Assembly: GCA_007376485.1 (NCBI GenBank)
Contig: VMGJ01000001.1
Coordinates: forward strand, 41,788-105,787
DNA length: 64,000 nucleotides
Source of the DNA: Parcubacteria group bacterium Licking1014_17
Lineage (GTDB): Bacteria; Patescibacteriota; Minisyncoccia; 2-02-FULL-40-12; IGHO2-01-FULL-4-A
Reading direction: 5' to 3'
Both the position numbers and the translations under genes were made by a program. The number at the start of each line of letters is the position of its first letter. Positions within the stretch are counted from its first letter, which is position 1. The notes beneath the pieces were generated by a model, which did no database searches, was not told the DNA's origin, and worked only from the letters and a program-made list of their open reading frames with translations. Below are positions 1 to 64,000 of the stretch, in pieces.

Positions 1-945
1 AATCCGGAACCGAGTTTTGTCCTTGGATGGACGCACGAGGAAGTCGTCACCGAGATTGCTGCGAGGTTCATCAATTCTTATCGGGACCTGCCGCTTGCCG
101 TTTATCAGATACAGACCAAATTTAGGAACGAAGCCCGGGCAAAATCCGGGATTCTCCGCGGCCGCGAGTTTTTGATGAAGGACCTTTATAGTTTTCATGC
201 TGATGAAAGAGACTTGCTTGAATATTATGAAAAAGCAAAGCAGGCGTATTTTAAAATTTTTGAACGATGCGGTTTGAGAACTTACTATACTCTCGCCGGC
301 GGGGGAGATTTTACGGCGGGCAACACTCACGAATTCCAAGTTTTGGCTCCGGTGGGCGAGGATGTGACTTATTATTGCGAAAAATGCGGTTACGCCGAGA
401 ACAAGGAAATTTCAAAACTGAAAGCGGGCGATAAATGCCCGGGATGCGGCGGGAAAATCGGAGAAGCGAATTCAATTGAAGTCGGGAATATCTTTCCTTT
501 GGGCACGAAATATTCGGAAGCGCTCGGACTTGCCTACGCGGATGAAAAAGGGAACCGCCAGCCGGTAGTAATGGGCTCTTACGGCATCGGTTTGGGACGG
601 ATGATGGGCGCGATTGTGGAAATCCATAATGACGACAAAGGAATTATCTGGCCCGAAGCGGTCGCGCCGTTCAAAGTTCATTTAATCGCGCTCGAAGGCG
701 CCGAATCGGAAGCCGATAAGTTTTATGATAAACTTATAAAAGCCGGGATAGATGTTTTTTACGACGACAGAGCTTACGCCACCGCCGGCGAAAAATTCAA
801 CGACGCCGATTTAATCGGCATCCCGTGCAGGTTGGTAATCAGCAAGAAGACGCTTGAAAACGATGGCGTAGAAATTAAAAAACGTTTTGATAAAATCGGC
901 GAAATTGCCAAAATGGACGCTACTATTGACATATTGAGTAAATAA
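1..945 (+). CDS. proS: prolyl-tRNA synthetase (class II), 5' end outside window
   Basis: Frame 1 open from nt 1; motif 2 'RGREFLMKDLYSFH', motif 3 'GSYGIGLGRMMGAIVE', C-terminal anticodon-binding domain; only ~120 aa between motifs 2 and 3 (no INS editing domain) with C4 cluster 'CEKCG..CPGCGG'. Confidence 0.85.
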   Translation, partial: NPEPSFVLGWTHEEVVTEIAARFINSYRDLPLAVYQIQTKFRNEARAKSGILRGREFLMKDLYSFHADERDLLEYYEKAKQAYFKIFERCGLRTYYTLAGGGDFTAGNTHEFQVLAPVGEDVTYYCEKCGYAENKEISKLKAGDKCPGCGGKIGEANSIEVGNIFPLGTKYSEALGLAYADEKGNRQPVVMGSYGIGLGRMMGAIVEIHNDDKGIIWPEAVAPFKVHLIALEGAESEADKFYDKLIKAGIDVFYDDRAYATAGEKFNDADLIGIPCRLVISKKTLENDGVEIKKRFDKIGEIAKMDATIDILSK

Positions 946-958
946 TTTATTATACAAT

Positions 959-1035
959 TAAGCCCATTCATTAGCCGCAAAATCAGTAAGAGTTCTTTTC
1001 ACATATCAATTTGCGGCTAATGAATGGGCTTTTTA
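959..1035 (+). terminator. long inverted repeat / putative intrinsic terminator after proS
   Basis: Arms 'TAAGCCCATTCATTAGCCGCAAA' (959-981) and 'TTTGCGGCTAATGAATGGGCTT' (1010-1030), ~22-bp stem, 28-nt loop, followed by TTTTT. Confidence 0.5.
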
Positions 1036-1126
1036 GTTATCTATTCCGCGCTAAAATTTTTATAAAAAAGCAGCAAGGGGCAAATCTTTTGCTTGTTTGA
1101 AAGCTTTTTGGTAGGGTATATGGATT

Positions 1127-2176
1127 ATGCTGAACAAGCTTTTCAGTTTCTGGTCAAAAGACATCGGCATTGATCTTGGCACGACCAATACTCTTGTTTA
1201 CGTGCGCGGCGAAGGAATTGTCATCAATGAACCGTCCATTGTCGCCATCAATCAAAAAACGGGCCAAATTCTTGATATCGGGCAAGGAGCCCGAAGAATG
1301 GTCGGAAGAACGCCGGGTTTTATTACTGTTACCAAACCGCTGGTTGCCGGGGTCGTTTCGGATTTTGAGGTGACGGAACAGATGCTTAAATATTTTATTG
1401 ATAAAGTCCACCAGAAATCTTTTTCTCTGGTGCCGCGCCCGAAAGTGGTTATCGGCATACCGGCGGAAATTACGGAAGTGGAAAGAAAAGCAGTTGAAGA
1501 CGCCACTTATAATGCCGGCGCCAGAGAAGTTTTTCTTATTGAAGAACCGATGGCGGCGGCGATTGGCGCCAGAATGCCGGTGCACGACGCCGTAGCGAAT
1601 TTTGTTGTTGATATAGGCGGCGGCACGACTGATGTCGCCTTGATATCAATGGGCGGTGTTGTCGCGTCGCGCTCCCTGCGTATCGCCGGCGACAAATTCA
1701 CTTCAGATATAACCCAATACTTGAGAGAAGAACATAATATGCTGGTCGGCGAAGCCACCGCCGAGCAAGTTAAAATTACCGTCGGCTCTGCTTACCCCCT
1801 TGTCGAAGAGCTAACCACGCGAATCAGGGGCAGAGACCTTATATCCGGTCTCCCCAAAGAATTAACGGTGACTTCTGAAGAAATAAGAAAAGTGCTGCAG
1901 CATTCAGTCAGAAGCATAGTCACTGCAATCAAAAGCACAATTGAAGAAACACCGCCTGAATTGCTCGCTGATCTCGTCAGCCGCAGTATCCTTATGACCG
2001 GAGGTAGCAGTCTTTTGAGAGGTTTTGACAGCTTAATAAGCCATGAAACAAAACTGCCGGTAGTGATAATGGAAGATCCCCTTACTTCCGTTGTCCGCGG
2101 TTGCGGCATAGTGCTTGAAAATCTTGATAAATACAAACAATTATTGGTTTTAACCCCCAAAGAAGCGTATTCGTAG
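1127..2176 (+). CDS. mreB: rod shape-determining actin homolog MreB
   Basis: 'DLGTTNTLVYVRG..IVINEPSIVAI', 'DIGGGTTDVALIS', full-length ~349 aa typical MreB; followed by mreC/mreD. Confidence 0.92.
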   Translation: MLNKLFSFWSKDIGIDLGTTNTLVYVRGEGIVINEPSIVAINQKTGQILDIGQGARRMVGRTPGFITVTKPLVAGVVSDFEVTEQMLKYFIDKVHQKSFSLVPRPKVVIGIPAEITEVERKAVEDATYNAGAREVFLIEEPMAAAIGARMPVHDAVANFVVDIGGGTTDVALISMGGVVASRSLRIAGDKFTSDITQYLREEHNMLVGEATAEQVKITVGSAYPLVEELTTRIRGRDLISGLPKELTVTSEEIRKVLQHSVRSIVTAIKSTIEETPPELLADLVSRSILMTGGSSLLRGFDSLISHETKLPVVIMEDPLTSVVRGCGIVLENLDKYKQLLVLTPKEAYS

Positions 2177-2179
2177 TTA

Positions 2180-2971
2180 TTGATGAAAAAAATAAACAGT
2201 CGGATTAAAGCGGGACTTTTTCTTTTGGCGATAATTTTTGCCGTTTTGAGCGTTGCTTTCCGGGGTTTTCCCAGAAACATTGTTTTTTCGCTGACCGAGA
2301 GAATCGCCGTACCCGTGAACCGTTTTTTCTTGGGACTCTCGGTTTATACTAAGGCTCTGATAAATGTAAAACAGCTGGCTGGCGAAAATGCCAAACTGTC
2401 CGAAGAAAACAGATTGCTTTTGGGAAAAGTGAGCGAATCCGACCGGCTTAAAAGAGAAAATGACCTTTTGCGCAGCCAGCTTAATTTAACAGGAAGCGAA
2501 GACAGAAAACTTCTTTTGGCGGAAGTCGTGAGTTATGATAAAAGCCCGATTTCATCGGCTATTATTTTGAACAAAGGAAGTAATGATGGGGTAAAAAAAT
2601 CCATGACTGTCGTCGTGGAAAGCGGCGTCTTGGCGGGCGTGGTGCGGGAGGTCTATGACGATTCCTGCCTCGTTTTCCTCGTTGATGATTCGCGGGTCCG
2701 GATAAGCGTGCGGGGGCTGGCATCCCAAGTTGTCGGCTACGCGCGGGGCGATTTCCAAAAAGGTTTGAGGCTCGAACTTATCGGGAAAAATGAGCAGATA
2801 TCGGTCGGGGAAACACTAGTGACCAGCGGTTTAGATGCTTTGCCCAGTTCGCTGACGGTCGGTAAGATAACTTCGGCGGAAAGCAGTAATGGCGACCTGT
2901 TCCAAAATATATCAGCCGAGCCGTTATATTCAAAAAAAATCGGAGCCGAGATGTTTATTATTTTGAAATGA
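2180..2971 (+). CDS. mreC: rod shape-determining protein MreC
   Basis: N-terminal TM, coiled-coil 'KLSEENRLLLGKVSESDRLKRENDLLRSQL', C-terminal beta domain; position between mreB and mreD. Confidence 0.75.
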   Translation: MMKKINSRIKAGLFLLAIIFAVLSVAFRGFPRNIVFSLTERIAVPVNRFFLGLSVYTKALINVKQLAGENAKLSEENRLLLGKVSESDRLKRENDLLRSQLNLTGSEDRKLLLAEVVSYDKSPISSAIILNKGSNDGVKKSMTVVVESGVLAGVVREVYDDSCLVFLVDDSRVRISVRGLASQVVGYARGDFQKGLRLELIGKNEQISVGETLVTSGLDALPSSLTVGKITSAESSNGDLFQNISAEPLYSKKIGAEMFIILK

Positions 2972-3441
2972 AAATTTCAACTTTTTTAATTTTATCGGCA
3001 TTATTCTGGCTTATTGAAAAGCTGGTTTATGTTTTGCTCGGAATTCCTTATTTTATTTTCTACCAGTGGATTATTTTTTCCTTGATAGCGTTGCCGGCAA
3101 CCCGCGGTTTTGTTTCGGCGGCGCTAACCGCGGCGTTAATAGCCGACATTTTTTCCGGATTCACTTTCGGGCTGGGTTTTATTTCCATTCTGGCTGTTTT
3201 CGGTTTAATCTTGATTATTAAGAAACTGATAAACATAGACAGAAAACCCTTATACTTCTTTTTATCGTCTTTATTATTTACGGCTGTCTTTTACCTGCTT
3301 CTCGGTTACCTTGCGGGAGCGAATTCAGTTTTCGGCCGTCTGCCCATGATTATTTACTGCTGGATTGTAAGTTCGGTTGTTATAATTTTATTTACCAAAT
3401 TGGCAAAAATAAAATTTCCATGGCCAGGATTTACAAGATAA
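2968..3441 (+). CDS. mreD: MreD-like polytopic membrane protein
   Basis: 157-aa all-hydrophobic protein, start overlaps mreC stop (ATGA), conserved mreBCD-pbp2 order. Confidence 0.55.
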   Translation: MKISTFLILSALFWLIEKLVYVLLGIPYFIFYQWIIFSLIALPATRGFVSAALTAALIADIFSGFTFGLGFISILAVFGLILIIKKLINIDRKPLYFFLSSLLFTAVFYLLLGYLAGANSVFGRLPMIIYCWIVSSVVIILFTKLAKIKFPWPGFTR

Positions 3442-5306
3442 AAAGAACCAAAGAAAGCGACGTGATGCCAGAAGAAACTCTTCTGGATTCCCGGAGCGAG
3501 CACACGATGATGGAAGCCCCCATAAGCCGGCTGGCTTTTAGATTTGTGTACTTCGTTATCGGCGCGGTGCTGGTTTTCTTTGTTGTTAAGGCGTTTCAGT
3601 TTCAGGTGGTCAGCGGTTCCAAATATGAACGCCAGGCAATCCGGAGCAACGAGGTGCTGTATTTTTTGCCGTCGCTAAGAGGAATAATTTACGACAGAAA
3701 CGGAAATCCGCTTGTTGAGAACATACCCCAGTTTGACGTCATGATACTGCAAAGCGATTTACCCCACGACCAACAGCAAATGGAATTGGAAATAGTATCG
3801 CTTTCAAAAATACTCGGGCTGTCCGAAGCGGACATCAGAAAAACTTTTGACGGCAATAGCGCCAACGCCATCTTCAAGATTAAAAGCGGCGTTGCCAAGG
3901 AAACGGCGATTTCTCTGGAATCCGAAAGTCTTCCCGGAGTGAGGGTGGTGGCTAACCCGCAGCGGAATTATTTTTACGGCTCCGCGTTTGCTCATATACT
4001 TGGCTATACGACTTTAGTCGGCCCCGAAGATATGGCGAGTGATTTTTATTATAAAACAATTGACCAGAAGGGGAGCACGGGTCTCGAGGCGTATTATGAA
4101 ACGGCTCTAAGAGGCGAGCACGGAATCGTAGATTTTAAAGATGAAACTTCAGAAGTTCAGCCGGCGCGGCTCGGAAACAGTCTGGGGCTCACCGCGGACA
4201 AAGATGTTCAGCTTCATTTATTCGATTCCGTAAGCAGAATTTTTAAAGCGTCCGGCGTTTCGCGCGGAGCGGCGGTTGTCCAGAACGTGAAAACAGGCGC
4301 GGTGTTGGGTCTCGTGAGCGTGCCGTCATTTGACCCAAACGCCTTTGAGCGCAGTTATGACGATAAATACAGAAATATTGTTAATTCGCTTTTGAATGAC
4401 ACGTCCCACCCGCTTTTCAACAGGGCGATCGCGGGATTGTACAGTCCGGGTTCAACAATCAAACCATTACTGGCGCTTGCCGGGCTGAAGGAGGGCGTGA
4501 TAACACCGCAGACGCTTGTCAACGCCCAGGGCAGTATTAGCGTCAGAAGCGAGGTTGACCCGAATGTGATTTACTCTTTCCGCGACTGGAAAGTCCACGG
4601 GCTGACCGACATCCGGAAAGCCATTTCCGATTCGGTGGACGTCTATTTTTATATTTTGGGCGGCGGCTATGAAAATATCAGAGGCTTGGGCGTGGACAAG
4701 ATATCCGAATATTACCGCATGTTTTTAGCCGACAGGGCATTGGGCATCGATCTTCTCGGTGAAGCGTCCGGTCTTGTGCCGGACAAGGAATGGAAGATGA
4801 AAACCAAAGGCGAAGCGTGGTATGTCGGCGATACCTATAATATTTCCATCGGGCAGGGCGACCTTAGCATTACGCCCCTCTGGCTCAATAGCTATATTTC
4901 CGCGATCGCCAACGGCGGCTACATTTACCGTCCGTATCTGGTTTCAAAAGAATTCAACGAGAAAGGCGAGCTGATAAGCGAAACGAAACCCGAAATAATC
5001 CAGAGAATAGATATCAGTTCCGCCATAATGAATGTCGTCCGCGAGGGCATGCACCGGACGACGACTACCGGCACCGCCCGCTCATTGAGTGATTTGCCGG
5101 TGCAATTAGCCGCCAAAACCGGCACCGCCCAGACGACGGGCTCAAATATGAATTCGCTTTTTACGGTTTACGGTCCTTACGGCAATCCCGATATAGTGAT
5201 GACCGTTCTGGTTGAAAATATTAAAGAGAGCCAGTCAATCGCGGTAAGAGTTGCGCATGATTTCTTGTCGTGGTATTTTGCAAAACCGGATAGGGATGTG
5301 AAGTAA
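3420..5306 (+). CDS. mrdA: penicillin-binding protein 2 (peptidoglycan D,D-transpeptidase)
   Basis: N-terminal TM + dimerisation domain; transpeptidase motifs 'STIKP' (SxxK), 'SDS' (SxN), 'KTGTA' (KTG); true start may be a downstream Met (3465 or 3507). Confidence 0.85.
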   Translation: MARIYKIKRTKESDVMPEETLLDSRSEHTMMEAPISRLAFRFVYFVIGAVLVFFVVKAFQFQVVSGSKYERQAIRSNEVLYFLPSLRGIIYDRNGNPLVENIPQFDVMILQSDLPHDQQQMELEIVSLSKILGLSEADIRKTFDGNSANAIFKIKSGVAKETAISLESESLPGVRVVANPQRNYFYGSAFAHILGYTTLVGPEDMASDFYYKTIDQKGSTGLEAYYETALRGEHGIVDFKDETSEVQPARLGNSLGLTADKDVQLHLFDSVSRIFKASGVSRGAAVVQNVKTGAVLGLVSVPSFDPNAFERSYDDKYRNIVNSLLNDTSHPLFNRAIAGLYSPGSTIKPLLALAGLKEGVITPQTLVNAQGSISVRSEVDPNVIYSFRDWKVHGLTDIRKAISDSVDVYFYILGGGYENIRGLGVDKISEYYRMFLADRALGIDLLGEASGLVPDKEWKMKTKGEAWYVGDTYNISIGQGDLSITPLWLNSYISAIANGGYIYRPYLVSKEFNEKGELISETKPEIIQRIDISSAIMNVVREGMHRTTTTGTARSLSDLPVQLAAKTGTAQTTGSNMNSLFTVYGPYGNPDIVMTVLVENIKESQSIAVRVAHDFLSWYFAKPDRDVK

Positions 5307-5342
5307 CCAATACACTTTTCGGGACTGAATTAGTCAGGTAAT

Positions 5343-5467
5343 ATGTCTTTTCGCAGATATTCGGGCTTTCCAGCGAAGCCCTCACTTATAGCTCGCCAGT
5401 TTTCCCACACCGGCGCGCCGGTGGGGGACCAAGCAAAACTGGCTCGCTGTACTGCTCAAAGACATAT
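5343..5467 (+). repeat. structured intergenic element family A, copy A1
   Basis: ~125 nt; terminal stem 'ATGTCTTTT'/'AAAGACAT', hairpin 'GGGCTT-TCCAGCG-AAGCCC', stem 'GCCAGTTTT'/'AAAACTGGC', variable apical hairpin 'ACCGGCGCGCCGGT'; 4 further copies in window. Confidence 0.8.
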
Positions 5468-5569
5468 TCCCTGACAATAATTTTAGTGCTCTTGTTTTCC
5501 TTACAGAGTTTAATTGTCCACATATTTCACATAAAAATTTAAATCTGTGGTATAATCCGCATTTAGAAT

Positions 5570-6031
5570 ATGGCTAATCAATATTTTACCCGCGAGGGTC
5601 TGGAGAAGTTGAAAGAGGAATTAAGAGAATGCGTGGAAAAAATACGCCCGGAGATTGCCGCTAAAATTTACGAAAGCAAGGAGCTTGGCGACATTTCGGA
5701 AAATGCCGAATTTGCCGAGGCGAAAAATGCGCAGGCGATGAACGAAGGCAAAATCGAAGAGCTGACGGAAATAATCAAAAATGCGGTAATCATAGAACAT
5801 GAAATCGGGCATCAAGATGTTATTGCCGTCGGCTCAACCGTGAAAGCGAAATCTTCGGAAGGCGTGAAAGTTTTTACGATTGTCGGCATAGCCGAAACCA
5901 ACCCAGCGGCGGGCTTGATTTCCAACCAATCGCCACTCGGCACGGCTTTTTTGGGCCACAAGAAGGGTGATAAAGTTGAAGTCAACACTCCCGGCGGCAA
6001 AACCGAATATAAGATTCTGGAGGTAAGCTAA
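5570..6031 (+). CDS. greA: transcription elongation factor GreA
   Basis: 153 aa, N-terminal coiled-coil 'FTREGLEKLKEELRE..', C-terminal FKBP-like domain; strong similarity pattern to GreA. Confidence 0.9.
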   Translation: MANQYFTREGLEKLKEELRECVEKIRPEIAAKIYESKELGDISENAEFAEAKNAQAMNEGKIEELTEIIKNAVIIEHEIGHQDVIAVGSTVKAKSSEGVKVFTIVGIAETNPAAGLISNQSPLGTAFLGHKKGDKVEVNTPGGKTEYKILEVS

Positions 6032-6095
6032 TTTCTCCGTATAAAATCTATGATCTCATGGTGGGGTTTATTTTTTGCCGATAGCCCATCTGGTA

Positions 6096-6124
6096 TTGAC
6101 AGCCTTGATGTTTTATGCTATCAT
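6096..6124 (+). promoter_or_regulatory. sigma70-like promoter for small ORF
   Basis: -35 'TTGACA' (6096-6101), 17-nt spacer, -10 'TATCAT' (6119-6124); SD 'AGGAGGTG' 5 nt before ATG at 6190. Confidence 0.45.
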
Positions 6125-6189
6125 TATAGCAAGTAATGTTCCTTGTAATTGTGATTCTAACACCAGCGTAGCTGGCAGGAGGTGTCAAA

Positions 6190-6414
6190 ATGGAAGGTCT
6201 TAGGAGATGGGTAAAAAGATGGATACCCAAAGTTGTCGCCGGAGCGGTGGCAATCGTGGGCTTGCCCCTGTGGGTATACTTTCCAATGTGCGAGTCACTG
6301 AGTTACGGTCTGTCGACAGCAGTTGATGCCCCGGTGGTGGCGGAGTACATCGTTTTCATGATGATATTCCCCGCCAGGGGCGTCCGGATCTTCGCAAACG
6401 CGCTTAGCCGTTAA
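6190..6414 (+). CDS. small hypothetical membrane protein (74 aa)
   Basis: Own promoter, strong SD, hydrophobic segment 'VVAGAVAIVGLPLWVYFP', followed by intrinsic terminator at 6443-6483. Confidence 0.45.
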   Translation: MEGLRRWVKRWIPKVVAGAVAIVGLPLWVYFPMCESLSYGLSTAVDAPVVAEYIVFMMIFPARGVRIFANALSR

Positions 6415-6442
6415 AGACGAACTTACCGAGCACAACACCCCA

Positions 6443-6483
6443 AGAGACCGCGGATTCCATATCTGGCGGTCTCTTTTATTTTA
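6443..6483 (+). terminator. intrinsic terminator
   Basis: 'AGAGACCGC'(6443-6451) / 'GCGGTCTCT'(6466-6474) 9-bp GC-rich stem followed by 'TTTATTTTA'. Confidence 0.65.
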
Positions 6484-6522
6484 CCTTGGTTTTTATTCTA
6501 GATTTGTTATTATTTACTTATT

Positions 6523-7992
6523 ATGCCCATTGATGAAATTCGCAGGAATAAGGAGGAAAAAGTCGCAAAATTGAAAAAATTGGGGATTGACCCGTTTCCG
6601 GCGGTTTCGGGCAGGGATACTGAAATTCGCGACGCGCTGGAAAATTTTGACTCGCTGGCGCAGGACAAAAAGGAAATTACCATTGCCGGCAGAATTATGG
6701 CAAAACGCGAGCACGGCGGTTCGCTGTTTGCCGATATTAATGACGGAAGCGGGAAACTGCAGATTTTGCTCAAAGAAGATGTTTTGGGCGCCGAAAAATA
6801 TTCCTTATTTAATGATTATTTTGATATCGGCGATTTCGCCGATTTTACGGGTATTCTTTTTGAGACCAAGCGCGGCGAGAAAACGCTGGAAGCCAAAGAT
6901 TTTAAACTTTTAACTAAAACCCTATTGCCTCTGCCGGAAAAATGGCACGGGCTGAAAGATATTGAGGAGCGGCTAAGAAAAAGATATCTGGATGTTATTT
7001 TTAATCCCGAAGTCAGGGAGATGGTGGAAAAAAGGGCAAAATTCTGGAGCGCGTTCAGAAAATTTATGACGGACAAGGGATTTCTGGAAGTGGAAACGCC
7101 GGTTTTGGAAAATACCGCCGGCGGCGCTGACGCCCGGCCGTTTATAACCCATCACAATGCGTTGGGTATAGATGTTTATCTAAGAATTTCCGGCGGCGAG
7201 CTCTGGCAAAAACGGCTGATGGTCGCCGGTTTTGAAAAAACTTTTGAAATCGGCAGGATTTTCAGAAACGAAGGAATAGACGATGAACATCTACAGGATT
7301 ACACCCAGATGGAGTTTTACTGGGCTTACGCCGACTACAAAAAAGGAATGAAGCTGGTTGAAGAAATGTATAAATACGTGGCGCGGGAAACTTTCGGCAC
7401 ACTGGAATTTGATATCAGGGGACATAAAGTTGATCTTGATAAAAAGTGGGAAATTTATGATTATACAGGAACTATTAAAGAGATGACCGGAGTTAACGTC
7501 TTAAATGTTGATTCAAAACAAGTGGAGGAAAAATTGCGGGAGTTGAAAGTTGAGTATAAAAATGAGGGCTTTAATCTGGAAAGGGCTATCGATTGCTTGT
7601 GGAAATACTGCCGAAAGAATATCGCCGGTCCCGGATTTTTAATAAACGCCCCGGTTGTTATTTCGCCTCTGGCTAAAAGGTTGTCCGATAATCCAAAGCT
7701 GACCCAGAAATTTCAGATAATTATCGCCGGCAGTGAAATGGGCAACGGTTACAGCGAGTTAAACGACCCGCTTGACCAGGCGGAAAGATTCAAAGAACAA
7801 CAGAAACTCCGCGAAGCCGGCGACGAGGAAGCCCAGATGTACGACAAGGAATTCGTGGAGGCGCTTGAATACGGAATGCCGCCCACCTGCGGTTTCGGCG
7901 TCAGCGAAAGATTATTCAGTTTTCTGATGAACAAACCGGCGCGCGAGTGCCAAATTTTTCCGCTGATGAGGCCGCGCGACAAGGAAAAATAA
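6523..7992 (+). CDS. lysS: lysyl-tRNA synthetase, class II
   Basis: N-terminal OB anticodon-binding domain 'GRIMAKREHGGSLFADINDGSGKLQIL', class II motifs ('FRNEGID', 'GNGYSELNDP', 'GMPPTCGFGVSERL'). Confidence 0.92.
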   Translation: MPIDEIRRNKEEKVAKLKKLGIDPFPAVSGRDTEIRDALENFDSLAQDKKEITIAGRIMAKREHGGSLFADINDGSGKLQILLKEDVLGAEKYSLFNDYFDIGDFADFTGILFETKRGEKTLEAKDFKLLTKTLLPLPEKWHGLKDIEERLRKRYLDVIFNPEVREMVEKRAKFWSAFRKFMTDKGFLEVETPVLENTAGGADARPFITHHNALGIDVYLRISGGELWQKRLMVAGFEKTFEIGRIFRNEGIDDEHLQDYTQMEFYWAYADYKKGMKLVEEMYKYVARETFGTLEFDIRGHKVDLDKKWEIYDYTGTIKEMTGVNVLNVDSKQVEEKLRELKVEYKNEGFNLERAIDCLWKYCRKNIAGPGFLINAPVVISPLAKRLSDNPKLTQKFQIIIAGSEMGNGYSELNDPLDQAERFKEQQKLREAGDEEAQMYDKEFVEALEYGMPPTCGFGVSERLFSFLMNKPARECQIFPLMRPRDKEK

Positions 7993-7993
7993 A

Positions 7994-9307
7994 ATGTTGG
8001 ACATTGAATTCATAAAACAAAATAAAGAAAAAGTAGCGGAAGCCATCAAGAATAAAGGGGCTAAGGTTGATTTAGAGGAACTTCTCAAATTTGACGGCGA
8101 GAGGAGAAAATTGGTCGGCCGGATAAATGAATTGCAGAAAAAGAAAAACGAACTGGCCGAAGAAAATAAAAAACAGAAACCGACTCCTGAACTTATAGAC
8201 GAGGGCAGAAAAATCAAAGAGCAGATCGCCGAACTGGAATCGCATTTCACGCCGGTTGAGGAGGCATTCCTGCGACTATTGAGCCGGATGCCTAATATCC
8301 CGACCGACGACACGCCCATTGGCAAAGATGAAAGCGGGAATGTTATTTTGAGGAAAGTTGGCGAATTGCCGGAGTTTGGTTTCAAACCCAAGGAGCATTG
8401 GGAGCTTGGCGTGGAGCTTGATTTAATTGATACCGAAAAAGCGGGCGAGATTTCCGGCTCAAGGTTTGCTTATCTGAAAAGGGAATTAGTGCTCATGGAA
8501 TTCGCGCTAATTCAATATGCCATGCAATCACTGACAGATGAGAAAACAATCAAAAAGATAATTTCAAAATATGATTTGGATGTGCCGGCGACGCCATTCG
8601 TTCCCATAGTTCCGCCGGTGATGATAAAACCAGAAGTGATGCAAAAAATGGCGCGCTTGGAGCCAAGAGAAGAACGCTATCACATTCAAAGTGACGATTT
8701 GTATTTAATCGGCAGTGCCGAGCATACTCTCGGGCCACTGCATATGAATGAAATTTTAGAGGAAAAATTTCTGCCTATCAGATATCTTGGTTTCTCGACC
8801 GCTTTTCGCCGCGAAGCCGGTTCTTATGGAAAAGATGTAAAGGGGATTTTGCGGGTCCACCAATTTGACAAGCTGGAAATGGAATCATTTGCCTTGCCGG
8901 AACAGGGGATTGCCGAGCAGAATTTCTTCGTGGCGGTGCAGGAATATCTGATGAGCTTGTTGGAACTGCCATACCAAGTAGTCGCGATTTGCACCGGCGA
9001 TATGGGCGGTCCGGACGCGCGCCAGATTGACATTGAAACTTGGATGCCCGGACAAAACAAGTATCGGGAAACCCACACGGCAGATTATATGACGGATTAC
9101 CAATCCCGCCGGCTGAACACCAAAGTCAAACGTACCAACGGCAAATCAGAATTTATCCATATGAACGACGCCACCGCCGTCGCCATTGGCAGAACGATTA
9201 TCGCCATAATGGAAAATTATCAGACAAAAGAAGGAACAATAAAAATCCCGAAAGTTTTGCGGCCGTTTATGGGAGGAATTAAGAAAATCGCGAGTCGGCA
9301 TTCATAG
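7994..9307 (+). CDS. serS: seryl-tRNA synthetase
   Basis: N-terminal coiled-coil arm, class II core 'RVHQFDKLEM', 'FRREAGSYGKD', 437 aa; starts 2 nt after lysS stop. Confidence 0.92.
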   Translation: MLDIEFIKQNKEKVAEAIKNKGAKVDLEELLKFDGERRKLVGRINELQKKKNELAEENKKQKPTPELIDEGRKIKEQIAELESHFTPVEEAFLRLLSRMPNIPTDDTPIGKDESGNVILRKVGELPEFGFKPKEHWELGVELDLIDTEKAGEISGSRFAYLKRELVLMEFALIQYAMQSLTDEKTIKKIISKYDLDVPATPFVPIVPPVMIKPEVMQKMARLEPREERYHIQSDDLYLIGSAEHTLGPLHMNEILEEKFLPIRYLGFSTAFRREAGSYGKDVKGILRVHQFDKLEMESFALPEQGIAEQNFFVAVQEYLMSLLELPYQVVAICTGDMGGPDARQIDIETWMPGQNKYRETHTADYMTDYQSRRLNTKVKRTNGKSEFIHMNDATAVAIGRTIIAIMENYQTKEGTIKIPKVLRPFMGGIKKIASRHS

Positions 9308-9330
9308 TTTTTGTTATTGCTCGAGCCAGC

Positions 9331-9462
9331 ATGTTTTTCGGGACTGGATTTTCACCAGCGATGAAAATCCATCTGGTGAAGTCGCTGTCATTTGTCAAGA
9401 TATTCATTTCATTCAATCATTGACAAAACCATGCTGCCAGCGACTTCAACAGCCCTCAAAAC
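9331..9462 (+). repeat. structured intergenic element family B, copy B1
   Basis: Hairpin 'GGATTTTCA-CCAGCGA-TGAAAATCC'; stem 'GAAGTCGCTG'/'CAGCGACTTC'; stem 'TTTGTCAAGA'/'TTGACAAA'; conserved 'AACCATGC'; 5 more copies. Confidence 0.8.
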
Positions 9463-9495
9463 ACGCCGGCTCTCGCTGAATACCGCGAACTACTT

Positions 9496-9632
9496 GCGCC
9501 GCATTATTGCTTTAGGGCACTATTTGAAACGCTGATTGCATGGTCCTGAGCTCGTCGAAGGAATCAGTGGTTCAACAGAATGAGCCCGCTCGCTGGGCGG
9601 GCGAATGGTGACATAAAGCAATAATGCGGCGC
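9496..9632 (+). ncRNA. candidate structured ncRNA (possibly SRP/4.5S-like); identity unconfirmed
   Basis: Perfect 19-bp closing stem 'GCGCCGCATTATTGCTTTA'(9496-9514)/'TAAAGCAATAATGCGGCGC'(9614-9632); internal hairpins 'CTGATT..AATCAG' and 'GCCCGC-TCGCTGG-GCGGGC'; internal 'GGTCC...GAAGGAATCAG' resembles SRP domain IV 'GGUCC..GGAAGGAAGCAG'. Confidence 0.3.
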
Positions 9633-9649
9633 TACAACAGAATTTTGTA

Positions 9650-10456
9650 ATGAGGACCTATACTAAAAAATTTCAGGACAGATTACGCCTTGAGAAGCGG
9701 CGGAGATCCGTTGTTAAGCCGATTATTTATACGCTTGTTGTTTTAGCCGTTCTCGCCGCCGGCATTTTTGTCCTTTTCTTTTCCGATTTATTTTACGTGA
9801 AAGAAATAAATATTTCCGGAGCCGAAAAAATCCAGGGGCTCAATGTCGCCCAGTTCGTCAATAGTTGGCTGGACTCGGGGTTTATCGGGATTAAGCGCCG
9901 GAGCAACTCAATCATTTTCGGGCAGGACATGCTCGCGCGCTCTCTGATGAACCAGTCGGCGAGAATTTCTTCCGTAGTCATAAAAAGAGAGTCGCCGCAC
10001 AAGCTTGACATAACCGTTACCGAGCGTTCGCCGGCGGGCATTTGGTGTTACGAAACGAGCGGCAGCTGCTACTATTTTGACACTAACGGCTACGCTTACA
10101 GCAAAATCGGGGCCACATCAGGACACGTGTTTCTTAAGGTCAACGATGAGGTCAAGCAGGATACTGAAATCGGACGTCCCGTTTCGGACAATTCTTTATT
10201 CCAACTGGTAAAAAAGGTCAGTGATTCTTTAGCGCAGGCGAAATTTGCCATTACGGAGTTTGTTATTCCTAAAGATAATTTAAACGAACTGGATTTCAGA
10301 ACTAATCTTGGTTTTCTGGTGAAAATAGACACGACAGAGGATATAGACAGGCAAATTTCAGCCCTTAATCTTTTATTAAGCGAAAAACCTTATCTTCTCA
10401 AGCATCTTCTTGAATACATAGACCTCCGAATCCCGAGCAGGATTTATTACAAATAA
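9650..10456 (+). CDS. ftsQ: cell division protein FtsQ/DivIB-like
   Basis: Basic cytoplasmic N-term, single TM, POTRA-like 'VKEINISG', beta domain, C-terminal 'YIDLRIPSRIYY' typical of FtsQ. Confidence 0.7.
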   Translation: MRTYTKKFQDRLRLEKRRRSVVKPIIYTLVVLAVLAAGIFVLFFSDLFYVKEINISGAEKIQGLNVAQFVNSWLDSGFIGIKRRSNSIIFGQDMLARSLMNQSARISSVVIKRESPHKLDITVTERSPAGIWCYETSGSCYYFDTNGYAYSKIGATSGHVFLKVNDEVKQDTEIGRPVSDNSLFQLVKKVSDSLAQAKFAITEFVIPKDNLNELDFRTNLGFLVKIDTTEDIDRQISALNLLLSEKPYLLKHLLEYIDLRIPSRIYYK

Positions 10457-10476
10457 TCCCTGGTTTGCCGGAGAAT

Positions 10477-10600
10477 ATGTCTTTTCGCAGATGCTCGGGC
10501 TTTCCAGCGAAGTCCTCGCTTATAGTTCGCCAGTTTTCTCCTGCCGGCACACCGGCGGTAGACCAAGCAAAACTGACTCGCTGTACTGCTCAAAGACATA
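10477..10600 (+). repeat. structured intergenic element family A, copy A2
   Basis: Same architecture as A1; apical hairpin replaced by 'CTGCCGG-CACA-CCGGCGG' (compensatory). Confidence 0.8.
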
Positions 10601-10641
10601 CTCCCTGGCAAAAAATTGTGGTGTTAATTATAAGTTTCCTT

Positions 10642-12447
10642 TTACTTTTCTATCCTGTACACAAAAATTGAGCCGCCGATATTTGCAACGGGTTTGTAGA
10701 TATCAAGCCATCTGTAATTCGGTTTGGAGGGATTTTTGTCGGTGCCGTAAGAACCGCGCAAAGATGTTGCCGAAACCGCCAGCCAGCCGTCCGACTGATT
10801 GTTTTTTATAAAATCGGCGACATCTTTATATTTCTTGGAATAGGTCCAGATATATCTGTCGCCGAGATAATAATGCGGGTCAGCCCAGCCGAAATAATCA
10901 AATTCAATTTTTTTGATATCCTGCCCTTTCACCCAGTCGCTGAATCTTATCAAATCCTGTCCCCAATCCAAGTTTGAATCAACCACATAATTGCTTGCCC
11001 CGTTAGAAACGGAGTTTTTTTCGGGGCTGGCGTTCGCCGTGCCGCTGATGAACTGGTTAAAATAACTTAAATAATTCGGGTAAGCGCGGAAATTTTCCAG
11101 CGCGTAAAAACCGATAATCACAAAAATGGCGGTAACGGTTATTTTACCCAAAGCGGCGCTCCTATTTTTTGCCGCGTTTATTATATTAACCATGGCTCCG
11201 GAAACCAGAATTATCGCCGCGCCGTAAATCGGCAAAAGATGGCGGATGCCGATATTCAGCCCGCCGATTACGCTTATGAAAATATAAACAGCCAGCCATA
11301 AACCGAGAGCCAATTCGTCAAAGTGATTTACGGCCCATGTTTTTTTATCTTTAGCCCAATCGCTTTTTATTGCCCGCGAAATAAACCAGACGATAGCAAC
11401 TACAACCAGAAACAGCCAGGCGATTGGTTCTTTTATCAAATAAACGAACGGGAAATAACCGCGCAGCGCCGTGCTGTAGACTTTGCCCAAGAAAAATATT
11501 GTGCCTCCTCCCCGCGCCGCCCGGTCCTCTGCCATCAAAACTCCGGCGCCATAATAAGCCAGCGCTCTCACGACCGGCACGCCCGAAAGCGTCTCTATTA
11601 TTTTTACAGGGACTTTGTTGGGATAAATCGCCAGAAATGTTTTTGTGTCCTGAATCTGCTTTTGAATAGGATAATTGAAAGTGTTTAAAAAATAAACCGG
11701 GGATACTATCAAAAATATTGCAATCAGAGTGATTTTTATGGTTCCGGAAATCGGGCGGCTTCCAGCGGTTTTTAGAAACACCGCGTAACCAACTATCGCC
11801 AGTATGAAAAAGTAGGGAACGAGAAGCACCGTGGAAAATTTTGTGAGCAGGGCAAAACCCAATCCGATACCTGCCCACCAGAGATTTTTTCCGGTCTGGT
11901 TTTTCAGGTATTTAATAAATAAATAAGAACTAACCAAAACGCCCGTCAACGCCGGCACGTCGGTAGTAACAAAATGGGCGTGCGAGAGAATCGTGGTTGA
12001 AAGGGAATACAAAACAACTGCGATAAACGAACCGAGCCGGCCGTATATTTTTTGAGTCCATACAAAAACAGCCGTGCCGCCAAGAATGAAAAATAACAGC
12101 ATTGGCAAACGGGCGACGAACCGGATTTTGTCGGCGTCATTGCCCGTAGTGTTGAATATGAGACTTCTGCCGAAATTCCACTCCCCATCCACGCCTTTCT
12201 GCCAGTCGGCAGAATCAAACGCGCCCTGCTTCAGCGGCAAAGCCAGCAAGGCGATTCCCGCCAGATCTTTCACCAAAGGCGGGTGTTCAGGATTCATTCT
12301 CATATCGGCTTTTTTGACGTAGGAATAGCCGGCGCCGATATGGGGAACCTCGTCAATAATAAGCGATTCGTGCCACGAGCTTGCATAACTTAAAACAGCG
12401 CCAAGAAGAATAACAGCCGCCGCCAGAAGAATTGCCGAACGTTTCAT
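10642..12447 (-). CDS. GT-C fold glycosyltransferase (ArnT/PMT family 39-like), polytopic membrane
   Basis: 601 aa, >10 TM helices in N-terminal part, first-loop 'IIDEVPH' acidic motif, C-terminal soluble domain; start overlaps stop of upstream paralog (TAATG). Confidence 0.6.
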   Translation of the reverse strand: MKRSAILLAAAVILLGAVLSYASSWHESLIIDEVPHIGAGYSYVKKADMRMNPEHPPLVKDLAGIALLALPLKQGAFDSADWQKGVDGEWNFGRSLIFNTTGNDADKIRFVARLPMLLFFILGGTAVFVWTQKIYGRLGSFIAVVLYSLSTTILSHAHFVTTDVPALTGVLVSSYLFIKYLKNQTGKNLWWAGIGLGFALLTKFSTVLLVPYFFILAIVGYAVFLKTAGSRPISGTIKITLIAIFLIVSPVYFLNTFNYPIQKQIQDTKTFLAIYPNKVPVKIIETLSGVPVVRALAYYGAGVLMAEDRAARGGGTIFFLGKVYSTALRGYFPFVYLIKEPIAWLFLVVVAIVWFISRAIKSDWAKDKKTWAVNHFDELALGLWLAVYIFISVIGGLNIGIRHLLPIYGAAIILVSGAMVNIINAAKNRSAALGKITVTAIFVIIGFYALENFRAYPNYLSYFNQFISGTANASPEKNSVSNGASNYVVDSNLDWGQDLIRFSDWVKGQDIKKIEFDYFGWADPHYYLGDRYIWTYSKKYKDVADFIKNNQSDGWLAVSATSLRGSYGTDKNPSKPNYRWLDIYKPVANIGGSIFVYRIEK

Positions 12448-14015
12448 TATTCAAGAGGTATCACAACCGCGTTCTTTGGTAAACTGTAGCCCGAATCTAT
12501 AAGTTTGGGAGTAACATAATAAATATTGCGCTGTTTTTGCTTTTCCAGCGTGAATGTATCAGTCAGAAACATTACCGTTTGAGCGGGCATCGGGATTCCG
12601 TTAACTTGGACCCCTCCAGCTTTGACTAAAACGTAAACCGGTTTTGAAAGCGATTGCAGATAAACCTTATCGGCAAGCTTCACGTAATTTTCATTGAAAG
12701 CCGCGGCGGTGTTCGGGTCTTTAGCCCATTTGTTGAAATATTTGTCGTATTCAACGACGGAGAAAGAGAAGAGCAGAATGCAAATCGCGATTGTGGCAAT
12801 GAAAGTATCTTCAGCCACAAAGCCCGGAATTTCTTTTTCGTGCTTCGGGTCCTGCTCGTGATAACGTTTCTCTATCAGCGTGAATATCCACCAAAGCGTT
12901 TCAGCAGCAAAAATACAGACGACCGGCGTGACGAGGATGGTTCTCAAGGCGTGGGGGATTCCTTCGTTGGAAAATATTCCCGGCAGGAGTCCGATTACCA
13001 GCCAGGATAAAAGCATCGCGTGCGCCGCCGAATGGTGGCCGTGGGCTTCTTTGGATTTTACCGTTTTAACAATGCTTCTGATGACGCCGATTAAGAAAAG
13101 TATCCCAACCGGCCAGATAAGCATCGCCGAGCCGGATAGATTATGGCGCCAGTTCAAGTCGCCTTTCGTGAAAAACATCGCGATTGTTTTTCCGGCATTG
13201 GCTATTATTTGCCACAGGGGATTATCGGCGCTAAAAACCGATACCTGTCCGGCGCGGTAGAATAACATGCCGGGATTATTCATAAAGTACCAAACCAAAG
13301 GCGCCGCGGCTAAAATGCCGAGTATAATGGTCAGTCCCAATCCGCGGAGAATGTAATTGCTGGCGTGCTTGCCTGCTCCGACGGCGACATGTTTTCTGAC
13401 GGTAGCCCAATACACCACTAAAGTTATTATAGCTATCAACGGAGCGACCCTGAAAGGCAGGTATGTCTGCAGCCCAAGTCCAAACAACAAACCGCTCGCC
13501 CCGAAGTCCCATAAACTTGCCCTCGCAAGCCCGAGCCAGAAGAAATACAAAGCCCAGACCAGAAACAGAGGGGCCAGAATGCCGGCAAAGGCGATGCGGG
13601 AAAATAAAACATGCCAGAAAGAAATCGCCAGCAAAAAACTTGCGAATGCCGCCGTCTGCCAATTGAATAATTGTTTGACCAGCAGATACAAACCAAGCAC
13701 CGTCAGCGTGCCGGCAAGCGCCGGTATCAATCTTAATACCCACGGCTTATTGCCAAACGCGTTTGTCGCTATCGAGAGCAGGTTAATATACAACCCCTCC
13801 CGTCCGTTATTGTCTTTGTAAAATACTTTGTAATTTCCGGTTTCGTATGCCTGAATGGCTTCGTTGCCGTTTATGGCTTCGTCCGGATAAAGTCCGGGCG
13901 GAGTAGCGGCTAAATTATTGAAGCGGAAAAACGCGGCGGTGAAAAGTATAAAAACCGCCACAATCAATTCTTTTTTCTTATGGTTCATAATCTGATAATA
14001 GTAGTAATGGGACAT
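12447..14015 (-). CDS. GT-C fold glycosyltransferase (ArnT/PMT family 39-like), polytopic membrane
   Basis: 522 aa, multi-TM, 'GLYPDEAINGNEA' resembling the ArnT/PMT DE loop motif; paralogous to downstream gene. Confidence 0.6.
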   Translation of the reverse strand: MSHYYYYQIMNHKKKELIVAVFILFTAAFFRFNNLAATPPGLYPDEAINGNEAIQAYETGNYKVFYKDNNGREGLYINLLSIATNAFGNKPWVLRLIPALAGTLTVLGLYLLVKQLFNWQTAAFASFLLAISFWHVLFSRIAFAGILAPLFLVWALYFFWLGLARASLWDFGASGLLFGLGLQTYLPFRVAPLIAIITLVVYWATVRKHVAVGAGKHASNYILRGLGLTIILGILAAAPLVWYFMNNPGMLFYRAGQVSVFSADNPLWQIIANAGKTIAMFFTKGDLNWRHNLSGSAMLIWPVGILFLIGVIRSIVKTVKSKEAHGHHSAAHAMLLSWLVIGLLPGIFSNEGIPHALRTILVTPVVCIFAAETLWWIFTLIEKRYHEQDPKHEKEIPGFVAEDTFIATIAICILLFSFSVVEYDKYFNKWAKDPNTAAAFNENYVKLADKVYLQSLSKPVYVLVKAGGVQVNGIPMPAQTVMFLTDTFTLEKQKQRNIYYVTPKLIDSGYSLPKNAVVIPLE

Positions 14016-14079
14016 ATACGGTCATCTTAGCACATTAATGTTCTATATTCTTGTTTTAATATCCACAAATCAGGGGATA

Positions 14080-14108
14080 TTGACACACATTGCCGCTCGT
14101 GTAAAATA
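14080..14108 (+). promoter_or_regulatory. sigma70-like promoter of groESL
   Basis: -35 'TTGACA'(14080-14085), 17-nt spacer, -10 'TAAAAT'(14103-14108). Confidence 0.55.
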
Positions 14109-14114
14109 TCCTCA

Positions 14115-14141
14115 TTGGCACTCTCATACTTTGTGTGCTAG
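14115..14141 (+). promoter_or_regulatory. CIRCE-like inverted repeat (HrcA operator-like)
   Basis: 'TTGGCACTC-N9-GTGTGCTAG' vs CIRCE consensus 'TTAGCACTC-N9-GAGTGCTAA' (15/18), immediately downstream of -10, upstream of groES. Confidence 0.45.
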
Positions 14142-14217
14142 CATGTTTTTGCACCCAGTTAAAAATCCGGCATCTTTGGGGTTGCGGGTTTTTTGACTTT
14201 GTGCTTTATTATTAACT

Positions 14218-14505
14218 ATGAAAATAAAACCATTATCCGACAGGGTTCTTATTGAACCCATAAAAGAAGAGAAGAAAAAAGGCGGGATAATTCTGCCCGA
14301 AACGGTGGAGAAAGAACGCCCGCAGGAAGGGAAAGTTATTGCCGTCGGACCGGGCAAGAAAGACGATAGCGGCAAACTAATGCCGATGAATGTCAAGAAG
14401 GGCGATAAAGTCCTCTTCACCAAATACGGACCAAATGAAATAAAGGTCGAGGACAAGGAATACTTGATTGCCCGCGAAGAGGATATTTTGGCGATTATTG
14501 AATAA
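14218..14505 (+). CDS. groES: co-chaperonin GroES
   Basis: 95 aa, '[26 protein letters not shown]' canonical Cpn10. Confidence 0.93.
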
Positions 14506-14543
14506 TTTGGTATTAGTTAAAAATTCGTTGCAAAAACCACAGT

Positions 14544-16336
<1,793 letters not shown>

Positions 16337-16344
16337 TTAATTAT

Positions 16345-16495
16345 TATGCCTTTTCGGGACTAAATTTTCGCCAGCGACGAAAATTTATCTGATGAGATTG
16401 CCTCTGTTTGTCAAGATATTTACCCCGACTATAAGTCGGGGCTCAATCATTGACAAAACCGTGCCAGAGGCAATCTCAACAGCCCTCAAAAGCAC
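16345..16495 (+). repeat. structured intergenic element family B, copy B3
   Basis: Hairpin 'TAAATTTTCG-CCAGCGA-CGAAAATTTA'; stem 'GAGATTGCCTCTG'/'CAGAGGCAATCTC' (fully compensatory vs B1). Confidence 0.8.
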
Positions 16496-16600
16496 AATAA
16501 TCTTTTACATTTGACTTTTGGTTGGTTTTGTGATAGCATTATGAAAGCATCTTAAAACCTTTTATTCTTACATTCTTGTCTGACCCGAAAGGAGACGGTC

Positions 16601-16897
16601 ATGAAAAAGTTTCTTCTGATTGTATCAAATTTTCTTTTCCCTCCTGAACATCTGTGTGTTGATCTTCAGAAGGCCGGCATCGGCATCATTCGGTGGCCGG
16701 GAGAGACCGACCAAACCGGTGCCAGATTCAACGGCATCAACTGGGTAGAGGTAGCAAAAGCCCGCGAAGCGGGAAGCCGGACTGTCCAGGAAAAAATGGA
16801 CATCACCGTTTTGTCCCGCGAGGCGGTGAAACGGGGAAAAGAAAATATAAAACTGGCGGTAGTAGCTGTTGCCGCCAATAAAGGAAATAAGAAGTAA
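16601..16897 (+). CDS. hypothetical protein (98 aa)
   Basis: Promoter-like 'TTGACT..TAGCAT' and SD 'AGGAGA' upstream; followed by two hairpin terminators; no recognisable motif. Confidence 0.4.
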   Translation: MKKFLLIVSNFLFPPEHLCVDLQKAGIGIIRWPGETDQTGARFNGINWVEVAKAREAGSRTVQEKMDITVLSREAVKRGKENIKLAVVAVAANKGNKK

Positions 16898-16920
16898 ACA
16901 AAAAAGAGGAGAATGAAAGG

Positions 16921-16947
16921 GAAAGCCCAGTTTTACTGGGCTTTTAA
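16921..16947 (+). terminator. intrinsic terminator
   Basis: 'AAGCCCAGT-TTTA-CTGGGCTT' + 'TT'. Confidence 0.55.
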
Positions 16948-16960
16948 ATTTAAATAAAGA

Positions 16961-17001
16961 AAGCCCCTAACCTCTTGCGGAGATTGGGGGCTTTTTAAAA
17001 A
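16961..17001. terminator. bidirectional hairpin terminator between convergent genes
   Basis: 'AAAGCCCCTAACCTC-TTGCG-GAGATTGGGGGCTTTTT' flanked by A-run and T-run. Confidence 0.55.
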
Positions 17002-17019
17002 GAGCCGTGTTACCGTCAT

Positions 17020-17925
17020 TCACTTAATTTCCTCAAGGCTCGCAGGCCGTAAATTATTAATTGCCTGCTGGACTGCCTCAAAGACAACTTCAGAGAGGAG
17101 GGTGTTCTGGATGCCCTCTACTTTTTCCGTTCCCCATGGCATCCTGACTCTCTGGCAGGATTGGGCAACACCCGTTGCAAAACCACTGGAACCGAGAACC
17201 ACATTACCATTGGGGTCTTCAAACCACATATTGATAAAGAATGACACTAAATATTGACCTTTCTTCTTTTGGGCCCCACGCACGACATTAAAGATGTCGT
17301 TCCTTATTTTTTTGTTTTTGTAACGTGTTCCGACTATACTGTCGGCGAGAGCAGTGATTTCATTATTTCCACTGGCACTCTTCCCCTCATAACGACTTCC
17401 TGAAATTCCGATGCAACTTTTGAGGATAAACGCCGGGGACTGCTCGGAATTCGTGAGCCGGTATCCGCTACTGTTCCGGAAAGCTCTGCTTAACTCCCCT
17501 AGAACATAGAGCTGGAGAGGCATGACACCGCGACTATTGGACTGATTTCCTCTCCAATAGTTCATATTGTTAAAACCATAATTGTCGGAACCGCAACCCA
17601 TCTGGTTGAGCCAATGTCCGATGAATCCCGTATCTAAACCGAAATTACCCTGCGGAAATATGAATATGTCCCAGTCGCCGCGATATTTATCCACTAATTC
17701 CGGCAGGTAATTCCTCTCCGGCATTTCAACCCGGATTAATGATATCCCGGGTGCCCCAACTTTTTTCCAGGATTCTTTTTCCAGATCAATCTGGTTCAGT
17801 TTTTCAATGTTGTAATTAGGCGGAGTTGGTAGCTGTTTTGATTCTTTTTTTTTGCCCGCCGCCGCGGGCGGCAATAATAGCAAAGACAAGACAAGAAATA
17901 TCAATATCGTTTTCAGATATTTCAA
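17020..17925 (-). CDS. hypothetical secreted protein (signal peptide)
   Basis: 301 aa, N-terminal 'MKYLKTILIFLVLSLLLLPPAAAG' signal peptide; start overlaps upstream stop; no recognised domain. Confidence 0.6.
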   Translation of the reverse strand: MKYLKTILIFLVLSLLLLPPAAAGKKKESKQLPTPPNYNIEKLNQIDLEKESWKKVGAPGISLIRVEMPERNYLPELVDKYRGDWDIFIFPQGNFGLDTGFIGHWLNQMGCGSDNYGFNNMNYWRGNQSNSRGVMPLQLYVLGELSRAFRNSSGYRLTNSEQSPAFILKSCIGISGSRYEGKSASGNNEITALADSIVGTRYKNKKIRNDIFNVVRGAQKKKGQYLVSFFINMWFEDPNGNVVLGSSGFATGVAQSCQRVRMPWGTEKVEGIQNTLLSEVVFEAVQQAINNLRPASLEEIK

Positions 17926-19364
17926 TTTTGTTCTCCTCTAGCCATTTCGGCCGGTTGTTTACTGATAATGACAAAAAGCACGTCTTTGGTAAAACTCATT
18001 GTTGATCTGTCGGGCAGGTTAAGGTGAAATTCTAAAACAGCTACCAAATTTTCTGGAATACTGAATTCCGCTTCTCTTCCCAATGTAAAGGATTTTTCCG
18101 CCTGTACCCCGTTGACGTCGTAACGCAGCGTGCCTATCAGGGCTAAAAACCTCTCATCCGGCATTGGAAAAAGATTCATATCTCTTCTTCCGACATCTCT
18201 TGGTGTCCAATTCATCCCCTCGGGACCAACACAGATGTTTTTTGTTTCCAGCTCGTAAGAACAAACCTGCCCGATTGCCTTGACTGTGTATTCTCCCGGT
18301 TCCAGATTGACAATCCGCCACGAATATCTGAGACTCGGATCAAGATCAAGTTTAATCACTGCTGGCGTAATGGCACCGGAAACCACGGCGCGTCCAGTTT
18401 CTTCGGTTTGCTTTTCCGGAATGGGCGGCGGTATCGCATCAACCTTGGCTGACTCTATTTTTAATTTAACCCTTGTTCTTTCTTCCGCTTTCCTGTCTGC
18501 TTCTTTTCTGTCAATCTCGGCTTGCTTGCAGATTAGGTCTATCTCTACCTGCGTGTCGACAGGCTCGAGCCGTTTTCCAGTGGCCGGATGGAAGCCATCC
18601 TCTTCAAAAAGCCCGATTCTCCCGCTGGCATCTTTCCCGTAATACCAAACGTAAGTGACTGTGGGGTTGCCTTTATCGTCAGTGTCGGTTTTTGTCCAAG
18701 AAAATTTACCACAATCGCCAATTGATTCAAGCGAATATTCTTTAGGAACAAACAGCCTTTCTCTTTTGATTTCTTTAGCCTCTTGCATGTCGTGTCGCTG
18801 AACATTTTCTAATCTCGCGCCCAGTCTCTCTTGGTATCCGAACCTTACGATAAGAATGGTAATAACCAATCCAATACGAACTAAGTGAAATTGCCAGCCG
18901 ATTTTTTCAATCGGCAGCCACATTATCAGGGAGACAAGGATGCAACCGCCCAACATTAAAGTGGTAATGGCATGTCCCGCGAAATGCTCGGTTGAGAACC
19001 CGCTGGTGATTATCGCGAGAAGACAGAAAGAGGTTATCATCCACGCGACTATCCGCAACGCCGTCCCGAGAGCCGGAATTTCTTTTGTCAGGATGATGAG
19101 GACGGTAATCAGAGGAACAAAGGCAAAAAGCAGAACAGAAATCGCTCCTGTGGACAACGCGAGGAAAATCGCGTGAACCGACGAATTGCCCGTGAATGAA
19201 CCGATTGTCAGCCACCCAGCCATAAGCAGGATAAAGACTGCCATCGCGACGCCGAGAAATGCCAGCCATATTCGGATGCCCCTGAAAACGTGATCTCCTA
19301 ACCAGCAAAGTGCTTCCCAGGAAGTTCCTAATAGTTCACCGATAAAATCAACTATTTGATTCAT
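17922..19364 (-). CDS. hypothetical polytopic membrane protein with C-terminal soluble domain
   Basis: 480 aa, ~6-7 predicted TM helices in first 200 aa, charged coiled segment 'AEIDRKEADRKAEERTRVKLK', beta-rich C-terminus; start overlaps upstream stop. Confidence 0.6.
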   Translation of the reverse strand: MNQIVDFIGELLGTSWEALCWLGDHVFRGIRIWLAFLGVAMAVFILLMAGWLTIGSFTGNSSVHAIFLALSTGAISVLLFAFVPLITVLIILTKEIPALGTALRIVAWMITSFCLLAIITSGFSTEHFAGHAITTLMLGGCILVSLIMWLPIEKIGWQFHLVRIGLVITILIVRFGYQERLGARLENVQRHDMQEAKEIKRERLFVPKEYSLESIGDCGKFSWTKTDTDDKGNPTVTYVWYYGKDASGRIGLFEEDGFHPATGKRLEPVDTQVEIDLICKQAEIDRKEADRKAEERTRVKLKIESAKVDAIPPPIPEKQTEETGRAVVSGAITPAVIKLDLDPSLRYSWRIVNLEPGEYTVKAIGQVCSYELETKNICVGPEGMNWTPRDVGRRDMNLFPMPDERFLALIGTLRYDVNGVQAEKSFTLGREAEFSIPENLVAVLEFHLNLPDRSTMSFTKDVLFVIISKQPAEMARGEQN

Positions 19365-20029
19365 TTCTTGCCTCTGTGCCAGCGAGCCTGATCAGCCTTC
19401 CTTTTTTCTTGAATGGCTTTTTTCGTCTCGCGGAGTTTAGCGGTTAAAGATTCAAGAGAATCCGATTTGTCCTTAATTTCTTTCTCTTTTGAGTAAAGGC
19501 AGAGAAGGATTTCCTGACTTTTTTTGTCCGCCTTTAGAAATTTTTTGATTTCTTCTGGCGATAATTCGGAAAGTTTTTGAAATACATGATTTCGTTCTTT
19601 CTCGCTTCTTCCCTCGAGTAATATGGCCAGGTGACCAGTAAATGCGATAAAATCTTCTTCCTCCAACTTAACAGCTGTTTTTAGAAGATTTTTTACCGGC
19701 TCACCCTGCTCAAGGGCAACAATATCACCAATACTTTCCTTTATACCATTGACAAACCCGGTTCTTTTTAATGCCTCAGCGGGAACATCATCCACAATTT
19801 CTTTGAAGAATTTTCCAAGCGCCGAATTTTCCGGGATATTTTTACTGACGATGGCGCCAGTCAATACCAAGGCAGCGCCAATAATTCCCTTCTGGATTTT
19901 AGGCAAATCCCGGAGTCCCTTCAGAGGACCCTCAAAAAGCTTGTCATACTGCCCCTCAAGCAGGGCCTTACCCAAAGTTGAGCTGCCCATAGAAAACACA
20001 TCACTCAATCCCGGAAATTTGATACCCAT
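19361..20029 (-). CDS. hypothetical protein, first gene of 3-gene operon
   Basis: 222 aa, one hydrophobic segment 'GIIGAALVLTGAIV', lysine/glutamate-rich C-terminus; no recognised motif. Confidence 0.55.
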   Translation of the reverse strand: MGIKFPGLSDVFSMGSSTLGKALLEGQYDKLFEGPLKGLRDLPKIQKGIIGAALVLTGAIVSKNIPENSALGKFFKEIVDDVPAEALKRTGFVNGIKESIGDIVALEQGEPVKNLLKTAVKLEEEDFIAFTGHLAILLEGRSEKERNHVFQKLSELSPEEIKKFLKADKKSQEILLCLYSKEKEIKDKSDSLESLTAKLRETKKAIQEKRKADQARWHRGKK

Positions 20030-20253
20030 TATGACCTCCGATTTTGAATAGGTTAAACACGTTTTAGATTAGCATCTATTTATCGCTGTTGTTTAAATTG
20101 TCAAAGAACAATTCCGTTATACGATATTATGGGGTTTTAGTAAATAACATGAACTAGGTAAAGCCCTCGCCATTCTTCGGCAGCGGGTTATTTTTGTCTT
20201 GTTTATAACTGATTATTGTATTGTTTGCCGGCCGTGTTACGATACAGATAACA

Positions 20254-22860
20254 ATGAAAAATGCCAATTTGGCAAGAATCACTGCGGGGAAGCAGTTTTT
20301 CGGGTTAGGGAAAAAACTCGGGCTGTTTTTGTTTGTAATTTTTTCCGTTTGGATTTTATTTTTTGTTGTCGGGAAAAATGTAGCCGCGGATATTGCTTAT
20401 AGCTGCACCACCAAAGCTTCTGGCAATTGGGACGACCCCAATATCTGGAGCGGTTGTAATCCGACTTCTGGTTATCCGCAAACGAACGACACGGTTACGA
20501 TTGACGGCAATAACCAGGTGACATTAAATGTTCCCTCAGCTACCATCGCCGGACTTTCTTTCAGGGATACGGGATCCTTGGTTCATAAAAACGGAAACTC
20601 GCTGGCAATTAGCGGCTCGGTCGCGCTAAGCCAGCCCATAAGCGGAAATGACGTGTTTAATCAATGGCAGATAAATGATGGTTCGGCGATTGCCGTCGGG
20701 CAGATTTCTTTGGGCGGAATCGGTGCCGGCAAACTTGGCAGTAAGATTATCATTACTTCCGGAACCTTGACTGCCAAGAGCGGCATCGCTTTCCTGTGTA
20801 ACGGGCTAAATTACGAAAATTGCGTTCTTGATATGTCCGGCGGCGCGGGACGCGTTAACGTGAAAGGTCCCTTAGGTGGAATTGAAAATGCGACATTAGT
20901 GGCTGGATCAGAAAGCACAATCAGTTTCATTGATGATTCAGCAGACATGGACATTTATATGTCATGGGGCAGCGGCAGTTTTAATAATATTGAGATTAAC
21001 AGCTCCGATAAAAACGTTTATTTGGGCGAGGACATAACGCCTTTGAATGTCTTAGGAAATTTAACGGTATCAAGCGGGGTGTTTAAGCAAAACGGATATA
21101 ATGTCGAGGGCAATAATGGCAAAACACTTGAGGTAAAGAACGCCGGAACCTACGTTATAGAAGGCAATGCAACATTTCCCCCGGGTTTTGGCGCTTATTC
21201 TTTCGATGAAACCAGCACCGTGGTGTACGCGCAGAATGTAAATACGGCCATTTCGGCTCAAAACTACGGCAATGTTACGATAGAACCGGATCAGCCGGCT
21301 GATAGCGGAAGCATTGTTTTCACAATTGACCAGGGCAAGATTGTTATGGCCGGTGGCTTAGCGATAGAAACAGGAATCGCAGCCAAACCGATCACGGTTG
21401 ATGCGAATAAGAACGAAGTTCTTCTGGATATCGGAATCGGAGGCGTAATGATAGCGCAAAATGCCGAATTAATAGCCAATGGCAAAAATTTTCTCGAAAA
21501 CGACGGACCGTGGATAAACGAAGGAACATTCACTCACAACAACAACGCGGTTTATTTCGGCGGCGACAAATCAGATGCATATAAATTCATTCCGGGCAAA
21601 AGTTCGTTTTACAATCTTTTTATTGTCGGCAAGAGCATTTGGGACCTGAATAGCAACGATTTAAATGTGGAGAATTTGTTGAAGGTGGACAATGGCATAC
21701 TTTCCGGCACCGGAAACGTTGAAGTTAATGGCAATGTTGATTGCGCTTTTTCCTGCGCCGGTTCAATAAACATGACCGGCGGCAATTTTACGGTTAGGGC
21801 GCCGAAGGATGTTAATTTCGGCACCATTGGCGGTTCCGCTGACTGGCTGTTTAATAATCTCACTTTTAATAATTCTGATTCATCCGAACATACAGTAACC
21901 GCAAGCGCCGGCGGAACAGGAGAAATCAAAATCAGCGGCGTATTGACCGTTGGCGACGCCGATGATATAGCTAAAACTGTTTTTGACGCGAGTAACCGGA
22001 CTTGGGAATTAAGCGGAGGAAAAACGCCGTTTGATATTGTTGCCGGTTCTTTCAAGTCAAACACCTCAACATTCAAATACACCGCGGCAGAAGATGCCAC
22101 CATAACGGCTGAAAGCTATTATAATCTTCAGATTATGCCGGGAGAAGAAAGCACTCATACGATTGCCGAGGGCGCGCTGGCGGTGAGCAGCAATCTTGAT
22201 ATTGGAGACAAGGGAGCCGGCACGGTGACGGCGGACGCGAATAATCCGACCATAGACATTGACGGCAATTTTTCAATCGCCGAAGATTCCACTTTTATCG
22301 CGCCCGGAAAAACGGTTCTTTCAATCGCCAAGAATTTTTCAAACAAAGGAATATTCACCAACAGCGGTGGGATGGTGAGTTTTGACGGTGACAAAGACAG
22401 CGTAATCAGCGGTGACAAAACGGCTTTTTATAGCTTATCAATTACGACGCCGGGCAAGAAAATGAAATTCAGCGCCGGCCAAACATTTAATATAGGAGGG
22501 GATTTCACCGTTACCGGTTCGGTAAGCGGCAGTATTTATATTTCATCCGATATAGAAGGCTCAAAATGGTTTATTAACAAACAAGGCAAAGATAACATAA
22601 CTTTTGCCGATATTAAAGATTCCGGATGCGACGAGAAAAGCGGGGATATCGCATGCGGAGAAACATCCATAAACAGCAGTAATAATGATTTCTGCTGGAA
22701 GTTCGGTTCCGGTTTAAGAATAACATCCTACCCAAACAACGCATCCAAATCGGTTATTCCGATGGCCAGCCCAGCCGGCAAAGCTTCCTATGCCGGTACC
22801 AGTACTTACACCAACCAACCCTTGCCGTCGTTAAGACCGTTACCGCCAATCCGCAGATAA
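20254..22860 (+). CDS. large S/T/G/N-rich cell-surface protein, paralog of the giant protein's N-terminal module
   Basis: ORF open from 20221; likely start ATG 20254 (MKNANLAR..) then TM 'LFLFVIFSVWILFFVV'; 'YSCTTKASGNWDDPNIWSGC' module and C-terminal 'W[FV]INKQG..DSGCD' module both shared with 22939..31227. Confidence 0.75.
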   Translation: MKNANLARITAGKQFFGLGKKLGLFLFVIFSVWILFFVVGKNVAADIAYSCTTKASGNWDDPNIWSGCNPTSGYPQTNDTVTIDGNNQVTLNVPSATIAGLSFRDTGSLVHKNGNSLAISGSVALSQPISGNDVFNQWQINDGSAIAVGQISLGGIGAGKLGSKIIITSGTLTAKSGIAFLCNGLNYENCVLDMSGGAGRVNVKGPLGGIENATLVAGSESTISFIDDSADMDIYMSWGSGSFNNIEINSSDKNVYLGEDITPLNVLGNLTVSSGVFKQNGYNVEGNNGKTLEVKNAGTYVIEGNATFPPGFGAYSFDETSTVVYAQNVNTAISAQNYGNVTIEPDQPADSGSIVFTIDQGKIVMAGGLAIETGIAAKPITVDANKNEVLLDIGIGGVMIAQNAELIANGKNFLENDGPWINEGTFTHNNNAVYFGGDKSDAYKFIPGKSSFYNLFIVGKSIWDLNSNDLNVENLLKVDNGILSGTGNVEVNGNVDCAFSCAGSINMTGGNFTVRAPKDVNFGTIGGSADWLFNNLTFNNSDSSEHTVTASAGGTGEIKISGVLTVGDADDIAKTVFDASNRTWELSGGKTPFDIVAGSFKSNTSTFKYTAAEDATITAESYYNLQIMPGEESTHTIAEGALAVSSNLDIGDKGAGTVTADANNPTIDIDGNFSIAEDSTFIAPGKTVLSIAKNFSNKGIFTNSGGMVSFDGDKDSVISGDKTAFYSLSITTPGKKMKFSAGQTFNIGGDFTVTGSVSGSIYISSDIEGSKWFINKQGKDNITFADIKDSGCDEKSGDIACGETSINSSNNDFCWKFGSGLRITSYPNNASKSVIPMASPAGKASYAGTSTYTNQPLPSLRPLPPIRR

Positions 22861-22938
22861 CAATTAAATAGATTTCCCCACTTCTCAACAATCCGCGGTT
22901 TAACTTCCCCGCGGTTTTGTTAAAATATACAGGTAACA

Positions 22939-25900
22939 ATGAAAAGGATTGATTTAAAGAAGATCATCCATACTGGTCAGTTTTTTGCCGTGAAAAAGAT
23001 TTTCGCAACAAAAAGAACTCTCAAGCTGATTTTTGCCGCTGCCATAACAGCTACCGTCATATTTATTGTCATTTTCTCCTTTGTTAATGCCGGTCTTTTC
23101 AACTTCTATCCTCAAACCTGCCTTGGCGACTGGGAATACGCCGAAAACGCTTCCGGCAAACCCGACCTTCCTCCCGACGCCACTACCGAGAAATTTGATA
23201 AGAACAATTCCGCCTTCTTTTCCGGCGGTTACCGCAAGATATTCTGTGGCAACTTCAGAAGCAATGATGAATCCGGAGATAAAATCTTCCAGAAAGCAAA
23301 ATTGAGGTTGTCGTGGACACTCGTGCCGGACATCAACTCTGCGGTGCCTGTCATCGACCAATCCGAGTTTCAAAAAAATATACTGGATTATAGCGGGGAC
23401 GAAAAGATTATCGTGGTTCCCGATGAAGAAAAATCCGCTCCCGAAAAACAAGAGAATACGGTTTTACCTTCACCCGATGTAAGTTCATCAGCCGAAGAAA
23501 AAACACTGGAGCCGGTTCCGTCAGAATCACCCAGCCCTCAATCCGAATCGATTCCACCGACCGAGTCACCGCAATCTCCGGCGGAAGAGAATACCGCCCA
23601 AGAAAACGCTGATGTCGGCGAGCCGAGCAGTTTTAATGGAACATCTTTATTTAAAATGGGGCTTCTTGGCGTTTTCAGGACAGCGCTTACAGAGAATATC
23701 GGATCACTTCTGGGGTTAATAATGGAAATTAACAACAACAGCAGTTCCAGCTTGGAGGAAACGCTAACTCCTACAGAGCCCTCGGTTTTCATGCCCGAAA
23801 TAAGTATGGAGACGACTTCTGAAAAAGTTGAAACAAGTTCTACGCCCGCGAGCATTGCCGCCGGCGACGGCACGGCCTCAAAATCGGAATCCCCTCTGGA
23901 AAAAGAAATAATACCGCCAAAATCTTTGGATGATTTTCTTGAAATACTTTACAGCGTTGACGGCAAAAACTGGGAATCCATCGGCAATGTAAATCTTGAC
24001 AGTTTCAATAACGCCGAATTTGAGGTGCCTATTATTTCATGGAACGAACTGGCGAATCTCCAAATCAGAATCGGCGGGACGGGGCTGACGGACAGCGTGA
24101 GCGGAGTGTATTTGGACGGGATGTGGCTGGAAGTCAGTTATAGCGACAGTCAAGACGAGGTTGTTAGCGAGGATATAATGAGGGGATTGCCGAAAGTTCA
24201 GGTCAAAGACTCGGACGTTTTCAAATCAAAGAAAAAAGATTTTCGCTTTAACGAAGACGTGAAGTTTGAAATTAATCTTGGAAAAACGGCTTCCGGGAGC
24301 GTTGATGAAAACACGAAACCGCCAGCAACGCCTGAACCGTCGTCGCTTCTCAAAAATTCTTATAAAAATATTTTGGGCGCCGAGAGCGCCTTAGCCGCCG
24401 GCAGGATTGTTGAAGCCAGAGTATACAGCCCGACCGGCAAGCTGACAAATATAAAACCGTATATCAAGCAAGATACGGGGACTGAAACCGCGCAAATCTT
24501 TTTTTCGCCGCCCGGGCGAGCATACAAATCGGGCAAATACAAACTGGTCGTTGAGATTCTTCAGGATGACCGGGTAGTTGTGGCGGAACACGATTTTACC
24601 TGGGGTGTCCTTGCTTTGAACGCCAATAAGTCCATCTATATACCGGGCGAGTCGGCTTATCTTCAGTTCGCTTCGTTGAGCAATATAGGGCACACTTTGT
24701 GCGACAGCAATCTTGAGCTCATTATCACTCCGCCAAAAGGGCCAGAGTGGGTATTAAGCGTAGAGGACGGCGATATAAAAAGGAGCGACACCTGCGGACC
24801 CAATAATTATACCGACAAACCGGATTACTACGCGTATTACACGCCCGAATACACGGGCGCTTACGGACTCACACTGAAAAATTTGGATAACGGGAATGAA
24901 ATAACCGACTCCATTCAAGCCGACGGTTTGGTTGATATGGATGTGGAACGCGTCGGTGCGACGCGCATTAATCCGTTTTTGGGACAGAACTATTTTACGA
25001 CCATTAATATCAAAGCAGGTCAGCCTTTTGAGGGAGAAATTGTGGATACGCTCCCAAAGGGATTTGTGGTTATGGGCAGTTCCGATTACATTGTCCGCAA
25101 AACACCGACGGGCGACGTAGAAGTAGTATGGAGAAAAATTTTATTGCGTGGGGACACGGCTATCCTGACCTATGAATATGACCCGGCTGATATCTCGCCG
25201 GAGCTGTTTCTTCTGGGTCCGTTAAAATTTATCGCGAAGTCGGATCCGCTATCGTCTTTTTTTCAGGAAGCGCGCCAGTGGCAACTGGCGTCGGATTATT
25301 CCTGCGTCGCAAAAGCGACCGGCGCCTGGAGTGCCAGCGGCACTTGGACAACATGTAATTCAACCACACCCCAACCGACGGATACGGTTACAATCGCCAC
25401 AACATATGTTGTGACATTGGATACTTCGGCTACCATCGCCGGTCTTAGCCTTGCAAACACAGCTCAACTGAATCATCCCGGCACAAATGCCCTAACTGTG
25501 AATGGTTCAGTTGCCCTTACACCGCCGCCGACAGTCAATTTTAATCAATGGAACATTGCGGGAGGTACCGCGACCGTAACCGGCGCGATAACGTGGGGTG
25601 CCGGTGGCAGTTCAAAGGTATCTAAGATTTTAATTACAACCGGAACATTAAATGCCAGTGGCGGATTATCATTCGGCTGCCTTAATTACCCGGCAAGCTG
25701 CCTTATTGATATGTCGGGGGGCGCGGGCACTTTAAATTTAAGCGGCGCCATAACAAGCGTAACCAAAGGGCAACTAACGGCCGGGACCACCAGCACTTTC
25801 GTATACGCTGACCAGAGTGCCGACCAAACAATACAAATGGCTTGGGGCGGCGGCAGTTACAATAATCTTGGAATTAATAACGGCGCTAAGGTGGCAACCG

Positions 25901-28900
25901 TAGCCGAAAATATAACGACATCAAACGTGAGCGGTAGTATAACAGTTACCAGTGGCACTTTCAACGCCAGTAATGTTACGATTGCGGGCAACAGCGGCAA
26001 AACATTTGAGGTTGATAACGGAGCCACCTTCACGATGAGCGGCAATACAACTTTTCCGACCGGCTTTTCCACGTTTACTTTTCAGAGCACGAGCACCACA
26101 AAATACGGACAGAGTGTGGATTCGGATATTTCGGCGCAGAGCTATGGTTATCTGATAGTCAGTCCTGTTGCCGACCCCTCCAGCCACAGCGCTGATTTTT
26201 ATCTTGCTTCGGGAACCATTTCCACCGCCAGTGCTTTTATTGTCGCTTTGGGTTCCGCTGCCACTTCAGTTTTTGTTAATGCCGACACGAACGACCCGAC
26301 TCTTGATATAAACAGTTATTTGTCCATAGGCGCGAGCACGACTTTTCAGGCTTCAAATTCCGGAACTTTCACCATCAACGGCAGTTTGTTTAACGCCGGC
26401 ACGTTTACCCACAATAGCGGCACCGTCACTTTTGACAGCACCGCGAGCGGCAGGGGGATAAATATGAACGGCAGTTCACTATATAACTTGACGATTAACG
26501 GTTCCGGCGGCGAATGGTCGTCGCTCACAAATATGCTGACAGTAGCCAATGATTTAATCTTGACCGCCGGAACTTTAAACAATGCTTCCGGCAGTGCGGA
26601 CATTGAAGTCAACGGAAACGTTTCCTGTAACGGCACCTGCGGCACAGTCAGTTTGACAGCCGGAAAGTTTACCCAGAAAGTTGCCGCCGACAAAAATTTC
26701 GGAACGTCAGTGGCTGTTGCCACTGCCTGGACTTTCAATGCCTTGCATTTCACCAACAGCAGCGGCACCGACAGGATAATCACAACCAGTACCACCGGCA
26801 CCGGAACCATCACCGTAACAGCTTCCATGTCCATCGGCGTTTTCAGCGCCACCAACAAAGCCACGCTTGACGCCGACCACAGAACCTGGATTTTAAGCGG
26901 AAGTAATGAAGCCGATGCACACATTCCTCTTTCCATTGACGCCACCAAAGGAGCTCTAACCGCTCACGCATCGATTTTCCGCTACACCGGCAGTTCCACT
27001 ACCACAATCGAGGCGGCAACCTACTACAATCTTGAAGTAAAACCCGGTGGTGCCGTGACCCATACTTTCAAAGCGGGGACGACGACGGCTTACACTTTAA
27101 CCGCGGGAGACGGATCCAATAGCGGAACAATAACCACCAATACCAATAGCACGACCCTTGATATTGGTTTTGGAGGAGTTTCTATAGCTGCCTATGGCAC
27201 TCTCGTCGCCCATGCCAGCAATGCTTTTACTGTTGAAGGTTCATGGACAAACGCCGGCACTTTTACTCATAGTAGCGGCACGGTAACTTTTGACGGAACG
27301 ACGGTAGCTTCAATTCCAGTAACAACCGGCGGCAGTTCTTTCAATAATTTAATGATAGCGGGAGCGGGTAACTTCGCATTGCAGGATTCAACGACAATCG
27401 CCGGCGATTTGAAAGTAAACAGCGGCACCTTTTCTGGTGGCGTTGTCACGACTGTTAACGGCGACGTAACTTGTGTTACCACCTGCGGCACGATAAACTA
27501 TGCCAGCGGTATTTTTATACAAAACGTTGCCGGAAACAAAGCCTTCGGCACTACCGCCGGTACTGCTACGTGGACATTTAATGTTCTTCACTTTGCCGCC
27601 AGTGACGGTACTGACAGGGTGATTACCGCCAGTTCGGGTGGCACCGGAACCATCACCGTCACTGCCTCCATGTCCATCGGCGTATTCAGCGCCACTAACA
27701 AAGCTACGCTTGATGCCGGCAACAGAACATGGATTTTAAGCGGAAGCGACTCAAACGGTGATTCTCCCCTATCTATAGACGCCACTAAGGGCGCCTTAAC
27801 CGCTAACACGTCAACTTTCCGTTATACCGGCAGTTCAGCCACTACGATTGAGGCGGCTACTTATTACAATCTTGAAGTAAAACCCGGCGGCGCCGTGACC
27901 CATACTTTCAAGGCGGGGACAACAGGAGCAAATCATTTACTTACTATTGGCGACGGAGCTAATAGCGGAGTCGTAACAGCAAATACCAACAGTACTATTT
28001 TGGATGTAGGCGACGGCACAAGCGGCAGCGGCGTTTCAATCGCCGCCAGCGCCACGCTGACGGCCAACGCCAGCAACGGTTTCACGGTTTACGGCTCATG
28101 GACAAACGCCGGCACGTTTACCCACAGCAACGGCACGGTTACCTTTGACGGGGATGATGACTTAATTAGCTTTACCCTTACTCCGGCAAGCAGTCCATTC
28201 TACAATCTGACCGTAAATAATACGGGAGGCGCAATATGGACATTACAAAGCGGTCAGACTCTTATTGTAGCTAACGATTTATATATTAACGGCGGGACAC
28301 TGAACGACGATAGCGCTACTGCCATGGTTTTTAACGGAAACGTAACCTGTTCGGTGACCTGCGGTATTATCAACACCTCTGCCAATGTTATCCAAAACGT
28401 TGCCGCCAATAAAGTCTTCGGCACTACTGCCGGCACCGCCGCCTGGACTTTCAAAGCCCTTCATTTTGCCAACAGCAATGGAACCGACAGATTAATCACT
28501 ACCAGTTCGGGTGGCTCCGGAACCATCACCGTCACTGCCTCCATGTCCATTGGCGTTTTTAGCGCCACCAATAAAGCTACGCTTGATGCCGGCAATAGAA
28601 CTTGGATTTTAAGCGGGAGCGACTCAAACAGTGATCCCCCCTTAACTATTGACGCCTCCAAAGGGGTTTTGACTGCCAATACATCTACATTCAGATTTAC
28701 CGGTAGTTCCGCCACCACAATCGAACAAGCGACTTATTACAACCTTGAAGTAAAACCCGGCGGCGCCGTGACTCATACTTTCAAAGCGGGAACAACAGCG
28801 GCTTACGGGCTAACCGCTGGAGATGGAGTCAATAGCGGAGTCATAACGGCCAACACCAACAGCACAATCCTTGATATAGGTTTTGGGGGAGTTTCCATAG

Positions 28901-31227
28901 CCGCCAACAACACCCTTATTGCCCATGCCAGCAATGCTTTTACCTGCGAAGGTTCCTGGACAAACGCCGGCACATTCACCCATAGCAACGGCACGGTAAC
29001 TTTTGACGGAACTGGTTCCCACACAATTAATAACGGGGATAAAACCATTAATTCTTTTTACGGTCTAATAATTAATAAGGCGGGTGGAGTTTGGGATGTT
29101 ACGAGCAATGATATTGTAGTTCAATACTCACTTACAATAACAGCGGGAACTCTTGATTTAAACGGGCAGGGGTTATCTGCTAGTCTGACTTTGGTCAATG
29201 ATGACACTCTGCGTCTTCAAGGCGGTGAAACGATAACTGGATTAACTATGGACACAAATTCGGGGACAGTTGAATATGATGGCACTACCGGATACACCGG
29301 GCTTAAGGCAGGAAATGAATATTTTAATCTGAAATTTAGCGGTTCCGGAGGTTCTTGGACGTTAAATCATGACTTAGTCGTAAATGCCACTTTTGCTATT
29401 ACAAACGGAACAGTGGATGCGTCCGGTTCAAATTATGATATCAGCGTCGGCAAAAGCTGGAATAATGCCGGAACGTTCACCGCCCAGCAGGGTGCGGTCA
29501 CTTTTGACGGCAATTTTAATGTGGCGACATGGGGTATCACAACTGGCAGTAGTCCTTTTTATGATTTGGTAATAATCGGACCCGACCCCTATATGATCAG
29601 TAGCGACATTACTGTCCAAAACGATTTGGACGTGAACGGAAGCACCTTAAACGGCTTTGGTTCAAATGTCATGACCGTCAATGGAAATGTTACCTGCGTC
29701 ACTACTTGTGGCACTATTTCTGGATTAAATCTTTTCCAGACTGTCAGCGCAAACAAAGTCATTGGGCCCGTTACCGGCACGAACGACTGGTCGTTTGGTT
29801 TTCTTCATCTGTCCACTTCCGGAGGTTCGGACAGAACCATTACCGTGAACAGCGGAGGTAGCGGGGCATTTGCCGTGGCTTCCTCCATGTCCATCGGTGT
29901 TTACAGCGCTTCCGCGAAGACCATTCTTGACGCGGACAATAAGACATTTATATTGAACGGCAGCGACGAAGCCGATGGAGATGTTCCGTTCACCGTCGGC
30001 GCCAACGGCACTTTTACGCAAAATACTTCCACTTTCAGATTCGCCGGCACTTCGGCGACCACCGTTGCTGCGGGAACTTATTATAATTTGGAAATAAAAC
30101 CGGGCGGAACAGGCACTCACACCATAGCAAGCGGCGCTTTGAAAACGAATAATAATTTTGTAATTGGCGACGGGACGCATACCGGCTCGGTAAACGCTAC
30201 GACAAACGACCCCAATATCAACGTGGACGGAAGCTTTTCAATCGCGGCGAGTTCCGAGTTTGTTGCTTCTGACGCCGGAACATTTTCAATAGCCAAAAAC
30301 TTTTCGAATTCCGGCGCATTTACCCATAGCAATGGCACGGTAACTTTTGACTCACTTAACAACAGCACCGTCAGCGGCTCTAATACAATCTTTTATGGTT
30401 TATCGATGGCGACTGACAACAAAAAAATGAGGTTCACTGCCGGGCAGACGTTTGAAACTGACGGATTGATGACGCTTGGCGGTTCCGATGCCGACAATCA
30501 GGTTCAAATCGTTTCTACCGCCTCTGATTCGCAATGGTTTATAAATCACCAAGGGACCGAAAGCGTGAACTATACGTACGTCCATGATTCGGGTTGCGAC
30601 GCTTCCTCAACGGACATAACAGTTACTACGGGTACCGACGGCGGCAACAACGGGCTATGCTGGGTGTTCGATTATAATATAACGGTTGCGCTCTGTTCGG
30701 ATCCCGACATTGATTTTGGAACTTTGGCGCCGGGCAGCGGCAGGGTTACCAGAACCTCGTGTATTTCGATTAACACCAACAATCCCAGCGGTTATTCGAT
30801 CAGCGCCGGAAGGGACCGGGCAAGTCCGGCAACCACGCTTGCCTCCGAGGGGGATACAAGCATTAATATTTCCGATACGCTGAACGGCATTGATGTTTTT
30901 GACGGATTATCCAGTTGCACCGCCAGCCCCAATATAACTTCGCCGTGGGTTGAAGGTGCGTCAACAGGCCTCGGCTATGTTCTTTATAGAGCCGATGTCG
31001 GTAAAAGCACAACATGCTGGGGCACGGGGACAAACGAAACCGATTCCGCGAACCGATATGCTGCCTTGCCGGCTTCAAATGGACCGGCGGATGTATTTTT
31101 GAATGTGCCCGTAAATTCTCCGAATCCTTCCTATTCTTCGGTCGGCTGGAGTTTGGATATCCCCACAAATCAAATTCCCACTTCTTACGGCGGTATGGTG
31201 ATTTATTCAATTACCGCTAATCCTTAA
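22939..31227 (+). CDS. giant (2762 aa) repetitive cell-surface protein
   Basis: N-terminal TM, S/P/E-rich linker, ~285-aa tandem repeats ('TFTHSNGTVTFDG..TGTITVTASMSIGVFSATNKATLDAGNRTWILSGS..'), C-terminal ~230-aa domain shared with 33669..34433. Confidence 0.85.
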   Translation: MKRIDLKKIIHTGQFFAVKKIFATKRTLKLIFAAAITATVIFIVIFSFVNAGLFNFYPQTCLGDWEYAENASGKPDLPPDATTEKFDKNNSAFFSGGYRKIFCGNFRSNDESGDKIFQKAKLRLSWTLVPDINSAVPVIDQSEFQKNILDYSGDEKIIVVPDEEKSAPEKQENTVLPSPDVSSSAEEKTLEPVPSESPSPQSESIPPTESPQSPAEENTAQENADVGEPSSFNGTSLFKMGLLGVFRTALTENIGSLLGLIMEINNNSSSSLEETLTPTEPSVFMPEISMETTSEKVETSSTPASIAAGDGTASKSESPLEKEIIPPKSLDDFLEILYSVDGKNWESIGNVNLDSFNNAEFEVPIISWNELANLQIRIGGTGLTDSVSGVYLDGMWLEVSYSDSQDEVVSEDIMRGLPKVQVKDSDVFKSKKKDFRFNEDVKFEINLGKTASGSVDENTKPPATPEPSSLLKNSYKNILGAESALAAGRIVEARVYSPTGKLTNIKPYIKQDTGTETAQIFFSPPGRAYKSGKYKLVVEILQDDRVVVAEHDFTWGVLALNANKSIYIPGESAYLQFASLSNIGHTLCDSNLELIITPPKGPEWVLSVEDGDIKRSDTCGPNNYTDKPDYYAYYTPEYTGAYGLTLKNLDNGNEITDSIQADGLVDMDVERVGATRINPFLGQNYFTTINIKAGQPFEGEIVDTLPKGFVVMGSSDYIVRKTPTGDVEVVWRKILLRGDTAILTYEYDPADISPELFLLGPLKFIAKSDPLSSFFQEARQWQLASDYSCVAKATGAWSASGTWTTCNSTTPQPTDTVTIATTYVVTLDTSATIAGLSLANTAQLNHPGTNALTVNGSVALTPPPTVNFNQWNIAGGTATVTGAITWGAGGSSKVSKILITTGTLNASGGLSFGCLNYPASCLIDMSGGAGTLNLSGAITSVTKGQLTAGTTSTFVYADQSADQTIQMAWGGGSYNNLGINNGAKVATVAENITTSNVSGSITVTSGTFNASNVTIAGNSGKTFEVDNGATFTMSGNTTFPTGFSTFTFQSTSTTKYGQSVDSDISAQSYGYLIVSPVADPSSHSADFYLASGTISTASAFIVALGSAATSVFVNADTNDPTLDINSYLSIGASTTFQASNSGTFTINGSLFNAGTFTHNSGTVTFDSTASGRGINMNGSSLYNLTINGSGGEWSSLTNMLTVANDLILTAGTLNNASGSADIEVNGNVSCNGTCGTVSLTAGKFTQKVAADKNFGTSVAVATAWTFNALHFTNSSGTDRIITTSTTGTGTITVTASMSIGVFSATNKATLDADHRTWILSGSNEADAHIPLSIDATKGALTAHASIFRYTGSSTTTIEAATYYNLEVKPGGAVTHTFKAGTTTAYTLTAGDGSNSGTITTNTNSTTLDIGFGGVSIAAYGTLVAHASNAFTVEGSWTNAGTFTHSSGTVTFDGTTVASIPVTTGGSSFNNLMIAGAGNFALQDSTTIAGDLKVNSGTFSGGVVTTVNGDVTCVTTCGTINYASGIFIQNVAGNKAFGTTAGTATWTFNVLHFAASDGTDRVITASSGGTGTITVTASMSIGVFSATNKATLDAGNRTWILSGSDSNGDSPLSIDATKGALTANTSTFRYTGSSATTIEAATYYNLEVKPGGAVTHTFKAGTTGANHLLTIGDGANSGVVTANTNSTILDVGDGTSGSGVSIAASATLTANASNGFTVYGSWTNAGTFTHSNGTVTFDGDDDLISFTLTPASSPFYNLTVNNTGGAIWTLQSGQTLIVANDLYINGGTLNDDSATAMVFNGNVTCSVTCGIINTSANVIQNVAANKVFGTTAGTAAWTFKALHFANSNGTDRLITTSSGGSGTITVTASMSIGVFSATNKATLDAGNRTWILSGSDSNSDPPLTIDASKGVLTANTSTFRFTGSSATTIEQATYYNLEVKPGGAVTHTFKAGTTAAYGLTAGDGVNSGVITANTNSTILDIGFGGVSIAANNTLIAHASNAFTCEGSWTNAGTFTHSNGTVTFDGTGSHTINNGDKTINSFYGLIINKAGGVWDVTSNDIVVQYSLTITAGTLDLNGQGLSASLTLVNDDTLRLQGGETITGLTMDTNSGTVEYDGTTGYTGLKAGNEYFNLKFSGSGGSWTLNHDLVVNATFAITNGTVDASGSNYDISVGKSWNNAGTFTAQQGAVTFDGNFNVATWGITTGSSPFYDLVIIGPDPYMISSDITVQNDLDVNGSTLNGFGSNVMTVNGNVTCVTTCGTISGLNLFQTVSANKVIGPVTGTNDWSFGFLHLSTSGGSDRTITVNSGGSGAFAVASSMSIGVYSASAKTILDADNKTFILNGSDEADGDVPFTVGANGTFTQNTSTFRFAGTSATTVAAGTYYNLEIKPGGTGTHTIASGALKTNNNFVIGDGTHTGSVNATTNDPNINVDGSFSIAASSEFVASDAGTFSIAKNFSNSGAFTHSNGTVTFDSLNNSTVSGSNTIFYGLSMATDNKKMRFTAGQTFETDGLMTLGGSDADNQVQIVSTASDSQWFINHQGTESVNYTYVHDSGCDASSTDITVTTGTDGGNNGLCWVFDYNITVALCSDPDIDFGTLAPGSGRVTRTSCISINTNNPSGYSISAGRDRASPATTLASEGDTSINISDTLNGIDVFDGLSSCTASPNITSPWVEGASTGLGYVLYRADVGKSTTCWGTGTNETDSANRYAALPASNGPADVFLNVPVNSPNPSYSSVGWSLDIPTNQIPTSYGGMVIYSITANP
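26395..29010 (+). repeat. tandem ~856-nt (285-aa) intragenic repeats, 3 near-identical units plus degenerate units to ~30.4 kb
   Basis: Unit starts marked by 'GGCAC.TT.AC.CA.A..A.CGGCAC.GT.AC.TTTGAC' at ~26398, 27258, 28110, 28966; long identical stretches e.g. 'GTCACTGCCTCCATGTCCATCGGCGT' recurring. Confidence 0.8.
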
Positions 31228-31230
31228 CTT

Positions 31231-33588
31231 ATGTTTATCAGGGATGATTTTATAAATAGTTTTGATTATATTCTCTACAGGATAATCAGGTTCGGCATTC
31301 TGTTCGTGCCGTTTATTTCTCTGGTTGTAATTAGGAATATTTATTCGCCGTTTGAATTCAGTAAAGGGATTGTTTTCCGGGTAATCACCGAAATAATTTT
31401 TTTCATTTATGTTTATCTGGCGTTTAAATATCCGAATCTCCGCCCGTCTTTTTTTAAAAAAAGGCCGGATAAATATGTGCTGGCCGGTTTGGTCGCCTTA
31501 GTGGTTCTCGTAGTATGGCATTTTATTTCCGGATTATTCAGTTCAAGCTGGACTCTTAGTTTTTGGGGCTATATAGAGAGGATGGGCGGCATTTTCGCGT
31601 TGCTTCACTATATCGCTTTTTTTGGAGTTGCCGCTTCAATACTGCGCACGAGGAAAGAGTGGGAAAATCTTATCTGGGCTTCGGTGGCGGCGGCGCTGAT
31701 TTCATCAGTTTACGGCATTCTGCAAAAATATTCCGTAAGCGCGGTTGTCGGCGCGGACCAGAGGTTCAGAATTTTCGGGACCGTCGGCAACCCGGCTATA
31801 TTCGCCGGCTATCTGCTTTTTAATTTCTATTTTGTTTTATACCTGTCTTCGCGTCAGGAATCGAAAATACGCAGATTCCTTCTGTATTTCGCCGCATTCA
31901 TATTCGCATCCGCGATAATTTTGTCAGCCTCCCGGGGAGCGGCGGCGGCTCTAATTGTAAGTTTTGTTTTTTTGATTTTTTATATTCTGTATAAAAAAAG
32001 CGCCAGTCCATACGGAAAAAAGAAGAGCTTGATTATCGCGGCGCTCGCGGTAGTCATTATTGCCACAATTTTTTCCGGGATTGTATTAACTCGTTCCGGG
32101 TCCGGGCTCGGATATTTTTCCAGACTGACCGATTTCAGTGTGAAGAGCGGCTCCATAAATTCGCGGTTGCTTGTCTGGGGCATGGCGCTAAAAGGGATAG
32201 CCGAAAAACCGGTTTTGGGCTGGGGTCCCGAAAATTTTATAGCCGTTTATTACAAGAAATACGACCCTAAAATGTATGAGTCGCCGGCTCAAGATTATTC
32301 TTCTGACAGGGCTCATAATATTATTTTGGATTGGCTGGCTGCCGTCGGTGTTGTGGGCTTGCTGTCTTATCTGCTGATTTGGTACTGCGCGATAAGGAAA
32401 ATTGGCGCCCGGGATTACAATGATATGCCGTATTTTTCTCGAGGAGCGCTTTATGCCGCCGCCGTCGCGTATTTTGTTTTTAATTGCACTTTTTTTGACA
32501 CGACTAACACTTATCTGATGGTTATTTTTTTTATGGGCTTGGCTTTTCTTTGGGACGATTATGTGGCAGACGGAGTGGCGACAAAAGTGCCGGAAGGTAA
32601 TACCCCGGTCAACACCGTAGTCGGCGTATTGGCTCTGGTTTCCTGTTCTATTTTAATTATCTGGGCGAATATCCTGCCGTTTCTGTCAAACTATTATACA
32701 AATATGAATAAGAGGGCAAACAGCAGGGGGGATTTCGGGGAAGCGTTTAAGTATCTTGAACTCGCGAGAAACACCGCCACATGGACGGAAACCGACGCCG
32801 TGAGGAATTTAACTTCAGAACTGATAACCGCCCTGAACACGCAAGCGGATTATTTTAAAAACGAAGATAACAGAAAATCTTTCGGGGTTATCGCGCAGGA
32901 TCTTCGCGACGAGATGGAAAAACGTCCGGAGGACGCCGCTTCGTACACTTTTTTATTTAAAATGGAACAAATACTCGCGGCAAATTTTGGAAAGCAGATT
33001 AAACCCGTTGAAGATACCATCTGGACAGCAACCGCCATATTTCCCAAATTGATTCCGCTTTATTATGAACTTTATTACAGCGCCTTGATACGAAATGATT
33101 TTGAAGGAGCCACGAATGTAGCGAACAAAATATTGGAAATCAGACAGGACTTGCCCTTTGGAAAGTTTTGGCTCGCGTATGTCATAACTCGGAAGGATTT
33201 AAACGATAAAAATAGGACAAAACTGCGGAGTTCTTTAAATACCTTGGGCGACAGCTTTGACAGTTCGTTGTTTAACGCAGGCGATAATTACGGCAGTATA
33301 AAACCGTTGCTTGACGAGTTGAGTTATAAATTAAGGAAGACGGGTTATTATCTGGAGATGAGAGATTTGCATTTAATGATAGCAAAATATAAGCCTTCAA
33401 GTTATGTTTATGCGAGCTACGCGAGTTATATGATGCGTGACTTAAAATCAGCCATGAAATACGCCGACGAAGCGCTCGCTCTTGACAATAGCCTAATGAG
33501 CAGTAAGGACTATGAAACATTAGCCGACATTTATGGGGCATTGGGTGATAGAAAAAAACAAGGAGAAGCATACATAAAGATTCAATAA
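31231..33588 (+). CDS. Wzy_C (O-antigen ligase / O-oligosaccharyltransferase-like) polytopic membrane protein with C-terminal TPR repeats
   Basis: 785 aa; ~12 TM helices; 'SASRGAAAALIVSFVFLIF' matches Wzy_C/RfaL/PglL-type ligase core; C-terminal ~300 aa of TPR-like helical repeats ('DYETLADIYGALGDRKKQGEAY'). Confidence 0.65.
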   Translation: MFIRDDFINSFDYILYRIIRFGILFVPFISLVVIRNIYSPFEFSKGIVFRVITEIIFFIYVYLAFKYPNLRPSFFKKRPDKYVLAGLVALVVLVVWHFISGLFSSSWTLSFWGYIERMGGIFALLHYIAFFGVAASILRTRKEWENLIWASVAAALISSVYGILQKYSVSAVVGADQRFRIFGTVGNPAIFAGYLLFNFYFVLYLSSRQESKIRRFLLYFAAFIFASAIILSASRGAAAALIVSFVFLIFYILYKKSASPYGKKKSLIIAALAVVIIATIFSGIVLTRSGSGLGYFSRLTDFSVKSGSINSRLLVWGMALKGIAEKPVLGWGPENFIAVYYKKYDPKMYESPAQDYSSDRAHNIILDWLAAVGVVGLLSYLLIWYCAIRKIGARDYNDMPYFSRGALYAAAVAYFVFNCTFFDTTNTYLMVIFFMGLAFLWDDYVADGVATKVPEGNTPVNTVVGVLALVSCSILIIWANILPFLSNYYTNMNKRANSRGDFGEAFKYLELARNTATWTETDAVRNLTSELITALNTQADYFKNEDNRKSFGVIAQDLRDEMEKRPEDAASYTFLFKMEQILAANFGKQIKPVEDTIWTATAIFPKLIPLYYELYYSALIRNDFEGATNVANKILEIRQDLPFGKFWLAYVITRKDLNDKNRTKLRSSLNTLGDSFDSSLFNAGDNYGSIKPLLDELSYKLRKTGYYLEMRDLHLMIAKYKPSSYVYASYASYMMRDLKSAMKYADEALALDNSLMSSKDYETLADIYGALGDRKKQGEAYIKIQ

Positions 33589-33668
33589 TCTACCTGTGGA
33601 TAATGCTATTTGCGCTTGTTTGCAGGGGGTTTATAATTAAATGAGTTTATTAATTACCTACACATACC

Positions 33669-34433
33669 ATGAGTAAAAAGCCGTCGTTTTTCTCGGCGAG
33701 TGCCGAATTGAAGGTTGTGGTATTCGTTGCCGTGTTTGTCTTCTTTTCTTGGATTTTTATTGATAACAGAATCTATTTTAATTTTTTTAAATCGTTGGAC
33801 GCCAACGCGGCCACAAGCGGAACGGCCAGCCAAAATATGAGTATTGATGTGGGTGTGGGGCTTACTTTCGTGAAATACAGCAGTGTTGCATGGCGCAATG
33901 ATTCGGAGACTCCCACGAGTACTATAACTTCCGGCACTCCTCTGCATTCTACGCAAGCCTTGCAGGTTACGACTAACGACAATTACACAATATCGGTCGG
34001 TCGAAAAAGGCAAAGCCCCAATACGACACTCGCTTCGGCCAGCGATGTGACTATTCATATAGAAGATGCGAGTACAGGTATTGATGTTTTTAACGGGCTG
34101 GCAAATTGCACTACTGCTACAAGCACGACAGCCTACTGGCCTGTCACGGGAGCTGTATCAGTCGGTATTGGCTTCAGCAACTGGAAAACCCAGATTGCCG
34201 GCGATAAAAGCTCTTGCTGGGGAACGGGGACTGTAGATAATGAATCTACCCCCTCCACAAATAGATATGCCGCGCTTCAAGCGTCAGCCAGCGCCAGTAC
34301 GTTTTTGTCAACTACTAATCATCCCTTGGGGGTTTCGTATTTTTCCGTCGTGTACCGACTAGACGTAACGGCTAGCCAAAGAGCCACCAACTATTCAGGC
34401 ACGGTTAATTATACGGCGACTACCCAACCCTGA
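33669..34433 (+). CDS. small surface protein sharing the giant protein C-terminal domain
   Basis: 254 aa; N-terminal hydrophobic anchor; aligned motifs with end of giant protein: 'IDVF(N/D)GL', 'SCWGTGT', 'NRYAAL', C-terminal 'Y(S/G)G(T/M)V.Y..TA'. Confidence 0.7.
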   Translation: MSKKPSFFSASAELKVVVFVAVFVFFSWIFIDNRIYFNFFKSLDANAATSGTASQNMSIDVGVGLTFVKYSSVAWRNDSETPTSTITSGTPLHSTQALQVTTNDNYTISVGRKRQSPNTTLASASDVTIHIEDASTGIDVFNGLANCTTATSTTAYWPVTGAVSVGIGFSNWKTQIAGDKSSCWGTGTVDNESTPSTNRYAALQASASASTFLSTTNHPLGVSYFSVVYRLDVTASQRATNYSGTVNYTATTQP

Positions 34434-34475
34434 TCGATTTTGCGCCGCAACGGCAACTAATTTAAATGATTAATT

Positions 34476-35405
34476 ATGATGAAAAGATTTAACAAGAAAA
34501 TAATAATAACACTGGTGATTATTTTGGGTGTTTTTATGTTATCTCTTGGTTTTGTTTGGGCGATAGGCGTGGGGATATCCATTTCTCCATTGAAATATAA
34601 ATATAGTGTCGACCCAGGCACGGTTATAGATGATGTGATTAATGTCGGCAATCCGAATGCAGGTGATCTTAGAGTGAAGGTTGAGTTTCAGGATTTTATG
34701 GTTACCGAGGGTAATAATATCAAATGGATTCCAAACGACATCGAGAACCCCCATAAAATGGTTGACTGGATTGATATTGATACGGAGCCGTTTACGGTGG
34801 CCCCGGGGAAACAGGTAGCCGTGCCCTTTAAAATAAATGTCCCGAAAAACGCCACTCCGGGAGGAAAATACGCGGCAATATTTTTCAGCGAGGCGGATAA
34901 AGGTGGCGGAAATTTATTAGGCGCGATCGCACGTGTCGGGTCACTGATTATTATGAATGTTAATGGTGACGTCAAGCAAACCGGGCAGCTGGTTGATTTC
35001 ACCGGGCCCACCATAGCGTGGAGCGGACCGGTCAATTTTGTTCTTAGTATGATGAACGTGGGCACCACGCATTTTGAGGTAAAGCCGGTGGTCACGATAA
35101 ATAATTTTTTCTGGCAAAGCGCAAAGATATTGCCGGAGTCAAAATTTATTTATCCCAATGTCAAGAGAGATATTCCGATTAAATGGGAGAAAAGCAATCC
35201 GTTCGGATTGTACAGCGCCAAAGTTTCCGTAACCGATGGGGAGGGGACTGTTTTTGAGAAAACAAAATGGTTTGTCGCAATTCCGGCTACATATGCCATA
35301 ATAATACTGGCCGTTGTTTTGGTGTTATGGTTTGGAATCAGGTTCTTTAAGCATACGTTCAAAATTTCCAAGATTATTACCAGAAAAAGCAGATCGGCAG
35401 CCTGA
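34476..35405 (+). CDS. surface protein with signal peptide and C-terminal TM anchor (paralog 1)
   Basis: 309 aa; N-terminal TM/signal, 'PGGKYAAIFFSEA', C-terminal 'AIIILAVVLVLWFGIRFFKH' + basic tail. Confidence 0.65.
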   Translation: MMKRFNKKIIITLVIILGVFMLSLGFVWAIGVGISISPLKYKYSVDPGTVIDDVINVGNPNAGDLRVKVEFQDFMVTEGNNIKWIPNDIENPHKMVDWIDIDTEPFTVAPGKQVAVPFKINVPKNATPGGKYAAIFFSEADKGGGNLLGAIARVGSLIIMNVNGDVKQTGQLVDFTGPTIAWSGPVNFVLSMMNVGTTHFEVKPVVTINNFFWQSAKILPESKFIYPNVKRDIPIKWEKSNPFGLYSAKVSVTDGEGTVFEKTKWFVAIPATYAIIILAVVLVLWFGIRFFKHTFKISKIITRKSRSAA

Positions 35406-35424
35406 TATTAATTATTATTTAATA

Positions 35425-36303
35425 ATGCTTAGAAACTTTCTAGTTATTGTTGGCGTAGCTTTGGTTACGTTGTTTTTTCCCTTTTTTGTCCATGCTTACC
35501 AGGGAGGAATTCTTTTGGATCCCGTAAAAATCGAACTTGACGTTTTTGCGGGACAGGCGGCATCTAGAGAGATAACAATTACGAATCAAAATCCGTTTGC
35601 GGTGACGATCAGTCCGGAAGTGATGAATTTTAAAGTTAGTGAGAACAGCGAAATTCACTGGTATATCGGCGCGATTTCAGACCCATTGCGGAGTTCGGCC
35701 TGGCTGGAGGTAGACGAAAAATCCTTTGTCCTTAAATCCGGCGAAGCAAAAAGAGTCGGAGTCAGCGTGGCAATACCCGCCGATACCCAACCGGGCGGTA
35801 GATATGCGACCGTTTTTTTCAACAGCAAGCCCGTTGATGCTCAAAATAAAAACGCGGACGTAAGAGCCGGCACTATGGTTATCATCAATGTACCCGGCGC
35901 CATCAGTAAAGCCGGGAATATTGTCGGTTTTAATTCGCCTTTATTCGTCATCGGCGGGCCGCTTGATTTCATCGTAAAATTCGCGAACACCGGCAAGACG
36001 CATTACAACACCAAAGCGACCCTGAAAATATCCAATTTATTCTGGAATGTCGCCAATATTTCAAGCGACCAAAAATTTTTATATCCGGACGTCATACGCG
36101 AGATTCCGATCAAATGGAACACGGCTTCCCTTTTTGGCATCTACACCGCGCAGCTGTCCGTTACCGACGGCCAGGGCGTCGTACATACGGCAGAGAAACA
36201 TTTTGTAGGCGTTTCCATCAAATATTTGGCGCTGCTCATTGCCTTAGGATTTATTGCCTGGTTTGGGAGAAAAAAACTTCTGGCCAGAAAAAGTAGCGCG
36301 TAA
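35425..36303 (+). CDS. surface protein with signal peptide and C-terminal TM anchor (paralog 2)
   Basis: ORF open from 35314 but upstream gene ends 35405; ATG 35425; 'PGGRYATVFFNSK', C-terminal 'YLALLIALGFIAWFGRKKLLARK'; co-linear similarity with 34476 gene. Confidence 0.65.
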   Translation: MLRNFLVIVGVALVTLFFPFFVHAYQGGILLDPVKIELDVFAGQAASREITITNQNPFAVTISPEVMNFKVSENSEIHWYIGAISDPLRSSAWLEVDEKSFVLKSGEAKRVGVSVAIPADTQPGGRYATVFFNSKPVDAQNKNADVRAGTMVIINVPGAISKAGNIVGFNSPLFVIGGPLDFIVKFANTGKTHYNTKATLKISNLFWNVANISSDQKFLYPDVIREIPIKWNTASLFGIYTAQLSVTDGQGVVHTAEKHFVGVSIKYLALLIALGFIAWFGRKKLLARKSSA

Positions 36304-36319
36304 TTTATTTCTCTAACTA

Positions 36320-36964
36320 ATGGTTGATAAGTTTTCACACAAGATATTTTTTGTGTTCCTGTTTGCAGCCCTGGTTTTTATTTGTATAACAAAAGTATAC
36401 GCGGCAGATCCAGTAGACCAAAACGTTACTATAACCGTAGGGCAAACCGGTATTGTATATTTGAATTTTACTTTTAGCCCCCAAGGCAGATGGACCGGCG
36501 GAGGAAATAATGACGCGTCAAATGTTGTCGTTGAGGTAAGACCCGTAGACGGCAATAAGGACAGTATAATTTTTAGCGAGGAAGTGACTACCGACAACAG
36601 CGGCCAATATTCATCCTTGCTTCTGGATAATGTAAGTCCGGGAACATATGACGTGAGCGCCAAGGGTTGGGCAACTCTAAGAAAAAAGGAGGTAACCGTA
36701 ATATTGGCGGAGGGCAATAACACCATTGATTTTACCGACACGGGCGCCGATAAAGCCCTCTCCGGAGATTTGGATTCAACGACCCGGGTCGGAAGCGCCG
36801 AAAGCGGTGATAACGAAATCAGCGCCGCCGATTATTCAACTTTGATCGGAAATTACAATACGGTGCAGGACAGGTATGATTTGGATAAATATACGGACCA
36901 GTTAATCGCCGGCCCGGATTATTCAATTCTTGTATCGAATTATAGCCAAGAAGGCGACCAGTGA
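36320..36964 (+). CDS. secreted protein: carboxypeptidase-regulatory-like domain + dockerin-like tandem Ca-binding repeats
   Basis: Signal peptide 'FFVFLFAALVFICITKVYA'; 'LDNVSPGTYDVSAKGW' (CarbopepD_reg-like); C-terminal duplicated 'GDLDSTTRVGS..ISAADYSTLIGNY' / 'DRYDLDKYTDQLIAGPDYSILVSNY' dockerin-like. Confidence 0.55.
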   Translation: MVDKFSHKIFFVFLFAALVFICITKVYAADPVDQNVTITVGQTGIVYLNFTFSPQGRWTGGGNNDASNVVVEVRPVDGNKDSIIFSEEVTTDNSGQYSSLLLDNVSPGTYDVSAKGWATLRKKEVTVILAEGNNTIDFTDTGADKALSGDLDSTTRVGSAESGDNEISAADYSTLIGNYNTVQDRYDLDKYTDQLIAGPDYSILVSNYSQEGDQ

Positions 36965-36977
36965 TGTTTTATAAAAA

Positions 36978-37658
36978 ATGAATACGCGCTTTTCAGTCAA
37001 AATTATTTTTTTTACCGCCGTTCTGGCATTAGTTATTATTTTATTGGCATTCAACAACAAGGAGAGCCGAAATAACGGTAATAATTTGATAACCGTCTAT
37101 GGAAATGTGTTAAATGCCCGGGATAATCTTCCCCTTGGCAGTGTTACTGTCCAATCGGGCGAGTCCAGAAGCGTAACTGATTATCAGGGCAAATTTGTCT
37201 TACTGAATGTCCCCCGAGACGGTGAAATAAGGATTGAAAGCGGAAACTTATATGAAGAAGTTATTATTCCTATTAATGGGCGATCGAACATTACCGTTTA
37301 TCTGGATGGAGATTTGCTTGGAATTTTTCGGGATATTGAGCGATATGAAAACAACAGGCAATATTCAAAAATCTATGACCTATTTACGCCTGATTTAAAA
37401 AAACATTACACGCTGGATGCTTACTTGAAAAAAAAGAATAGCTGGCGCGATAACATTACGGAGGGAAAAAATTATGACGGGTTCAAAATGGAATTTCTGC
37501 GCCATACCGTCAAAGGCGGCAATTCTTCATCTATTATAACGGTTACTACTAAATATTCCTGGCTTAAGGGCGAGGAAACTAAATATATTCACGCAATTGA
37601 TGTAAAATTAATATGGGACGGCAACATCTGGGAGTTGGGCAATGATTTGATCTGGTAA
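36978..37658 (+). CDS. membrane-anchored protein with carboxypeptidase-regulatory-like domain
   Basis: 'VYGNVLNARDNLPLGSVTVQSGESRSVTDYQGKFVLLNVPRDGEIRIE' matches CarbopepD_reg-like beta-sandwich pattern. Confidence 0.55.
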   Translation: MNTRFSVKIIFFTAVLALVIILLAFNNKESRNNGNNLITVYGNVLNARDNLPLGSVTVQSGESRSVTDYQGKFVLLNVPRDGEIRIESGNLYEEVIIPINGRSNITVYLDGDLLGIFRDIERYENNRQYSKIYDLFTPDLKKHYTLDAYLKKKNSWRDNITEGKNYDGFKMEFLRHTVKGGNSSSIITVTTKYSWLKGEETKYIHAIDVKLIWDGNIWELGNDLIW

Positions 37659-39815
37659 ATGAATTTTAAAGGCAAAAATATTTTTTACTACGCAAGCCGG
37701 TTGTTTTTCGGGTTCTTTGCGCTCGCCGGCATTTTTTATTTTTTATCGTGTGATGCCAGGGCGGCTGTCACAATGGACATGACCGCCTCCGCCGGCGTCA
37801 AATATGTCGGTACCACGTTTAATGTCAGTGTGAGGGTAAAGTTGGATAGTCAGAATATTGATACCGTTTCGTTGAGAAATCTGAACTTTGACCACGATAT
37901 TTTGGAAATAACCGGAACGTCCATCCAGAGCTTGTTTTCATCCCAAGCAACATTAAGAAATGTTACCGACAACACCGCGGGGACAAAAAGGCTCGATATC
38001 GGCAAATTGCCGCTAACCGATGATTACACCAATTCATCGGCAGCTACATTTGCAATTTTAACCTTTAAGGTGAAGAACGTTGGTACCGGAACGACAACCT
38101 TAACAATAGATTATGACGGTAGCCCGGGAAAATCCGGAGTTTTTTTGGCAGGAACAAATTATTTGGCGTCGGTGCTGCCGCTTGATGTTTCGCTTGGTTT
38201 GGACGACACGGGACCGGCTTTCAGCAATTGTACGCCCGTGGCTAACGTCGTGAACCAGCAGGTTACCGCCAACATAGTTTGCGACGTAACCGACACGGAG
38301 ACTGGAGTTTATCTGGGAGGTACGACTCTGACTGTCAACGGCATCACTTATTCCAATAGCGGAGCTAACCAGTACACAAGCGCCGAGATTGCCAACGGTT
38401 ACCAGTTGACCGTGAATCCCGAAGATAATCTGCCCTACAACACGTCCATAACGGTCAGCGGATCCGCGCAGGATAGCGCCTATGATGACGGTCCGGTACT
38501 GGCGCGAAATACCGGCACACTGGCGGAATACGCGTTTACCACCGAGGATGACGATGACGCGCCGACTATTTATAATAAAAGCCCCGACTCCGGCGCCACA
38601 AGTATTTCAGTGTCAACTAATGTCAGTTTTGGCATAAAAGACATTGCTGTTCCGGGAGACTATAATGGTCTTGGCGTTGATATTGATAGTATTCAAGTGA
38701 TTATATCCGCCGATAACTGGGGAACTGTAACCTACACTCACGGCGGCGAAAAACAATTCAGCCATTCCGGCAATCAATACGATTATACCATCACGATCAA
38801 CCCTTCGCCGGATTTTCCCCAAAATACCACCGTTACCGTAAGTATTGCCGCTGACGACCTGCACAGTTCACCTAATTCAGTATCCACCTCTTATTCGTTT
38901 ACCACGGCGGATACCTCTCTGCCGACATGTTCCAATTTTATACCGGCGGAGAATAAAGCGGATATCGAGCCAACCGACACTATCTCTTTTGATTGTTCCG
39001 ATTCCGGGGCAGGAATTAATATAGATACCATAAGCGTGATCGTTAATAAATCCACCTATACAAAATCAAAGAGCGGTTTTTCGTATACTGGCGACTCATC
39101 AAAATACAATATAGTCATAACTCCGCCGGGCGGATTTGCTTATGATTACGCTTTTGAGGTGATAATCAACGGCAGAGATATGAAAAGCAACTCAATAACG
39201 GAGACTAGCTACGGGTTGGCTACAAGAATACAAGGGGGAGGCGGCGGAGGCGGCGGAGGAGGAGGGGGAGGGGGAGGAGGAAATCAATGCCCGACCTGCC
39301 AAGTATGCCCGGCGCAACCATCGCCGGAATTTTCCAATGGGCCTTTGCCGACAGAAAATCCTTACTCAACTCCAAAACCCGGGAAAACACCCAATCCGGC
39401 CATTTGTCCTTCAATAGCACCCGAAGTTCCTTATCAAATACCGTTTGCCCCGACAATTGAAGATATGCAATCTGTCGCGTTGCAAAAAGTCAACGGGACC
39501 GATGTTCAAGGCATCACCATTTATCAAATATCCGGACCGATGATTACATTGGAAGGAACCGCGAAACCGCAGGGTTTGGTTGGCCTCCAAATGGAACCGG
39601 GACCGATTGTGGTCCAAACAATCGCCGACAACAAAGGTGAATGGAAAGTAACCATATCCAATGTTCTGGGTCCCGCCGAAAATCTGCTATACGCGATCTC
39701 CCGCAACCCAATTAACGGCGCCACGGAAAAAAAATTCCTGATTATCCTTCATAACACCTATAAAGGCATAGATGCTTATCTCCGGGCGCAAAAGATGAGA
39801 ACGCAACTTTGGTAG
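37659..39815 (+). CDS. cell-surface protein: cohesin-like N-terminal domain, three Ig-like repeats, poly-Gly + Pro-rich linker, C-terminal domain
   Basis: Signal/TM; 'TTFNVSVRVKLDSQNIDTVSLRNLNFDHDILEITG..ATFAILTFKVKNVGTGTTTLTIDYD' cohesin-like; repeated 'D(T/D)..P..S(N/P)..P' Ig-like units; 16xGly; 'NQCPTCQVCPAQPSPE..'. Confidence 0.6.
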   Translation: MNFKGKNIFYYASRLFFGFFALAGIFYFLSCDARAAVTMDMTASAGVKYVGTTFNVSVRVKLDSQNIDTVSLRNLNFDHDILEITGTSIQSLFSSQATLRNVTDNTAGTKRLDIGKLPLTDDYTNSSAATFAILTFKVKNVGTGTTTLTIDYDGSPGKSGVFLAGTNYLASVLPLDVSLGLDDTGPAFSNCTPVANVVNQQVTANIVCDVTDTETGVYLGGTTLTVNGITYSNSGANQYTSAEIANGYQLTVNPEDNLPYNTSITVSGSAQDSAYDDGPVLARNTGTLAEYAFTTEDDDDAPTIYNKSPDSGATSISVSTNVSFGIKDIAVPGDYNGLGVDIDSIQVIISADNWGTVTYTHGGEKQFSHSGNQYDYTITINPSPDFPQNTTVTVSIAADDLHSSPNSVSTSYSFTTADTSLPTCSNFIPAENKADIEPTDTISFDCSDSGAGINIDTISVIVNKSTYTKSKSGFSYTGDSSKYNIVITPPGGFAYDYAFEVIINGRDMKSNSITETSYGLATRIQGGGGGGGGGGGGGGGGNQCPTCQVCPAQPSPEFSNGPLPTENPYSTPKPGKTPNPAICPSIAPEVPYQIPFAPTIEDMQSVALQKVNGTDVQGITIYQISGPMITLEGTAKPQGLVGLQMEPGPIVVQTIADNKGEWKVTISNVLGPAENLLYAISRNPINGATEKKFLIILHNTYKGIDAYLRAQKMRTQLW
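39232..39282 (+). repeat. GGN codon homopolymer (16 consecutive Gly)
   Basis: 'GGGGGAGGCGGCGGAGGCGGCGGAGGAGGAGGGGGAGGGGGAGGAGGA'. Confidence 0.85.
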
Positions 39816-39956
39816 CTGTTGATTCTGGCGCTGTTGATTATTTTCATGCTTGTCCTTAGGGCGCTACACAAATCTCTTCATCCGGAAGAATACGATAAAA
39901 ACAAGAGGGAATTGAAATGATGTATTAATTTGATAGTTGATGTATGATAGGTTTCT

Positions 39957-41120
39957 ATGGTTTTTTCTATTCTGAAAAAAGATAAAAAAACGAAAGCCCG
40001 GCTGGGGATTTTGCGCACCGCCCACGGTAATATTATGACCCCGGCTTTTATACCGGTGGGAACGCGCGCAGCTGTGAGGTCGCTGGCTTCCGATGAAATA
40101 AAATCTTCCGGCGCGCAGGCGATTCTGGCTAATACCTACCACCTCTGGCTTCAGCCCGGTGATAATTTAATAAAAAAAGCCGGCGGTTTGCACAAATTTA
40201 TGGACTGGGATGGACCGATTTTTACCGACAGCGGGGGATTCCAGATATTTTCGCTCGGCGAGCGCAAATGGTCTGCGGCCCCCCACCAGCACGCAGGTGG
40301 GGGATTCTTGAAAAATAGCGGCAATAATTCGCCGTTCAACGTAAAAATAAGCGACGATGGGGTTTCATTTCAATCAGGAAAAGACGGAAGCGTCCACAAA
40401 CTCACACCCGAAAAATCCGTCCGGATTCAAGCCAATCTCGGGAGCGATATTTCACTGGTTCTGGATTATTTTTGCGGTTATCCGTTTAAGCGTGAATCAG
40501 CCGAGAAATCAGTTGAGCTGACGACTAAGTGGGCGGAAAGAGCCGGAAAAGAATTTTTAAGAATTAAAAAATCGGCGGTCAACAAGGGGCAGCTGCAGTT
40601 TGGGATTATTCAGGGAGCGGGTTATAAAAAATTGCGCGAAAAATCAGCCAAAGAAATTTCGGCCTTGGATTTTGACGGCTATGCCATCGGCGGGGTGGCA
40701 GTGGGCGAACCGGAGAAATATATGTATCAAGCCGTTGAATTTTCGGTGCCTTTTTTGGAAGAAAACAAACCCCGCCATCTTCTCGGCGTCGGCACGCCCG
40801 AAAATATCATTGAAGCCGTCAAACGCGGCTGTGACACTTTTGACTGTGTGATTCCCACCCGCGAAGCAAGGCACGGGAAGGCGTACATTTTTACCGGCGA
40901 AGGATTAAAATATAAAACCATGGACATCAAGAAAAAAATGTTTGCCGGTGATTTTAAATCTCTCGACCCGAACTGCGACTGTTTCGCCTGCGCCCGCCAC
41001 ACCCGCGCCTATATCCACCATTTGTATCAAATCAAAGAAATCCTCGGCTTGCGTTTAATGACAGAGCATAATTTGATGTTTTATAATCGGCTTATGGAAA
41101 AAATACGGGCATCCGTTTGA
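39957..41120 (+). CDS. tgt: tRNA-guanine transglycosylase (queuine tRNA-ribosyltransferase)
   Basis: 'FTDSGGFQIFSL', 'LGSDI', 'GVGTPENI..GCDTFDCVIPTR', zinc site 'CDCFACARHTRAYIHHL'; ~25-aa insertion after 'FSLGE'. Confidence 0.85.
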   Translation: MVFSILKKDKKTKARLGILRTAHGNIMTPAFIPVGTRAAVRSLASDEIKSSGAQAILANTYHLWLQPGDNLIKKAGGLHKFMDWDGPIFTDSGGFQIFSLGERKWSAAPHQHAGGGFLKNSGNNSPFNVKISDDGVSFQSGKDGSVHKLTPEKSVRIQANLGSDISLVLDYFCGYPFKRESAEKSVELTTKWAERAGKEFLRIKKSAVNKGQLQFGIIQGAGYKKLREKSAKEISALDFDGYAIGGVAVGEPEKYMYQAVEFSVPFLEENKPRHLLGVGTPENIIEAVKRGCDTFDCVIPTREARHGKAYIFTGEGLKYKTMDIKKKMFAGDFKSLDPNCDCFACARHTRAYIHHLYQIKEILGLRLMTEHNLMFYNRLMEKIRASV

Positions 41121-41157
41121 TTAAATATTTTATCTCTGGCATCATTTACTTATATTT

Positions 41158-41880
41158 ATGCCGAATCCATCTTTATTCCCTTCAATAAAAATGGTCTGCG
41201 ATATTGAAACCGTTGGCGAGGATTTTGATTCTCTGGATAAAACCACGCAAGATGTTCTGACGGACTGGATAAGAAAAGAATCGGGGACCGAGGAAGAATA
41301 CAGAGTGGCGCTTGAAGAACTGAAAAACCGGCTGGGATTTTCGCCTCTTACGGCACAGGCGGTGGCGGTCGGGCTTCTGGACGTTGACGGCGACAAAGGC
41401 GCCGTTTATTATCAGAATCCGGCGGATAAAAATCAGGAATCCGAAGAAGGCGGAATAAAATACAAAGCAATGTCCGAACCGGAAATGCTTTCAAAATTCT
41501 GGGAGTTGGCGGGCAAGTGCAGGGAAGTGATTACTTTCAATGGGCGGTCTTTTGACGTCCCGTTTTTGATTATCCGCTCCGCCGTCCATAAAATCCGCCC
41601 AAGTGTGAATCTTATGCCGCCGCGTTTTGCCTCCGACTCGCGCCATATAGATTTGCTTGACCAGCTCACTTATTACGGCTCCGTCAGGAAAAAAGGTAAT
41701 CTGCATTTATGGTCAAGAGTTTTCGGCATAACAAGCCCGAAAGAACAGGGGGTTAAAGGCGAAGACGTCGGGCGGCTTTTCAAAGAAGGCAAATATCTGG
41801 AGATTGCTAAATACAACGCGGGCGACCTATTCGCCACCCGCGAGCTATATGAAATTTGGGACGATTACGTGAGGTTTTAG
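41158..41880 (+). CDS. RNase H-like 3'-5' exonuclease (PolB-exonuclease-like, DEDD)
   Basis: 'MVCDIETVGEDF' Exo I motif, 'ITFNGRSFDVPFL', 'YNAGDLFATRELYE' Exo III-like; alternative start ATG 41191. Confidence 0.6.
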   Translation: MPNPSLFPSIKMVCDIETVGEDFDSLDKTTQDVLTDWIRKESGTEEEYRVALEELKNRLGFSPLTAQAVAVGLLDVDGDKGAVYYQNPADKNQESEEGGIKYKAMSEPEMLSKFWELAGKCREVITFNGRSFDVPFLIIRSAVHKIRPSVNLMPPRFASDSRHIDLLDQLTYYGSVRKKGNLHLWSRVFGITSPKEQGVKGEDVGRLFKEGKYLEIAKYNAGDLFATRELYEIWDDYVRF

Positions 41881-42174
41881 AGTAACGGTGTTCTTTTATT
41901 CGGAGGTGTAAATTGAGGGACAAATACGTGAAGGCATTATGCGGTTTTTTGGGGGAAGAGGCAATCGAAGTTCTCGAGGAAAATCCCGAAAAAATAAGTG
42001 AAGCCGTGGGATTACTAAAAGTGATTGAGTCAAAATTTGGGGTGCCTCGCCATGATCAAACCCCATTACCGGGATTGGGAATTTCTCCCCCGCTGATTCA
42101 AGGTAGTTTAGATATCTGTCGCACATAGTTTACCTCTGTTTCGAGCATTAGGCGGGCTGTTCCACTAAGTCCGC

Positions 42175-42226
42175 CTTTTATATTCAATCGCCCGACTTCC
42201 CGTATTCCGGTCCGAGAAAATCATTT
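42175..42226 (+). repeat. ~52-nt direct repeat copy 1 (preceded by hairpin + TTTTAT)
   Basis: 'CTTTTATATTCAATCGCCCGACTTCCCGTATTCCGGTCCGAGAAAATCATTT' ~85% identical to 43019-43071. Confidence 0.6.
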
Positions 42227-42243
42227 GTAGCTTAACAGGGGAT

Positions 42244-42271
42244 TGACTTTTTACTCTCACCTTGCTATCAT
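42244..42271 (+). promoter_or_regulatory. sigma70-like promoter with no downstream ORF
   Basis: -35 'TTGACT'(42244-42249), 16-nt spacer, -10 'TATCAT'(42266-42271). Confidence 0.4.
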
Positions 42272-42452
42272 ATATGGCATAAGCGCACTTTGAATATAAG
42301 TTTCTTTTAGGGCTCAATAAAGCCAGTATTTTTGAATCTATTTATGAGATTTTAGCTAACTTTCAGGCAAGAGAAAATTCATTGTATAAAAAGGCCGAGT
42401 AGAAATTTAGTTAGATATTGGTTTTATTAAGTTCTAAATGACGTTCAAAGCA

Positions 42453-42474
42453 AAACCCGCCTAAGGCGGGTTTT
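42453..42474. terminator. bidirectional hairpin terminator (3' of RRM gene on - strand)
   Basis: 'AAAACCCGCC-TAA-GGCGGGTTTT' perfect 10-bp stem with A/T runs on both sides. Confidence 0.65.
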
Positions 42475-42495
42475 GCTTTGCGGATTCCGGCGCTG

Positions 42496-42825
42496 CTAAT
42501 TTCCGCCGTAACCCCCGCCGCCGAAACCGTGGCTTCCGCGGAATCCTCCTCCGCCGCCTTGTCTGGGCGGGCGGGCTTCCGGCGGGCGGGCTTCGTTGAC
42601 CGTAATGGTGCGGCCGTCAAATTCCTTGCCGTTCATGCCTTCTATGGCTTTTTGGGCTTCTTCCTCCGTGGACATTTCCACAAAGCCGAATCCCTTTGAA
42701 CGGCCGGACATTCTGTCGATAATGACTGCCGCCGACTCAACCGTGCCAAACTGGGCGAATGCCTCTTTCAGCTTTTCCTCGGTTGTATCGTAAGACAATC
42801 CTCCGACGTATAATTTCTTTGCCAT
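42496..42825 (-). CDS. RRM-type glycine-rich RNA-binding protein
   Basis: 'KLYVGGLSYDTTEEKLKEAF' RNP2, 'KGFGFVEM' RNP1, C-terminal 'GGGGGFRGSHGFGGGGYGG'; start set at MAKK (ORF extends to 42858). Confidence 0.8.
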   Translation of the reverse strand: MAKKLYVGGLSYDTTEEKLKEAFAQFGTVESAAVIIDRMSGRSKGFGFVEMSTEEEAQKAIEGMNGKEFDGRTITVNEARPPEARPPRQGGGGGFRGSHGFGGGGYGGN

Positions 42826-43018
42826 TTTTTCTGTACACACAACTAAACTAATTTGCAAGTCCGACCCTCGCTACTTTTTCCCTTTCGGACTCGCACATGT
42901 TTATTTGTGTAAGGAAGTAAAAAAATAGAAGCGCTTGCATCTAATATTAATAATAAGACATTCCGGGGGAGAAAGCAATAGAAGAGCAGCTGCCGGACGG
43001 GATGGTTAACTGCTATCC

Positions 43019-43071
43019 CTTTTATATTTAGTCGCCCGACTTCCTGTATCCCGGTTCGGGAAAATCTTTTT
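43019..43071 (+). repeat. ~52-nt direct repeat copy 2
   Basis: 'CTTTTATATTTAGTCGCCCGACTTCCTGTATCCCGGTTCGGGAAAATCTTTTT'. Confidence 0.6.
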
Positions 43072-43082
43072 CCTCACACAGC

Positions 43083-43116
43083 GACATTCTCACATTCTTG
43101 AGAATGTGAGAATGAC
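43083..43116. promoter_or_regulatory. 34-bp palindrome (candidate operator) upstream of ArsR-like gene
   Basis: 'GACATTCTCACATTC-TTGA-GAATGTGAGAATGAC' (one mismatch). Confidence 0.55.
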
Positions 43117-43127
43117 ATATTTTATAG

Positions 43128-43469
43128 GTGTGTTATGATGTATTTATGGGTGTGGGACTTTTTCATAAAAGAAATAGAAATAAAAATAAGTCTGCCAAAA
43201 CCGCCAAGCAGATGGAACGACATTTCAAGGGGATAGCCAATCACCGACGAATTGAAGTTCTACTTCTCATTGATAAGCATGGGGGAATAAGCGTGGAAGA
43301 AATAGCGGAAAGCGTTGCCTGCAATTTCAAAACAATTTCTGAACATGTGCGCCGGCTCGCGCAAGCGGGGCTTGTTGAGAAAAAATACAAGGGCCGTTTA
43401 GTCACTCACACCCTGTCTCCCTACGGTAAAATTTTTACTGAATTTATATTGACATTCTCACATTCTTGA
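43128..43469 (+). CDS. ArsR/SmtB-family winged-helix transcriptional regulator
   Basis: 'HFKGIANHRRIEVLLLI..ISVEEIAESVACNFKTISEHVRRLAQAGLVEKKYKGRLVTHTL' ArsR-type HTH; real start may be a downstream Met. Confidence 0.65.
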   Translation: MCYDVFMGVGLFHKRNRNKNKSAKTAKQMERHFKGIANHRRIEVLLLIDKHGGISVEEIAESVACNFKTISEHVRRLAQAGLVEKKYKGRLVTHTLSPYGKIFTEFILTFSHS

Positions 43470-43484
43470 GAATGTGAGAATGTC
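43451..43484. promoter_or_regulatory. 34-bp perfect palindrome overlapping ArsR-like stop codon, upstream of helicase gene
   Basis: 'GACATTCTCACATTC-TTGA-GAATGTGAGAATGTC' perfect 15-bp arms. Confidence 0.55.
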
Positions 43485-43522
43485 ATATTTTTTGGGAAGT
43501 GTGCTAGTGTTATTATGAATAT

Positions 43523-46504
43523 ATGGATAATTTTGAGCGCGAATATAAAAAGCTCAATCCGGAGCAGAAAAAAGCCGTAGACGAGGTTGAAGGGCCGGTA
43601 ATGGTTATTGCCGGGCCAGGGACGGGGAAAACAAAGGTTTTAACTTTACGGATTGCCAATATTCTGAAAAAGACCCAGGCGGAGCCGAGGGTAATTCTAG
43701 CGCTTACTTTTACCGAAAACGGGGCGGTGACAATGCGCCGGCGGCTGGCGGAAATCATCGGCGGAGCGGCTTATGAGGTTAACTTTTCCACCTATCACGG
43801 TTTTTGCAACGGCATAATTCAGCGTTATCCCGATAAATTTCCTGCCATAATCGGCTCGACGAACATAACCGAAGTGGAACAGATTGAATTGCTGGAAAAA
43901 ATTTTAAATGGCGCTCCCCAGTCGGAATTGAAACCGTTCGGCGACCCCTTGCACCACATCAAATCAATCAAAGGAGTCATCCGCGACCTGAAACGGGAGG
44001 GCGTCTCGCCCGAAGAATTTGAAAAAGCCGTCAAAGAGGAAGAAAAAGAGTTCCGCGCCCGCGAGGATTTGTATCATGAGAAAGGAAAATACAAGGGGAT
44101 GATGAAGGGCGAGCACCAGAAAACCGAAAGCAGAATCAAGCGCAATAAATTATTAATTCCTATTTACAAGGAACACGAAAAGGCTTTACGGGAGGGCAAG
44201 CGCTATGATTATGAGGATATGATAGTCAGCGTGCTTGATGTTTTAAGAGAGGACAAGGAATTCCTTCTGCTCCTGCAGGAGCAATATCAGTATTTTCTAG
44301 TTGACGAACATCAGGACACAAACAACGCCCAAAACAAAATTCTTGAACTTCTGGCGGGTTATTTTGACAGGCCGAATCTTTTCGTGGTTGGCGACGAAAA
44401 GCAGGCGATTTACAGATTTCAGGGCGCTTCCATCGAAAATTTTTTGTATTTCAGGAATTTATATAAAGACGTTAAGTTAATAAATCTGAACAGCAATTAC
44501 CGCTCGACCCAGACAATTTTAGACGCCGCCATCGGTTTAATGGCGGGAAGAGATAATATTTCAGGACTAAAAGCCGAAACCGGCAATAAGGAAAAGCCGG
44601 TGATGATTTACGGTTTCAGTCTGCCGGCGGTTGAGTATTATTTTATTGCGCGCGACATCAAGCAGAAAATCAAGGAAGGCGCCGATCCGGGAGAAATCGC
44701 GGTTTTTTGCCGGACCAACCGCGAAACCTCACCTATAAGCAGGACTTTTGAAAAATTAGGCGTGCCATTCATTAACGAATCGGAATACAGCGTTCTTGAT
44801 GATGTTGACGGCAAAGCGTTTATTTCCATCCTGCGGGCGGTTAATAATTTCGGCGAAAGCGAATATTTGATTTCATTGCTCCATCTGGACATTTTTGGCA
44901 TTAAACCGCTTGATGCCTATAAAATAATCGCCTATGCCGGCGGAAAAAATTTGTATGAGATTATAAAGTCCGAGGAAAAATTAAAATCAGCCGGCGTTGA
45001 GGATGAGGAAGTGCCGATGGAACTTTATAAGAAATTGGAAAATTGGAACATAAAGGCGAACAACGAAAATTTAATAAACGTCTGCGAATTGATTTTGAGC
45101 GAGTCCGGACTTTTGAGGCGGGCGCTGAAAAAGCCCAACGCCGTTGATGCTGTCGGCCGTCTGGGGCGCATTTGCGACGAAGCTGAATCGCTGATAATAA
45201 GCCGGAAAAACTGCGTTTTCGGTGATTTTGTCTCTTATCTGGATACTTTAGACAAACACGAACTGACCTTCAAGTGTCGCGACAGCGAATTCGTGCCGGA
45301 AGGCAGAGTCCGGCTGATGACCGCCCATGGAGCGAAGGGGCTGGAGTTTGATTATGTTTACATAACCGGCGCCAATGATAAGCGCTGGGGCAACAGATGG
45401 CGGGCAGAATCATTCAAGCTTCCACCGCGTCTTCTGACGCTGTCCAACAAGCCGGCGGAGCAGAAAGACGAAGACGACGACGAAAGAAATCTGTTTTTCG
45501 TGGCTCTGACGCGGGCGCGCAAAGAAGCGGTTATTGTCTATTATCTTGGCACTCAAGACGGGAGAGAAGCGATGGAATCAAAATTCGTCGCTGAACTGAA
45601 AAAAGAGCTTGTGAAAAGAGGGGACACCGAAACCATAGAAAAAGAATTTATCGGGAAATCCGGCGAATTGCTGGCCCCAGCTCCTGATAAAAAACCGGAT
45701 TTGGAAGATAAAAAATTCCTGGCGGGACTTTTTGCCGAACGCGGTTTTTCGGTGACTCATTTGAATAATTATTTAAAATGCCCATGGAGATATTTTTACG
45801 TCAATCTTCTGCGCATTCCCCAAAAACGCGATGATGCCCTGATTTTCGGCAGTGTGATCCACAGGGCGCTTCAGATATTTTTCAATAAGGCGGCCGCGCT
45901 CAAAAAAGTGCCTCCCCTAACCTTACTTCTTAAAGCTCTTGAAGGCAGTTTTATTAATATGCCTTTCAACGAAAAAGAAGCGAAGGGTTGGCTCAAGCGG
46001 GGGCAGGAAGCTATTTCCGGCTGGTATAAAGCCAACAGCGGTAAATGGCGAACTGACATTTTATCCGAACTTTACATAAGCGAGGTGTGGCTGTCTCCAG
46101 AAATCCGGCTGACGGGTAAATTGGATAAGGTTGAATTGCTTGGCGGAGGATGGGTTAATGTCGTTGACTATAAAACCGGAAGGCCGAAATCGCGCGGCGA
46201 AATAGAAGGCAGAACTTATAAATCCGACGGCGGCTACAAACGCCAGCTGGTTTTTTACAAATTACTGCTGGATAAATATCAGAATGGCAAATATAAAATG
46301 AAGACGGGAGAGATTGATTTTGTGGAGCCGAACGATAGTGGAAAATACAAAAAAGAGGCGTTTGAAATTACCGGCGGCGAAACCGAAGAACTGGAAAGAT
46401 TAGTCAAAGAAAAAGCCGGAGAAATAATTAACGGAGAATTCTGGGACAAAACCTGCAGCGACCCAAAGTGCGAGTGGTGTGAACTTCATAGGAAAATCTC
46501 ATGA
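43523..46504 (+). CDS. UvrD/PcrA/AddA-family ATP-dependent helicase fused to C-terminal PD-(D/E)xK (RecB-like) nuclease
   Basis: 'LNPEQKKAVD', Walker A 'GPGTGKTKV', 'LVDEHQDTN', 'VVGDEKQAIYRFQGA', C-terminal 'VVDYKTGRPK..YKRQLVFYKLLL' nuclease core and Cys cluster 'CSDPKCEWC'. Confidence 0.8.
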   Translation: MDNFEREYKKLNPEQKKAVDEVEGPVMVIAGPGTGKTKVLTLRIANILKKTQAEPRVILALTFTENGAVTMRRRLAEIIGGAAYEVNFSTYHGFCNGIIQRYPDKFPAIIGSTNITEVEQIELLEKILNGAPQSELKPFGDPLHHIKSIKGVIRDLKREGVSPEEFEKAVKEEEKEFRAREDLYHEKGKYKGMMKGEHQKTESRIKRNKLLIPIYKEHEKALREGKRYDYEDMIVSVLDVLREDKEFLLLLQEQYQYFLVDEHQDTNNAQNKILELLAGYFDRPNLFVVGDEKQAIYRFQGASIENFLYFRNLYKDVKLINLNSNYRSTQTILDAAIGLMAGRDNISGLKAETGNKEKPVMIYGFSLPAVEYYFIARDIKQKIKEGADPGEIAVFCRTNRETSPISRTFEKLGVPFINESEYSVLDDVDGKAFISILRAVNNFGESEYLISLLHLDIFGIKPLDAYKIIAYAGGKNLYEIIKSEEKLKSAGVEDEEVPMELYKKLENWNIKANNENLINVCELILSESGLLRRALKKPNAVDAVGRLGRICDEAESLIISRKNCVFGDFVSYLDTLDKHELTFKCRDSEFVPEGRVRLMTAHGAKGLEFDYVYITGANDKRWGNRWRAESFKLPPRLLTLSNKPAEQKDEDDDERNLFFVALTRARKEAVIVYYLGTQDGREAMESKFVAELKKELVKRGDTETIEKEFIGKSGELLAPAPDKKPDLEDKKFLAGLFAERGFSVTHLNNYLKCPWRYFYVNLLRIPQKRDDALIFGSVIHRALQIFFNKAAALKKVPPLTLLLKALEGSFINMPFNEKEAKGWLKRGQEAISGWYKANSGKWRTDILSELYISEVWLSPEIRLTGKLDKVELLGGGWVNVVDYKTGRPKSRGEIEGRTYKSDGGYKRQLVFYKLLLDKYQNGKYKMKTGEIDFVEPNDSGKYKKEAFEITGGETEELERLVKEKAGEIINGEFWDKTCSDPKCEWCELHRKIS

Positions 46505-46519
46505 TGTAATTATAAATAT

Positions 46520-47146
46520 ATGGAGGAACAATTTGAGCAAAAAAAGAGCGATGCCAGTGAAGACGTTAATAGTCTTTTCGAAAAGGAAACCGTTGAACAA
46601 CTGGAAAAAACAAAAGAGGCGATATTAAATGATCCCAATTATCAAAAATACAAGAAGGGGAAAATTGATATTCCTACACTTAAGAGCCTATCCAAAGATT
46701 ATGAAGATCTGATTAGTGATAATTCCAATTTAGATAAAGAAAAGATTATTCGCTTTAGAAGCACGCTTGGAAGTTTGATAAACGATATAATCAAAAACGC
46801 CGAATCATACGCGGATATACTTATTTCCATAGAAGAATTCAAAAATACCGCTACTTATTTTCATTTGGATGATTGGGGAAAGGCGGAATGGCTGGGAAAC
46901 AAGGAAAAGACAAGAAAGAACACCCACAATTCTTTATTATCCAGTCTTGCTGGGCTTACAAGATTCTGTAGGATTGTTTTGCCAAAGGAGCTAAATATCC
47001 ATTTTTCTGACAATAAATTTTTTACCAGAAGCGAATTAGAAAATAGGGATTATATAGGCAGTTGGGCATTCTATTTAGTAAGGGGCCATATTCTGGAACA
47101 AAAACTCGAAGAGATTGAAAAAGAATTAAATAAAAGAAAGGGATAG
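46520..47146 (+). CDS. hypothetical protein
   Basis: 208 aa, hydrophilic, no recognised motif. Confidence 0.5.
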   Translation: MEEQFEQKKSDASEDVNSLFEKETVEQLEKTKEAILNDPNYQKYKKGKIDIPTLKSLSKDYEDLISDNSNLDKEKIIRFRSTLGSLINDIIKNAESYADILISIEEFKNTATYFHLDDWGKAEWLGNKEKTRKNTHNSLLSSLAGLTRFCRIVLPKELNIHFSDNKFFTRSELENRDYIGSWAFYLVRGHILEQKLEEIEKELNKRKG

Positions 47147-47169
47147 ACAGCCACACGGGTCGCCTATCC

Positions 47170-47433
47170 CTAATTCGCAAGTTGCCTCTTCCCCAATTCG
47201 GTTACTACAGAAAAGGCCCATATCAGAAGAAGGAGAGAATTGTTGTCTTCTGGTCTGATATCCTTGGGGAGACCTTTAATTTTTTCCCCCAACAGGGCAA
47301 GATGAAGATTTAACTCATCGCCCCCTGTCCTGGAGTCTCTATCGATTTTGAGGCAGAGACCAATTACTTCCGACACGAGCGTGTCGGTTTTGCTACCTCT
47401 TTCTCCTCTGTGGGACTCGAGATTTATGGGCAT
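47170..47433 (-). CDS. hypothetical protein (87 aa)
   Basis: ATG at 47433 preceded by SD 'GGAGGTGA' (ORF track extends to TTG at 47454). Confidence 0.4.
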   Translation of the reverse strand: MPINLESHRGERGSKTDTLVSEVIGLCLKIDRDSRTGGDELNLHLALLGEKIKGLPKDIRPEDNNSLLLLIWAFSVVTELGKRQLAN

Positions 47434-47564
47434 TCTGATCACCTCCTTAAACAAGGAACTTTTGAACTGAGTGAGTCTATCATATATATCTTAATAAGTC
47501 AAACTTTTTGACGTTCATTATCTATTGACACGACAACGTTTTTGTAGTATTTATGGGTTAGTAT

Positions 47565-48926
47565 ATGATTAATCTTTGCAATCCGAAACTGGTGTTGTCG
47601 CCCATACAAGAAAGCCCGAAAACGGCCGGTTCCGGCGTTTTTGACGGATTCCGCAGCAATTTGAGGCGGTCAGCCGCCGATAAAGTATTCATGGGCGTTG
47701 CCGGAGGTTTTGGAGAATATTTCGGGGTAAATTCTTTCATCTTCAGATTATTTTTTATACTTTTAGCTTTTACGGTTAACCCGGTTATCCCTCTGGTTAT
47801 TTATCTGGCTTTTACCGCTTTTGTGCCTCTTAAGCGCGGCAATTTTAATTTTAGTTTAGCGGAAGCCGGCAAGGGTTTTCTGGTTGAAAGAAATATTTTC
47901 GGGATGGCGCTCGCGTTAGCGGGGGCGTTTATCCTTTGGAGCGATATCCTTCATTTTAATTGGGCTGACCGTAATTTAATTATCGGAGCCCTGATTTGTG
48001 TTTTGGGTTTTTATATATTGTTTAATAAAAATAACATTGTTTCTTACAAGGAAAGACTGGCACTCGGGCTTGTCATAATTGGTCTTGGAATTTTTTGGTA
48101 TGTCCGCAGCCATAATCTTTTACCGATGCGTTTGGAAATATCATGGTATCAAATATGGCCTTTGATTTTATCGGCGGTGGGCATTTCTCTAATAAGAGGC
48201 AGGAACTTGCCGACTGTGTTTTTCAGCGGAACGGCGTTGTTCGCGGCCGCTTTGGCGACTGTTTTTATAGCTCTCGGGAGTATGGTTATTACGCCGGATG
48301 CAAATATAAGCGGCGCCGAGACGAAGACGATTCAAAGGGAAATAAGCGCCAGTTCGGCAATCGCGGATATTCACACTTCAGCCGGGAAATTGTATTTGGC
48401 TGGCGGGACTATCGATGCCGCAAGAATGGATTTTGACTCCGGCCAGATCGAAATTAATTCAAACTCGCGGCTTGAGAACGGCGTCCAGAAACTTTTGATT
48501 GACGGCAGGAGAAATAATACTTACGGGCAGGGTGCGGCATTTTTGAGCGTCCAGTTGAATTCAAAAATACCCGCGAAAATTGATTTAAAAACCGGCGGCG
48601 CCCAGATTAACTTGGACTTCAGCAATCTTAACGCCGAAGAAATTAATCTGACTACCGGAGTTTCGGCGGTGACGGTGATGTTCGGAGAAAAAGCCGCCGT
48701 GACGAACATGAAAGTAAAATCCGGCGACAGTTCGATAATATTGATAATTCCAAAAATCGCGGGTGTGAGAATTCACTTCGGGGACACTGTTTTGTCGCCC
48801 GAAGCCGGTAATCTGATACAGGTTGACGATAAAACATTTGAAACCGAGAATTTTAAAACGACATACAAAAAAATATTGCTCGATTTTGATACCGGCGCTT
48901 CTTCGGTGAGTATTGTCAAGAGATAA
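47565..48926 (+). CDS. PspC-domain membrane protein with C-terminal beta-rich domain
   Basis: 'DKVFMGVAGGFGEYFGVNSFIFRLFFILLAF' PspC domain, further TM helices, C-terminal repetitive beta region; promoter-like 'TTGACA..TATTTA' upstream. Confidence 0.7.
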   Translation: MINLCNPKLVLSPIQESPKTAGSGVFDGFRSNLRRSAADKVFMGVAGGFGEYFGVNSFIFRLFFILLAFTVNPVIPLVIYLAFTAFVPLKRGNFNFSLAEAGKGFLVERNIFGMALALAGAFILWSDILHFNWADRNLIIGALICVLGFYILFNKNNIVSYKERLALGLVIIGLGIFWYVRSHNLLPMRLEISWYQIWPLILSAVGISLIRGRNLPTVFFSGTALFAAALATVFIALGSMVITPDANISGAETKTIQREISASSAIADIHTSAGKLYLAGGTIDAARMDFDSGQIEINSNSRLENGVQKLLIDGRRNNTYGQGAAFLSVQLNSKIPAKIDLKTGGAQINLDFSNLNAEEINLTTGVSAVTVMFGEKAAVTNMKVKSGDSSIILIIPKIAGVRIHFGDTVLSPEAGNLIQVDDKTFETENFKTTYKKILLDFDTGASSVSIVKR

Positions 48927-49111
48927 CCCGCAATGATAAGGTGTTGTCGTCAATTCTTTACATGTTGATAACTCCGGTATAGAATGCAGCCATATGAATC
49001 CCGTACGAAGCGGCCCTTACGGGACTGTAAATGATGGACATTATTAGCTAAAAATTATTAATCAGTAGACACAGCTTAAACCTGTGCGTTGCTGTTGCTA
49101 CTTCATACGGG

Positions 49112-49666
49112 ATGAACAACTCAAAAAACAATGATATGGATAGTAACGAGGGCAATAAAATGCCTGGTGGGAGTAACTTAAGAATCTATATAATAGGCGT
49201 GGCAGTGTTTATTATCGGATTGTCAATAGGTTTTGGCGTCGGGCGGAGCGGGCGCGGTGTCGGAACGAGCGGAGAGCCGCTCAAGCAATCGGCGGCTCCA
49301 ACAGCCATCTCGCTGGCTAACGGGGATAATTACATGCTGATAAAAGATCAAGCCGCCGGTTCCAAAGTTACCGTTACCGATTTGAAAGTCCAAGACAATA
49401 CATGGGTGGCAATTTACGAGGATTATAACGGAAAGCCGAGATATATCTATGGTGCCAGATTGTTCGCGGCGGGGGAACAGCACGGTATTGATGTCAAATT
49501 GATAAAACCGACCGTGCCCAGTGCCACTTATTACGCGATGTTCCATGTGGATAATGGCGACAGAGCTTTTGATTGGCAACAGGACAAAGTCATAACCGAT
49601 GATGCCGGCAAAAACTTAATATTTACGTTTCATACAACTAGTGCGCCGGCGAGCGGATCGATTTAG
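49112..49666 (+). CDS. hypothetical membrane-anchored protein
   Basis: 184 aa, TM 'IYIIGVAVFIIGLSIGFGVG', no recognised motif. Confidence 0.5.
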   Translation: MNNSKNNDMDSNEGNKMPGGSNLRIYIIGVAVFIIGLSIGFGVGRSGRGVGTSGEPLKQSAAPTAISLANGDNYMLIKDQAAGSKVTVTDLKVQDNTWVAIYEDYNGKPRYIYGARLFAAGEQHGIDVKLIKPTVPSATYYAMFHVDNGDRAFDWQQDKVITDDAGKNLIFTFHTTSAPASGSI

Positions 49667-49706
49667 TAGGATACGAGTGCTTTTAAGAAAATCATGTTAA
49701 GGGTAC

Positions 49707-49864
49707 GCCGATATGCCTTTTCGGGACTGAATTTCCCCCCGCGAGGAAAATTCATCTGGTGAAGCCACTGTTATTTGTCAAGACACAAACCCCGCCACTG
49801 GTGGGGTTTGATCGTTGACAAAGCCGTGCTAACAGTGGCTTCAACAGCCCGAAAAGGCATATCG
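49707..49864 (+). repeat. structured intergenic element family B, copy B4
   Basis: 18-bp outer stem 'CCGATATGCCTTTTCGGG'/'CCCGAAAAGGCATATCGG'; hairpin 'TGAATTTCCCC-CCGCGA-GGAAAATTCA'; stem 'GAAGCCACTGTTA'/'TAACAGTGGCTTC'. Confidence 0.8.
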
Positions 49865-50010
49865 GCTAATGCAAGCAATACAGATTGACCCATTCGGCAA
49901 GGTTCAGGGTCAATCCTGAGCGAAGCCGAAGGATTGACTTCCGGCGGTTTTTGCTTTAGTATAGACTTTCTACTTTTGAGTAATTTTTTTGTTTTAATAA
50001 CACCATTTAA

Positions 50011-51585
50011 ATGCTTGCTTTTATTGGAAAATTCATCAAAAAGCCGAGAAATATATTTTTTACAGCCATTTTAATTATTGGGCTTATTTTGATATTCTCA
50101 TCGCTTTCTAAGAGCTCGGGGAACACTATTGGCGGGATTGCCGTCGCCAGGGGCACGGTGGAGCAGATTGTCAATGTTACGGGTAAAATTAAATCAGCTG
50201 ACAAGATTAATCTGGCATTCGACAGATCGGGCAAAGTTACTTTCATAGGCGCTAAAGTCGGAGACAGGGTTGGCGCCGGCAGGATAATAATGAAACTAGA
50301 TACCAGCGAACTCGACGCGCAGGCAATGAACGCGAGTGCCGGCATTCAGGCGGCACAGGCAAGGCTGGACCAGGTCTCAAAAAGCGCACGAGGTGAAGAA
50401 GTTAATTTAGCCCAAGCGAATCTTAACAATTCCCTGCAATTACAGGTGGAAGCCAAAAAGAACGTCATAGACGCGATGCGTTCCGCGCTCGATACCGCTA
50501 TTAATTCTCTGGTTGCTTTTACCGACATTCAAAAAGAGTATTTTGCAAATTCATTTTCGGACAGTGTGGTTCTTATGGATATGAAGGAAAAAGTCATTTA
50601 TGCTATTTACGGCGAACACAATTTAGGCAGGACGGATGCCTGGTACTTCCTGGCTTTAAAGGGCGGTTTGGAGGGGCGTTTGAACGGTTTGGGAGCGGAT
50701 GCCGGCGACAGCACGATTAGCCAGTATGTGTCGGAATCTAAATCGGCCTTACTGTTGGTTCAGGACCTGCTTGAGTCCGCGCTAACGTATATGTCTAATC
50801 TCAACAGCGTAACCGATGCGGATAAAACAGCCGTTAATTCGGCAAAAACAGGGCTTCTTGCCCAAACTTCAGCGCTGAACGCCCAGCAGCAGAGTATAAT
50901 ATCCGCGAATAATGCCGTGAGCCAGGCGCGGGCGCAGTTATCTATAAAAGAAGTTCCCGGTTCTCTATATGATATTCAACTGGCCCAATCCCAACTTGAC
51001 CAGGCAAAAGCCAATCTTGCTTTAATCCAGGCGCAAATCGCCAAGTATTATATCAGAGCGCCGATCTCGGGCATTATAACCGATGTTGAGGGCAATGTCG
51101 GAGAAATCGCCGCGCCCAATAAAACGGCAATTTCAATTCTTGGAAATACGCCTTTCTATATTGAAGCGTTCGTGCCCGAAACCGATATCGTTCGTATTGG
51201 GGTGGGCGATAGTGCCAACGTAATATTGGATGCCTTCGGACCGGACACATTACTCTTCGCCAAAGTCACATCAATCAATCCGGCAGAAACCGTAATTGAA
51301 GGAGTAACCACTTTCAAAACGCGGCTTCAATTTGTTGATAAAAATCAGGAAATATTGCCGGGGTTAACGGCTGAAATAGATATTATCGCCGACAAAAAAG
51401 ACAATGTGCTGTATGCGCCGACGCGTTCAATCACGATTCGCGGCTCCAAGAGATATATTAAATTAATCAGAGGCGAAGACGGCAAGACCCAAGAGACGGA
51501 AGTAACTGTAGGATTGAAGGGCACGGATGGCAGGACTGAAATTGTTTCGGGGTTAAACGAGGGGCAAATTATCGCGCCAAGGTAA
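50011..51585 (+). CDS. HlyD/MacA-family periplasmic adaptor (membrane fusion protein) with extended coiled coil
   Basis: N-terminal TM, barrel-sandwich 'VTGKIKSADKINLAFDRSGKV', long Q/A-rich coiled coil, C-terminal beta-barrel; upstream of MacB-like ABC genes. Confidence 0.7.
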   Translation: MLAFIGKFIKKPRNIFFTAILIIGLILIFSSLSKSSGNTIGGIAVARGTVEQIVNVTGKIKSADKINLAFDRSGKVTFIGAKVGDRVGAGRIIMKLDTSELDAQAMNASAGIQAAQARLDQVSKSARGEEVNLAQANLNNSLQLQVEAKKNVIDAMRSALDTAINSLVAFTDIQKEYFANSFSDSVVLMDMKEKVIYAIYGEHNLGRTDAWYFLALKGGLEGRLNGLGADAGDSTISQYVSESKSALLLVQDLLESALTYMSNLNSVTDADKTAVNSAKTGLLAQTSALNAQQQSIISANNAVSQARAQLSIKEVPGSLYDIQLAQSQLDQAKANLALIQAQIAKYYIRAPISGIITDVEGNVGEIAAPNKTAISILGNTPFYIEAFVPETDIVRIGVGDSANVILDAFGPDTLLFAKVTSINPAETVIEGVTTFKTRLQFVDKNQEILPGLTAEIDIIADKKDNVLYAPTRSITIRGSKRYIKLIRGEDGKTQETEVTVGLKGTDGRTEIVSGLNEGQIIAPR

Positions 51586-51623
51586 ATTGTCTGTTTTTTC
51601 GGGGTTTATAAAAATGCGAATAA

Positions 51624-51766
51624 TTAGCGGTTTTTATCATCATTTACCCTGCCAGCGTCAGGATTCATTCCGTCAGAGCTGTGGATTTGGCTTGAAGTTT
51701 AGGAAGATATTATACTTCAAGCCAACCGTGCAATCCACAGCTCTGAACGGTGCTAAAAACCGCTAG
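51624..51766 (+). repeat. structured intergenic element family B, diverged copy B6
   Basis: Outer stem 'TAGCGGTTTTTA'/'TAAAAACCGCTA'; 'CCAGCG' loop; stem 'CAGAGCTGTGGATT'/'AATCCACAGCTCTG'; inner 'GGCTTGAAGT'/'ACTTCAAGCC'; 'AACCGTGC' conserved. Confidence 0.7.
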
Positions 51767-51781
51767 TTATTTGTTTTTTTT

Positions 51782-52501
51782 ATGTCCTTAATAGAAGTAA
51801 AAAATCTGACAAAAATATACCGCGAGGGCGATGTTGAAACCCGCGCGGTTGACGAAATAAACCTTAAAATTGAGAAAGGCGAGTTTGTCGCAATTATAGG
51901 CCCGTCGGGCTCCGGCAAATCAACCCTACTTCAGATATTAGGAGGGTTGGACAGACCGACAAGCGGAGAATATTTATTTGATGATAAGGACATAAGCCGG
52001 CTTCCAGACAATGAAGTAGCCCACATTAGAAACCGCCAGATGGGTTTCGTTTTTCAGGCGTTTAATTTATTGCCCCGCCTGACCGTCATTGAAAACGTAA
52101 AATTACCTTTAATTTACCGGGGAGTTGATGAACCGGAAAGAACCGTGATAGCCCGCAAGATGATAGAACTTGTAGGTCTTCAGGACAGAGAGAACTACAA
52201 ATCAGTTAAGCTTTCGGGCGGCCAGAAACAGCGCGTGGCAATTGCCCGGGCGCTCGTCAATTCGCCGAAAGTTATTTTTGCCGATGAGCCAACCGGAAGT
52301 TTGGACTCAAAATCCGGCGAGGTTGTATTAAAATATCTGGAGGAATTAAATGGGGAGGGCAATACAATTGTAATGGTGACGCACGAAAGTTACGTAGCCA
52401 AAACGGCTAAGCGCATTATTATGTTGAGAGACGGTAAAATTGAAAGCGACGAACCGGTAAGTGAAAGGCATTCGGCGTTTAAGGACGGTTTAATAAAATA
52501 A
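51782..52501 (+). CDS. ABC transporter ATP-binding protein (MacB/LolD type)
   Basis: Walker A 'GPSGSGKST', signature '[15 protein letters not shown]', Walker B '[11 protein letters not shown]'. Confidence 0.9.
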
Positions 52502-52503
52502 TT

Positions 52504-53745
52504 ATGTTCATCAGGGATATATTCACAATGTCGGTCAAAGGGGTGTCTATCCAGAAATCGCGTTCAGCGCTGACAATTTTAGGCATCGTAATCGGTATCG
52601 CGTCGGTAATTTTAATAATGTCCCTCGGCAGTAGCGCTCAAAGTCTGATTGTCAGCCAGGTTGAAAGCCTGGGTCCCGCTAATATTTTTATATTGCCCGG
52701 CAGAGAGCCGACCAGTGTTCAGGATTTTGCCGGTTCGTTGCTTAGCGATTCACTGCGGGAGCGCGACGTCGCCGAATTAAAGAAAAAAGAGAATGTGCCT
52801 CATATGGTTCGTATTGTGCCATTTGTTTTCGGTCCGGCGGTGATGTCTTACGAGTCAGAGGTAAGAAGCGAAACGGTTATCGGCGGGACCTCGGAATTGG
52901 CGAGCACCTTTAATTTAACGGTCGGCACGGGCGATTTTTACACCGATGACGACGTTCTTCAAAAAAACCAGGTAGTGGTGCTTGGTTCCAAAATCGCCAC
53001 TGATTTATTCGGAACGCAGGATATAATCGGCCATCGGGTGCACATAAAAGACAGGTCTTTCAGGGTGATTGGCGTGATGGATTCAAAGGGGCAAGGTTCG
53101 TTTGCCGATTTTGACCAATCGGTTCTGATGCCCTATTCAACCGCCCAGCAGTATCTTTTGGGCATCAGGTATTTTCACAGGATAATTATCGAAATAGATT
53201 CGGCTAATTACATAAATGACAGCATAGCGGATATACAGGATACGCTTCGGACAACCCATAATATCAAGGATCCTTCCAAGGATGATTTTAACGTAAAAAC
53301 ACAGGCGGATTTGGTAAAAACAGTGGGGAGCATAACAACCGTGCTCACAACGCTGTTGTCAGCCGTGGCGGCGATTTCACTGCTTGTTGGTGGCATCGGC
53401 ATTATGAACATAATGCTGGTTTCCGTTACCGAGCGCACGCGAGAAATCGGCTTGAGAAAAGCGCTAGGTGCGACAAACAGGGATGTTCTGCTTCAATTTC
53501 TGCTTGAAGCCGTGATTCTGACTTTAGCCGGAGGCGTTATTGGAATAATTATCGGCGCGGGTGGGTCTTTATTGGCGTCTATCGCTTTTAAAAGTCTTGT
53601 ATCTTCGAGCTGGAATTTTTCCCTCCCGTTTTCCGCGATTTTACTTGGCTGCGGCGTGTCGGTGATTATTGGAATTATTTTCGGCATTTATCCGGCGCGC
53701 TCGGCCGCCAAGAAAAGCCCGATGGAGGCGTTGAGGTACGAATAA
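52504..53745 (+). CDS. ABC transporter permease, FtsX/MacB-like
   Basis: 413 aa, N-terminal TM + large periplasmic MacB_PCD-like domain + 3 C-terminal TM (FtsX fold). Confidence 0.8.
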   Translation: MFIRDIFTMSVKGVSIQKSRSALTILGIVIGIASVILIMSLGSSAQSLIVSQVESLGPANIFILPGREPTSVQDFAGSLLSDSLRERDVAELKKKENVPHMVRIVPFVFGPAVMSYESEVRSETVIGGTSELASTFNLTVGTGDFYTDDDVLQKNQVVVLGSKIATDLFGTQDIIGHRVHIKDRSFRVIGVMDSKGQGSFADFDQSVLMPYSTAQQYLLGIRYFHRIIIEIDSANYINDSIADIQDTLRTTHNIKDPSKDDFNVKTQADLVKTVGSITTVLTTLLSAVAAISLLVGGIGIMNIMLVSVTERTREIGLRKALGATNRDVLLQFLLEAVILTLAGGVIGIIIGAGGSLLASIAFKSLVSSSWNFSLPFSAILLGCGVSVIIGIIFGIYPARSAAKKSPMEALRYE

Positions 53746-53750
53746 ACTCT

Positions 53751-53887
53751 CGCTAATCGCTTTGACGGACGTAAATTTTCCCGGCGAGAAAATTTACTCT
53801 CGTGATGTTGCTGTTGTTTGTCAAGACATAAAGCCGTTGACAAAACCATGCCAACAGCAACATCAAGAGCCGACAAAGCGATTAGCT
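53751..53887 (+). repeat. structured intergenic element family B, copy B5
   Basis: Outer stem 'GCTAATCGCTTTGACGG'/'CCGACAAAGCGATTAGC'; hairpin 'GTAAATTTTCCC-GGCGA-GAAAATTTAC'; stem 'GATGTTGCTGTTG'/'CAACAGCAACATC'. Confidence 0.8.
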
Positions 53888-53950
53888 CGTTTCACATCAT
53901 TCACCCATCATTAGCGAATAGATGTATTGTTGATATGTTTTTATTTTTAA

Positions 53951-54250
53951 GTGGTAGAATATTTTTATATGGTTACGGGAATAATTGTTTTTTTAATAGA
54001 TTTAGTTGTGGGTATAATTGAGGTTCTGCTGGCTTTGCGGTTTTTACTCCGGCTTTTTGGGGCGAGCGGGGTGGCGGCATTTGTGGCGTGGATTTACAGG
54101 GTAAGCCAGGTCTTCAGGGAGCCGTTCGCAGGCATTTTGCCCGATATCCACTTAACCCAAAGATTGGTTTTGGAGTTATCGTCTCTTGTGGCAATTATCA
54201 TTTACGGAATCATCGGCTATTTGGTGATAAGGTTTCTGCACAAAATGTAG
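53951..54250 (+). CDS. YggT-family small membrane protein
   Basis: 99 aa, two TM helices, 'LRFLLRLFG..FREPFAGILPD' pattern typical of YggT/Ycf19. Confidence 0.55.
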   Translation: MVEYFYMVTGIIVFLIDLVVGIIEVLLALRFLLRLFGASGVAAFVAWIYRVSQVFREPFAGILPDIHLTQRLVLELSSLVAIIIYGIIGYLVIRFLHKM

Positions 54251-54286
54251 CTTTCATTTATTTCGCGAGGAGTGTAGAATGAGGCG

Positions 54287-55231
54287 GTGAAATACACTGT
54301 CTTGTTTTTATTTGTACTTCTTTTTGCCGCGGGTATAACGCTGGGTTTTCTGGGGCGGAATGTCGTTTTCGTAAAAAATTCCGCTGGCGGTAATTTCCCG
54401 ATAGCAATAAAAACTCCGGAACCGGAGAAAACTCTCCTGATTTTGGGCGATATTATGCTTGGGCGGCACGTTGAAGTGCTCATGGACAAAAACGGCGAAG
54501 ATTACCCTTTTGAAAAAATTTCCGGCTTGCTCAAAGGCGCCGATTTGGTTTTTGCCAATCTTGAAGGGCCGATTGTAAACGACCATCAGCGGACGCCGGA
54601 ACTTTCCACCTTCTTTTCTTTCAAGAGCTCAATTGCTACTTTGCTGAAGAAATACAATATCGGCGTTGTCTCGCTCGCCAATAACCATTTGCTTGACCAG
54701 GGGAAAATAGGGCTTCAGGATGCGAAAGATTTACTCGCTTTAGCCAGCGTCGCGTATACCGGCGATCCGACGACTATTGATGCAGATAATATTTTTTATA
54801 CAAAACTGGGGAATGCGAACCTCGCTTTAATCGGATTCAATGCCACCTGGCCGAGTTTCGATAAAGTTAAGGCGTTCAATCTTATTAAATCTGTTAAAAC
54901 CGCGAGTCCGGACAAATTTGTTATTGTTTATCTCCATTGGGGCGAAGAATATCAGGTTAAATCTAATGCGGCCCAGAAAGCCCTATCTCATGAGATGATT
55001 GATGCCGGCGCGGACTTAATTGTCGGCAGCCATCCTCACGTCGTTCAGGACGAAGAAACCTATAAAGACAAGCGCGTATTTTATTCCCTCGGCAATTTTA
55101 TTTTTGACCAGTATTTTTCAAAAGAAGTCCAAACCGGACGGGCGATAAGGGTAAAATTCAGCGGGGGTAGTGTTAGTTATGAAACCATTCCCTATGTCAG
55201 CAAATTGAGCCAACCCCAACCTGTGTTATAA
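54287..55231 (+). CDS. CapA/PgsA-family (PGA_cap) metallophosphatase-fold protein
   Basis: 'LLILGDIMLGRHV', 'FANLEGPI', 'LHWGEEY', 'ADLIVGSHPHVVQ', 'FYSLGNFIFDQ'. Confidence 0.75.
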   Translation: MKYTVLFLFVLLFAAGITLGFLGRNVVFVKNSAGGNFPIAIKTPEPEKTLLILGDIMLGRHVEVLMDKNGEDYPFEKISGLLKGADLVFANLEGPIVNDHQRTPELSTFFSFKSSIATLLKKYNIGVVSLANNHLLDQGKIGLQDAKDLLALASVAYTGDPTTIDADNIFYTKLGNANLALIGFNATWPSFDKVKAFNLIKSVKTASPDKFVIVYLHWGEEYQVKSNAAQKALSHEMIDAGADLIVGSHPHVVQDEETYKDKRVFYSLGNFIFDQYFSKEVQTGRAIRVKFSGGSVSYETIPYVSKLSQPQPVL

Positions 55232-55239
55232 TTTTCCTA

Positions 55240-56874
55240 ATGGCTTCTGGTTTTTTGGATATAGCTTTGATAGTTATTTTAGCGGCGGTTTTTGGTTTCA
55301 CGCTCAAAGCTTTAAAACAGCCGACAATACTCGCTTATATCTTAGCCGGAGTAGCCATCGGCTATTTTAATTTGGTTGGAAACGCCGAGCCGTTGAAAGT
55401 ATTTTCCGAGCTCGGTGTCGTGTTGCTTTTGTTTTTAGTCGGGCTGGAAATCAATTTCAGCGCCCTGAATCTGGTAAGCAAGCCGTCAATCATAATCGGG
55501 CTTCTGCAGATGGCTTTTACTTTTGCCCTTGCTTTGCTTTTAGCCGGAGTTTTGCATATAAGCCATTCCTCCGCGCTTTATCTCGCGGCGGCGATTACTT
55601 TTTCCAGCACGATTATTGTCGTTAAATTGCTATCCGAAAAAAAGGACATTGGCAGTCTTCACGGAAAAATCAGTGTCGGAGTTTTATTGGTTCAAGACTT
55701 GATTGCGATTTTGGTCTTAATGCTCGTCGAAAACGCCTATGTCAATCAAGCGGGGAAAAATGCGGTTCTGATGATAGCGGGGGGAATTTTAGTTTTAATT
55801 GCTCTGCTGATTATCGGCAGAAAACTTGTTTCAAAAGTATTTTCAAAGATTTCTCGTTCCAATGAACTGCTGTTTATATCGAGTATCGCGTGGATGTTTG
55901 TTGCCGCGTTAATAACCAAAGGGATAGGCCTTTCCATGGAAATTGGCGGACTTATCGCAGGCGTGGCAATTGCCAATTCCATTGAAAGCCTGCAAATCGC
56001 CGGCAAAATCAGGCCGCTTAGGGATTTTTTTGTGATGATTTTCTTCGTTATGCTCGGCGCGTCCATGTCCCTGCCCATGCTTGGCGCGCTGTGGCCCAAA
56101 ATCATTATTCTGCTGTTGTTTGTGCTGATAATTAAGCCGGTAATTATTATGGCGATTATGGGTATCCTCGGCTATCGGAAAAGGACCAGCTTCATGGTCG
56201 GCGTGTCGTTGGCGCAGATATCGGAATTCAGCCTTATACTGGCGGCTCTGGGCTTGCGATTGGGGCACATAGACCAGCAGACCGCCGCGCTAATCACCGC
56301 GGTTGGCATCTTGTCAATCATATTTTCTTCATATTATATTGTGTTCGGCGAAAAAATATACAAGAAGCTTTCCTGGATTCTTTCAATTTTTGAAAAAATC
56401 GATGCCAGCAGGGAAAATTATAAGACGGGTCCCGCGTCAGCGCCCATTGTTATCGTGGGGTTTCAGAGAACCGGGAAAAGCATCGCCGGAGGGCTTGATA
56501 AAAAAGACCTGCTTATTGTTGATTTTGACCCGGACGCCAAAAAATATCTGGACGAAAACGGCTATAAATACATTTTCGGCGATATTTCCGATTCGGAAAT
56601 ATGCAGAGAGGTTGATTTTAAAAAGACTAAACTAGTTGTAAGCACCGTCCCCGATTTAAACCACAATTTATCTTTAATTTCACACGTCAAAAAAGAGGGC
56701 GGCGGCTGCAAAATTATCGCGAGAGCCGAAAACGAAAAGGACGCCGGTATTTTATACCGCCACGGCGCGGATTACGTCCTAGTGCCGAACATCACCGCCG
56801 GGCATGTTCTTGGCAGTTTTATCACTCTGGATTCAAGCCTTGATTTTATCGGCAAACTTCGCGCGAAAATTTAA
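55240..56874 (+). CDS. monovalent cation:proton antiporter (CPA2/Kef-type) with C-terminal RCK/TrkA-N domain
   Basis: ~12 TM helices, Na+/H+ exchanger-like core; 'IVIVGFQRTGKSIAGGL' Rossmann-type TrkA-N. Confidence 0.8.
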   Translation: MASGFLDIALIVILAAVFGFTLKALKQPTILAYILAGVAIGYFNLVGNAEPLKVFSELGVVLLLFLVGLEINFSALNLVSKPSIIIGLLQMAFTFALALLLAGVLHISHSSALYLAAAITFSSTIIVVKLLSEKKDIGSLHGKISVGVLLVQDLIAILVLMLVENAYVNQAGKNAVLMIAGGILVLIALLIIGRKLVSKVFSKISRSNELLFISSIAWMFVAALITKGIGLSMEIGGLIAGVAIANSIESLQIAGKIRPLRDFFVMIFFVMLGASMSLPMLGALWPKIIILLLFVLIIKPVIIMAIMGILGYRKRTSFMVGVSLAQISEFSLILAALGLRLGHIDQQTAALITAVGILSIIFSSYYIVFGEKIYKKLSWILSIFEKIDASRENYKTGPASAPIVIVGFQRTGKSIAGGLDKKDLLIVDFDPDAKKYLDENGYKYIFGDISDSEICREVDFKKTKLVVSTVPDLNHNLSLISHVKKEGGGCKIIARAENEKDAGILYRHGADYVLVPNITAGHVLGSFITLDSSLDFIGKLRAKI

Positions 56875-57440
56875 TATTTTCTTATAACCGCTCTGACGAC
56901 AGCGGCGATGTTGAGTTCATGTCTTGGAACTATGGGCTTGTATTTTTTGTTCCCGGGGACAAGCAGAACCTTGCCGTCTTTTTTCTTGAAAAATTTCATT
57001 GTCCATTCGTGGTCTACTTCGGCAACAACAATATCGCCGTTGTGAGGCAGTTTCCCGCGCTCCACCAAAACCATATCTCCCGGCAATATCCCGGCTTCAA
57101 CCATCGAGTCGCCTTTAACTTTTAAAATAAAACTGGACTCGTAATTTCTGATTAAGTATTCGTCTATGTTGATTGTTTCCGCTTTTTCCTGCTCCGCCGA
57201 AAGGGGAATGCCGGCTTCTACCGTGCCGAGAATTCTTACCATTCCTGAAAGTTTATTGGGTATCAGCCTGCCGGCGCTGTCCTTCTCAACTAGGTCGGCT
57301 TCTATCATTTTATTGACCAGCCGGTAGATGGCATTTTTGGATTTAAAACCGGTCAGCTTCATAATTTCGCTGTAACTCGGCATTCTCCGGAACTTCCTTA
57401 AAAAATTTAAAATTTTGGCCGAATATTCTTCTATGCCCAT
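56871..57440 (-). CDS. lexA: LexA repressor (S24 peptidase)
   Basis: N-terminal wHTH, cleavage site 'VEAGIP', 'GDSM' catalytic Ser, 'TMKFF' catalytic Lys. Confidence 0.85.
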   Translation of the reverse strand: MGIEEYSAKILNFLRKFRRMPSYSEIMKLTGFKSKNAIYRLVNKMIEADLVEKDSAGRLIPNKLSGMVRILGTVEAGIPLSAEQEKAETINIDEYLIRNYESSFILKVKGDSMVEAGILPGDMVLVERGKLPHNGDIVVAEVDHEWTMKFFKKKDGKVLLVPGNKKYKPIVPRHELNIAAVVRAVIRKY

Positions 57441-57454
57441 ATGATAATAATAGT

Positions 57455-57470
57455 AAACGAACGTTCACTT
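57455..57470. promoter_or_regulatory. candidate LexA box
   Basis: 'AAACGAAC|GTTCACTT' imperfect 16-bp palindrome with perfect core 'GAACGTTC', 18 nt upstream of lexA start. Confidence 0.3.
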
Positions 57471-57509
57471 GGCAAATGAAGTTGTGGATAAGTAGTTACT
57501 GGCGGCAAA

Positions 57510-57633
57510 CTGCTTTTTCGCAGATGCTCGGGCTTTCCAGCGAAGCCCTCGCTTATACCTCGCCAGTTTTCCCCCACCAGCACGCTGGTGAGGGACCAAG
57601 CAAAACTGGCTCAGTGTACTGCTCAAAGACATA
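57510..57633 (+). repeat. structured intergenic element family A, copy A3
   Basis: Apical hairpin 'CACCAGC-ACG-CTGGTG'; 5' terminal arm diverged. Confidence 0.75.
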
Positions 57634-57751
57634 TTCCCCAGTCAAAACAGCGGCAATCTCAATAGCCCTCAAAGCATATTGGCTCACTGCACCGCTCAAA
57701 AGCGGTTTGCCGCCAGCTCGGGTTGTAATTTTACCTTTTCCTTTATAAAAT

Positions 57752-58393
57752 ATGGATATGGAAAAAATGAGTACTGAGAATAGTGAACAGATAGGAAAGA
57801 AAGAAGATATTAGCCTTATAAGAGTGGAAGATCTTTTAGATATGCTTGAGGCCAAGCTTCCGACTCATTCACTGGCGGCGTTTAGAGATTTTCGTAAAAA
57901 ACTTGAATCTGGCGGTCAGCGTGTACTTGAAAATCCACCGCCTCAGGCCCCTCAGCCATCGGAAAGCATTTCGGAAAGTGTTGAGGAGTTATCTCCCTTA
58001 GTAAAACGGACAACAGATATGTTTAACAGACTAAAGAATGATCCAGATGTGTTGTATGCCGAACGTGAAAACTTTTGGGAAAAATTAAATGCGATTAAGA
58101 CAAAAGTTGACGCCAAAGAAGCTAGAGAAGGTTTTGGAACGGCAACGGGAGGAAAATTCATTGCGGACGGGAATGGAGAATTTTATGTGGTTAAACTGGA
58201 TGGAAAATTTTTCGTATTCCCATCCTTCAATTATGACCCAAATTGGCCAACGGTCAGAGCGGCATTTGAACTTCCTCCGTTGCAGGGACATTTTCCTAGA
58301 GGCATTGAACTGGTAATGCCGGCACCATGCAAGCAAGAGGGAAGCAGGCGGGAATGGACCTTTACCGAAAAAGGCAAGATGCGGCCGCTTTAA
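57752..58393 (+). CDS. hypothetical protein
   Basis: 213 aa, hydrophilic, no recognised motif. Confidence 0.5.
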   Translation: MDMEKMSTENSEQIGKKEDISLIRVEDLLDMLEAKLPTHSLAAFRDFRKKLESGGQRVLENPPPQAPQPSESISESVEELSPLVKRTTDMFNRLKNDPDVLYAERENFWEKLNAIKTKVDAKEAREGFGTATGGKFIADGNGEFYVVKLDGKFFVFPSFNYDPNWPTVRAAFELPPLQGHFPRGIELVMPAPCKQEGSRREWTFTEKGKMRPL

Positions 58394-58407
58394 GCAGTCG
58401 CCATTTT

Positions 58408-59805
58408 TTACTTTGAAACCAATGTTTCGTGGGTTTCGGCTATTTCGGCGGCTATTATTTCCTTGCCGACGCTGAAATATTTTCGCGACAGGCGCCGAAG
58501 AAGAAATGTAAGAACAGAAACTTTGAGTAAACTGCCGAAGAAGTAACCCAATGCCAGACCGGCAACGCCCATATTGAGTTTGACGGCGAAGAAATATCCG
58601 GCGCCGACCGCCAAAGCCAGTCCGCACAACCCGACTATAACCGGCGTGATGCTGTTTTTAAGCGAGTAAAACCCGCGGGCAATCAGATGATTCAAACTTT
58701 CGGTCGGAATCGATAATGAAAAGAACCCGAGGGTGTATGCCGTTGTTTTTACCGCCGATTCAGTAAAAGCGCCGCCGCCTAAAATGTAGGCAATAAGCGG
58801 CTGGCGGATTAAATACAATAAAATTGCCGCCGCGACGGAAGTTAGGAGTATTATTTTCAGAGTGAATTTTATTTCTTTGGAAAAAGCCTGCCTGTCTTTT
58901 TCGGCGGTCATTTTCGCCAGAACCGGAAACGCGGTGAGGGCGAAGGTAATGCCGATGATATTTATGGGCATGCTCTGGAATTTATTGGCAAAATTTAAAA
59001 TTGCGATTGAGCCCGCGCTCAAAGTTGACGCAATAATGGTAAATCCGAGAAATATCATTTGCTCAACCGGGTGTCCGATCATTTTCGGCGCCATTAACCT
59101 AAGAAATCTTTTATACTGGTCGTTTAATTTAAACTGGAATTTGAATTTATAATCCGATTTCCAGAGTCCTATCATCCGGGCGACTAGATGGAGAACCGCG
59201 CCGCCAATCGCGCCGACCGCGGTGGCGTAAATGCCGATTTTATGCGAAAGAAGCAGCGTCCCTGCAATTATGCCAACATTGTAAAGAACCGCCGATGTCC
59301 CGTACCAGAAAAATCTTTCTTCGCTGACAAGCATGCTCCCAAGAGTATTGCTGATGGCAAAAATTATGGGTGACAAAAGAAGAATCCGCAATAAATTGAC
59401 AAAAGTGCTTCTTGACGCCGCGTCAAATCCGGGAACAATCAAGTGGCTTAAAAACGGAGCAAGAAGGAAAACTATCAAGCCGACTATTATAACGACAACA
59501 AGCGAACTATTAAGAACTGCATTGGTAAATTGTTTGTGGTCCTCGCCGCGGTTCTTTAATTCCGCGAAAATAGGGATGAAAGCCGCCGTCAGGGCGCCGG
59601 CGACAAAAATGTTCAATATCAAATCAGGCGCCGTAAAGGCGGCGTTATACGCATCCAACGCGCGGGCGGCTCCGAATTGCTGGGCAAGAATCCTGTCCCG
59701 CAAAATACCGAAAAGATAGCTCACGAGAGTGGTAATGGCCAAAACCGCCGAACCTCTGAAAAAGTTCTTTCTGGAAAATATTGAAGAAAATAAATTACTC
59801 ACCAT
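58408..59805 (-). CDS. murJ: lipid II flippase MurJ/MviN
   Basis: 465 aa, 14 TM; N-terminal 'LFGILRDRILAQQFGAARALDAYNAAFTAPDLILNIFVAGALTAAFIPIF' matches MurJ signature. Confidence 0.8.
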   Translation of the reverse strand: MVSNLFSSIFSRKNFFRGSAVLAITTLVSYLFGILRDRILAQQFGAARALDAYNAAFTAPDLILNIFVAGALTAAFIPIFAELKNRGEDHKQFTNAVLNSSLVVVIIVGLIVFLLAPFLSHLIVPGFDAASRSTFVNLLRILLLSPIIFAISNTLGSMLVSEERFFWYGTSAVLYNVGIIAGTLLLSHKIGIYATAVGAIGGAVLHLVARMIGLWKSDYKFKFQFKLNDQYKRFLRLMAPKMIGHPVEQMIFLGFTIIASTLSAGSIAILNFANKFQSMPINIIGITFALTAFPVLAKMTAEKDRQAFSKEIKFTLKIILLTSVAAAILLYLIRQPLIAYILGGGAFTESAVKTTAYTLGFFSLSIPTESLNHLIARGFYSLKNSITPVIVGLCGLALAVGAGYFFAVKLNMGVAGLALGYFFGSLLKVSVLTFLLRRLSRKYFSVGKEIIAAEIAETHETLVSK

Positions 59806-59892
59806 CAGATATTAGCACGGCTTTTGATTCAAAAAAAGTTGTCCACAATTGAAGCGCACGGAAACGTAAGTTATATTTATTGTTAAAACATT

Positions 59893-60306
59893 ATGGACGT
59901 CATGGATAAACAAGTAGTGATTTTATTTATTATTGTTTTTATCGTAATTACTTTTTCGGTTTTTGGGGCGAGTAATTTTATTGAGAATCTACATTTCGGC
60001 GGAGACAGCGCCAATGCCTCGGATAACACAGGCATGAAAATTATTTTGACCAACGACGGGATTTTTCCTGACGTCGTAACGATAAAATCCGGCGGACGTG
60101 CCGTTTTCCAAAATTCCGACACGCAGCCACATTCAATCGGGCTTGAAAAAAATGGCGATGCCAGTATTTGCGCCGGTCTGGCGAACGTTATTATTCAAAG
60201 CGGCAGATATTATTCAAATACTTTTCACGATAAAGGTATTTGCCGTTTTTTTGACCGTTCCGGCTCTGCAACGGCCGGTTTCAGGGGAGAAATTATTGTG
60301 AAATAA
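59893..60306 (+). CDS. hypothetical membrane-anchored protein
   Basis: 137 aa, N-terminal TM, small beta-rich domain with Cys/His residues; fold not assignable. Confidence 0.5.
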   Translation: MDVMDKQVVILFIIVFIVITFSVFGASNFIENLHFGGDSANASDNTGMKIILTNDGIFPDVVTIKSGGRAVFQNSDTQPHSIGLEKNGDASICAGLANVIIQSGRYYSNTFHDKGICRFFDRSGSATAGFRGEIIVK

Positions 60307-60340
60307 AAATCTGCGATCAAATACCATAAACTGGTTGGGA

Positions 60341-60465
60341 ATATATCTTTTCGCAGATGCTCGGGCTTTCCAGCGAAGCCCTCGCTTATACCTCGCCAGT
60401 TTTCCCGCACTATATCAGTGCGGGGCCAAGCAAAACTGGCTCGCTGTACTGCTCAGAGATATATT
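60341..60465 (+). repeat. structured intergenic element family A, copy A4
   Basis: Terminal stem 'ATATATCTTTT'/'AGAGATATAT' (G>A and C>T compensatory vs A1); apical hairpin 'CCGCACT-ATAT-CAGTGCGG'. Confidence 0.8.
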
Positions 60466-60545
60466 TCCAGCCAGCCATCATGCATCGACTCATAGTCGGA
60501 TTATTATGTTGGTTTACTATTATTAGCATATGCTATAATAAAAAG

Positions 60546-61847
60546 ATGATGAAAGCCGGCATTATTTGCTTAGTTTTGTTCGTGTTCGCGGTGTTTTGGG
60601 CGCCATCGGCTTTTGGCGTCACCAATGTTCAGCAGGAGATCGACATCAGAAACAAACAAATCGAAGAGATCCAGAAACAAATTGACCAGTATCAAAAAGA
60701 AATTGATGCCAACAGCAGTATGGCGCGCACTCTGTCGAGCGAGATTGGCAAACTAAACGCGCAAATCGGTAAAATTCAGCTTGAAATAAAAAGCCTTGGC
60801 ATTGCCATAGAGCAGACCGGGATGGAAATTCAGAATACATCCGGGCAAATTCAGGAACTGGAATCGCAATTGAATTTGCATAAGGCGGCAATGGGGTGCT
60901 ACCTGGCTTCTTTAAATGAACTGGATAGCCGCAGCCTGACCGAAATTCTGTTCAAACATCAGCGGCTCTCGGAATATTTCAATCAGATAAAAGAGCTGGA
61001 GGACACCCAAAACAATTTACAGTTGGCTATCGTCGAAATAAAAGGGATCAGGAGCGATTTAGAGGATAAAAAGCTGACTTTAGAAAATAAAGAGAACGAA
61101 CTTCAGGATTTAAAACGGTTCCAGGTATCCGCTAAATCCAGTTTGGAACAAAACAAAACAGTTAAAAATAAAATTTTAGTTGACACGAAGGGGAAGGAAG
61201 TGAAATTTCAGGAGCTTGTTACAAAAGCCCAGAAAGATATTGAGGCGATTAAAGGGCAAATCGGGTATTTGCTCCAGCAGGGCATTACCGTTGAGGATGC
61301 CATCAAATACGGGGAACTGGCGGCAATGCGCTTGGGAATCAGACCGGCGTTCTTAATTGCCTTGTTGGATGTAGAATCGGGCTTGGGTAAAAATGTCGGC
61401 ACGGGTAACTGGATGGACGATATGTATAATTGCTATTTGAAATTAGGAAAAGAATCCAGAGCTGCCCAGGAAAAGGATGCCTTTTTTGCGATTGTAAACA
61501 AGCTGGGTATCGATCCGAATAGCGTAAAAGTTTCCCGGGAACCGAATTACGGTTGCGGCGGCGCTATGGGACCGGCGCAGTTTATTCCGACGACATGGCT
61601 GGCGTATGAAGCTCAAGTTGCCAATCTTACCGGGCATACTTTGCCGAACCCATGGAATATAGAAGACGCATTTACAGCGGCGGCGATAAAACTGGCTAAA
61701 GGTGGCGCCGCCGACAAAACCAGAACGGGCGAGATAAGAGCCGCGAAAGCGTACATAAGCGGCAGTTCGACATGCAGTTCGAAAATCTGCAATTATTATT
61801 CGAATATAATTTTGAATAAGGCGGCCATCATCGAGAGCAATCTCTAA
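60546..61847 (+). CDS. coiled-coil + SLT-like lytic transglycosylase domain protein (PcsB/CwlO-like architecture)
   Basis: ORF open from 60357 (inside repeat A4); ATG 60546 'MMKAGIICLVLFVF' signal; long Q/E/I-rich coiled coil; C-terminal 'LLDVESGLG..CGGAMGPAQFIPTTW'. Confidence 0.65.
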   Translation: MMKAGIICLVLFVFAVFWAPSAFGVTNVQQEIDIRNKQIEEIQKQIDQYQKEIDANSSMARTLSSEIGKLNAQIGKIQLEIKSLGIAIEQTGMEIQNTSGQIQELESQLNLHKAAMGCYLASLNELDSRSLTEILFKHQRLSEYFNQIKELEDTQNNLQLAIVEIKGIRSDLEDKKLTLENKENELQDLKRFQVSAKSSLEQNKTVKNKILVDTKGKEVKFQELVTKAQKDIEAIKGQIGYLLQQGITVEDAIKYGELAAMRLGIRPAFLIALLDVESGLGKNVGTGNWMDDMYNCYLKLGKESRAAQEKDAFFAIVNKLGIDPNSVKVSREPNYGCGGAMGPAQFIPTTWLAYEAQVANLTGHTLPNPWNIEDAFTAAAIKLAKGGAADKTRTGEIRAAKAYISGSSTCSSKICNYYSNIILNKAAIIESNL

Positions 61848-63109
61848 TGTTTACCAGAAAAAACATAATAATAGCGGTTGTCGTTATTTCAATTGCGTTG
61901 GGAGTTCTGATCAGAAACGCGGCAAAAAGCAGATCGTGGGCGATTAACGAAATAAATGTCAAAAACAGCAACGCCTCCGCGCAAAATACGAGTGTTTTCG
62001 GAAAACCGAAAATAAATCTTCCCGCGAAAATCGCGGAGGGCGTTGAACTGTTGAAAAAATCGGCGCCGATTGAAGTCGAGAAGGGTTTAAAAAAGGGCAA
62101 GTCCGTTGACAGGCGGCAGATTGCGCTGGCGATTCTCGATACGAACACGGGAGCGGTGTTTGAAAAGCGCTATTGGCTCAACAAGAACGAGCTTGAAATG
62201 TACGGCGACTCGGGGATGGTAAAACTGGAGCCGATTGACCCGAAAAATGATTTAATTATCGAGGTCAAATACTGGAACGGCTATAACTCTTTTCTGGATG
62301 TGTCTAATAAAGACGGCATGATTGTCGTCGCCAATAAATACACGCTTTCCAAAACCAGCCTCGGTTCGTTGATAGACGATAAAACTAATGACCGGCAGGA
62401 TATTGTTTACGTGCCTTATTCGGAATCTTTGCAAACCAAAGAAATGATTAAGGCCGGTAAAAGATACCTGACAAACACGGTTGAGCGGGCAATGGACGAT
62501 TTGGAGCAAAGAAAGGTGGTTTCAAAAGCTGAACCGGATAAATTAGTGACGAAGGTGTTTGACAAGAATTTTATAAAAAGCATCGCGCTGGTTGAGCATA
62601 TCGACCCAAGTGAATTTTATCTTGCGGATGACGGCGGCAAGGAGCTTGTTGAGCGCGTTTTGACGATAATCGGCGCCAACAAAAATCTGGCGTATAAATA
62701 CTCCGGTTCGCCGGCTGGGGCTTACGGCATGGCGCAGTTTATTGAACCAACTTATGATGCCATAGCCAACGCTTATCCCGAAGCCGGTTTGATAAAAGAT
62801 TTCAGGCAGGGCATGGCTGACCACGTGAACGCCATTAAAGCGATGTATCTTTATTTTGACATTCATAAAAAAGAAATTGACGTTCAGATAGCCGAGAAAG
62901 GACTTACGGATAAAAAGGGGATTGAAGAAGAAATGCTTGCCGCCACTTACAACGGCGGTCCCGGCAATGTCCTTGAATCGGTCAGGCAATTTGGCTTTTC
63001 GTGGATTTCAAAGCAAAGCGAACTGTCGCCGTCAAAATCCATAATGAAAGACGAAACCCTGACCTACGTCAAAAAATTCCGAGCGGTGAGAAGTTTATCG
63101 GTGTTTTAG
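61847..63109 (+). CDS. SLT-like lytic transglycosylase domain protein
   Basis: N-terminal TM; 'YSGSPAGAYGMAQFIEPTYDAIAN' SLT-like; start overlaps upstream stop. Confidence 0.55.
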   Translation: MFTRKNIIIAVVVISIALGVLIRNAAKSRSWAINEINVKNSNASAQNTSVFGKPKINLPAKIAEGVELLKKSAPIEVEKGLKKGKSVDRRQIALAILDTNTGAVFEKRYWLNKNELEMYGDSGMVKLEPIDPKNDLIIEVKYWNGYNSFLDVSNKDGMIVVANKYTLSKTSLGSLIDDKTNDRQDIVYVPYSESLQTKEMIKAGKRYLTNTVERAMDDLEQRKVVSKAEPDKLVTKVFDKNFIKSIALVEHIDPSEFYLADDGGKELVERVLTIIGANKNLAYKYSGSPAGAYGMAQFIEPTYDAIANAYPEAGLIKDFRQGMADHVNAIKAMYLYFDIHKKEIDVQIAEKGLTDKKGIEEEMLAATYNGGPGNVLESVRQFGFSWISKQSELSPSKSIMKDETLTYVKKFRAVRSLSVF

Positions 63110-63160
63110 CTATATACTAGCTGTTCGCCATTACTTTTTTGCACCACTTGCTTTAACTGA

Positions 63161-63288
63161 AATAAACACAGTTTTTCGCAGATGCTCGGACTTTCCAGCG
63201 AAGTCCTCGCTTATAGCTCACCAGTTTTCCGCTAATGAGCGGACCAAGCAAAACTGGCTCGCTGTACTGCTCAAAACTATGTTTATTT
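63161..63288 (+). repeat. structured intergenic element family A, copy A5
   Basis: Terminal stem replaced by 'AAATAAACACAGTTTT'/'AAAACTATGTTTATTT' (different sequence, same pairing); apical hairpin 'CCGCT-AATG-AGCGG'. Confidence 0.8.
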
Positions 63289-63333
63289 CGGGGGATAATA
63301 GCTATGCAGAAGCTATTGAACCATAACAAGCTA

Positions 63334-63362
63334 TTGACATAAGTATTCATTCGTAATATCAT
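63334..63362 (+). promoter_or_regulatory. sigma70-like promoter
   Basis: -35 'TTGACA'(63334-63339), 17-nt spacer, -10 'TATCAT'(63357-63362). Confidence 0.45.
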
Positions 63363-63456
63363 ACCCATGGTACGTTCTTTTTTAATCTTATCTAACGTCG
63401 CCGTGATGGTGGCAAGTAGCAATCTGCTTTGAGGCGTGATACCTCTGGAGGAAATC

Positions 63457-63858
63457 ATGGATACAGAGAAAAGAAGTAAACGTGAAATTCATGCGCTTGA
63501 GTATGCCGTAGTGGAGCTCATGGTGAAACTGACGGAACTTACGAGAGGGGTAGTTGAGGGATGGTGTGTTGAGGGGGGATTGAATTTGGAAATTGTTGAT
63601 AGGATTGATGAATCACAGGATATCATGGTTTTCATTCATCCCGTGAACTGGCCCGATGAGTCATCTTATATTTCCTGTGTTTTTATCCCCTTCGGAAAAT
63701 CGTCGTGGCGTCCCTACAAGGGGATGATTAGTACCCCACATTTGGCCAATTTCAAGAAGTTGTCTTTTCGTTATAGCGGGGGGAATATATATGCGCTTGA
63801 CAAGAATACCCGCGAAGAGATTATGCTCCGTGAAGCCATATTAAGACGATACAGATGA
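63457..63858 (+). CDS. hypothetical protein
   Basis: ATG 63457 with SD 'GGAGG' (ORF track starts at GTG 63436); 133 aa; hairpin terminator follows. Confidence 0.5.
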   Translation: MDTEKRSKREIHALEYAVVELMVKLTELTRGVVEGWCVEGGLNLEIVDRIDESQDIMVFIHPVNWPDESSYISCVFIPFGKSSWRPYKGMISTPHLANFKKLSFRYSGGNIYALDKNTREEIMLREAILRRYR

Positions 63859-63880
63859 TTTTTGATTTTGTGAAAAATTT

Positions 63881-63920
63881 AAAGTCCTGCGCGTTCACCA
63901 GCCGCAGGACTTTTTTATTT
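63881..63920 (+). terminator. intrinsic terminator
   Basis: 'AAAGTCCTGCG-cgttcaccagc-CGCAGGACTTT' + 'TTTTATTT'. Confidence 0.65.
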
Positions 63921-64000
63921 ATCTGTTTTTTTGTATAAAGATAGAATGCGGAAAATATCAAAAGAAAATAGTCCCCTTGTCTATGTGGCTATGAGTGGCG

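Follow-up and report, generated by a model that had tools for sequence, protein, structure and literature searches.

What do two tandem, membrane-anchored paralogs do a short distance downstream of a 2,762-aa giant protein in a Parcubacteria-group genome, and do they have counterparts in known bacterial surface systems? CPR bacteria are presumed to live in attachment to host cells, by means that are largely unknown. We analysed the locus within a 64,000-nucleotide stretch (the window) of Parcubacteria group bacterium Licking1014_17 (assembly GCA_007376485.1, contig VMGJ01000001.1, forward-strand positions 41,788 to 105,787), for which the initial annotation, made from the sequence alone, had likened the paralogs to the CscA/DUF916 partners of WxL loci and had proposed that they could form a surface-anchoring complex for the giant protein.

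A second point of reference is the Pam pilus, first described in 2026 in one cultivated Saccharibacterium, with two Ca. Mycosynbacter amalyticus filaments solved (Troman et al., bioRxiv 2026, doi 10.64898/2026.03.03.709456). In that study PamC and PamD were proposed to be PapD/FimC-like chaperones that have, unlike periplasmic chaperones, a C-terminal transmembrane (TM) helix, PamT to be the tip subunit, with one domain only, and PamR to be an RbmA-like, TM-anchored terminator, while pilins were found mainly in Saccharimonadia and Microgenomatia. The preprint makes no mention of DUF916 or WxL.

Two tandem paralogs with a signal peptide and a C-terminal membrane anchor

Paralog A (34476..35405, + strand, 309 aa) is identical (100%) to CEN90_60. 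Paralog B (35425..36303, + strand, 292 aa) is listed as an open reading frame that opens at TTG 35314 and runs into A, its plausible start being ATG 35425 (MLRNFLV...), 19 nt past the stop codon of A. The two proteins align co-linearly from end to end in BLASTP (33% identity and 54% positives over 298 columns, E=8e-61), with the motif pairs PGGKYAAIFF/PGGRYATVFF and MNVGTTHFE/ANTGKTHYN (A/B) in register, which bears out their description as tandem co-linear paralogs.

The claimed signal peptide, C-terminal TM helix and basic tail are likewise present in both, as judged from a hydrophobicity scan, in which signal peptides of A, B and their relatives were called as a hydrophobic N-terminal segment. 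In A, this segment covers residues 9-27, with likely cleavage after VWA, and is followed by β-sandwich domain 1 (~residues 33-165), which is DUF916/WxLIP_PGBD-like and holds PGGKYAAIFF, by β-sandwich domain 2 (~residues 166-268), by the TM helix (~residues 266-288; segment 266-284 in the scan) and by a K/R-rich basic tail, RFFKHTFKISKIITRKSRSAA. In B, the signal segment spans residues 5-23 and the TM segment residues 260-278, and the K/R-rich tail after it reads GRKKLLARKSSA. The AF2 model of A has a pLDDT of 80.9, and both paralogs are predicted to be of the type with two β-sandwich domains in a PapD/FimC-like fold. Among 140 family members, an N-terminal hydrophobic segment was found in 132, a C-terminal TM segment in 136 and a basic tail in 133. 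A 135-aa antisense reading frame inside paralog A (34688-35095, - strand) is unsupported and most likely a composition by-product of the sense gene.

The paralogs belong to a gene run that includes a giant protein

A and B are part of a tightly packed series of genes on the + strand (20221-39815), which encodes, in order, an 879-aa protein, the 2,762-aa giant, a 785-aa Wzy_C/TPR protein, a 254-aa protein, A, B and three more secreted proteins. The gaps around the paralogs are of 42 nt (from the 254-aa gene to A), 19 nt (A to B) and 16 nt (after B), and a scan for consensus promoters and terminators gave intergenic matches at chance level only.

The giant protein (22939-31227, + strand) consists of a passenger part (22939..30636) and a C-terminal domain (S-domain, henceforth the partner domain; 30637..31227, residues ~2567-2762) that reaches the last residue of the protein. 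The passenger, a putative adhesin, has a hydrophobic segment at its N-terminus, a region rich in Ser and Pro, and repeats of ~290 aa rich in Thr, Gly and Asn. The 879-aa protein (20221-22860, + strand) is paralogous to this passenger part, with 39% identity along 744 residues (E=1e-113), and has no acceptor domain, ending ~50 residues past the onset of the giant's C-terminal Pam-like domain.

Between the giant and the paralogs are two genes. The product of one (31231..33588, + strand) is a 785-aa polytopic membrane protein with a Pfam Wzy_C match (7e-21, O-antigen-ligase/PglL-like) and a TPR-like C-terminus. Given the unexplained density reported on a PamA serine (Troman et al., bioRxiv 2026), this protein could conceivably glycosylate the Pam-like subunits. 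The other (33669..34433, + strand) encodes the 254-aa secreted protein, identical (100%) to CEN90_59 and PamT-like in that an N-terminal hydrophobic segment is followed by the partner domain only; its last ~187 residues match the giant's C-terminus with 42% identity (E=9e-31). Paralog A starts 42 nt after this gene, hence directly downstream of a shared-domain protein, as had been noted. The 254-aa and 2,762-aa proteins are the only ones in the window to carry the domain, and a two-domain shaft pilin (PamA/PamB/PamE type, ~340-500 aa) is absent from it.

Profile comparisons link domain 1 of the paralogs to DUF916/WxLIP

A word-indexed homologue search returned five relatives of paralog A and two of the 254-aa protein. 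When a profile of A, B and the five relatives was run against 1.84 billion proteins, it matched 15,928 cluster representatives at E<=1e-3, of which 2,162 passed E<=1e-30, indicating that the paralog family is very large.

Single sequences gave faint signals. Paralog A matched Pfam PF06030 (DUF916/WxLIP_PGBD) with 22.3 bits (E=1.4e-4), under the gathering score of 27.3, and this sub-threshold DUF916 hit was all that Pfam and NCBIfam scans of A yielded; paralog B had no match to PF06030, and a PDB search with the single sequence of A had none either. Across the family, PF06030 was matched by 58 of 140 relatives (best 2.4e-9), and DUF3324 (PF11797) by none of the 140 members. With the family profile, EfmWxLIP1 (9i25_C, 9i1y_A; E=1e-4) was the sole significant sequence in the PDB.

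For direct comparison, reference WxLIPs were taken from eight genuine WxL clusters, traced via tryptic peptides in the supplement of Hassan et al. (2023), on plasmids of Enterococcus, Melissococcus, Lactococcus, Bacillus, Listeria and Lactiplantibacillus. In hhalign, the paralog family and the eight Firmicute WxLIPs aligned at full length with 99.0% probability (E=7.7e-18, 234 columns), co-linearly through both domains. The probability was 97.1% for core against core without signal peptides and TM helices, and 97.9% (E=6e-13) for domain 1 against the DUF916 domain, again with signal peptide and TM removed, as against 0.1-0.3% for control profiles of unrelated β-rich proteins. Domain 2 gave 20% with DUF3324 (E=1e-3, 40 columns), and 0.4% with domain 1. 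On this profile evidence, domain 1 of the paralog family is homologous to DUF916/WxLIP_PGBD, and homology of domain 2 to DUF3324 is only weakly indicated; the resemblance to DUF916 proteins suggested by the initial annotation is thus supported.

The paralogs share with WxLIP/CscA proteins of Lactobacillales and Bacillales (DUF916, DUF3324 and TM) their architecture, length and domain 1, as well as the C-terminal TM with a basic tail found in all eight Firmicute WxLIPs. They differ in lacking the motif NQIDKxxxYFDLK, since in the profile alignment the Firmicute motif region faces a gap and the CPR family reads (I/L)SP...PG, in having PGG(H/K/R)Y, which is unseen in the Firmicute proteins, and in a domain 2 that is not convincingly DUF3324. 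Isolated 'DUF916' matches in a Kazan bacterium and TM7x are listed by Hassan et al. (2023), so that the link between CPR and DUF916 already exists, uninterpreted, in a supplementary table.

The partner domain resembles Pam pilin C-terminal domains

Pfam found nothing in the partner domain, even at E<5. The domain was considered as a WxL domain, given its C-terminal position and fitting size (WxL domains have 160-190 aa), but it is not detectably one: the two Trp-x-Leu motifs are absent, the equivalent positions reading GY-x-hydrophobic and Y-x-G-x-V-T-x-T; hhalign against 16 true WxL domains gave 0.5-1.7%, which is not significant; and sequence and fold searches were unsupportive.

NCBIfam models were more informative. 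NF058581 'CPR_Pam_pilin_C' was matched by 39 of 59 members (best 5.9e-48) and NF058579 'PamT' by 18, and saccharibacterial proteins adjoining chaperone-like genes exceeded the curated cut-off. The window's own 254-aa and giant proteins were unmatched by the NCBIfam Pam models, and their subfamily aligned in hhalign with the C-terminal domains of 76 two-domain pilins with 98.2% probability (E=2.9e-14, 159 columns). By profile-profile alignment, then, the partner domain belongs to the superfamily of Pam pilin C-terminal domains, which are truncated Ig-like.

With the partner domain in the CPR_Pam_pilin_C/PamT families, the paralogs fit PamC/PamD. Like PamC and PamD, as these are described by Troman et al. 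(bioRxiv 2026), A and B have a signal peptide, two β-sandwich domains (PapD/FimC-like) and a C-terminal TM, and they form a paralog pair in one operon with secreted proteins ending in a truncated Ig-like domain; a single-domain PamT or PamT-like protein and a CPR host are further common traits. The window differs from the Pam pilus operon in its Parcubacteria-group host, the preprint's pilins being mainly from Saccharimonadia and Microgenomatia, in lacking a PamA/B/E shaft pilin and having the acceptor domain fused to a 2,762-aa protein, in the Wzy_C/TPR gene inside the cluster, and in pilin-like domains that escape the NCBIfam Pam models.

The parallel with WxL loci drawn by the initial annotation consequently needs to be narrowed. 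The DUF916 partner stands, and window and WxLIP loci both adjoin small and large proteins sharing a strictly C-terminal domain of ~190 aa; the proposed action, strand insertion into an incomplete β-sandwich of the partner, would also be common to WxLIPs and A/B. The partner domain, however, has neither WxL motifs nor detectable WxL homology, and the closest counterpart of A and B is PamC/PamD, not CscA. WxL clusters comprise at least two WxL-domain proteins, unlike the window, and CPR clusters contain no LPXTG protein. As to the classical PapD, FimC and CfaA chaperones, A and B have no sequence similarity to them (no PapD Pfam match), and whereas those are soluble and linked to an usher, A and B are membrane-anchored, in a monoderm host, with no usher.

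Chaperone-like and partner-domain genes co-occur across CPR classes

A co-occurrence of the paralogs with the partner domain, the initial annotation's 230-aa domain, in other genomes had been anticipated. Genomes were scanned with the motif PGGHYAA[IV]F, taken from a 13-sequence subset sharing it, and 74 loci were returned, nearly all from Patescibacteria: Saccharibacteria, Berkelbacteria, Uhrbacteria, Falkowbacteria, Parcubacteria, Buchananbacteria, Microgenomates and Gracilibacteria. An HMM built from the 254-aa protein, the giant's C-terminus and two homologues matched reading frames directly upstream of the chaperone-like genes (E down to 8e-18), and on iteration it found 146 partner-domain proteins in 70 of the 74 loci, on the same strand and with a median gap of 110 bp. 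Synteny is hence near-obligatory, three of the four exceptions being cut by a contig end. The remaining one (L082, Terriglobales, 21% identity) is the sole locus with full upstream sequence yet no partner domain. Moreover, in an unsupervised clustering of all reading frames, the chaperone-like and partner-domain families were the only ones common to most loci.

In 144 of the 146 proteins, the partner domain ends no more than five residues from the C-terminus. Forty-two of the proteins have at most 270 aa (single-domain), 81 have 271-420 aa and 19 have 421-1,000 aa; proteins above 1,000 aa numbered four with one HMM, and seven in all with an HMM of an earlier iteration. The giants with a partner domain include, besides the window protein, those of L010 (>2,879 aa), L014 (2,567 aa), L017 (2,190 aa) and L080 (>2,066 aa). 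Together with L013, these four loci have, upstream of their chaperone-like gene, partner-domain proteins whose lengths range from >1,280 aa to at least 2,879 aa. These five loci are labelled Saccharibacteria or Berkelbacteria, and the large protein is there usually followed by one or two single-domain proteins of ~205 aa and one chaperone-like gene.

The nearest relative of the window locus (L083) has, in order, a large domain-bearing protein, a Wzy_C/TPR protein, a 254-aa protein and an A-type gene, without B. Its Wzy_C/TPR gene, in the same position as in the window, has 32% identity, and this gene is no recurrent family among the 74 loci. In about 12 loci the chaperone-like gene is present as a tandem of two or three copies. 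A neighbour-joining tree traces these tandems to separate duplications and, among the sampled loci, places A and B nearest to one another. Several loci come from metagenome-assembled genomes titled Gammaproteobacteria, Dehalococcoidia, Pirellulales or Terriglobales (L023, L036, L037, L049, L053 and others; L077, L078, L028, L082); since the 'Gammaproteobacteria' loci (e.g. L037) cluster tightly with Patescibacteria in the tree, these are probably mislabelled.

Discussion

We consider it probable that A and B, with a fold like that of PapD/FimC and of WxLIP, are membrane-tethered chaperones of the PamC/PamD class acting on the 254-aa and giant proteins. Both would leave the cytoplasm through Sec yet stay fixed to the cytoplasmic membrane by the C-terminal TM, their basic tail facing inwards. 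Within the zone of the cell wall, A and B would bind the open, truncated Ig-like C-terminal domain of the 254-aa and giant proteins by β-strand insertion (donor-strand complementation), keep the bound subunits folded and pass them to the donor strand of the next subunit, and/or keep the completed assembly attached to the cell. As a two-domain shaft pilin is missing from the locus, we expect the product to be short, probably not a long pilus but the giant adhesin capped by the 254-aa protein and held by one paralog. That A and B physically bind these proteins, that a strand is inserted, and that the two paralogs divide any tasks between them, we infer from their family and their gene neighbourhood. 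The surface complex with the giant that the initial annotation had suggested gains support from the synteny in 70 of 74 loci and from the DUF916 homology, with direct contact between its members being the presumed part.

Two other readings keep A and B within the same surface system. Their homology in domain 1 to the DUF916 'peptidoglycan-binding domain' would also suit a static WxLIP-type scaffold, in which both are permanent wall or membrane anchors that bind peptidoglycan and hold the partner-domain proteins in a platform on the surface, the role suggested for WxLIP and WxL proteins of Firmicutes, with no hand-over or polymerisation; a locus that mirrors a minimal WxL cluster (a small and a large protein sharing a C-terminal domain, and a TM-anchored DUF916 protein), in a window without shaft pilin, is consistent with this. 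We nevertheless find it unlikely, since the partner domain is of the Pam pilin type, relatives of which form polymers through donor-strand exchange in the filaments that have been solved, since peptidoglycan binding by DUF916 is itself a docking prediction only, and since the WxLIP motif is missing from the CPR family. Split roles, in which one of the two would be a PamC/D-like chaperone and its neighbour would act like the terminator PamR, anchoring the assembly through donation of its own N-terminal strand, are doubtful, if somewhat less so: A and B align without large insertions, their N-termini are equivalent after the signal peptide, and their position as closest relatives in the sampled tree suggests a lineage-specific duplication, not two ancient classes.

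That A and B are generic Ig-like surface adhesins, functionally unrelated to their neighbours and similar to DUF916 through a shared β-sandwich fold, is in our view highly improbable. EfmWxLIP1 would then hardly be the sole significant PDB match, nor would hhalign separate true WxLIPs (97-99%) so sharply from the controls, and the constant neighbourhood of the partner domain, in 70 of 74 loci, is a further argument against it. We therefore retain PamC/PamD-class chaperones as the preferred reading.

The paralog family thus appears to have been described twice before, as DUF916/WxLIP in Firmicutes and, in a single CPR bacterium, as PamC/D. A literature search for a connection of DUF916 or WxL with Saccharibacteria or Patescibacteria found nothing. 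New with respect to the literature found are the homology between the WxLIP and chaperone-like families, the wide spread of the module over the CPR classes, and a recurrent variant with giant, PamT-like protein and chaperone that has no shaft pilin. By locus names, the module reaches well beyond Saccharimonadia and Microgenomatia, into Parcubacteria, Uhrbacteria, Falkowbacteria, Berkelbacteria, Buchananbacteria and Gracilibacteria. Chaperone and acceptor domain could serve to mount proteins of 2,000-2,900 aa, and the locus suggests a way of predicting surface-displayed giant proteins in CPR bacteria.

Enterococci, listeriae and lactobacilli have DUF916/WxLIP proteins to which the membrane-anchored component of the module is homologous, and this homology makes a question about WxL virulence clusters testable, namely whether WxLIP is an anchor or a strand-donating chaperone. 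Tentatively, and as a possibility that we rate below an even chance, the CPR Pam chaperone-like proteins and Firmicute WxLIP/CscA may be one family, and the Pam pilus and WxL clusters branches of one ancient, usher-less donor-strand-complementation system of monoderms, of which loci with giants would be the single-huge-adhesin form. If so, WxL domains are predicted to be degenerate acceptor domains of the pilin type.

Genes downstream of the paralogs deserve brief mention. The 214-aa secreted protein (36320..36964, + strand), 16 nt past paralog B, has a weak CarboxypepD_reg-like match and, by eye, dockerin-like D-x-D repeats. In 14 other loci, 8 of them with tandem chaperone-like genes, a protein of ~300 aa directly follows the chaperone-like gene or genes (e.g. 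L043:11004-11900) and has Dockerin_1 (6e-9) and Big_6 domains. The 214-aa protein is a possible counterpart of this dockerin-bearing follower, to which it had no significant BLAST match. Further downstream, a 718-aa secreted protein (37659-39815, + strand) has Big_5 Ig-like domains (4.7e-7) and a stretch of 16 consecutive glycines, after which comes a segment rich in Pro.

Follow-up and report, generated by a model that had tools for sequence, protein, structure and literature searches.

A conserved cohesin-dockerin gene pair in a Parcubacteria bacterium as a candidate two-piece surface structure

Cells of the CPR/Patescibacteria probably live attached to others, through molecules of which few have been identified. 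Does a locus of Parcubacteria group bacterium Licking1014_17 encode such a structure in two separately secreted pieces? A reading made from the sequence alone had proposed here a minimal scaffold-and-cargo surface system, in which a secreted protein with a dockerin-like C-terminus is paired with a large protein carrying a cohesin-like N-terminal domain. The source organism is a groundwater bacterium with a tiny genome; the stretch of its DNA that was analyzed, hereafter called the window, is 64,000 nucleotides long.

The three plus-strand open reading frames (ORFs) claimed for the locus were confirmed, and all four peptides quoted from two of their products were found in the translations. In the 214-aa protein, GDLDSTTRVGS...ISAADYSTLIGNY corresponded to aa 149-179 and DRYDLDKYTDQLIAGPDYSILVSNY to aa 184-208; in the 718-aa protein, FNVSVRVKLDSQNIDTVSLRNLNFDHDILEITG corresponded to aa 54-86 and ATFAILTFKVKNVGTGTTTLTIDYD to aa 129-153. 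The features of the locus are listed below.

36320-36964, + strand: gene for a secreted "cargo" protein of 214 aa, with predicted signal peptide, β-sandwich and C-terminal divergent dockerin (ORF; TSC91947.1)
36440-36739, + strand: β-sandwich domain, transthyretin/CarboxypepD_reg-like, approximately aa 41-140 (AF2, Foldseek, sub-cutoff PF13620)
36764-36961, + strand: divergent dockerin module, aa 149-214 (family conservation, profile search, hhalign)
36978-37658, + strand: intervening gene for a 226-aa protein, with N-terminal membrane/signal anchor, weak CarbopepD_reg_2-like segment and C-terminal domain (PF13715, hydropathy)
37659-39815, + strand: gene for the 718-aa "scaffold", with a cohesin at the N-terminus behind a predicted signal peptide, three Ig domains of the Big_5 type, a linker (poly-Gly and Cys/Pro-rich), and a membrane-proximal Ig-like domain (ORF, Big_5, orthologues)
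37764-38216, + strand: cohesin domain, aa 36-186
38217-39218, + strand: stalk of three Ig-like (Big_5) domains, approximately aa 187-520 (Pfam PF13205 in three stretches; conserved in orthologues)
39234-39284, + strand: 17 consecutive glycine codons (aa 526-542), unique to the window copy
39813-39920, + strand: in-frame TAG (39813-39815); the next 34 codons specify a hydrophobic helix with a basic tail (LLILALLIIFMLVLRALHKSLHPEEYDKNKRELK) and run to the TGA at 39918-39920 (translation, hydropathy)

Public annotation recognizes neither of the two genes. The 214-aa protein is deposited at NCBI as TSC91947.1, annotated "hypothetical protein", and is 100% identical to P0001 of Licking1014_17; the precomputed Pfam domains of its relatives and of the orthologues of the 718-aa protein include neither cohesin nor dockerin. 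Scans of the full-length proteins with Pfam and NCBIfam likewise missed both modules, and the cohesin was seen once its domain was scanned alone. Promoter and terminator scans gave counts that did not differ from those in shuffled sequence.

The C-terminal module of the 214-aa protein consists of two repeats, GDLD-[insertion]-GDNEISAADYSTLIGNYN and DLDKYTDQLIAGPDYSILVSNY, and is the best-kept part of the protein family, being conserved in eight members. Pfam PF00404 (gathering score 22.9 bits) detected nothing in the window module even at E <= 10 and matched two of the eight members at E 0.015 or weaker, but profile searches reached Dockerin_1 proteins through intermediates, in agreement with the dockerin-like C-terminus of the sequence-only reading. 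A profile of the family's module yielded 48 matches at E <= 1e-3 among 1.84e9 proteins, and its best library-wide E value to Pfam Dockerin_1 proteins was 1e-9 (1.84e9 sequences). PF00404 was carried by 37 of the 39 matches outside the family that could be scanned with Pfam (a 40th, P0029, was too long), and in P0030, where the position was checked, the profile match overlies the Pfam dockerin. Moreover, PF00404 strength rises across homologues of the β-sandwich, from the partners in two remote loci, L011 and L012 (16.7 and 17.5 bits), to P0065 (29.5 bits) and P0053 (43.5 bits), the last two having a Pfam-passing dockerin at the same C-terminal position. Owing to these homologues and to the 37 carriers of PF00404, the profile support extended beyond generic Ig or EF-hand matches. 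Alignment of the window module to dockerin alignment A7 by hhalign gave 99.4% probability, and a dockerin HMM found it among the window ORFs at E 5e-13; both values are partly circular because A7 was drawn from matches of the query profile. The independent evidence therefore lies in the library-wide E values and the Pfam status of the matches, from which we judged by sequence comparison that the module is homologous to accepted dockerins.

The module is nevertheless unusual in its calcium loops. In loop 1, approximately 12 additional residues separate D-x-D from G-D-N; loop 2 is longer by two residues in the window copy and by one in most relatives. Neither loop follows the canonical 12-residue pattern (D-x-[DN]-x-D-G-x-x-x-x-x-D), and acidic residues are retained at positions 1, 3 and 12. 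The duplication is also retained, with both of its helix motifs (DYSTLIGNY and DYSILVSNY); the duplicated D-Y/F-S-x-L-x-x-N-Y/F-N motif is the dockerin signature of the distant matches. AF2 placed helices at 169-177 and 198-204, with a pLDDT of approximately 35 that makes the model unusable for the dockerin region.

The N-terminal β-sandwich of the 718-aa protein, described earlier as cohesin-like, was substantiated by both profile and fold. On the isolated domain, PF00963 passed its cutoff of 24.1 bits by at most 0.6 bits, scoring 24.7 and 24.6 (E 3e-5; positions 10-114 of the 139 in the profile), and the match disappeared in a scan of the full-length 718-aa protein. Pfam matched Cohesin in five of six orthologues. 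With an AF2 model of the domain (pLDDT 75), nearly all of the top 50 Foldseek matches were cohesins, with E values down to 3e-7 and a probability of 1.00 for the best; its flattened β-sandwich fits solved cohesins more closely than other β-sandwich folds. A profile search of the PDB with the cohesin gave no match; a word-indexed homologue search with the cohesin fragment also gave none, the orthologues being reached through the full-length protein. These orthologues (P0009-P0013) were 38-46% identical. Big_5 (PF13205) matched the 718-aa protein in three stretches at 39.8 bits. Its PDB matches, solely to Gly-Ser linkers of scFv constructs, were spurious and came from the run of 17 glycines.

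The N-terminal part of the 214-aa protein contains a hydrophobic segment (aa 4-32) followed by a β-sandwich with the conserved motif PGTYD[VI][ST]AKGW. In the AF2 model, seven β-strands lie between residues 44 and 138 (pLDDT approximately 80), and Foldseek matched the sandwich, at E 2e-4 to 1e-2, to 4iyk (a carbohydrate-binding protein), CBM41 and HIU hydrolases of the transthyretin fold. A sequence search of the PDB gave no significant match, with 2wz8 at E 0.05. The modeled fold is consistent with a transthyretin-like domain. PF13620 scored 23.7 bits, under its cutoff of 32.3, and PF13715 scored 16.1 bits (E 0.011, cutoff 32.2) in the 226-aa protein, which carries a hydrophobic segment at aa 2-29. 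The CarbopepD_reg-like domains claimed for these two proteins thus stayed below the gathering cutoffs, and the part of the claim that stands is the compatible fold of the 214-aa sandwich: since that fold fits the transthyretin-like clan of HIU hydrolases and CBM41, "CarboxypepD_reg-like" can be used to describe its fold and nothing more. The sandwich is probably a glycan- or partner-binding module.

Among all six-frame ORFs of the window (n=746), one matched the dockerin HMM (the 214-aa protein) and one the cohesin HMM (the 718-aa protein); the search for further dockerins covered these 64 kb of the 188-kb contig. Both gene types occurred within approximately 6 kb of each other in 11 of 11 further loci that were counted as independent and had enough sequence (L001, L002/3, L004, L006 (=L009), L007 (similar to L010 and L016), L008, L014, L015, L018, L011 and L012), in nine of which they were directly adjacent. 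The two families were thus neighbors in every informative related locus, which lends the proposed pairing strong independent support: the genes usually adjoin or overlap, each related locus has exactly one module of each type, and no informative locus lacks the partner. L011 and L012 are far more distant, their large proteins being approximately 27-32% identical, and the pair is still together. In L004, the two genes are approximately 6 kb apart with three genes between them, and in L002 their order is reversed. Other neighboring genes were not conserved across loci. A homologue of the 226-aa protein lay between the cohesin and dockerin genes in L002/L003 only; its gene is accessory and not always present. 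Viral contigs yielded no cargo-family member, and the cohesin query gave there one short partial match, in a protein without assigned function (L013) that lies outside the family; a phage origin was therefore dropped.

All proteins encoded in the island from 33669 to 39815 are exported. N-terminal hydrophobic export segments were identified in both the 214-aa and 718-aa proteins. Orthologues of the scaffold end in a C-terminal transmembrane helix and basic tail inside the ORF, and more distant relatives (P0014-P0022) have SLH domains. In the window copy, the segment past the TAG at 39813-39815 has a hydropathy of 2.68 and, as judged from its translation, is the C-terminal membrane anchor that the orthologues have within the ORF. 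Since the TAG separates stalk from anchor, the complex in Licking1014_17 may be released rather than anchored. Alternatively, the TAG may reflect an assembly error, a strain variant or readthrough, in which case the complex is not necessarily released. Recoding of TAG was set aside, as TAG ends 8 of the 38 long ORFs of the window and is an ordinary stop.

Could the resemblance of the two modules to dockerins and cohesins be superficial, one being a generic EF-hand-like calcium tail and the other a generic Ig-like adhesin domain? The PDB profile search with the dockerin module returned the S100 (S100-A1) EF-hand alone, at E 0.08, and EF-hand families were present in 2 to 6 of the 39 distant matches each; the window protein has no Pfam dockerin match and the cohesin score is marginal. 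We regard this explanation as very improbable in view of Dockerin_1 in 37 of the 39 matches versus at most six for any EF-hand family, the duplicated helix motif, and best Foldseek matches that are cohesins with a probability of 1.00. Since cohesin and dockerin folds are cellulosomal, a minimal cellulosome was also considered, in which the scaffold would gather polysaccharide-degrading enzymes at the cell surface. A single-cohesin system with one dockerin-bearing GH5 is present in Cellulosilyticum lentocellum (PMC13487519), and the cargo sandwich is weakly similar to carbohydrate-binding modules (4iyk, CBM41; 2wz8 at E 0.05). A cellulosome is, however, defined by a scaffoldin with at least two cohesins plus dockerin-fused glycoside hydrolases (PMC13487519), whereas the locus has one cohesin and no tandem array, its dockerin-bearing protein lacks a catalytic domain in the window and in related loci, and glycoside hydrolase families were absent from all seven proteins scanned. 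With no enzyme attached, the locus is not a cellulosome, and we give this explanation hardly any credence.

A more serious alternative accepts both modules as true homologues that do not bind each other. The genes would then be neighbors through a co-expressed island of surface proteins, and the tail would have another target, for example the cell wall, a molecule of the host or a cohesin encoded elsewhere, or would stabilize the small protein through calcium. The wholly exported island, the separated pair of L004, the reversed order of L002 and the non-canonical calcium loops all suit such an arrangement. It accounts poorly for co-occurrence in all informative loci, even where the large proteins are approximately 27-32% identical and the remaining neighbors are not conserved, and for the single module of each type per locus; moreover, to our knowledge, the two folds are each other's ligands in all characterized systems. 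Many non-cellulosomal dockerins are nevertheless without a known partner (Peer et al. 2009, as cited in PMC13487519), and on balance we consider non-binding modules unlikely though deserving of attention.

Here, we propose as the more probable reading that a stalk of Ig domains, itself anchored, presents a single cohesin, and that this cohesin captures a β-sandwich protein as the tip, forming a two-piece surface structure. The large protein would be exported by its signal peptide and, in the orthologues, held in the membrane by the basic-tailed C-terminal helix, to which the distant relatives would add SLH cell-wall-binding domains. Its single cohesin would lie at the membrane-distal N-terminus, held out by the Ig-like stalk. 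The small protein would be secreted separately, and its C-terminal dockerin (a duplicated loop-helix) would plug into the stalk cohesin, by which the transthyretin-like β-sandwich would be positioned at the stalk tip. The product would be a two-piece adhesin or display fiber and not an enzyme complex. The scaffold-and-cargo idea largely holds in this form: both modules are homologous to their named families, and the domain order, the export signals with the anchor, and the conserved gene neighborhood were observed, while we infer from these sequence features that the two modules bind each other. Binding presumably requires calcium, and the ligand of the tip domain presumably lies on a host cell or a substrate. 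A bolder version, which we think unlikely to hold as a whole, is that of a modular attachment organelle in a few CPR lineages: an Ig stalk, anchored through the membrane or SLH domains and ending in a cohesin socket, would hold a secreted glycan-binding tip through a dockerin with remodeled calcium loops, gripping the host or partner cell, and the TAG would switch between anchored and released forms.

The locus offers a testable partner relation: genes that are neighbors across diverged lineages encode a stalk tipped with a cohesin and a β-sandwich protein with a dockerin tail. If the dockerin works, its remodeled calcium loops would widen the known sequence range of working dockerins, and an orthogonal one-to-one natural pair could serve as a tag for protein assembly. 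Should the modules prove not to bind, what remains is two diverged domains within an island of surface proteins.

In a literature search, we found no paper combining dockerin, cohesin and Parcubacteria. The nearest counterpart by organism is SEML1_0315, an essential dockerin-domain cell-envelope protein of Southlakia epibionticum, the one genetically tractable Patescibacterium; its authors suggest host-glycan targeting for adhesion or degradation, mention cohesin 0 times and name no partner for it (PMC10633639). The likeness drawn here concerns domain type, cell-envelope location and membership in the CPR/Patescibacteria. By architecture, the locus resembles OlpA/OlpC of Clostridium (Acetivibrio) thermocellum and the type I dockerins that pair with them (PDB 3ul4, 4dh2), in which a surface-anchored single cohesin directly captures one dockerin protein; the SLH anchoring of OlpA/OlpC is also seen in the distant relatives P0014-P0022. 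Unlike these, the window family has a C-terminal transmembrane helix as the anchor and a Big_5 Ig stalk between cohesin and anchor, and the presumed partner, encoded next to it, is a small β-sandwich protein with no catalytic domain rather than one of many enzymes. The calcium loops of the window dockerin are, in addition, expanded, and the organism belongs to the CPR and has no sign of cellulolysis. C. lentocellum is alike in having the smallest possible set, one cohesin protein and one dockerin partner; there, a functional GH5 cellulase bears the dockerin, and a CBM is part of the cohesin protein (PMC13487519), whereas the window pair has no enzyme and its scaffold consists of an Ig stalk and, in the family, a membrane anchor. 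According to PMC13487519, the proteins that carry non-cellulosomal cohesins and dockerins are mostly non-catalytic and often have a single such module. Examples are the cohesin of Archaeoglobus fulgidus (PDB 2xdh) and those of Clostridium perfringens glycoside hydrolases (PDB 2vo8, 2w1n, 2jh2). We know of no conserved adjacent gene pair for the A. fulgidus modules. In C. perfringens, the modules join large secreted glycoside hydrolases, whereas the window pair is conserved as a unit of two genes, and its cargo family is constant. The locus belongs to this non-cellulosomal cohesin-dockerin class, as a new member.

All three ORFs and four peptides from which the sequence-only reading had predicted a cohesin-dockerin pair were found in place. 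The smaller ORF (36320-36964, + strand; 214 aa) was identical to TSC91947.1, "hypothetical protein CEN90_62" of Parcubacteria group bacterium Licking1014_17, on a 188-kb contig; the larger (37659-39815, + strand) encodes 718 aa, and that between them (36978-37658, + strand) 226 aa. According to the ORF listing, six tightly spaced + strand genes occupy 33669-39815, and hydropathy analysis indicated a hydrophobic export segment at the N-terminus of all six products. The first three genes of this island are as follows.

33669-34433, + strand: first gene of the island; Ser/Thr-rich exported protein of 254 aa without family assignment
34476-35405, + strand: exported protein with C-terminal transmembrane helix and basic tail; paralogue of 35314-36303
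35314-36303 (start more likely 35425), + strand: exported protein with C-terminal transmembrane helix and basic tail; paralogue of 34476-35405

The 34476-35405 product showed a sub-threshold match (E 1.4e-4) to WxLIP_PGBD/DUF916, the peptidoglycan-binding domain of Gram-positive WxL surface loci. Since homologues are found no more than 10 kb from the cohesin-dockerin pair in the related loci L002/L003 and L011, the two paralogues may be part of the same surface apparatus. Directly upstream of the island, a 785-aa membrane protein (31231-33588, + strand) contains Wzy_C (O-antigen ligase/polymerase-like, E 7e-21) and a long C-terminal extension, possibly TPR-like. A 120-aa ORF (42496-42858, - strand) resembles by eye an RNA-binding protein of the RRM type, with the motif KGFGFVEM and a tail rich in glycine.

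In a Pfam scan, the full-length 718-aa protein matched Big_5 alone, with no Cohesin match. The isolated region aa 35-186 matched PF00963 (Cohesin) with 24.7 bits (E 3e-5), barely exceeding the curated cutoff of 24.1, and a Cohesin match was obtained for five of six orthologous N-terminal domains. The AF2 model of the domain built from six orthologues had a mean pLDDT of 75 and a pTM of 0.75, and nearly all of its top 50 Foldseek matches in PDB were cohesins (best 1g1k, E 3e-7, probability 1.00). Therefore, we concluded that the N-terminal domain is a cohesin, more than an Ig-like sandwich, as had been predicted.

The large protein consists of a signal peptide, the cohesin (36-186), three Big_5 Ig domains, a 17-Gly run, a Cys/Pro-rich linker and a last Ig-like domain (Big_6, E 0.05). 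Two features of its gene were located.

39234-39284, + strand: 17 consecutive glycine codons (mixed GGN) within the cohesin protein's linker; absent from all five orthologues
39813-39920, + strand: in translation, an in-frame TAG (39813-39815), then 34 codons to a TGA (39918-39920)

The glycine run gave spurious PDB matches to scFv Gly-Ser linkers. The C-terminus of the orthologues is a hydrophobic helix with a basic tail; the frame after the TAG encodes LLILALLIIFMLVLRALHKSLHPEEYDKNKRELK, a transmembrane helix and basic tail with a hydropathy of 2.68. This segment is the missing anchor, which in the orthologues lies within the ORF. TAG normally serves as a stop in the window, where it ends 8 of 38 long ORFs; therefore, that at 39813-39815 could have arisen by nonsense mutation, could be a variant of the assembly or the strain, or could be a site of readthrough. 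With the anchor included, the predicted topology of the large protein is that of a type I membrane protein, which would put the cohesin at the greatest distance from the membrane.

The 214-aa protein consists of a signal peptide, a β-sandwich and the proposed dockerin. The best structural matches of the β-sandwich were a Bacteroides carbohydrate-binding protein, CBM41 and transthyretin-fold enzymes (E 2e-4 to 1e-2), and no catalytic domain was detected in the seven proteins scanned. The dockerin claim failed by direct Pfam search, which left the window module unmatched, but held through profile steps via intermediates. The last 76 residues matched nothing in Pfam at E <= 10, and only two of the eight family members reached PF00404 (Dockerin_1; best E 0.015). 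A PDB profile search with the module returned an S100-A1 EF-hand alone (E 0.08), and AF2 placed helices at 169-177 and 198-204 with no confidence (pLDDT about 35). In the eight-member alignment the module is the best-conserved part of the family, with invariant G149, D150, E161, G163, D164, N165, I167, D171, Y172, L175, L188, D189, D200, Y201, S202, L204, V205, N207, Y208 and G212.

HMMER with the module profile against 1.84 billion representatives yielded 48 matches at E <= 1e-3: the eight family members, P0029 (too long for scanning) and 39 others, 37 of which carry Pfam Dockerin_1. In P0030, where the position was checked, the module profile aligned with residues 1042-1091, on top of the Pfam dockerin at 1038-1088. 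The matched proteins are otherwise unrelated, and in most of them the match is C-terminal or nearly so; the consensus of the matches is GDxNGDNxIxxxDFSxLxxxYN...ADLNxDGxVxxxDFSILxxNYNxxG. Comparison of the family module with 24 matched dockerins by hhalign gave 99.4% probability, and when the 746 window ORFs were searched with an HMM of these 24, the 214-aa ORF alone was matched (43.9 bits). Both figures are too high, since these 24 dockerins had been selected for their similarity to the query. Independent evidence comes from the E-values at the scale of the whole library, together with the Pfam status of the matches. The β-sandwich family HMM also detected the dockerin protein of L011 (E 1e-20) and P0053 (2e-10), and the PF00404 score of the C-terminal module in β-sandwich relatives was 16.7 bits in the L011 partner, 17.5 in the L012 partner, 29.5 in P0065 and 43.5 in P0053. 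These increasingly recognisable modules form a second, independent bridge to dockerins. The two window modules are very probably true homologues of cohesin and dockerin.

The canonical dockerin repeat is G-D-x-N-G-D-N-x-I-x-x-x-D-F-S-x-L. Repeat 1 in the window, GDLD-STTRVGSAES-GDNEISAADYSTL, has an insertion of ~12 residues between predicted Ca-ligand positions 3 and 5; among intermediates, the extra residues number three in P0065 and the L011 partner, and nine in P0035. Repeat 2, DLDKYTDQLIAGPDYSIL, is the canonical repeat plus two residues (plus one in most relatives). Compared over 19 positions, the two helix segments agree at 13 in the family consensus and at 8 in the window copy.

The window holds one dockerin and one cohesin, separated by 694 bases and one gene. 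Gene contexts were fetched from both directions. From small-protein homologues, the cohesin gene was adjacent in L001, on the same contig in reversed order with a homologue of the 226-aa protein in between in L002/L003, and about 6 kb off on the same contig in L004. From large-protein orthologues, a β-sandwich-dockerin gene lay directly upstream in L006, L007 and L008. A scan of GTDB species representatives gave two loci, and the pair was present in each. One is L009, which is identical to L006 and bears the label Candidatus Dojkabacteria; the other, L010, resembles L007 and bears the label uncultured Candidatus Saccharibacteria. Four more loci with the pair came from metagenomes: in L014, L015, L016 and L018 the cohesin gene directly follows the dockerin gene. 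Two others, L017 and L019, run into a contig edge and were left out as uninformative.

The pairing extends to far more distant relatives. A sister family (P0014-P0022; ~1000 aa) shares the N-terminal cohesin-like domain and the Big_5 stalk and carries, in addition, SLH domains for cell-wall binding and a transmembrane helix at the C-terminus, the same architecture as clostridial anchoring scaffoldins. One member (L011 10001-13126) has a β-sandwich-dockerin gene immediately upstream. P0016 (1041 aa; Big_5, SLH domains, C-terminal transmembrane helix) and P0023 (913 aa) are 32% and 27% identical to the large protein, respectively; their N-termini weakly match the cohesin profile, and the gene immediately upstream of each ends in a near-canonical dockerin. 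The dockerin is preceded by a homologous β-sandwich in L011 (dockerin, LDLNRDGLANGIDL) and by a segment β-sandwich-like by eye only in L012 (dockerin, ADLNADGIVNGLDL). Other neighbouring genes showed no conservation across the related loci except occasional DUF916-like proteins. A Peptidase_S74 protein directly adjoins the pair in L004 (10885-15705, 1606 aa) and L006 (7838-11968, 1376 aa); this domain is the intramolecular chaperone of endosialidase-type fibres.

The partner gene was missing from none of the informative loci, which is the main reason for thinking that the two modules work together. The simplest reading is a two-piece surface fibre: an anchored stalk would bear the cohesin socket, and a separately secreted tip would plug into it via the dockerin. 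As a guess, the tip ligand may be a glycan on a partner cell. We consider such binding and function of the pair fairly likely, plausible as they are and yet unproven.

OlpA and OlpC are established single-cohesin anchoring proteins. A minimal system of one cohesin and one dockerin is established (PMC13487519), and Peer et al. 2009, as cited in PMC13487519, compiled a catalogue of non-cellulosomal modules, for the most part from non-catalytic proteins. Cloacimonadota, another poorly studied phylum, has been reported to encode proteins bearing cohesins and dockerins (PMC8542988), and among the essential proteins of the patescibacterium Southlakia is an envelope protein with a dockerin domain (PMC10633639). 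We found no literature linking cohesin and dockerin in Parcubacteria: among the four papers naming CPR with both modules, no title or abstract concerned such a pair, and PMC7038595, which mentions all three, describes none. Public annotation recognises neither module. We therefore place the locus in the non-cellulosomal cohesin-dockerin class, as a new member that had escaped annotation. The system is of a known kind; its value is that, in a group whose surface-display and attachment structures are largely uncharacterised, it offers a concrete candidate for one that can be tested. What sets it apart within the class is the constant one-to-one pairing of the genes, the constant β-sandwich cargo, a scaffold built as an Ig stalk, and remodelling of the predicted Ca loops.

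Follow-up and report, generated by a model that had tools for sequence, protein, structure and literature searches.

Autoregulated repressors of the ArsR/SmtB type, among them SmtB, CzrA and CadC and the non-metal members HlyU, NolR and PagR, are dimer-type winged-helix proteins of about 100 aa with an inverted-repeat operator over their own promoter and co-directional genes downstream. Dispersed or widely conserved palindromes are known from other systems. REP repeats are short, extragenic and species-specific palindromes that lie mostly near gene ends, and in the REP-RAYT-REP arrangement (as in REPINs) they flank a conserved gene, RAYT, which encodes an HUH Y1 transposase. Rickettsia palindromic elements (RPE), 100-150 bp long, sit in frame in housekeeping genes and add a short peptide to the host protein. 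CIRCE, a long 9-N9-9 inverted repeat that is near-invariant in distant bacteria, goes with a conserved repressor, HrcA, and a conserved regulon (groE, dnaK), and for this element a DNA operator and an RNA hairpin are both possible. About gene regulation in the mostly uncultured candidate phyla radiation (CPR), almost nothing is known.

The 64,000-nt stretch of Licking1014_17 DNA analysed here (the window) carries a small regulator gene bracketed by two copies of a palindrome. A sequence-only reading had taken these copies as operators of the regulator itself and of the helicase-nuclease gene that follows. The regulator and its probable operator make up a pair whose conservation extends throughout the CPR. 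The palindrome is probably the regulator's own promoter-operator, with binding and repression inferred in silico. It is also a near-identical repeat across many CPR genomes, found in very varied contexts, and because it is scattered in this way it is not a switch dedicated to the helicase.

Palindromes, promoter modules and genes in the window

The sequence GACATTCTCACATTCTTGAGAATGTGAGAATGTC is present as described earlier, as a perfect copy over the regulator's stop codon (43451-43484) and as a copy with one mismatch (T to A at 43115) at 43083-43116; in 100 shuffles the chance expectation for such a palindrome was 0.00. The perfect copy pairs 17+17 nt around a 2-nt centre, and each site holds four ACATTC/GAATGT hexamers, two direct and two inverted at 8-bp spacing, with two on each arm. 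The invariant inner core, ATTCTNNAGAAT, occurs at only two places in the 64 kb, both of them the bracket copies. The features of the locus are the following.

43083..43116, no strand: palindrome copy 1, one mismatch, probable autoregulatory operator; overlaps the regulator's -35-like ATGACA
43083..43149, + strand: promoter-operator module 1, from the palindrome through the ATG; its duplicate at 43451-43526 is longer by a 9-nt insertion
43131..43139, + strand: extended -10 TGT-TATGAT, 6 nt before the regulator ATG, predicting a leaderless mRNA; same geometry in most of 65 distinct family promoters
43146..43469, + strand: regulator gene, 107 aa, predicted ArsR/SmtB-fold winged helix; last five codons and stop within copy 2
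43451..43484, no strand: palindrome copy 2, perfect, over the regulator stop and at -72 to -39 from the helicase ATG; the stop-overlapping register is family-wide
43451..43526, + strand: promoter-operator module 2 (palindrome to helicase ATG), from the alignment with module 1
43508..43516, + strand: extended -10 TGT-TATTAT, 6 nt before the helicase ATG, part of the duplicated module
43523..46504, + strand: helicase-nuclease gene, 993 aa, lineage-specific downstream 'cargo' of the regulator cassette, not conserved beside the regulator

The 107-aa and 993-aa ORFs also appear in the public gene calls for the source contig. The regulator's stop codon TGA (43467-43469) falls at the centre of copy 2, so that the left arm encodes the last residues of the regulator, LTFSHS. 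The repeat extends beyond the palindrome: identity is 93% between 43083-43128 and 43451-43496 and 85% between 43130-43149 and 43507-43526, with a 9-nt indel between the two matching blocks. Over the whole palindrome-to-ATG regions, 58 of 66 aligned positions are identical with that one 9-nt indel, and the extended match means that the palindrome, the extended -10 and an ATG exactly 6 nt later have all been duplicated. Relative to the regulator ATG, which is the predicted start, copy 1 occupies -63 to -30, its right end lying over the -35-like ATGACA. Copy 2 does stand just upstream of the helicase-nuclease gene, at a distance to the ATG (43523) of 38 nt rather than the 39 nt first given. The two -10 boxes of the window lie 18 nt (copy 1) and 27 nt (copy 2) past the 32-nt palindrome core, compared with the usual 2-5 nt. 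The core of copy 2 ends at about -39 to -40 of the putative helicase promoter, clear of its core elements, so that direct repression there would be weaker on geometric grounds. The 260-nt leader of the divergent RRM gene showed no structured RNA (z = -0.76), and Rfam gave no family match near the site at the E-value level, nor in the whole window at the gathering level.

Pfam assigned the 107-aa protein to winged-helix families (HVO_A0114, MarR and HTH_5/ArsR). Its HTH_5 score was 24.2 bits (cut-off 22), with higher scores for MarR and HVO_A0114, and the NCBIfam HTH_metalloreg score of 48.1 bits fell under the cut-off of 55; we found no literature on HVO_A0114. Sequence searches of the PDB gave weak matches to solved ArsR-family proteins, and AspA appeared among both the sequence and the fold matches. 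The AlphaFold2 model (pLDDT 84.7) has the topology a1-a2-a3-a4-b-b-a5 (H20-30, H33-45, H50-57, H61-73, E77-82, E85-90, H92-105), and its top Foldseek matches in the PDB are CadC, HlyU, CzrA and SmtB (TM 0.6-0.75, probability 1.00). As modelled, the regulator has the ArsR/SmtB winged-helix fold, and the earlier description of it as ArsR-like is borne out by Pfam, the PDB sequence matches and the predicted fold.

The recognition helix, NFKTISEHVRRL, spans residues 60-71, and the Arg at the wing tip is R84. In an alignment of 33 family sequences the recognition helix (N-x-K-T-I-S-E-H-x-R-R-L) is essentially invariant. None of the metal, metalloid or thiol sensor ligands (CXC in a3, D-x-H-x10-H-x2-E in a5, paired Cys) is conserved in the same alignment: several members carry G, A or S in place of the lone Cys that precedes the recognition helix, and a5 shows no His/Asp/Glu set shared by the family. 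The family comprises at least 961 protein clusters, with named sources that are all Patescibacteria, and its members are 95-107 aa long, consisting of the DNA-binding domain only, with no catalytic domain. In PADLOC the regulator matched only Csa3/CARF-type wHTH proteins.

The 993-aa protein joins a UvrD/PcrA-type SF1 helicase to a C-terminal PD-(D/E)XK (Cas4/AddB-like) nuclease (Pfam UvrD-helicase, UvrD_C and PDDEXK_1). All of its NCBIfam equivalog scores lie far under the cut-offs, so that it belongs to the AddAB/RecBCD type as an architecture class only. The neighbours of the gene are the wHTH gene and a weak DUF3232-like ORF. PADLOC returned only generic UvrD-type matches (GajB, RTasHel), and among the neighbouring genes examined there was no GajA-like partner of the Gabija kind and no defence-system signature; membership of known defence systems (Gabija through GajB, DRT through RTasHel) was therefore ruled out. 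The compact inducible DNA-repair or defence module that had been proposed is thus unsupported as a conserved unit, and in annotation the regulator-helicase pair should not be read as a dedicated repair or defence module.

The bracket, its promoter and co-variation across the regulator family

Both copies, one just upstream and one over the stop, were found in all four regulator homologues first sampled by protein identity. Counts of the bracket and of downstream genes were made on 82 metagenome loci ascertained by the regulator: the upstream copy is present in 74 of the 78 loci that could be evaluated, and about 77 of 80 have the copy over the stop, at a constant register. The C-terminus TF(S/Q)HS or a close variant, which is the translation of the left arm, is seen in 30 of 33 diverse homologues.

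The upstream copies have a consistent promoter geometry. Among 65 distinct family promoters, -10-like hexamers follow the palindrome at offset 5 in 24 (14 of them with TGn) and at offset 2 in 14; on the opposite flank the same offsets gave 3 and 1. The ATG lies mostly about 6 nt past the -10 box, and a leaderless mRNA is predicted from this spacing. For a -10 at offset 5, the -35 position coincides with TTGAGA at the centre of the palindrome; where the centre is CA and the offset 2, TTCTCA takes that position. No downstream -10 peak was seen at the stop-overlapping copies, and none at solitary copies. By this geometry the upstream copy would be the -35/spacer part of the regulator's own promoter, the classic position of an autorepressor operator. 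An explicit promoter model can be offered, with the -35 within the palindrome, the -10 box 2-5 nt after it and a leaderless start.

The gene after the regulator is co-directional in 53 of 66 loci and often starts only 4-40 nt past the palindrome. These downstream genes are varied (48 Pfam families among 63 genes), and the genes flanking the regulator cassette differ between lineages; one regulator locus lies about 6 kb from dnaA/dnaN. About a quarter of the downstream genes act on nucleic acids or nucleotides (NUDIX 5, cytidylyltransferase-like 5, GNAT 3, SNase 2, GIY-YIG 2, helicases 3, and one each of UvrB, UDG, RadC and DpnI), a share that is suggestive. A homologue of the helicase-nuclease occurs in none of the 82 regulator-ascertained loci, and helicase orthologues elsewhere have the palindrome at their 3' end or lack it. 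The pairing of regulator and helicase is a lineage-specific wiring, not a conserved pairing or module. In Licking1014_17 itself the promoter module is duplicated before the helicase, which makes co-regulation plausible; in this genome the regulator could act on the helicase at the duplicated promoter, on transcription that reads through from the autoregulated promoter, or in both ways. The suggestion of an operator for the helicase-nuclease thus stands as plausible for this genome and does not extend to the family, in which the genes after the regulator vary.

Co-variation between protein and DNA bears on whether the regulator reads the palindrome. The ATTC/GAAT cores of the site are near-invariant, as is the recognition helix. 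In a set of 68 distinct proteins, all 56 loci with the canonical inner hexamer ACATTC have Arg at the wing tip, and 9 of the 12 loci with A(T/A)ATTC have His, Asn, Thr or Ala instead. The four substitute residues in these 9 loci imply that Arg was replaced several times independently. The association of Arg with the hexamer has the highest mutual information of any protein column (Fisher p = 4.5e-9, with kinship ignored). This co-variation of a wing residue with a base pair is the strongest in-silico evidence and supports a protein that reads the palindrome as DNA; the contact predicted from it joins the wing Arg and the C:G pair in the inner hexamer. Together with the family-wide bracket and the -35/spacer position in the regulator's own promoter, it lends strong in-silico support to the autoregulatory operator that had been suggested from the window.

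The two arms of the site also co-vary with each other. In 120 distinct bracket palindromes, changes on both sides were found in 11 of 17 arm pairs, and the number of double-changed cells was 147, compared with 73 +/- 9 in shuffles, none of 500 shuffles reaching 147. The arm covariation score was 0.196 versus 0.04-0.14 in slid controls, with kinship ignored. At the dinucleotide between the hexamers four pair types occur, so that symmetry is compensated even without a preserved base, and the two copies of a genome may be unlike, each being compensated within itself (L187, L170 and L205). Flanks outside the core extend the palindrome by a mean of 1.5 bp, compared with 0.5 bp by chance. Symmetry is kept equally in the non-transcribed upstream copies and in the transcribed ones; since the non-transcribed copies are symmetric too, the constraint acts on the DNA, beyond an mRNA hairpin alone. 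Such a DNA-level constraint could come from a cruciform, from a symmetric oligomer that reads DNA shape, or from templated correction from arm to arm. The compensated spacers point to an extra constraint (cruciform, hairpin or templated correction) beyond simple dimer binding.

A dispersed repeat, partly inside genes

One genome per GTDB species was scanned for the 22 specified core bases, which gave at least 133 copies in at least 120 GTDB stretches. Copies occur in many Patescibacteria (Saccharibacteria, Nomura-, Yanofsky-, Vogel-, Jorgensen-, Moran-, Kaiser-, Wolfe- and Doudnabacteria, and others) and also in MAGs labelled Planctomycetota, Chthoniobacterales (Verrucomicrobiota) and Phycisphaeraceae; one Planctomycetota scaffold of 69% GC has five loci spread over 2.3-4.8 Mb. 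The palindrome is accordingly common across genomes irrespective of context and not specific to the setting first described, although within the 64-kb window the two bracket copies are the only ones. Copy number is seemingly low, with at least 4-5 copies seen per MAG and about one per 30 kb of fetched sequence.

A regulator homologue was found in 22 and a helicase homologue in 3-4 of the 120 loci listed. The 246 flanking proteins of the listed loci fall into 209 clusters, the sole sizeable one being the regulator, and among the matches listed the genes that start beside a copy represent 89 Pfam families among 83 proteins. With neighbours this varied, a conserved regulon was ruled out. By crude gene calls on the matches listed, copies hug gene ends, and convergent settings outnumber divergent ones (28 versus 13). 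Solitary copies have no -10 peak, lie nearer to gene ends than to gene starts and are more often in convergent than in divergent settings, and in this they are unlike an ordinary regulon. A general role of the palindrome centre TTGAGA as a -35 was likewise ruled out at solitary copies, where its orientation is no guide to gene starts (20 starts, 42 ends) and no -10 peak was seen; this role holds for the regulator's own promoter only. No copies were found in 2.9 million viral contigs, nor in plasmid and phage collections, and a phage or plasmid origin was rejected on these grounds. An integron attC, a tyrosine- or serine-recombinase core site, a DNA-uptake sequence and a CRISPR repeat seemed unlikely and were set aside, because the vicinity showed neither recombinase nor cas genes, pairing of the arms is perfect and leaves no base extrahelical, and the copy number is low.

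Some copies lie in frame inside genes, where they encode the peptide (K/Q/R)HSHIL(K/E/Q)NVRM; the other open frame reads LFSHSQECENV. Hosts confirmed by Pfam are MnmA, YchF (two genomes, at two positions), GltX, Dus, an HhH-GPD glycosylase and TspO; L026 and L031 were not kept as intragenic cases, since Pfam gave no support to the ORFs that host the copy there. In the alignment of YchF the palindrome shows up in linker regions, where each copy adds a segment of about 11 residues, and a perfect 32-bp palindrome within a coding region implies insertion rather than point mutation. The copy in TspO stands at the same position in three distant lineages. There, 30 of 35 columns are invariant, compared with 53% in the rest of the gene, and so are 8 of 12 third codon positions, compared with 41 of 151 elsewhere (p = 0.007). 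This invariance at the nucleotide level indicates that the DNA sequence itself is maintained. The dispersed palindrome is an insertion-derived repeat of Patescibacteria and a few other phyla, and its sequence and arm symmetry are maintained. A site kept intact in essential genes and in GC-rich genomes poses the question of whether it is selfish DNA partnered by a DNA-binding protein or a system of landmarks spanning the genome.

We found no description of the motif sequence, or of a CPR pairing of a palindrome with an ArsR-type protein, in the searchable literature. The combination of traits seen here (an ArsR-type autorepressor fold, no sensor motifs, and an operator that doubles as a dispersed intragenic palindrome) appears to be undescribed within Rfam and that literature.

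Readings of the palindrome and comparison with known systems

We consider it fairly probable that the small protein of ArsR/SmtB fold encoded between the two palindromes recognises them as its cognate site in double-stranded DNA and represses its own gene, with the helicase probably co-regulated and the dispersed copies serving as further sites. The four ACATTC hexamers would suffice for two dimers, and bound regulator would occlude RNA polymerase and so repress its own gene. The copy over the stop could act as a second operator, as a hairpin, or as both, gating read-through into the downstream gene. Because the module is duplicated before the helicase-nuclease gene, that gene would probably be co-regulated, either through the promoter copy in front of it or by read-through. 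The dispersed copies may be further binding sites of the same regulator, with titration, roadblock, organisation or a selfish element as candidate roles.

A wider reading, which we hold only tentatively, is that the wHTH protein and the palindrome form a previously undescribed protein-partnered palindromic element, a self-contained, leaderless and autoregulated cassette whose 32-36-bp site has spread by insertion. Such an element would have reached Patescibacteria, Planctomycetota and Verrucomicrobiota and, in frame, essential genes, and would then have been actively maintained. It would amount to a REP/RAYT-like relation without a transposase, or to a CPR-wide DNA landmark system.

Rather doubtful in our view is a selfish REP/RPE-like palindrome for which the regulator and its flanking copies are the 'master' unit, copy 2 standing beside the helicase by accident and without effect on expression. 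The very varied contexts of the dispersed copies and the lineage-dependent flanks of the cassette are what such an element would leave, as are the in-frame insertions in housekeeping genes, two positions in YchF among them, and the presence of the same AT-rich sequence in 69% GC Planctomycetota and in Verrucomicrobiota MAGs. It is also consistent with a cassette that is self-contained, with its own promoter and leaderless ORF, and with solitary copies that lack the promoter geometry. However, a protein of 95-107 aa that is a DNA-binding domain only, with no catalytic domain, cannot by itself be the transposase, and viral, plasmid and phage collections, including the 2.9 million viral contigs, hold no copies. 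The positional conservation of the TspO copy and the constancy of its synonymous sites further favour function or maintenance over recent mobility. A selfish palindrome is compatible with autoregulation; what chiefly separates it from the cognate-site reading is its view of the helicase and of what the dispersed copies mean.

It is improbable that the copies are purely structural RNA hairpins, copy 2 terminating the regulator transcript and copy 1 insulating it, with no protein reading the sequence. The stems are strong (DNA -12.5 and -16.1 kcal/mol, RNA -18.3 and -24.2 kcal/mol for the two copies, RNA z about -6 to -7), a terminator scan accepts both copies of the window, each with a T-rich tract after it, and the positions near gene ends, the enrichment between convergent genes and the compensatory changes that keep the arms complementary would all suit hairpins. 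A terminator, however, needs no near-identical sequence across phyla and in 69% GC genomes, and strong terminators inside the essential GltX and YchF genes would do harm. In 207 oriented flanks, T-runs were as frequent in the direction of the incoming gene (23%) as in the other (25%), and the upstream copies precede the predicted start yet are equally symmetric; on these two grounds a general intrinsic terminator was ruled out. The co-variation of the wing Arg with a base pair implies recognition by a protein instead.

Very unlikely, finally, is a chromosome-organising or segregation system (parS/ParB, matS/MatP or AspA-like) with palindromes as landing sites and incidental autoregulation: several dispersed sites per genome that are tolerated in coding regions, the match to AspA (an archaeal centromere binder) in sequence and fold, the one regulator locus near dnaA/dnaN and the extreme conservation of both protein and site would fit it, but there is no partner ATPase or other conserved neighbour, AspA is one of many ArsR-fold matches and not the best, and insertion-derived 32-bp sites are unlike the short parS and matS sites, which arise by point mutation.

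The cognate-site reading can be set against the described systems. The downstream helicase-nuclease shares its architecture with AddA/AddB/RecB-like and Cas4-like proteins; unlike AddAB and RecBCD, it consists of one polypeptide, and no partner of the AddB/RecC type lies nearby. The palindrome resembles CIRCE as a long inverted repeat that is near-invariant in distant bacteria and accompanied by a conserved repressor-like protein, and here too a DNA operator and an RNA hairpin are both possible; it differs from CIRCE in having no conserved target beyond the regulator's own gene. In-frame insertion into housekeeping genes with a short added peptide (here HSHIL-x-NVRM) recalls RPE, whereas the present element is 32-36 bp long, occurs in Patescibacteria and other phyla rather than in Rickettsia, and comes with the gene of a DNA-binding protein. 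With REP/RAYT it shares short dispersed palindromes mostly near gene ends and a conserved gene flanked by the repeat, but that gene encodes a winged-helix DNA binder of 95-107 aa in place of a transposase, and the palindrome is partly intragenic, conserved across a superphylum and seemingly low in copy number.

Apparently, the system works like an autoregulated ArsR/SmtB-type repressor, of whose family the regulator would be a member by its predicted fold. The predicted fold, the size and dimer type of the protein, an inverted-repeat operator over the own promoter and the co-directional downstream genes are all alike. Unlike those repressors, the regulator has no conserved sensor motifs, an NCBIfam score under the cut-off and no conserved target operon. 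Its operator here is 15-2-15 with four hexamers, compared with 12-2-12 in ArsR/SmtB, a second copy nearly always lies over the stop codon, and the site is at the same time a dispersed, partly intragenic repeat.

Predicted promoters of the regulator and helicase genes

Inspection of the segments preceding the start codons revealed that the ATG lies about 6 nt past a −10 box both in the regulator-family genes of the metagenome loci ascertained by their regulator (L130-L211) and in the helicase-nuclease gene of the window, and that no Shine-Dalgarno sequence stands between box and ATG in these genes. In the window the two segments from −10 box to ATG are:

43131-43148, regulator gene
43508-43525, helicase gene

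With the box so close to the ATG and no Shine-Dalgarno sequence between them, the mRNAs of the regulator-family genes and of the window helicase are predicted from sequence to be leaderless in Patescibacteria. Exceptions occur among the regulator loci, e.g. L133 and L139, where a leader of 20-40 nt carries a purine-rich, Shine-Dalgarno-like stretch.

Other features of the window

The divergent region of 260 nt between an RRM gene and palindrome copy 1 contains two terminator-like hairpins on the + strand. The window also holds a long glycine-rich ORF. The coordinates are:

37659-39815, +, ORF of 718 aa
42496-42822, −, RRM RNA-binding protein gene
42999-43019 and 43049-43061, +, terminator-like hairpins

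No + strand ORF was found upstream of the hairpins, and the structure of the 260-nt region as a whole was not unusual (z = −0.76). The 718-aa ORF has a hydrophobic segment at its N terminus, and a long G-rich tract within it codes for 16 consecutive glycines. Across window positions 1-64000 no Rfam family reached its gathering score, and thus the 64 kb are without tRNA, rRNA, riboswitch or RNase P RNA.

Regulator loci beyond the window

The most frequent bracket variant in the metagenomes is asymmetric, ACATTC-CA-ACATTCT TG AGAATGT-GA-GAATGT, in contrast to the otherwise strong symmetry of the palindrome. It was found in several lineages (L121, L124, L127, L133, L137, L139, L147, L158 and L176), and both copies of a locus keep the asymmetry and the same orientation. 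In a single case, L124, about 6 kb separate the regulator cassette (401-3779) from rnpA, a DnaA-C-domain gene and dnaN, which places the cassette near a probable replication origin.

Palindromes within and beside other genes

The palindrome occupies the same codon position of a TspO/MBR gene in three distant lineages, and one of these stretches, L129, has an additional copy at 4384-4415, directly upstream of the gene. GTPase genes also repeatedly adjoin or contain the palindrome (5 of the at least 133 copies among the matches listed in the species-level scan).

L121 12966-12997, L129 4645-4676 and L048 2943-2974: within TspO/MBR
L045 and L050: inside YchF, at two different positions
L046 and L049: directly 3′ of the YchF stop
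L056: directly 3′ of a longer Obg-like GTPase gene, clustered with YchF

The Nomurabacteria contig L100 is a local hotspot, with three strict (913, 3030 and 5909) and three degenerate palindromes inside 8 kb; its copies share the extended left flank AAAATAACA, and it also encodes a regulator paralogue, 32% identical, without a bracket. Small related ORFs of one cluster, each with a palindrome 5′ of it, occur in a Nomurabacteria (CPR) stretch (L004, palindrome at 3789-3814) and in a Chthoniobacterales MAG labelled Verrucomicrobiota (L029, palindrome at 3045-3070); two genes with a palindrome adjacent to their start match Pfam Zincin_1. The likeness of the two loci may reflect either joint transfer of gene and site or mis-binning.
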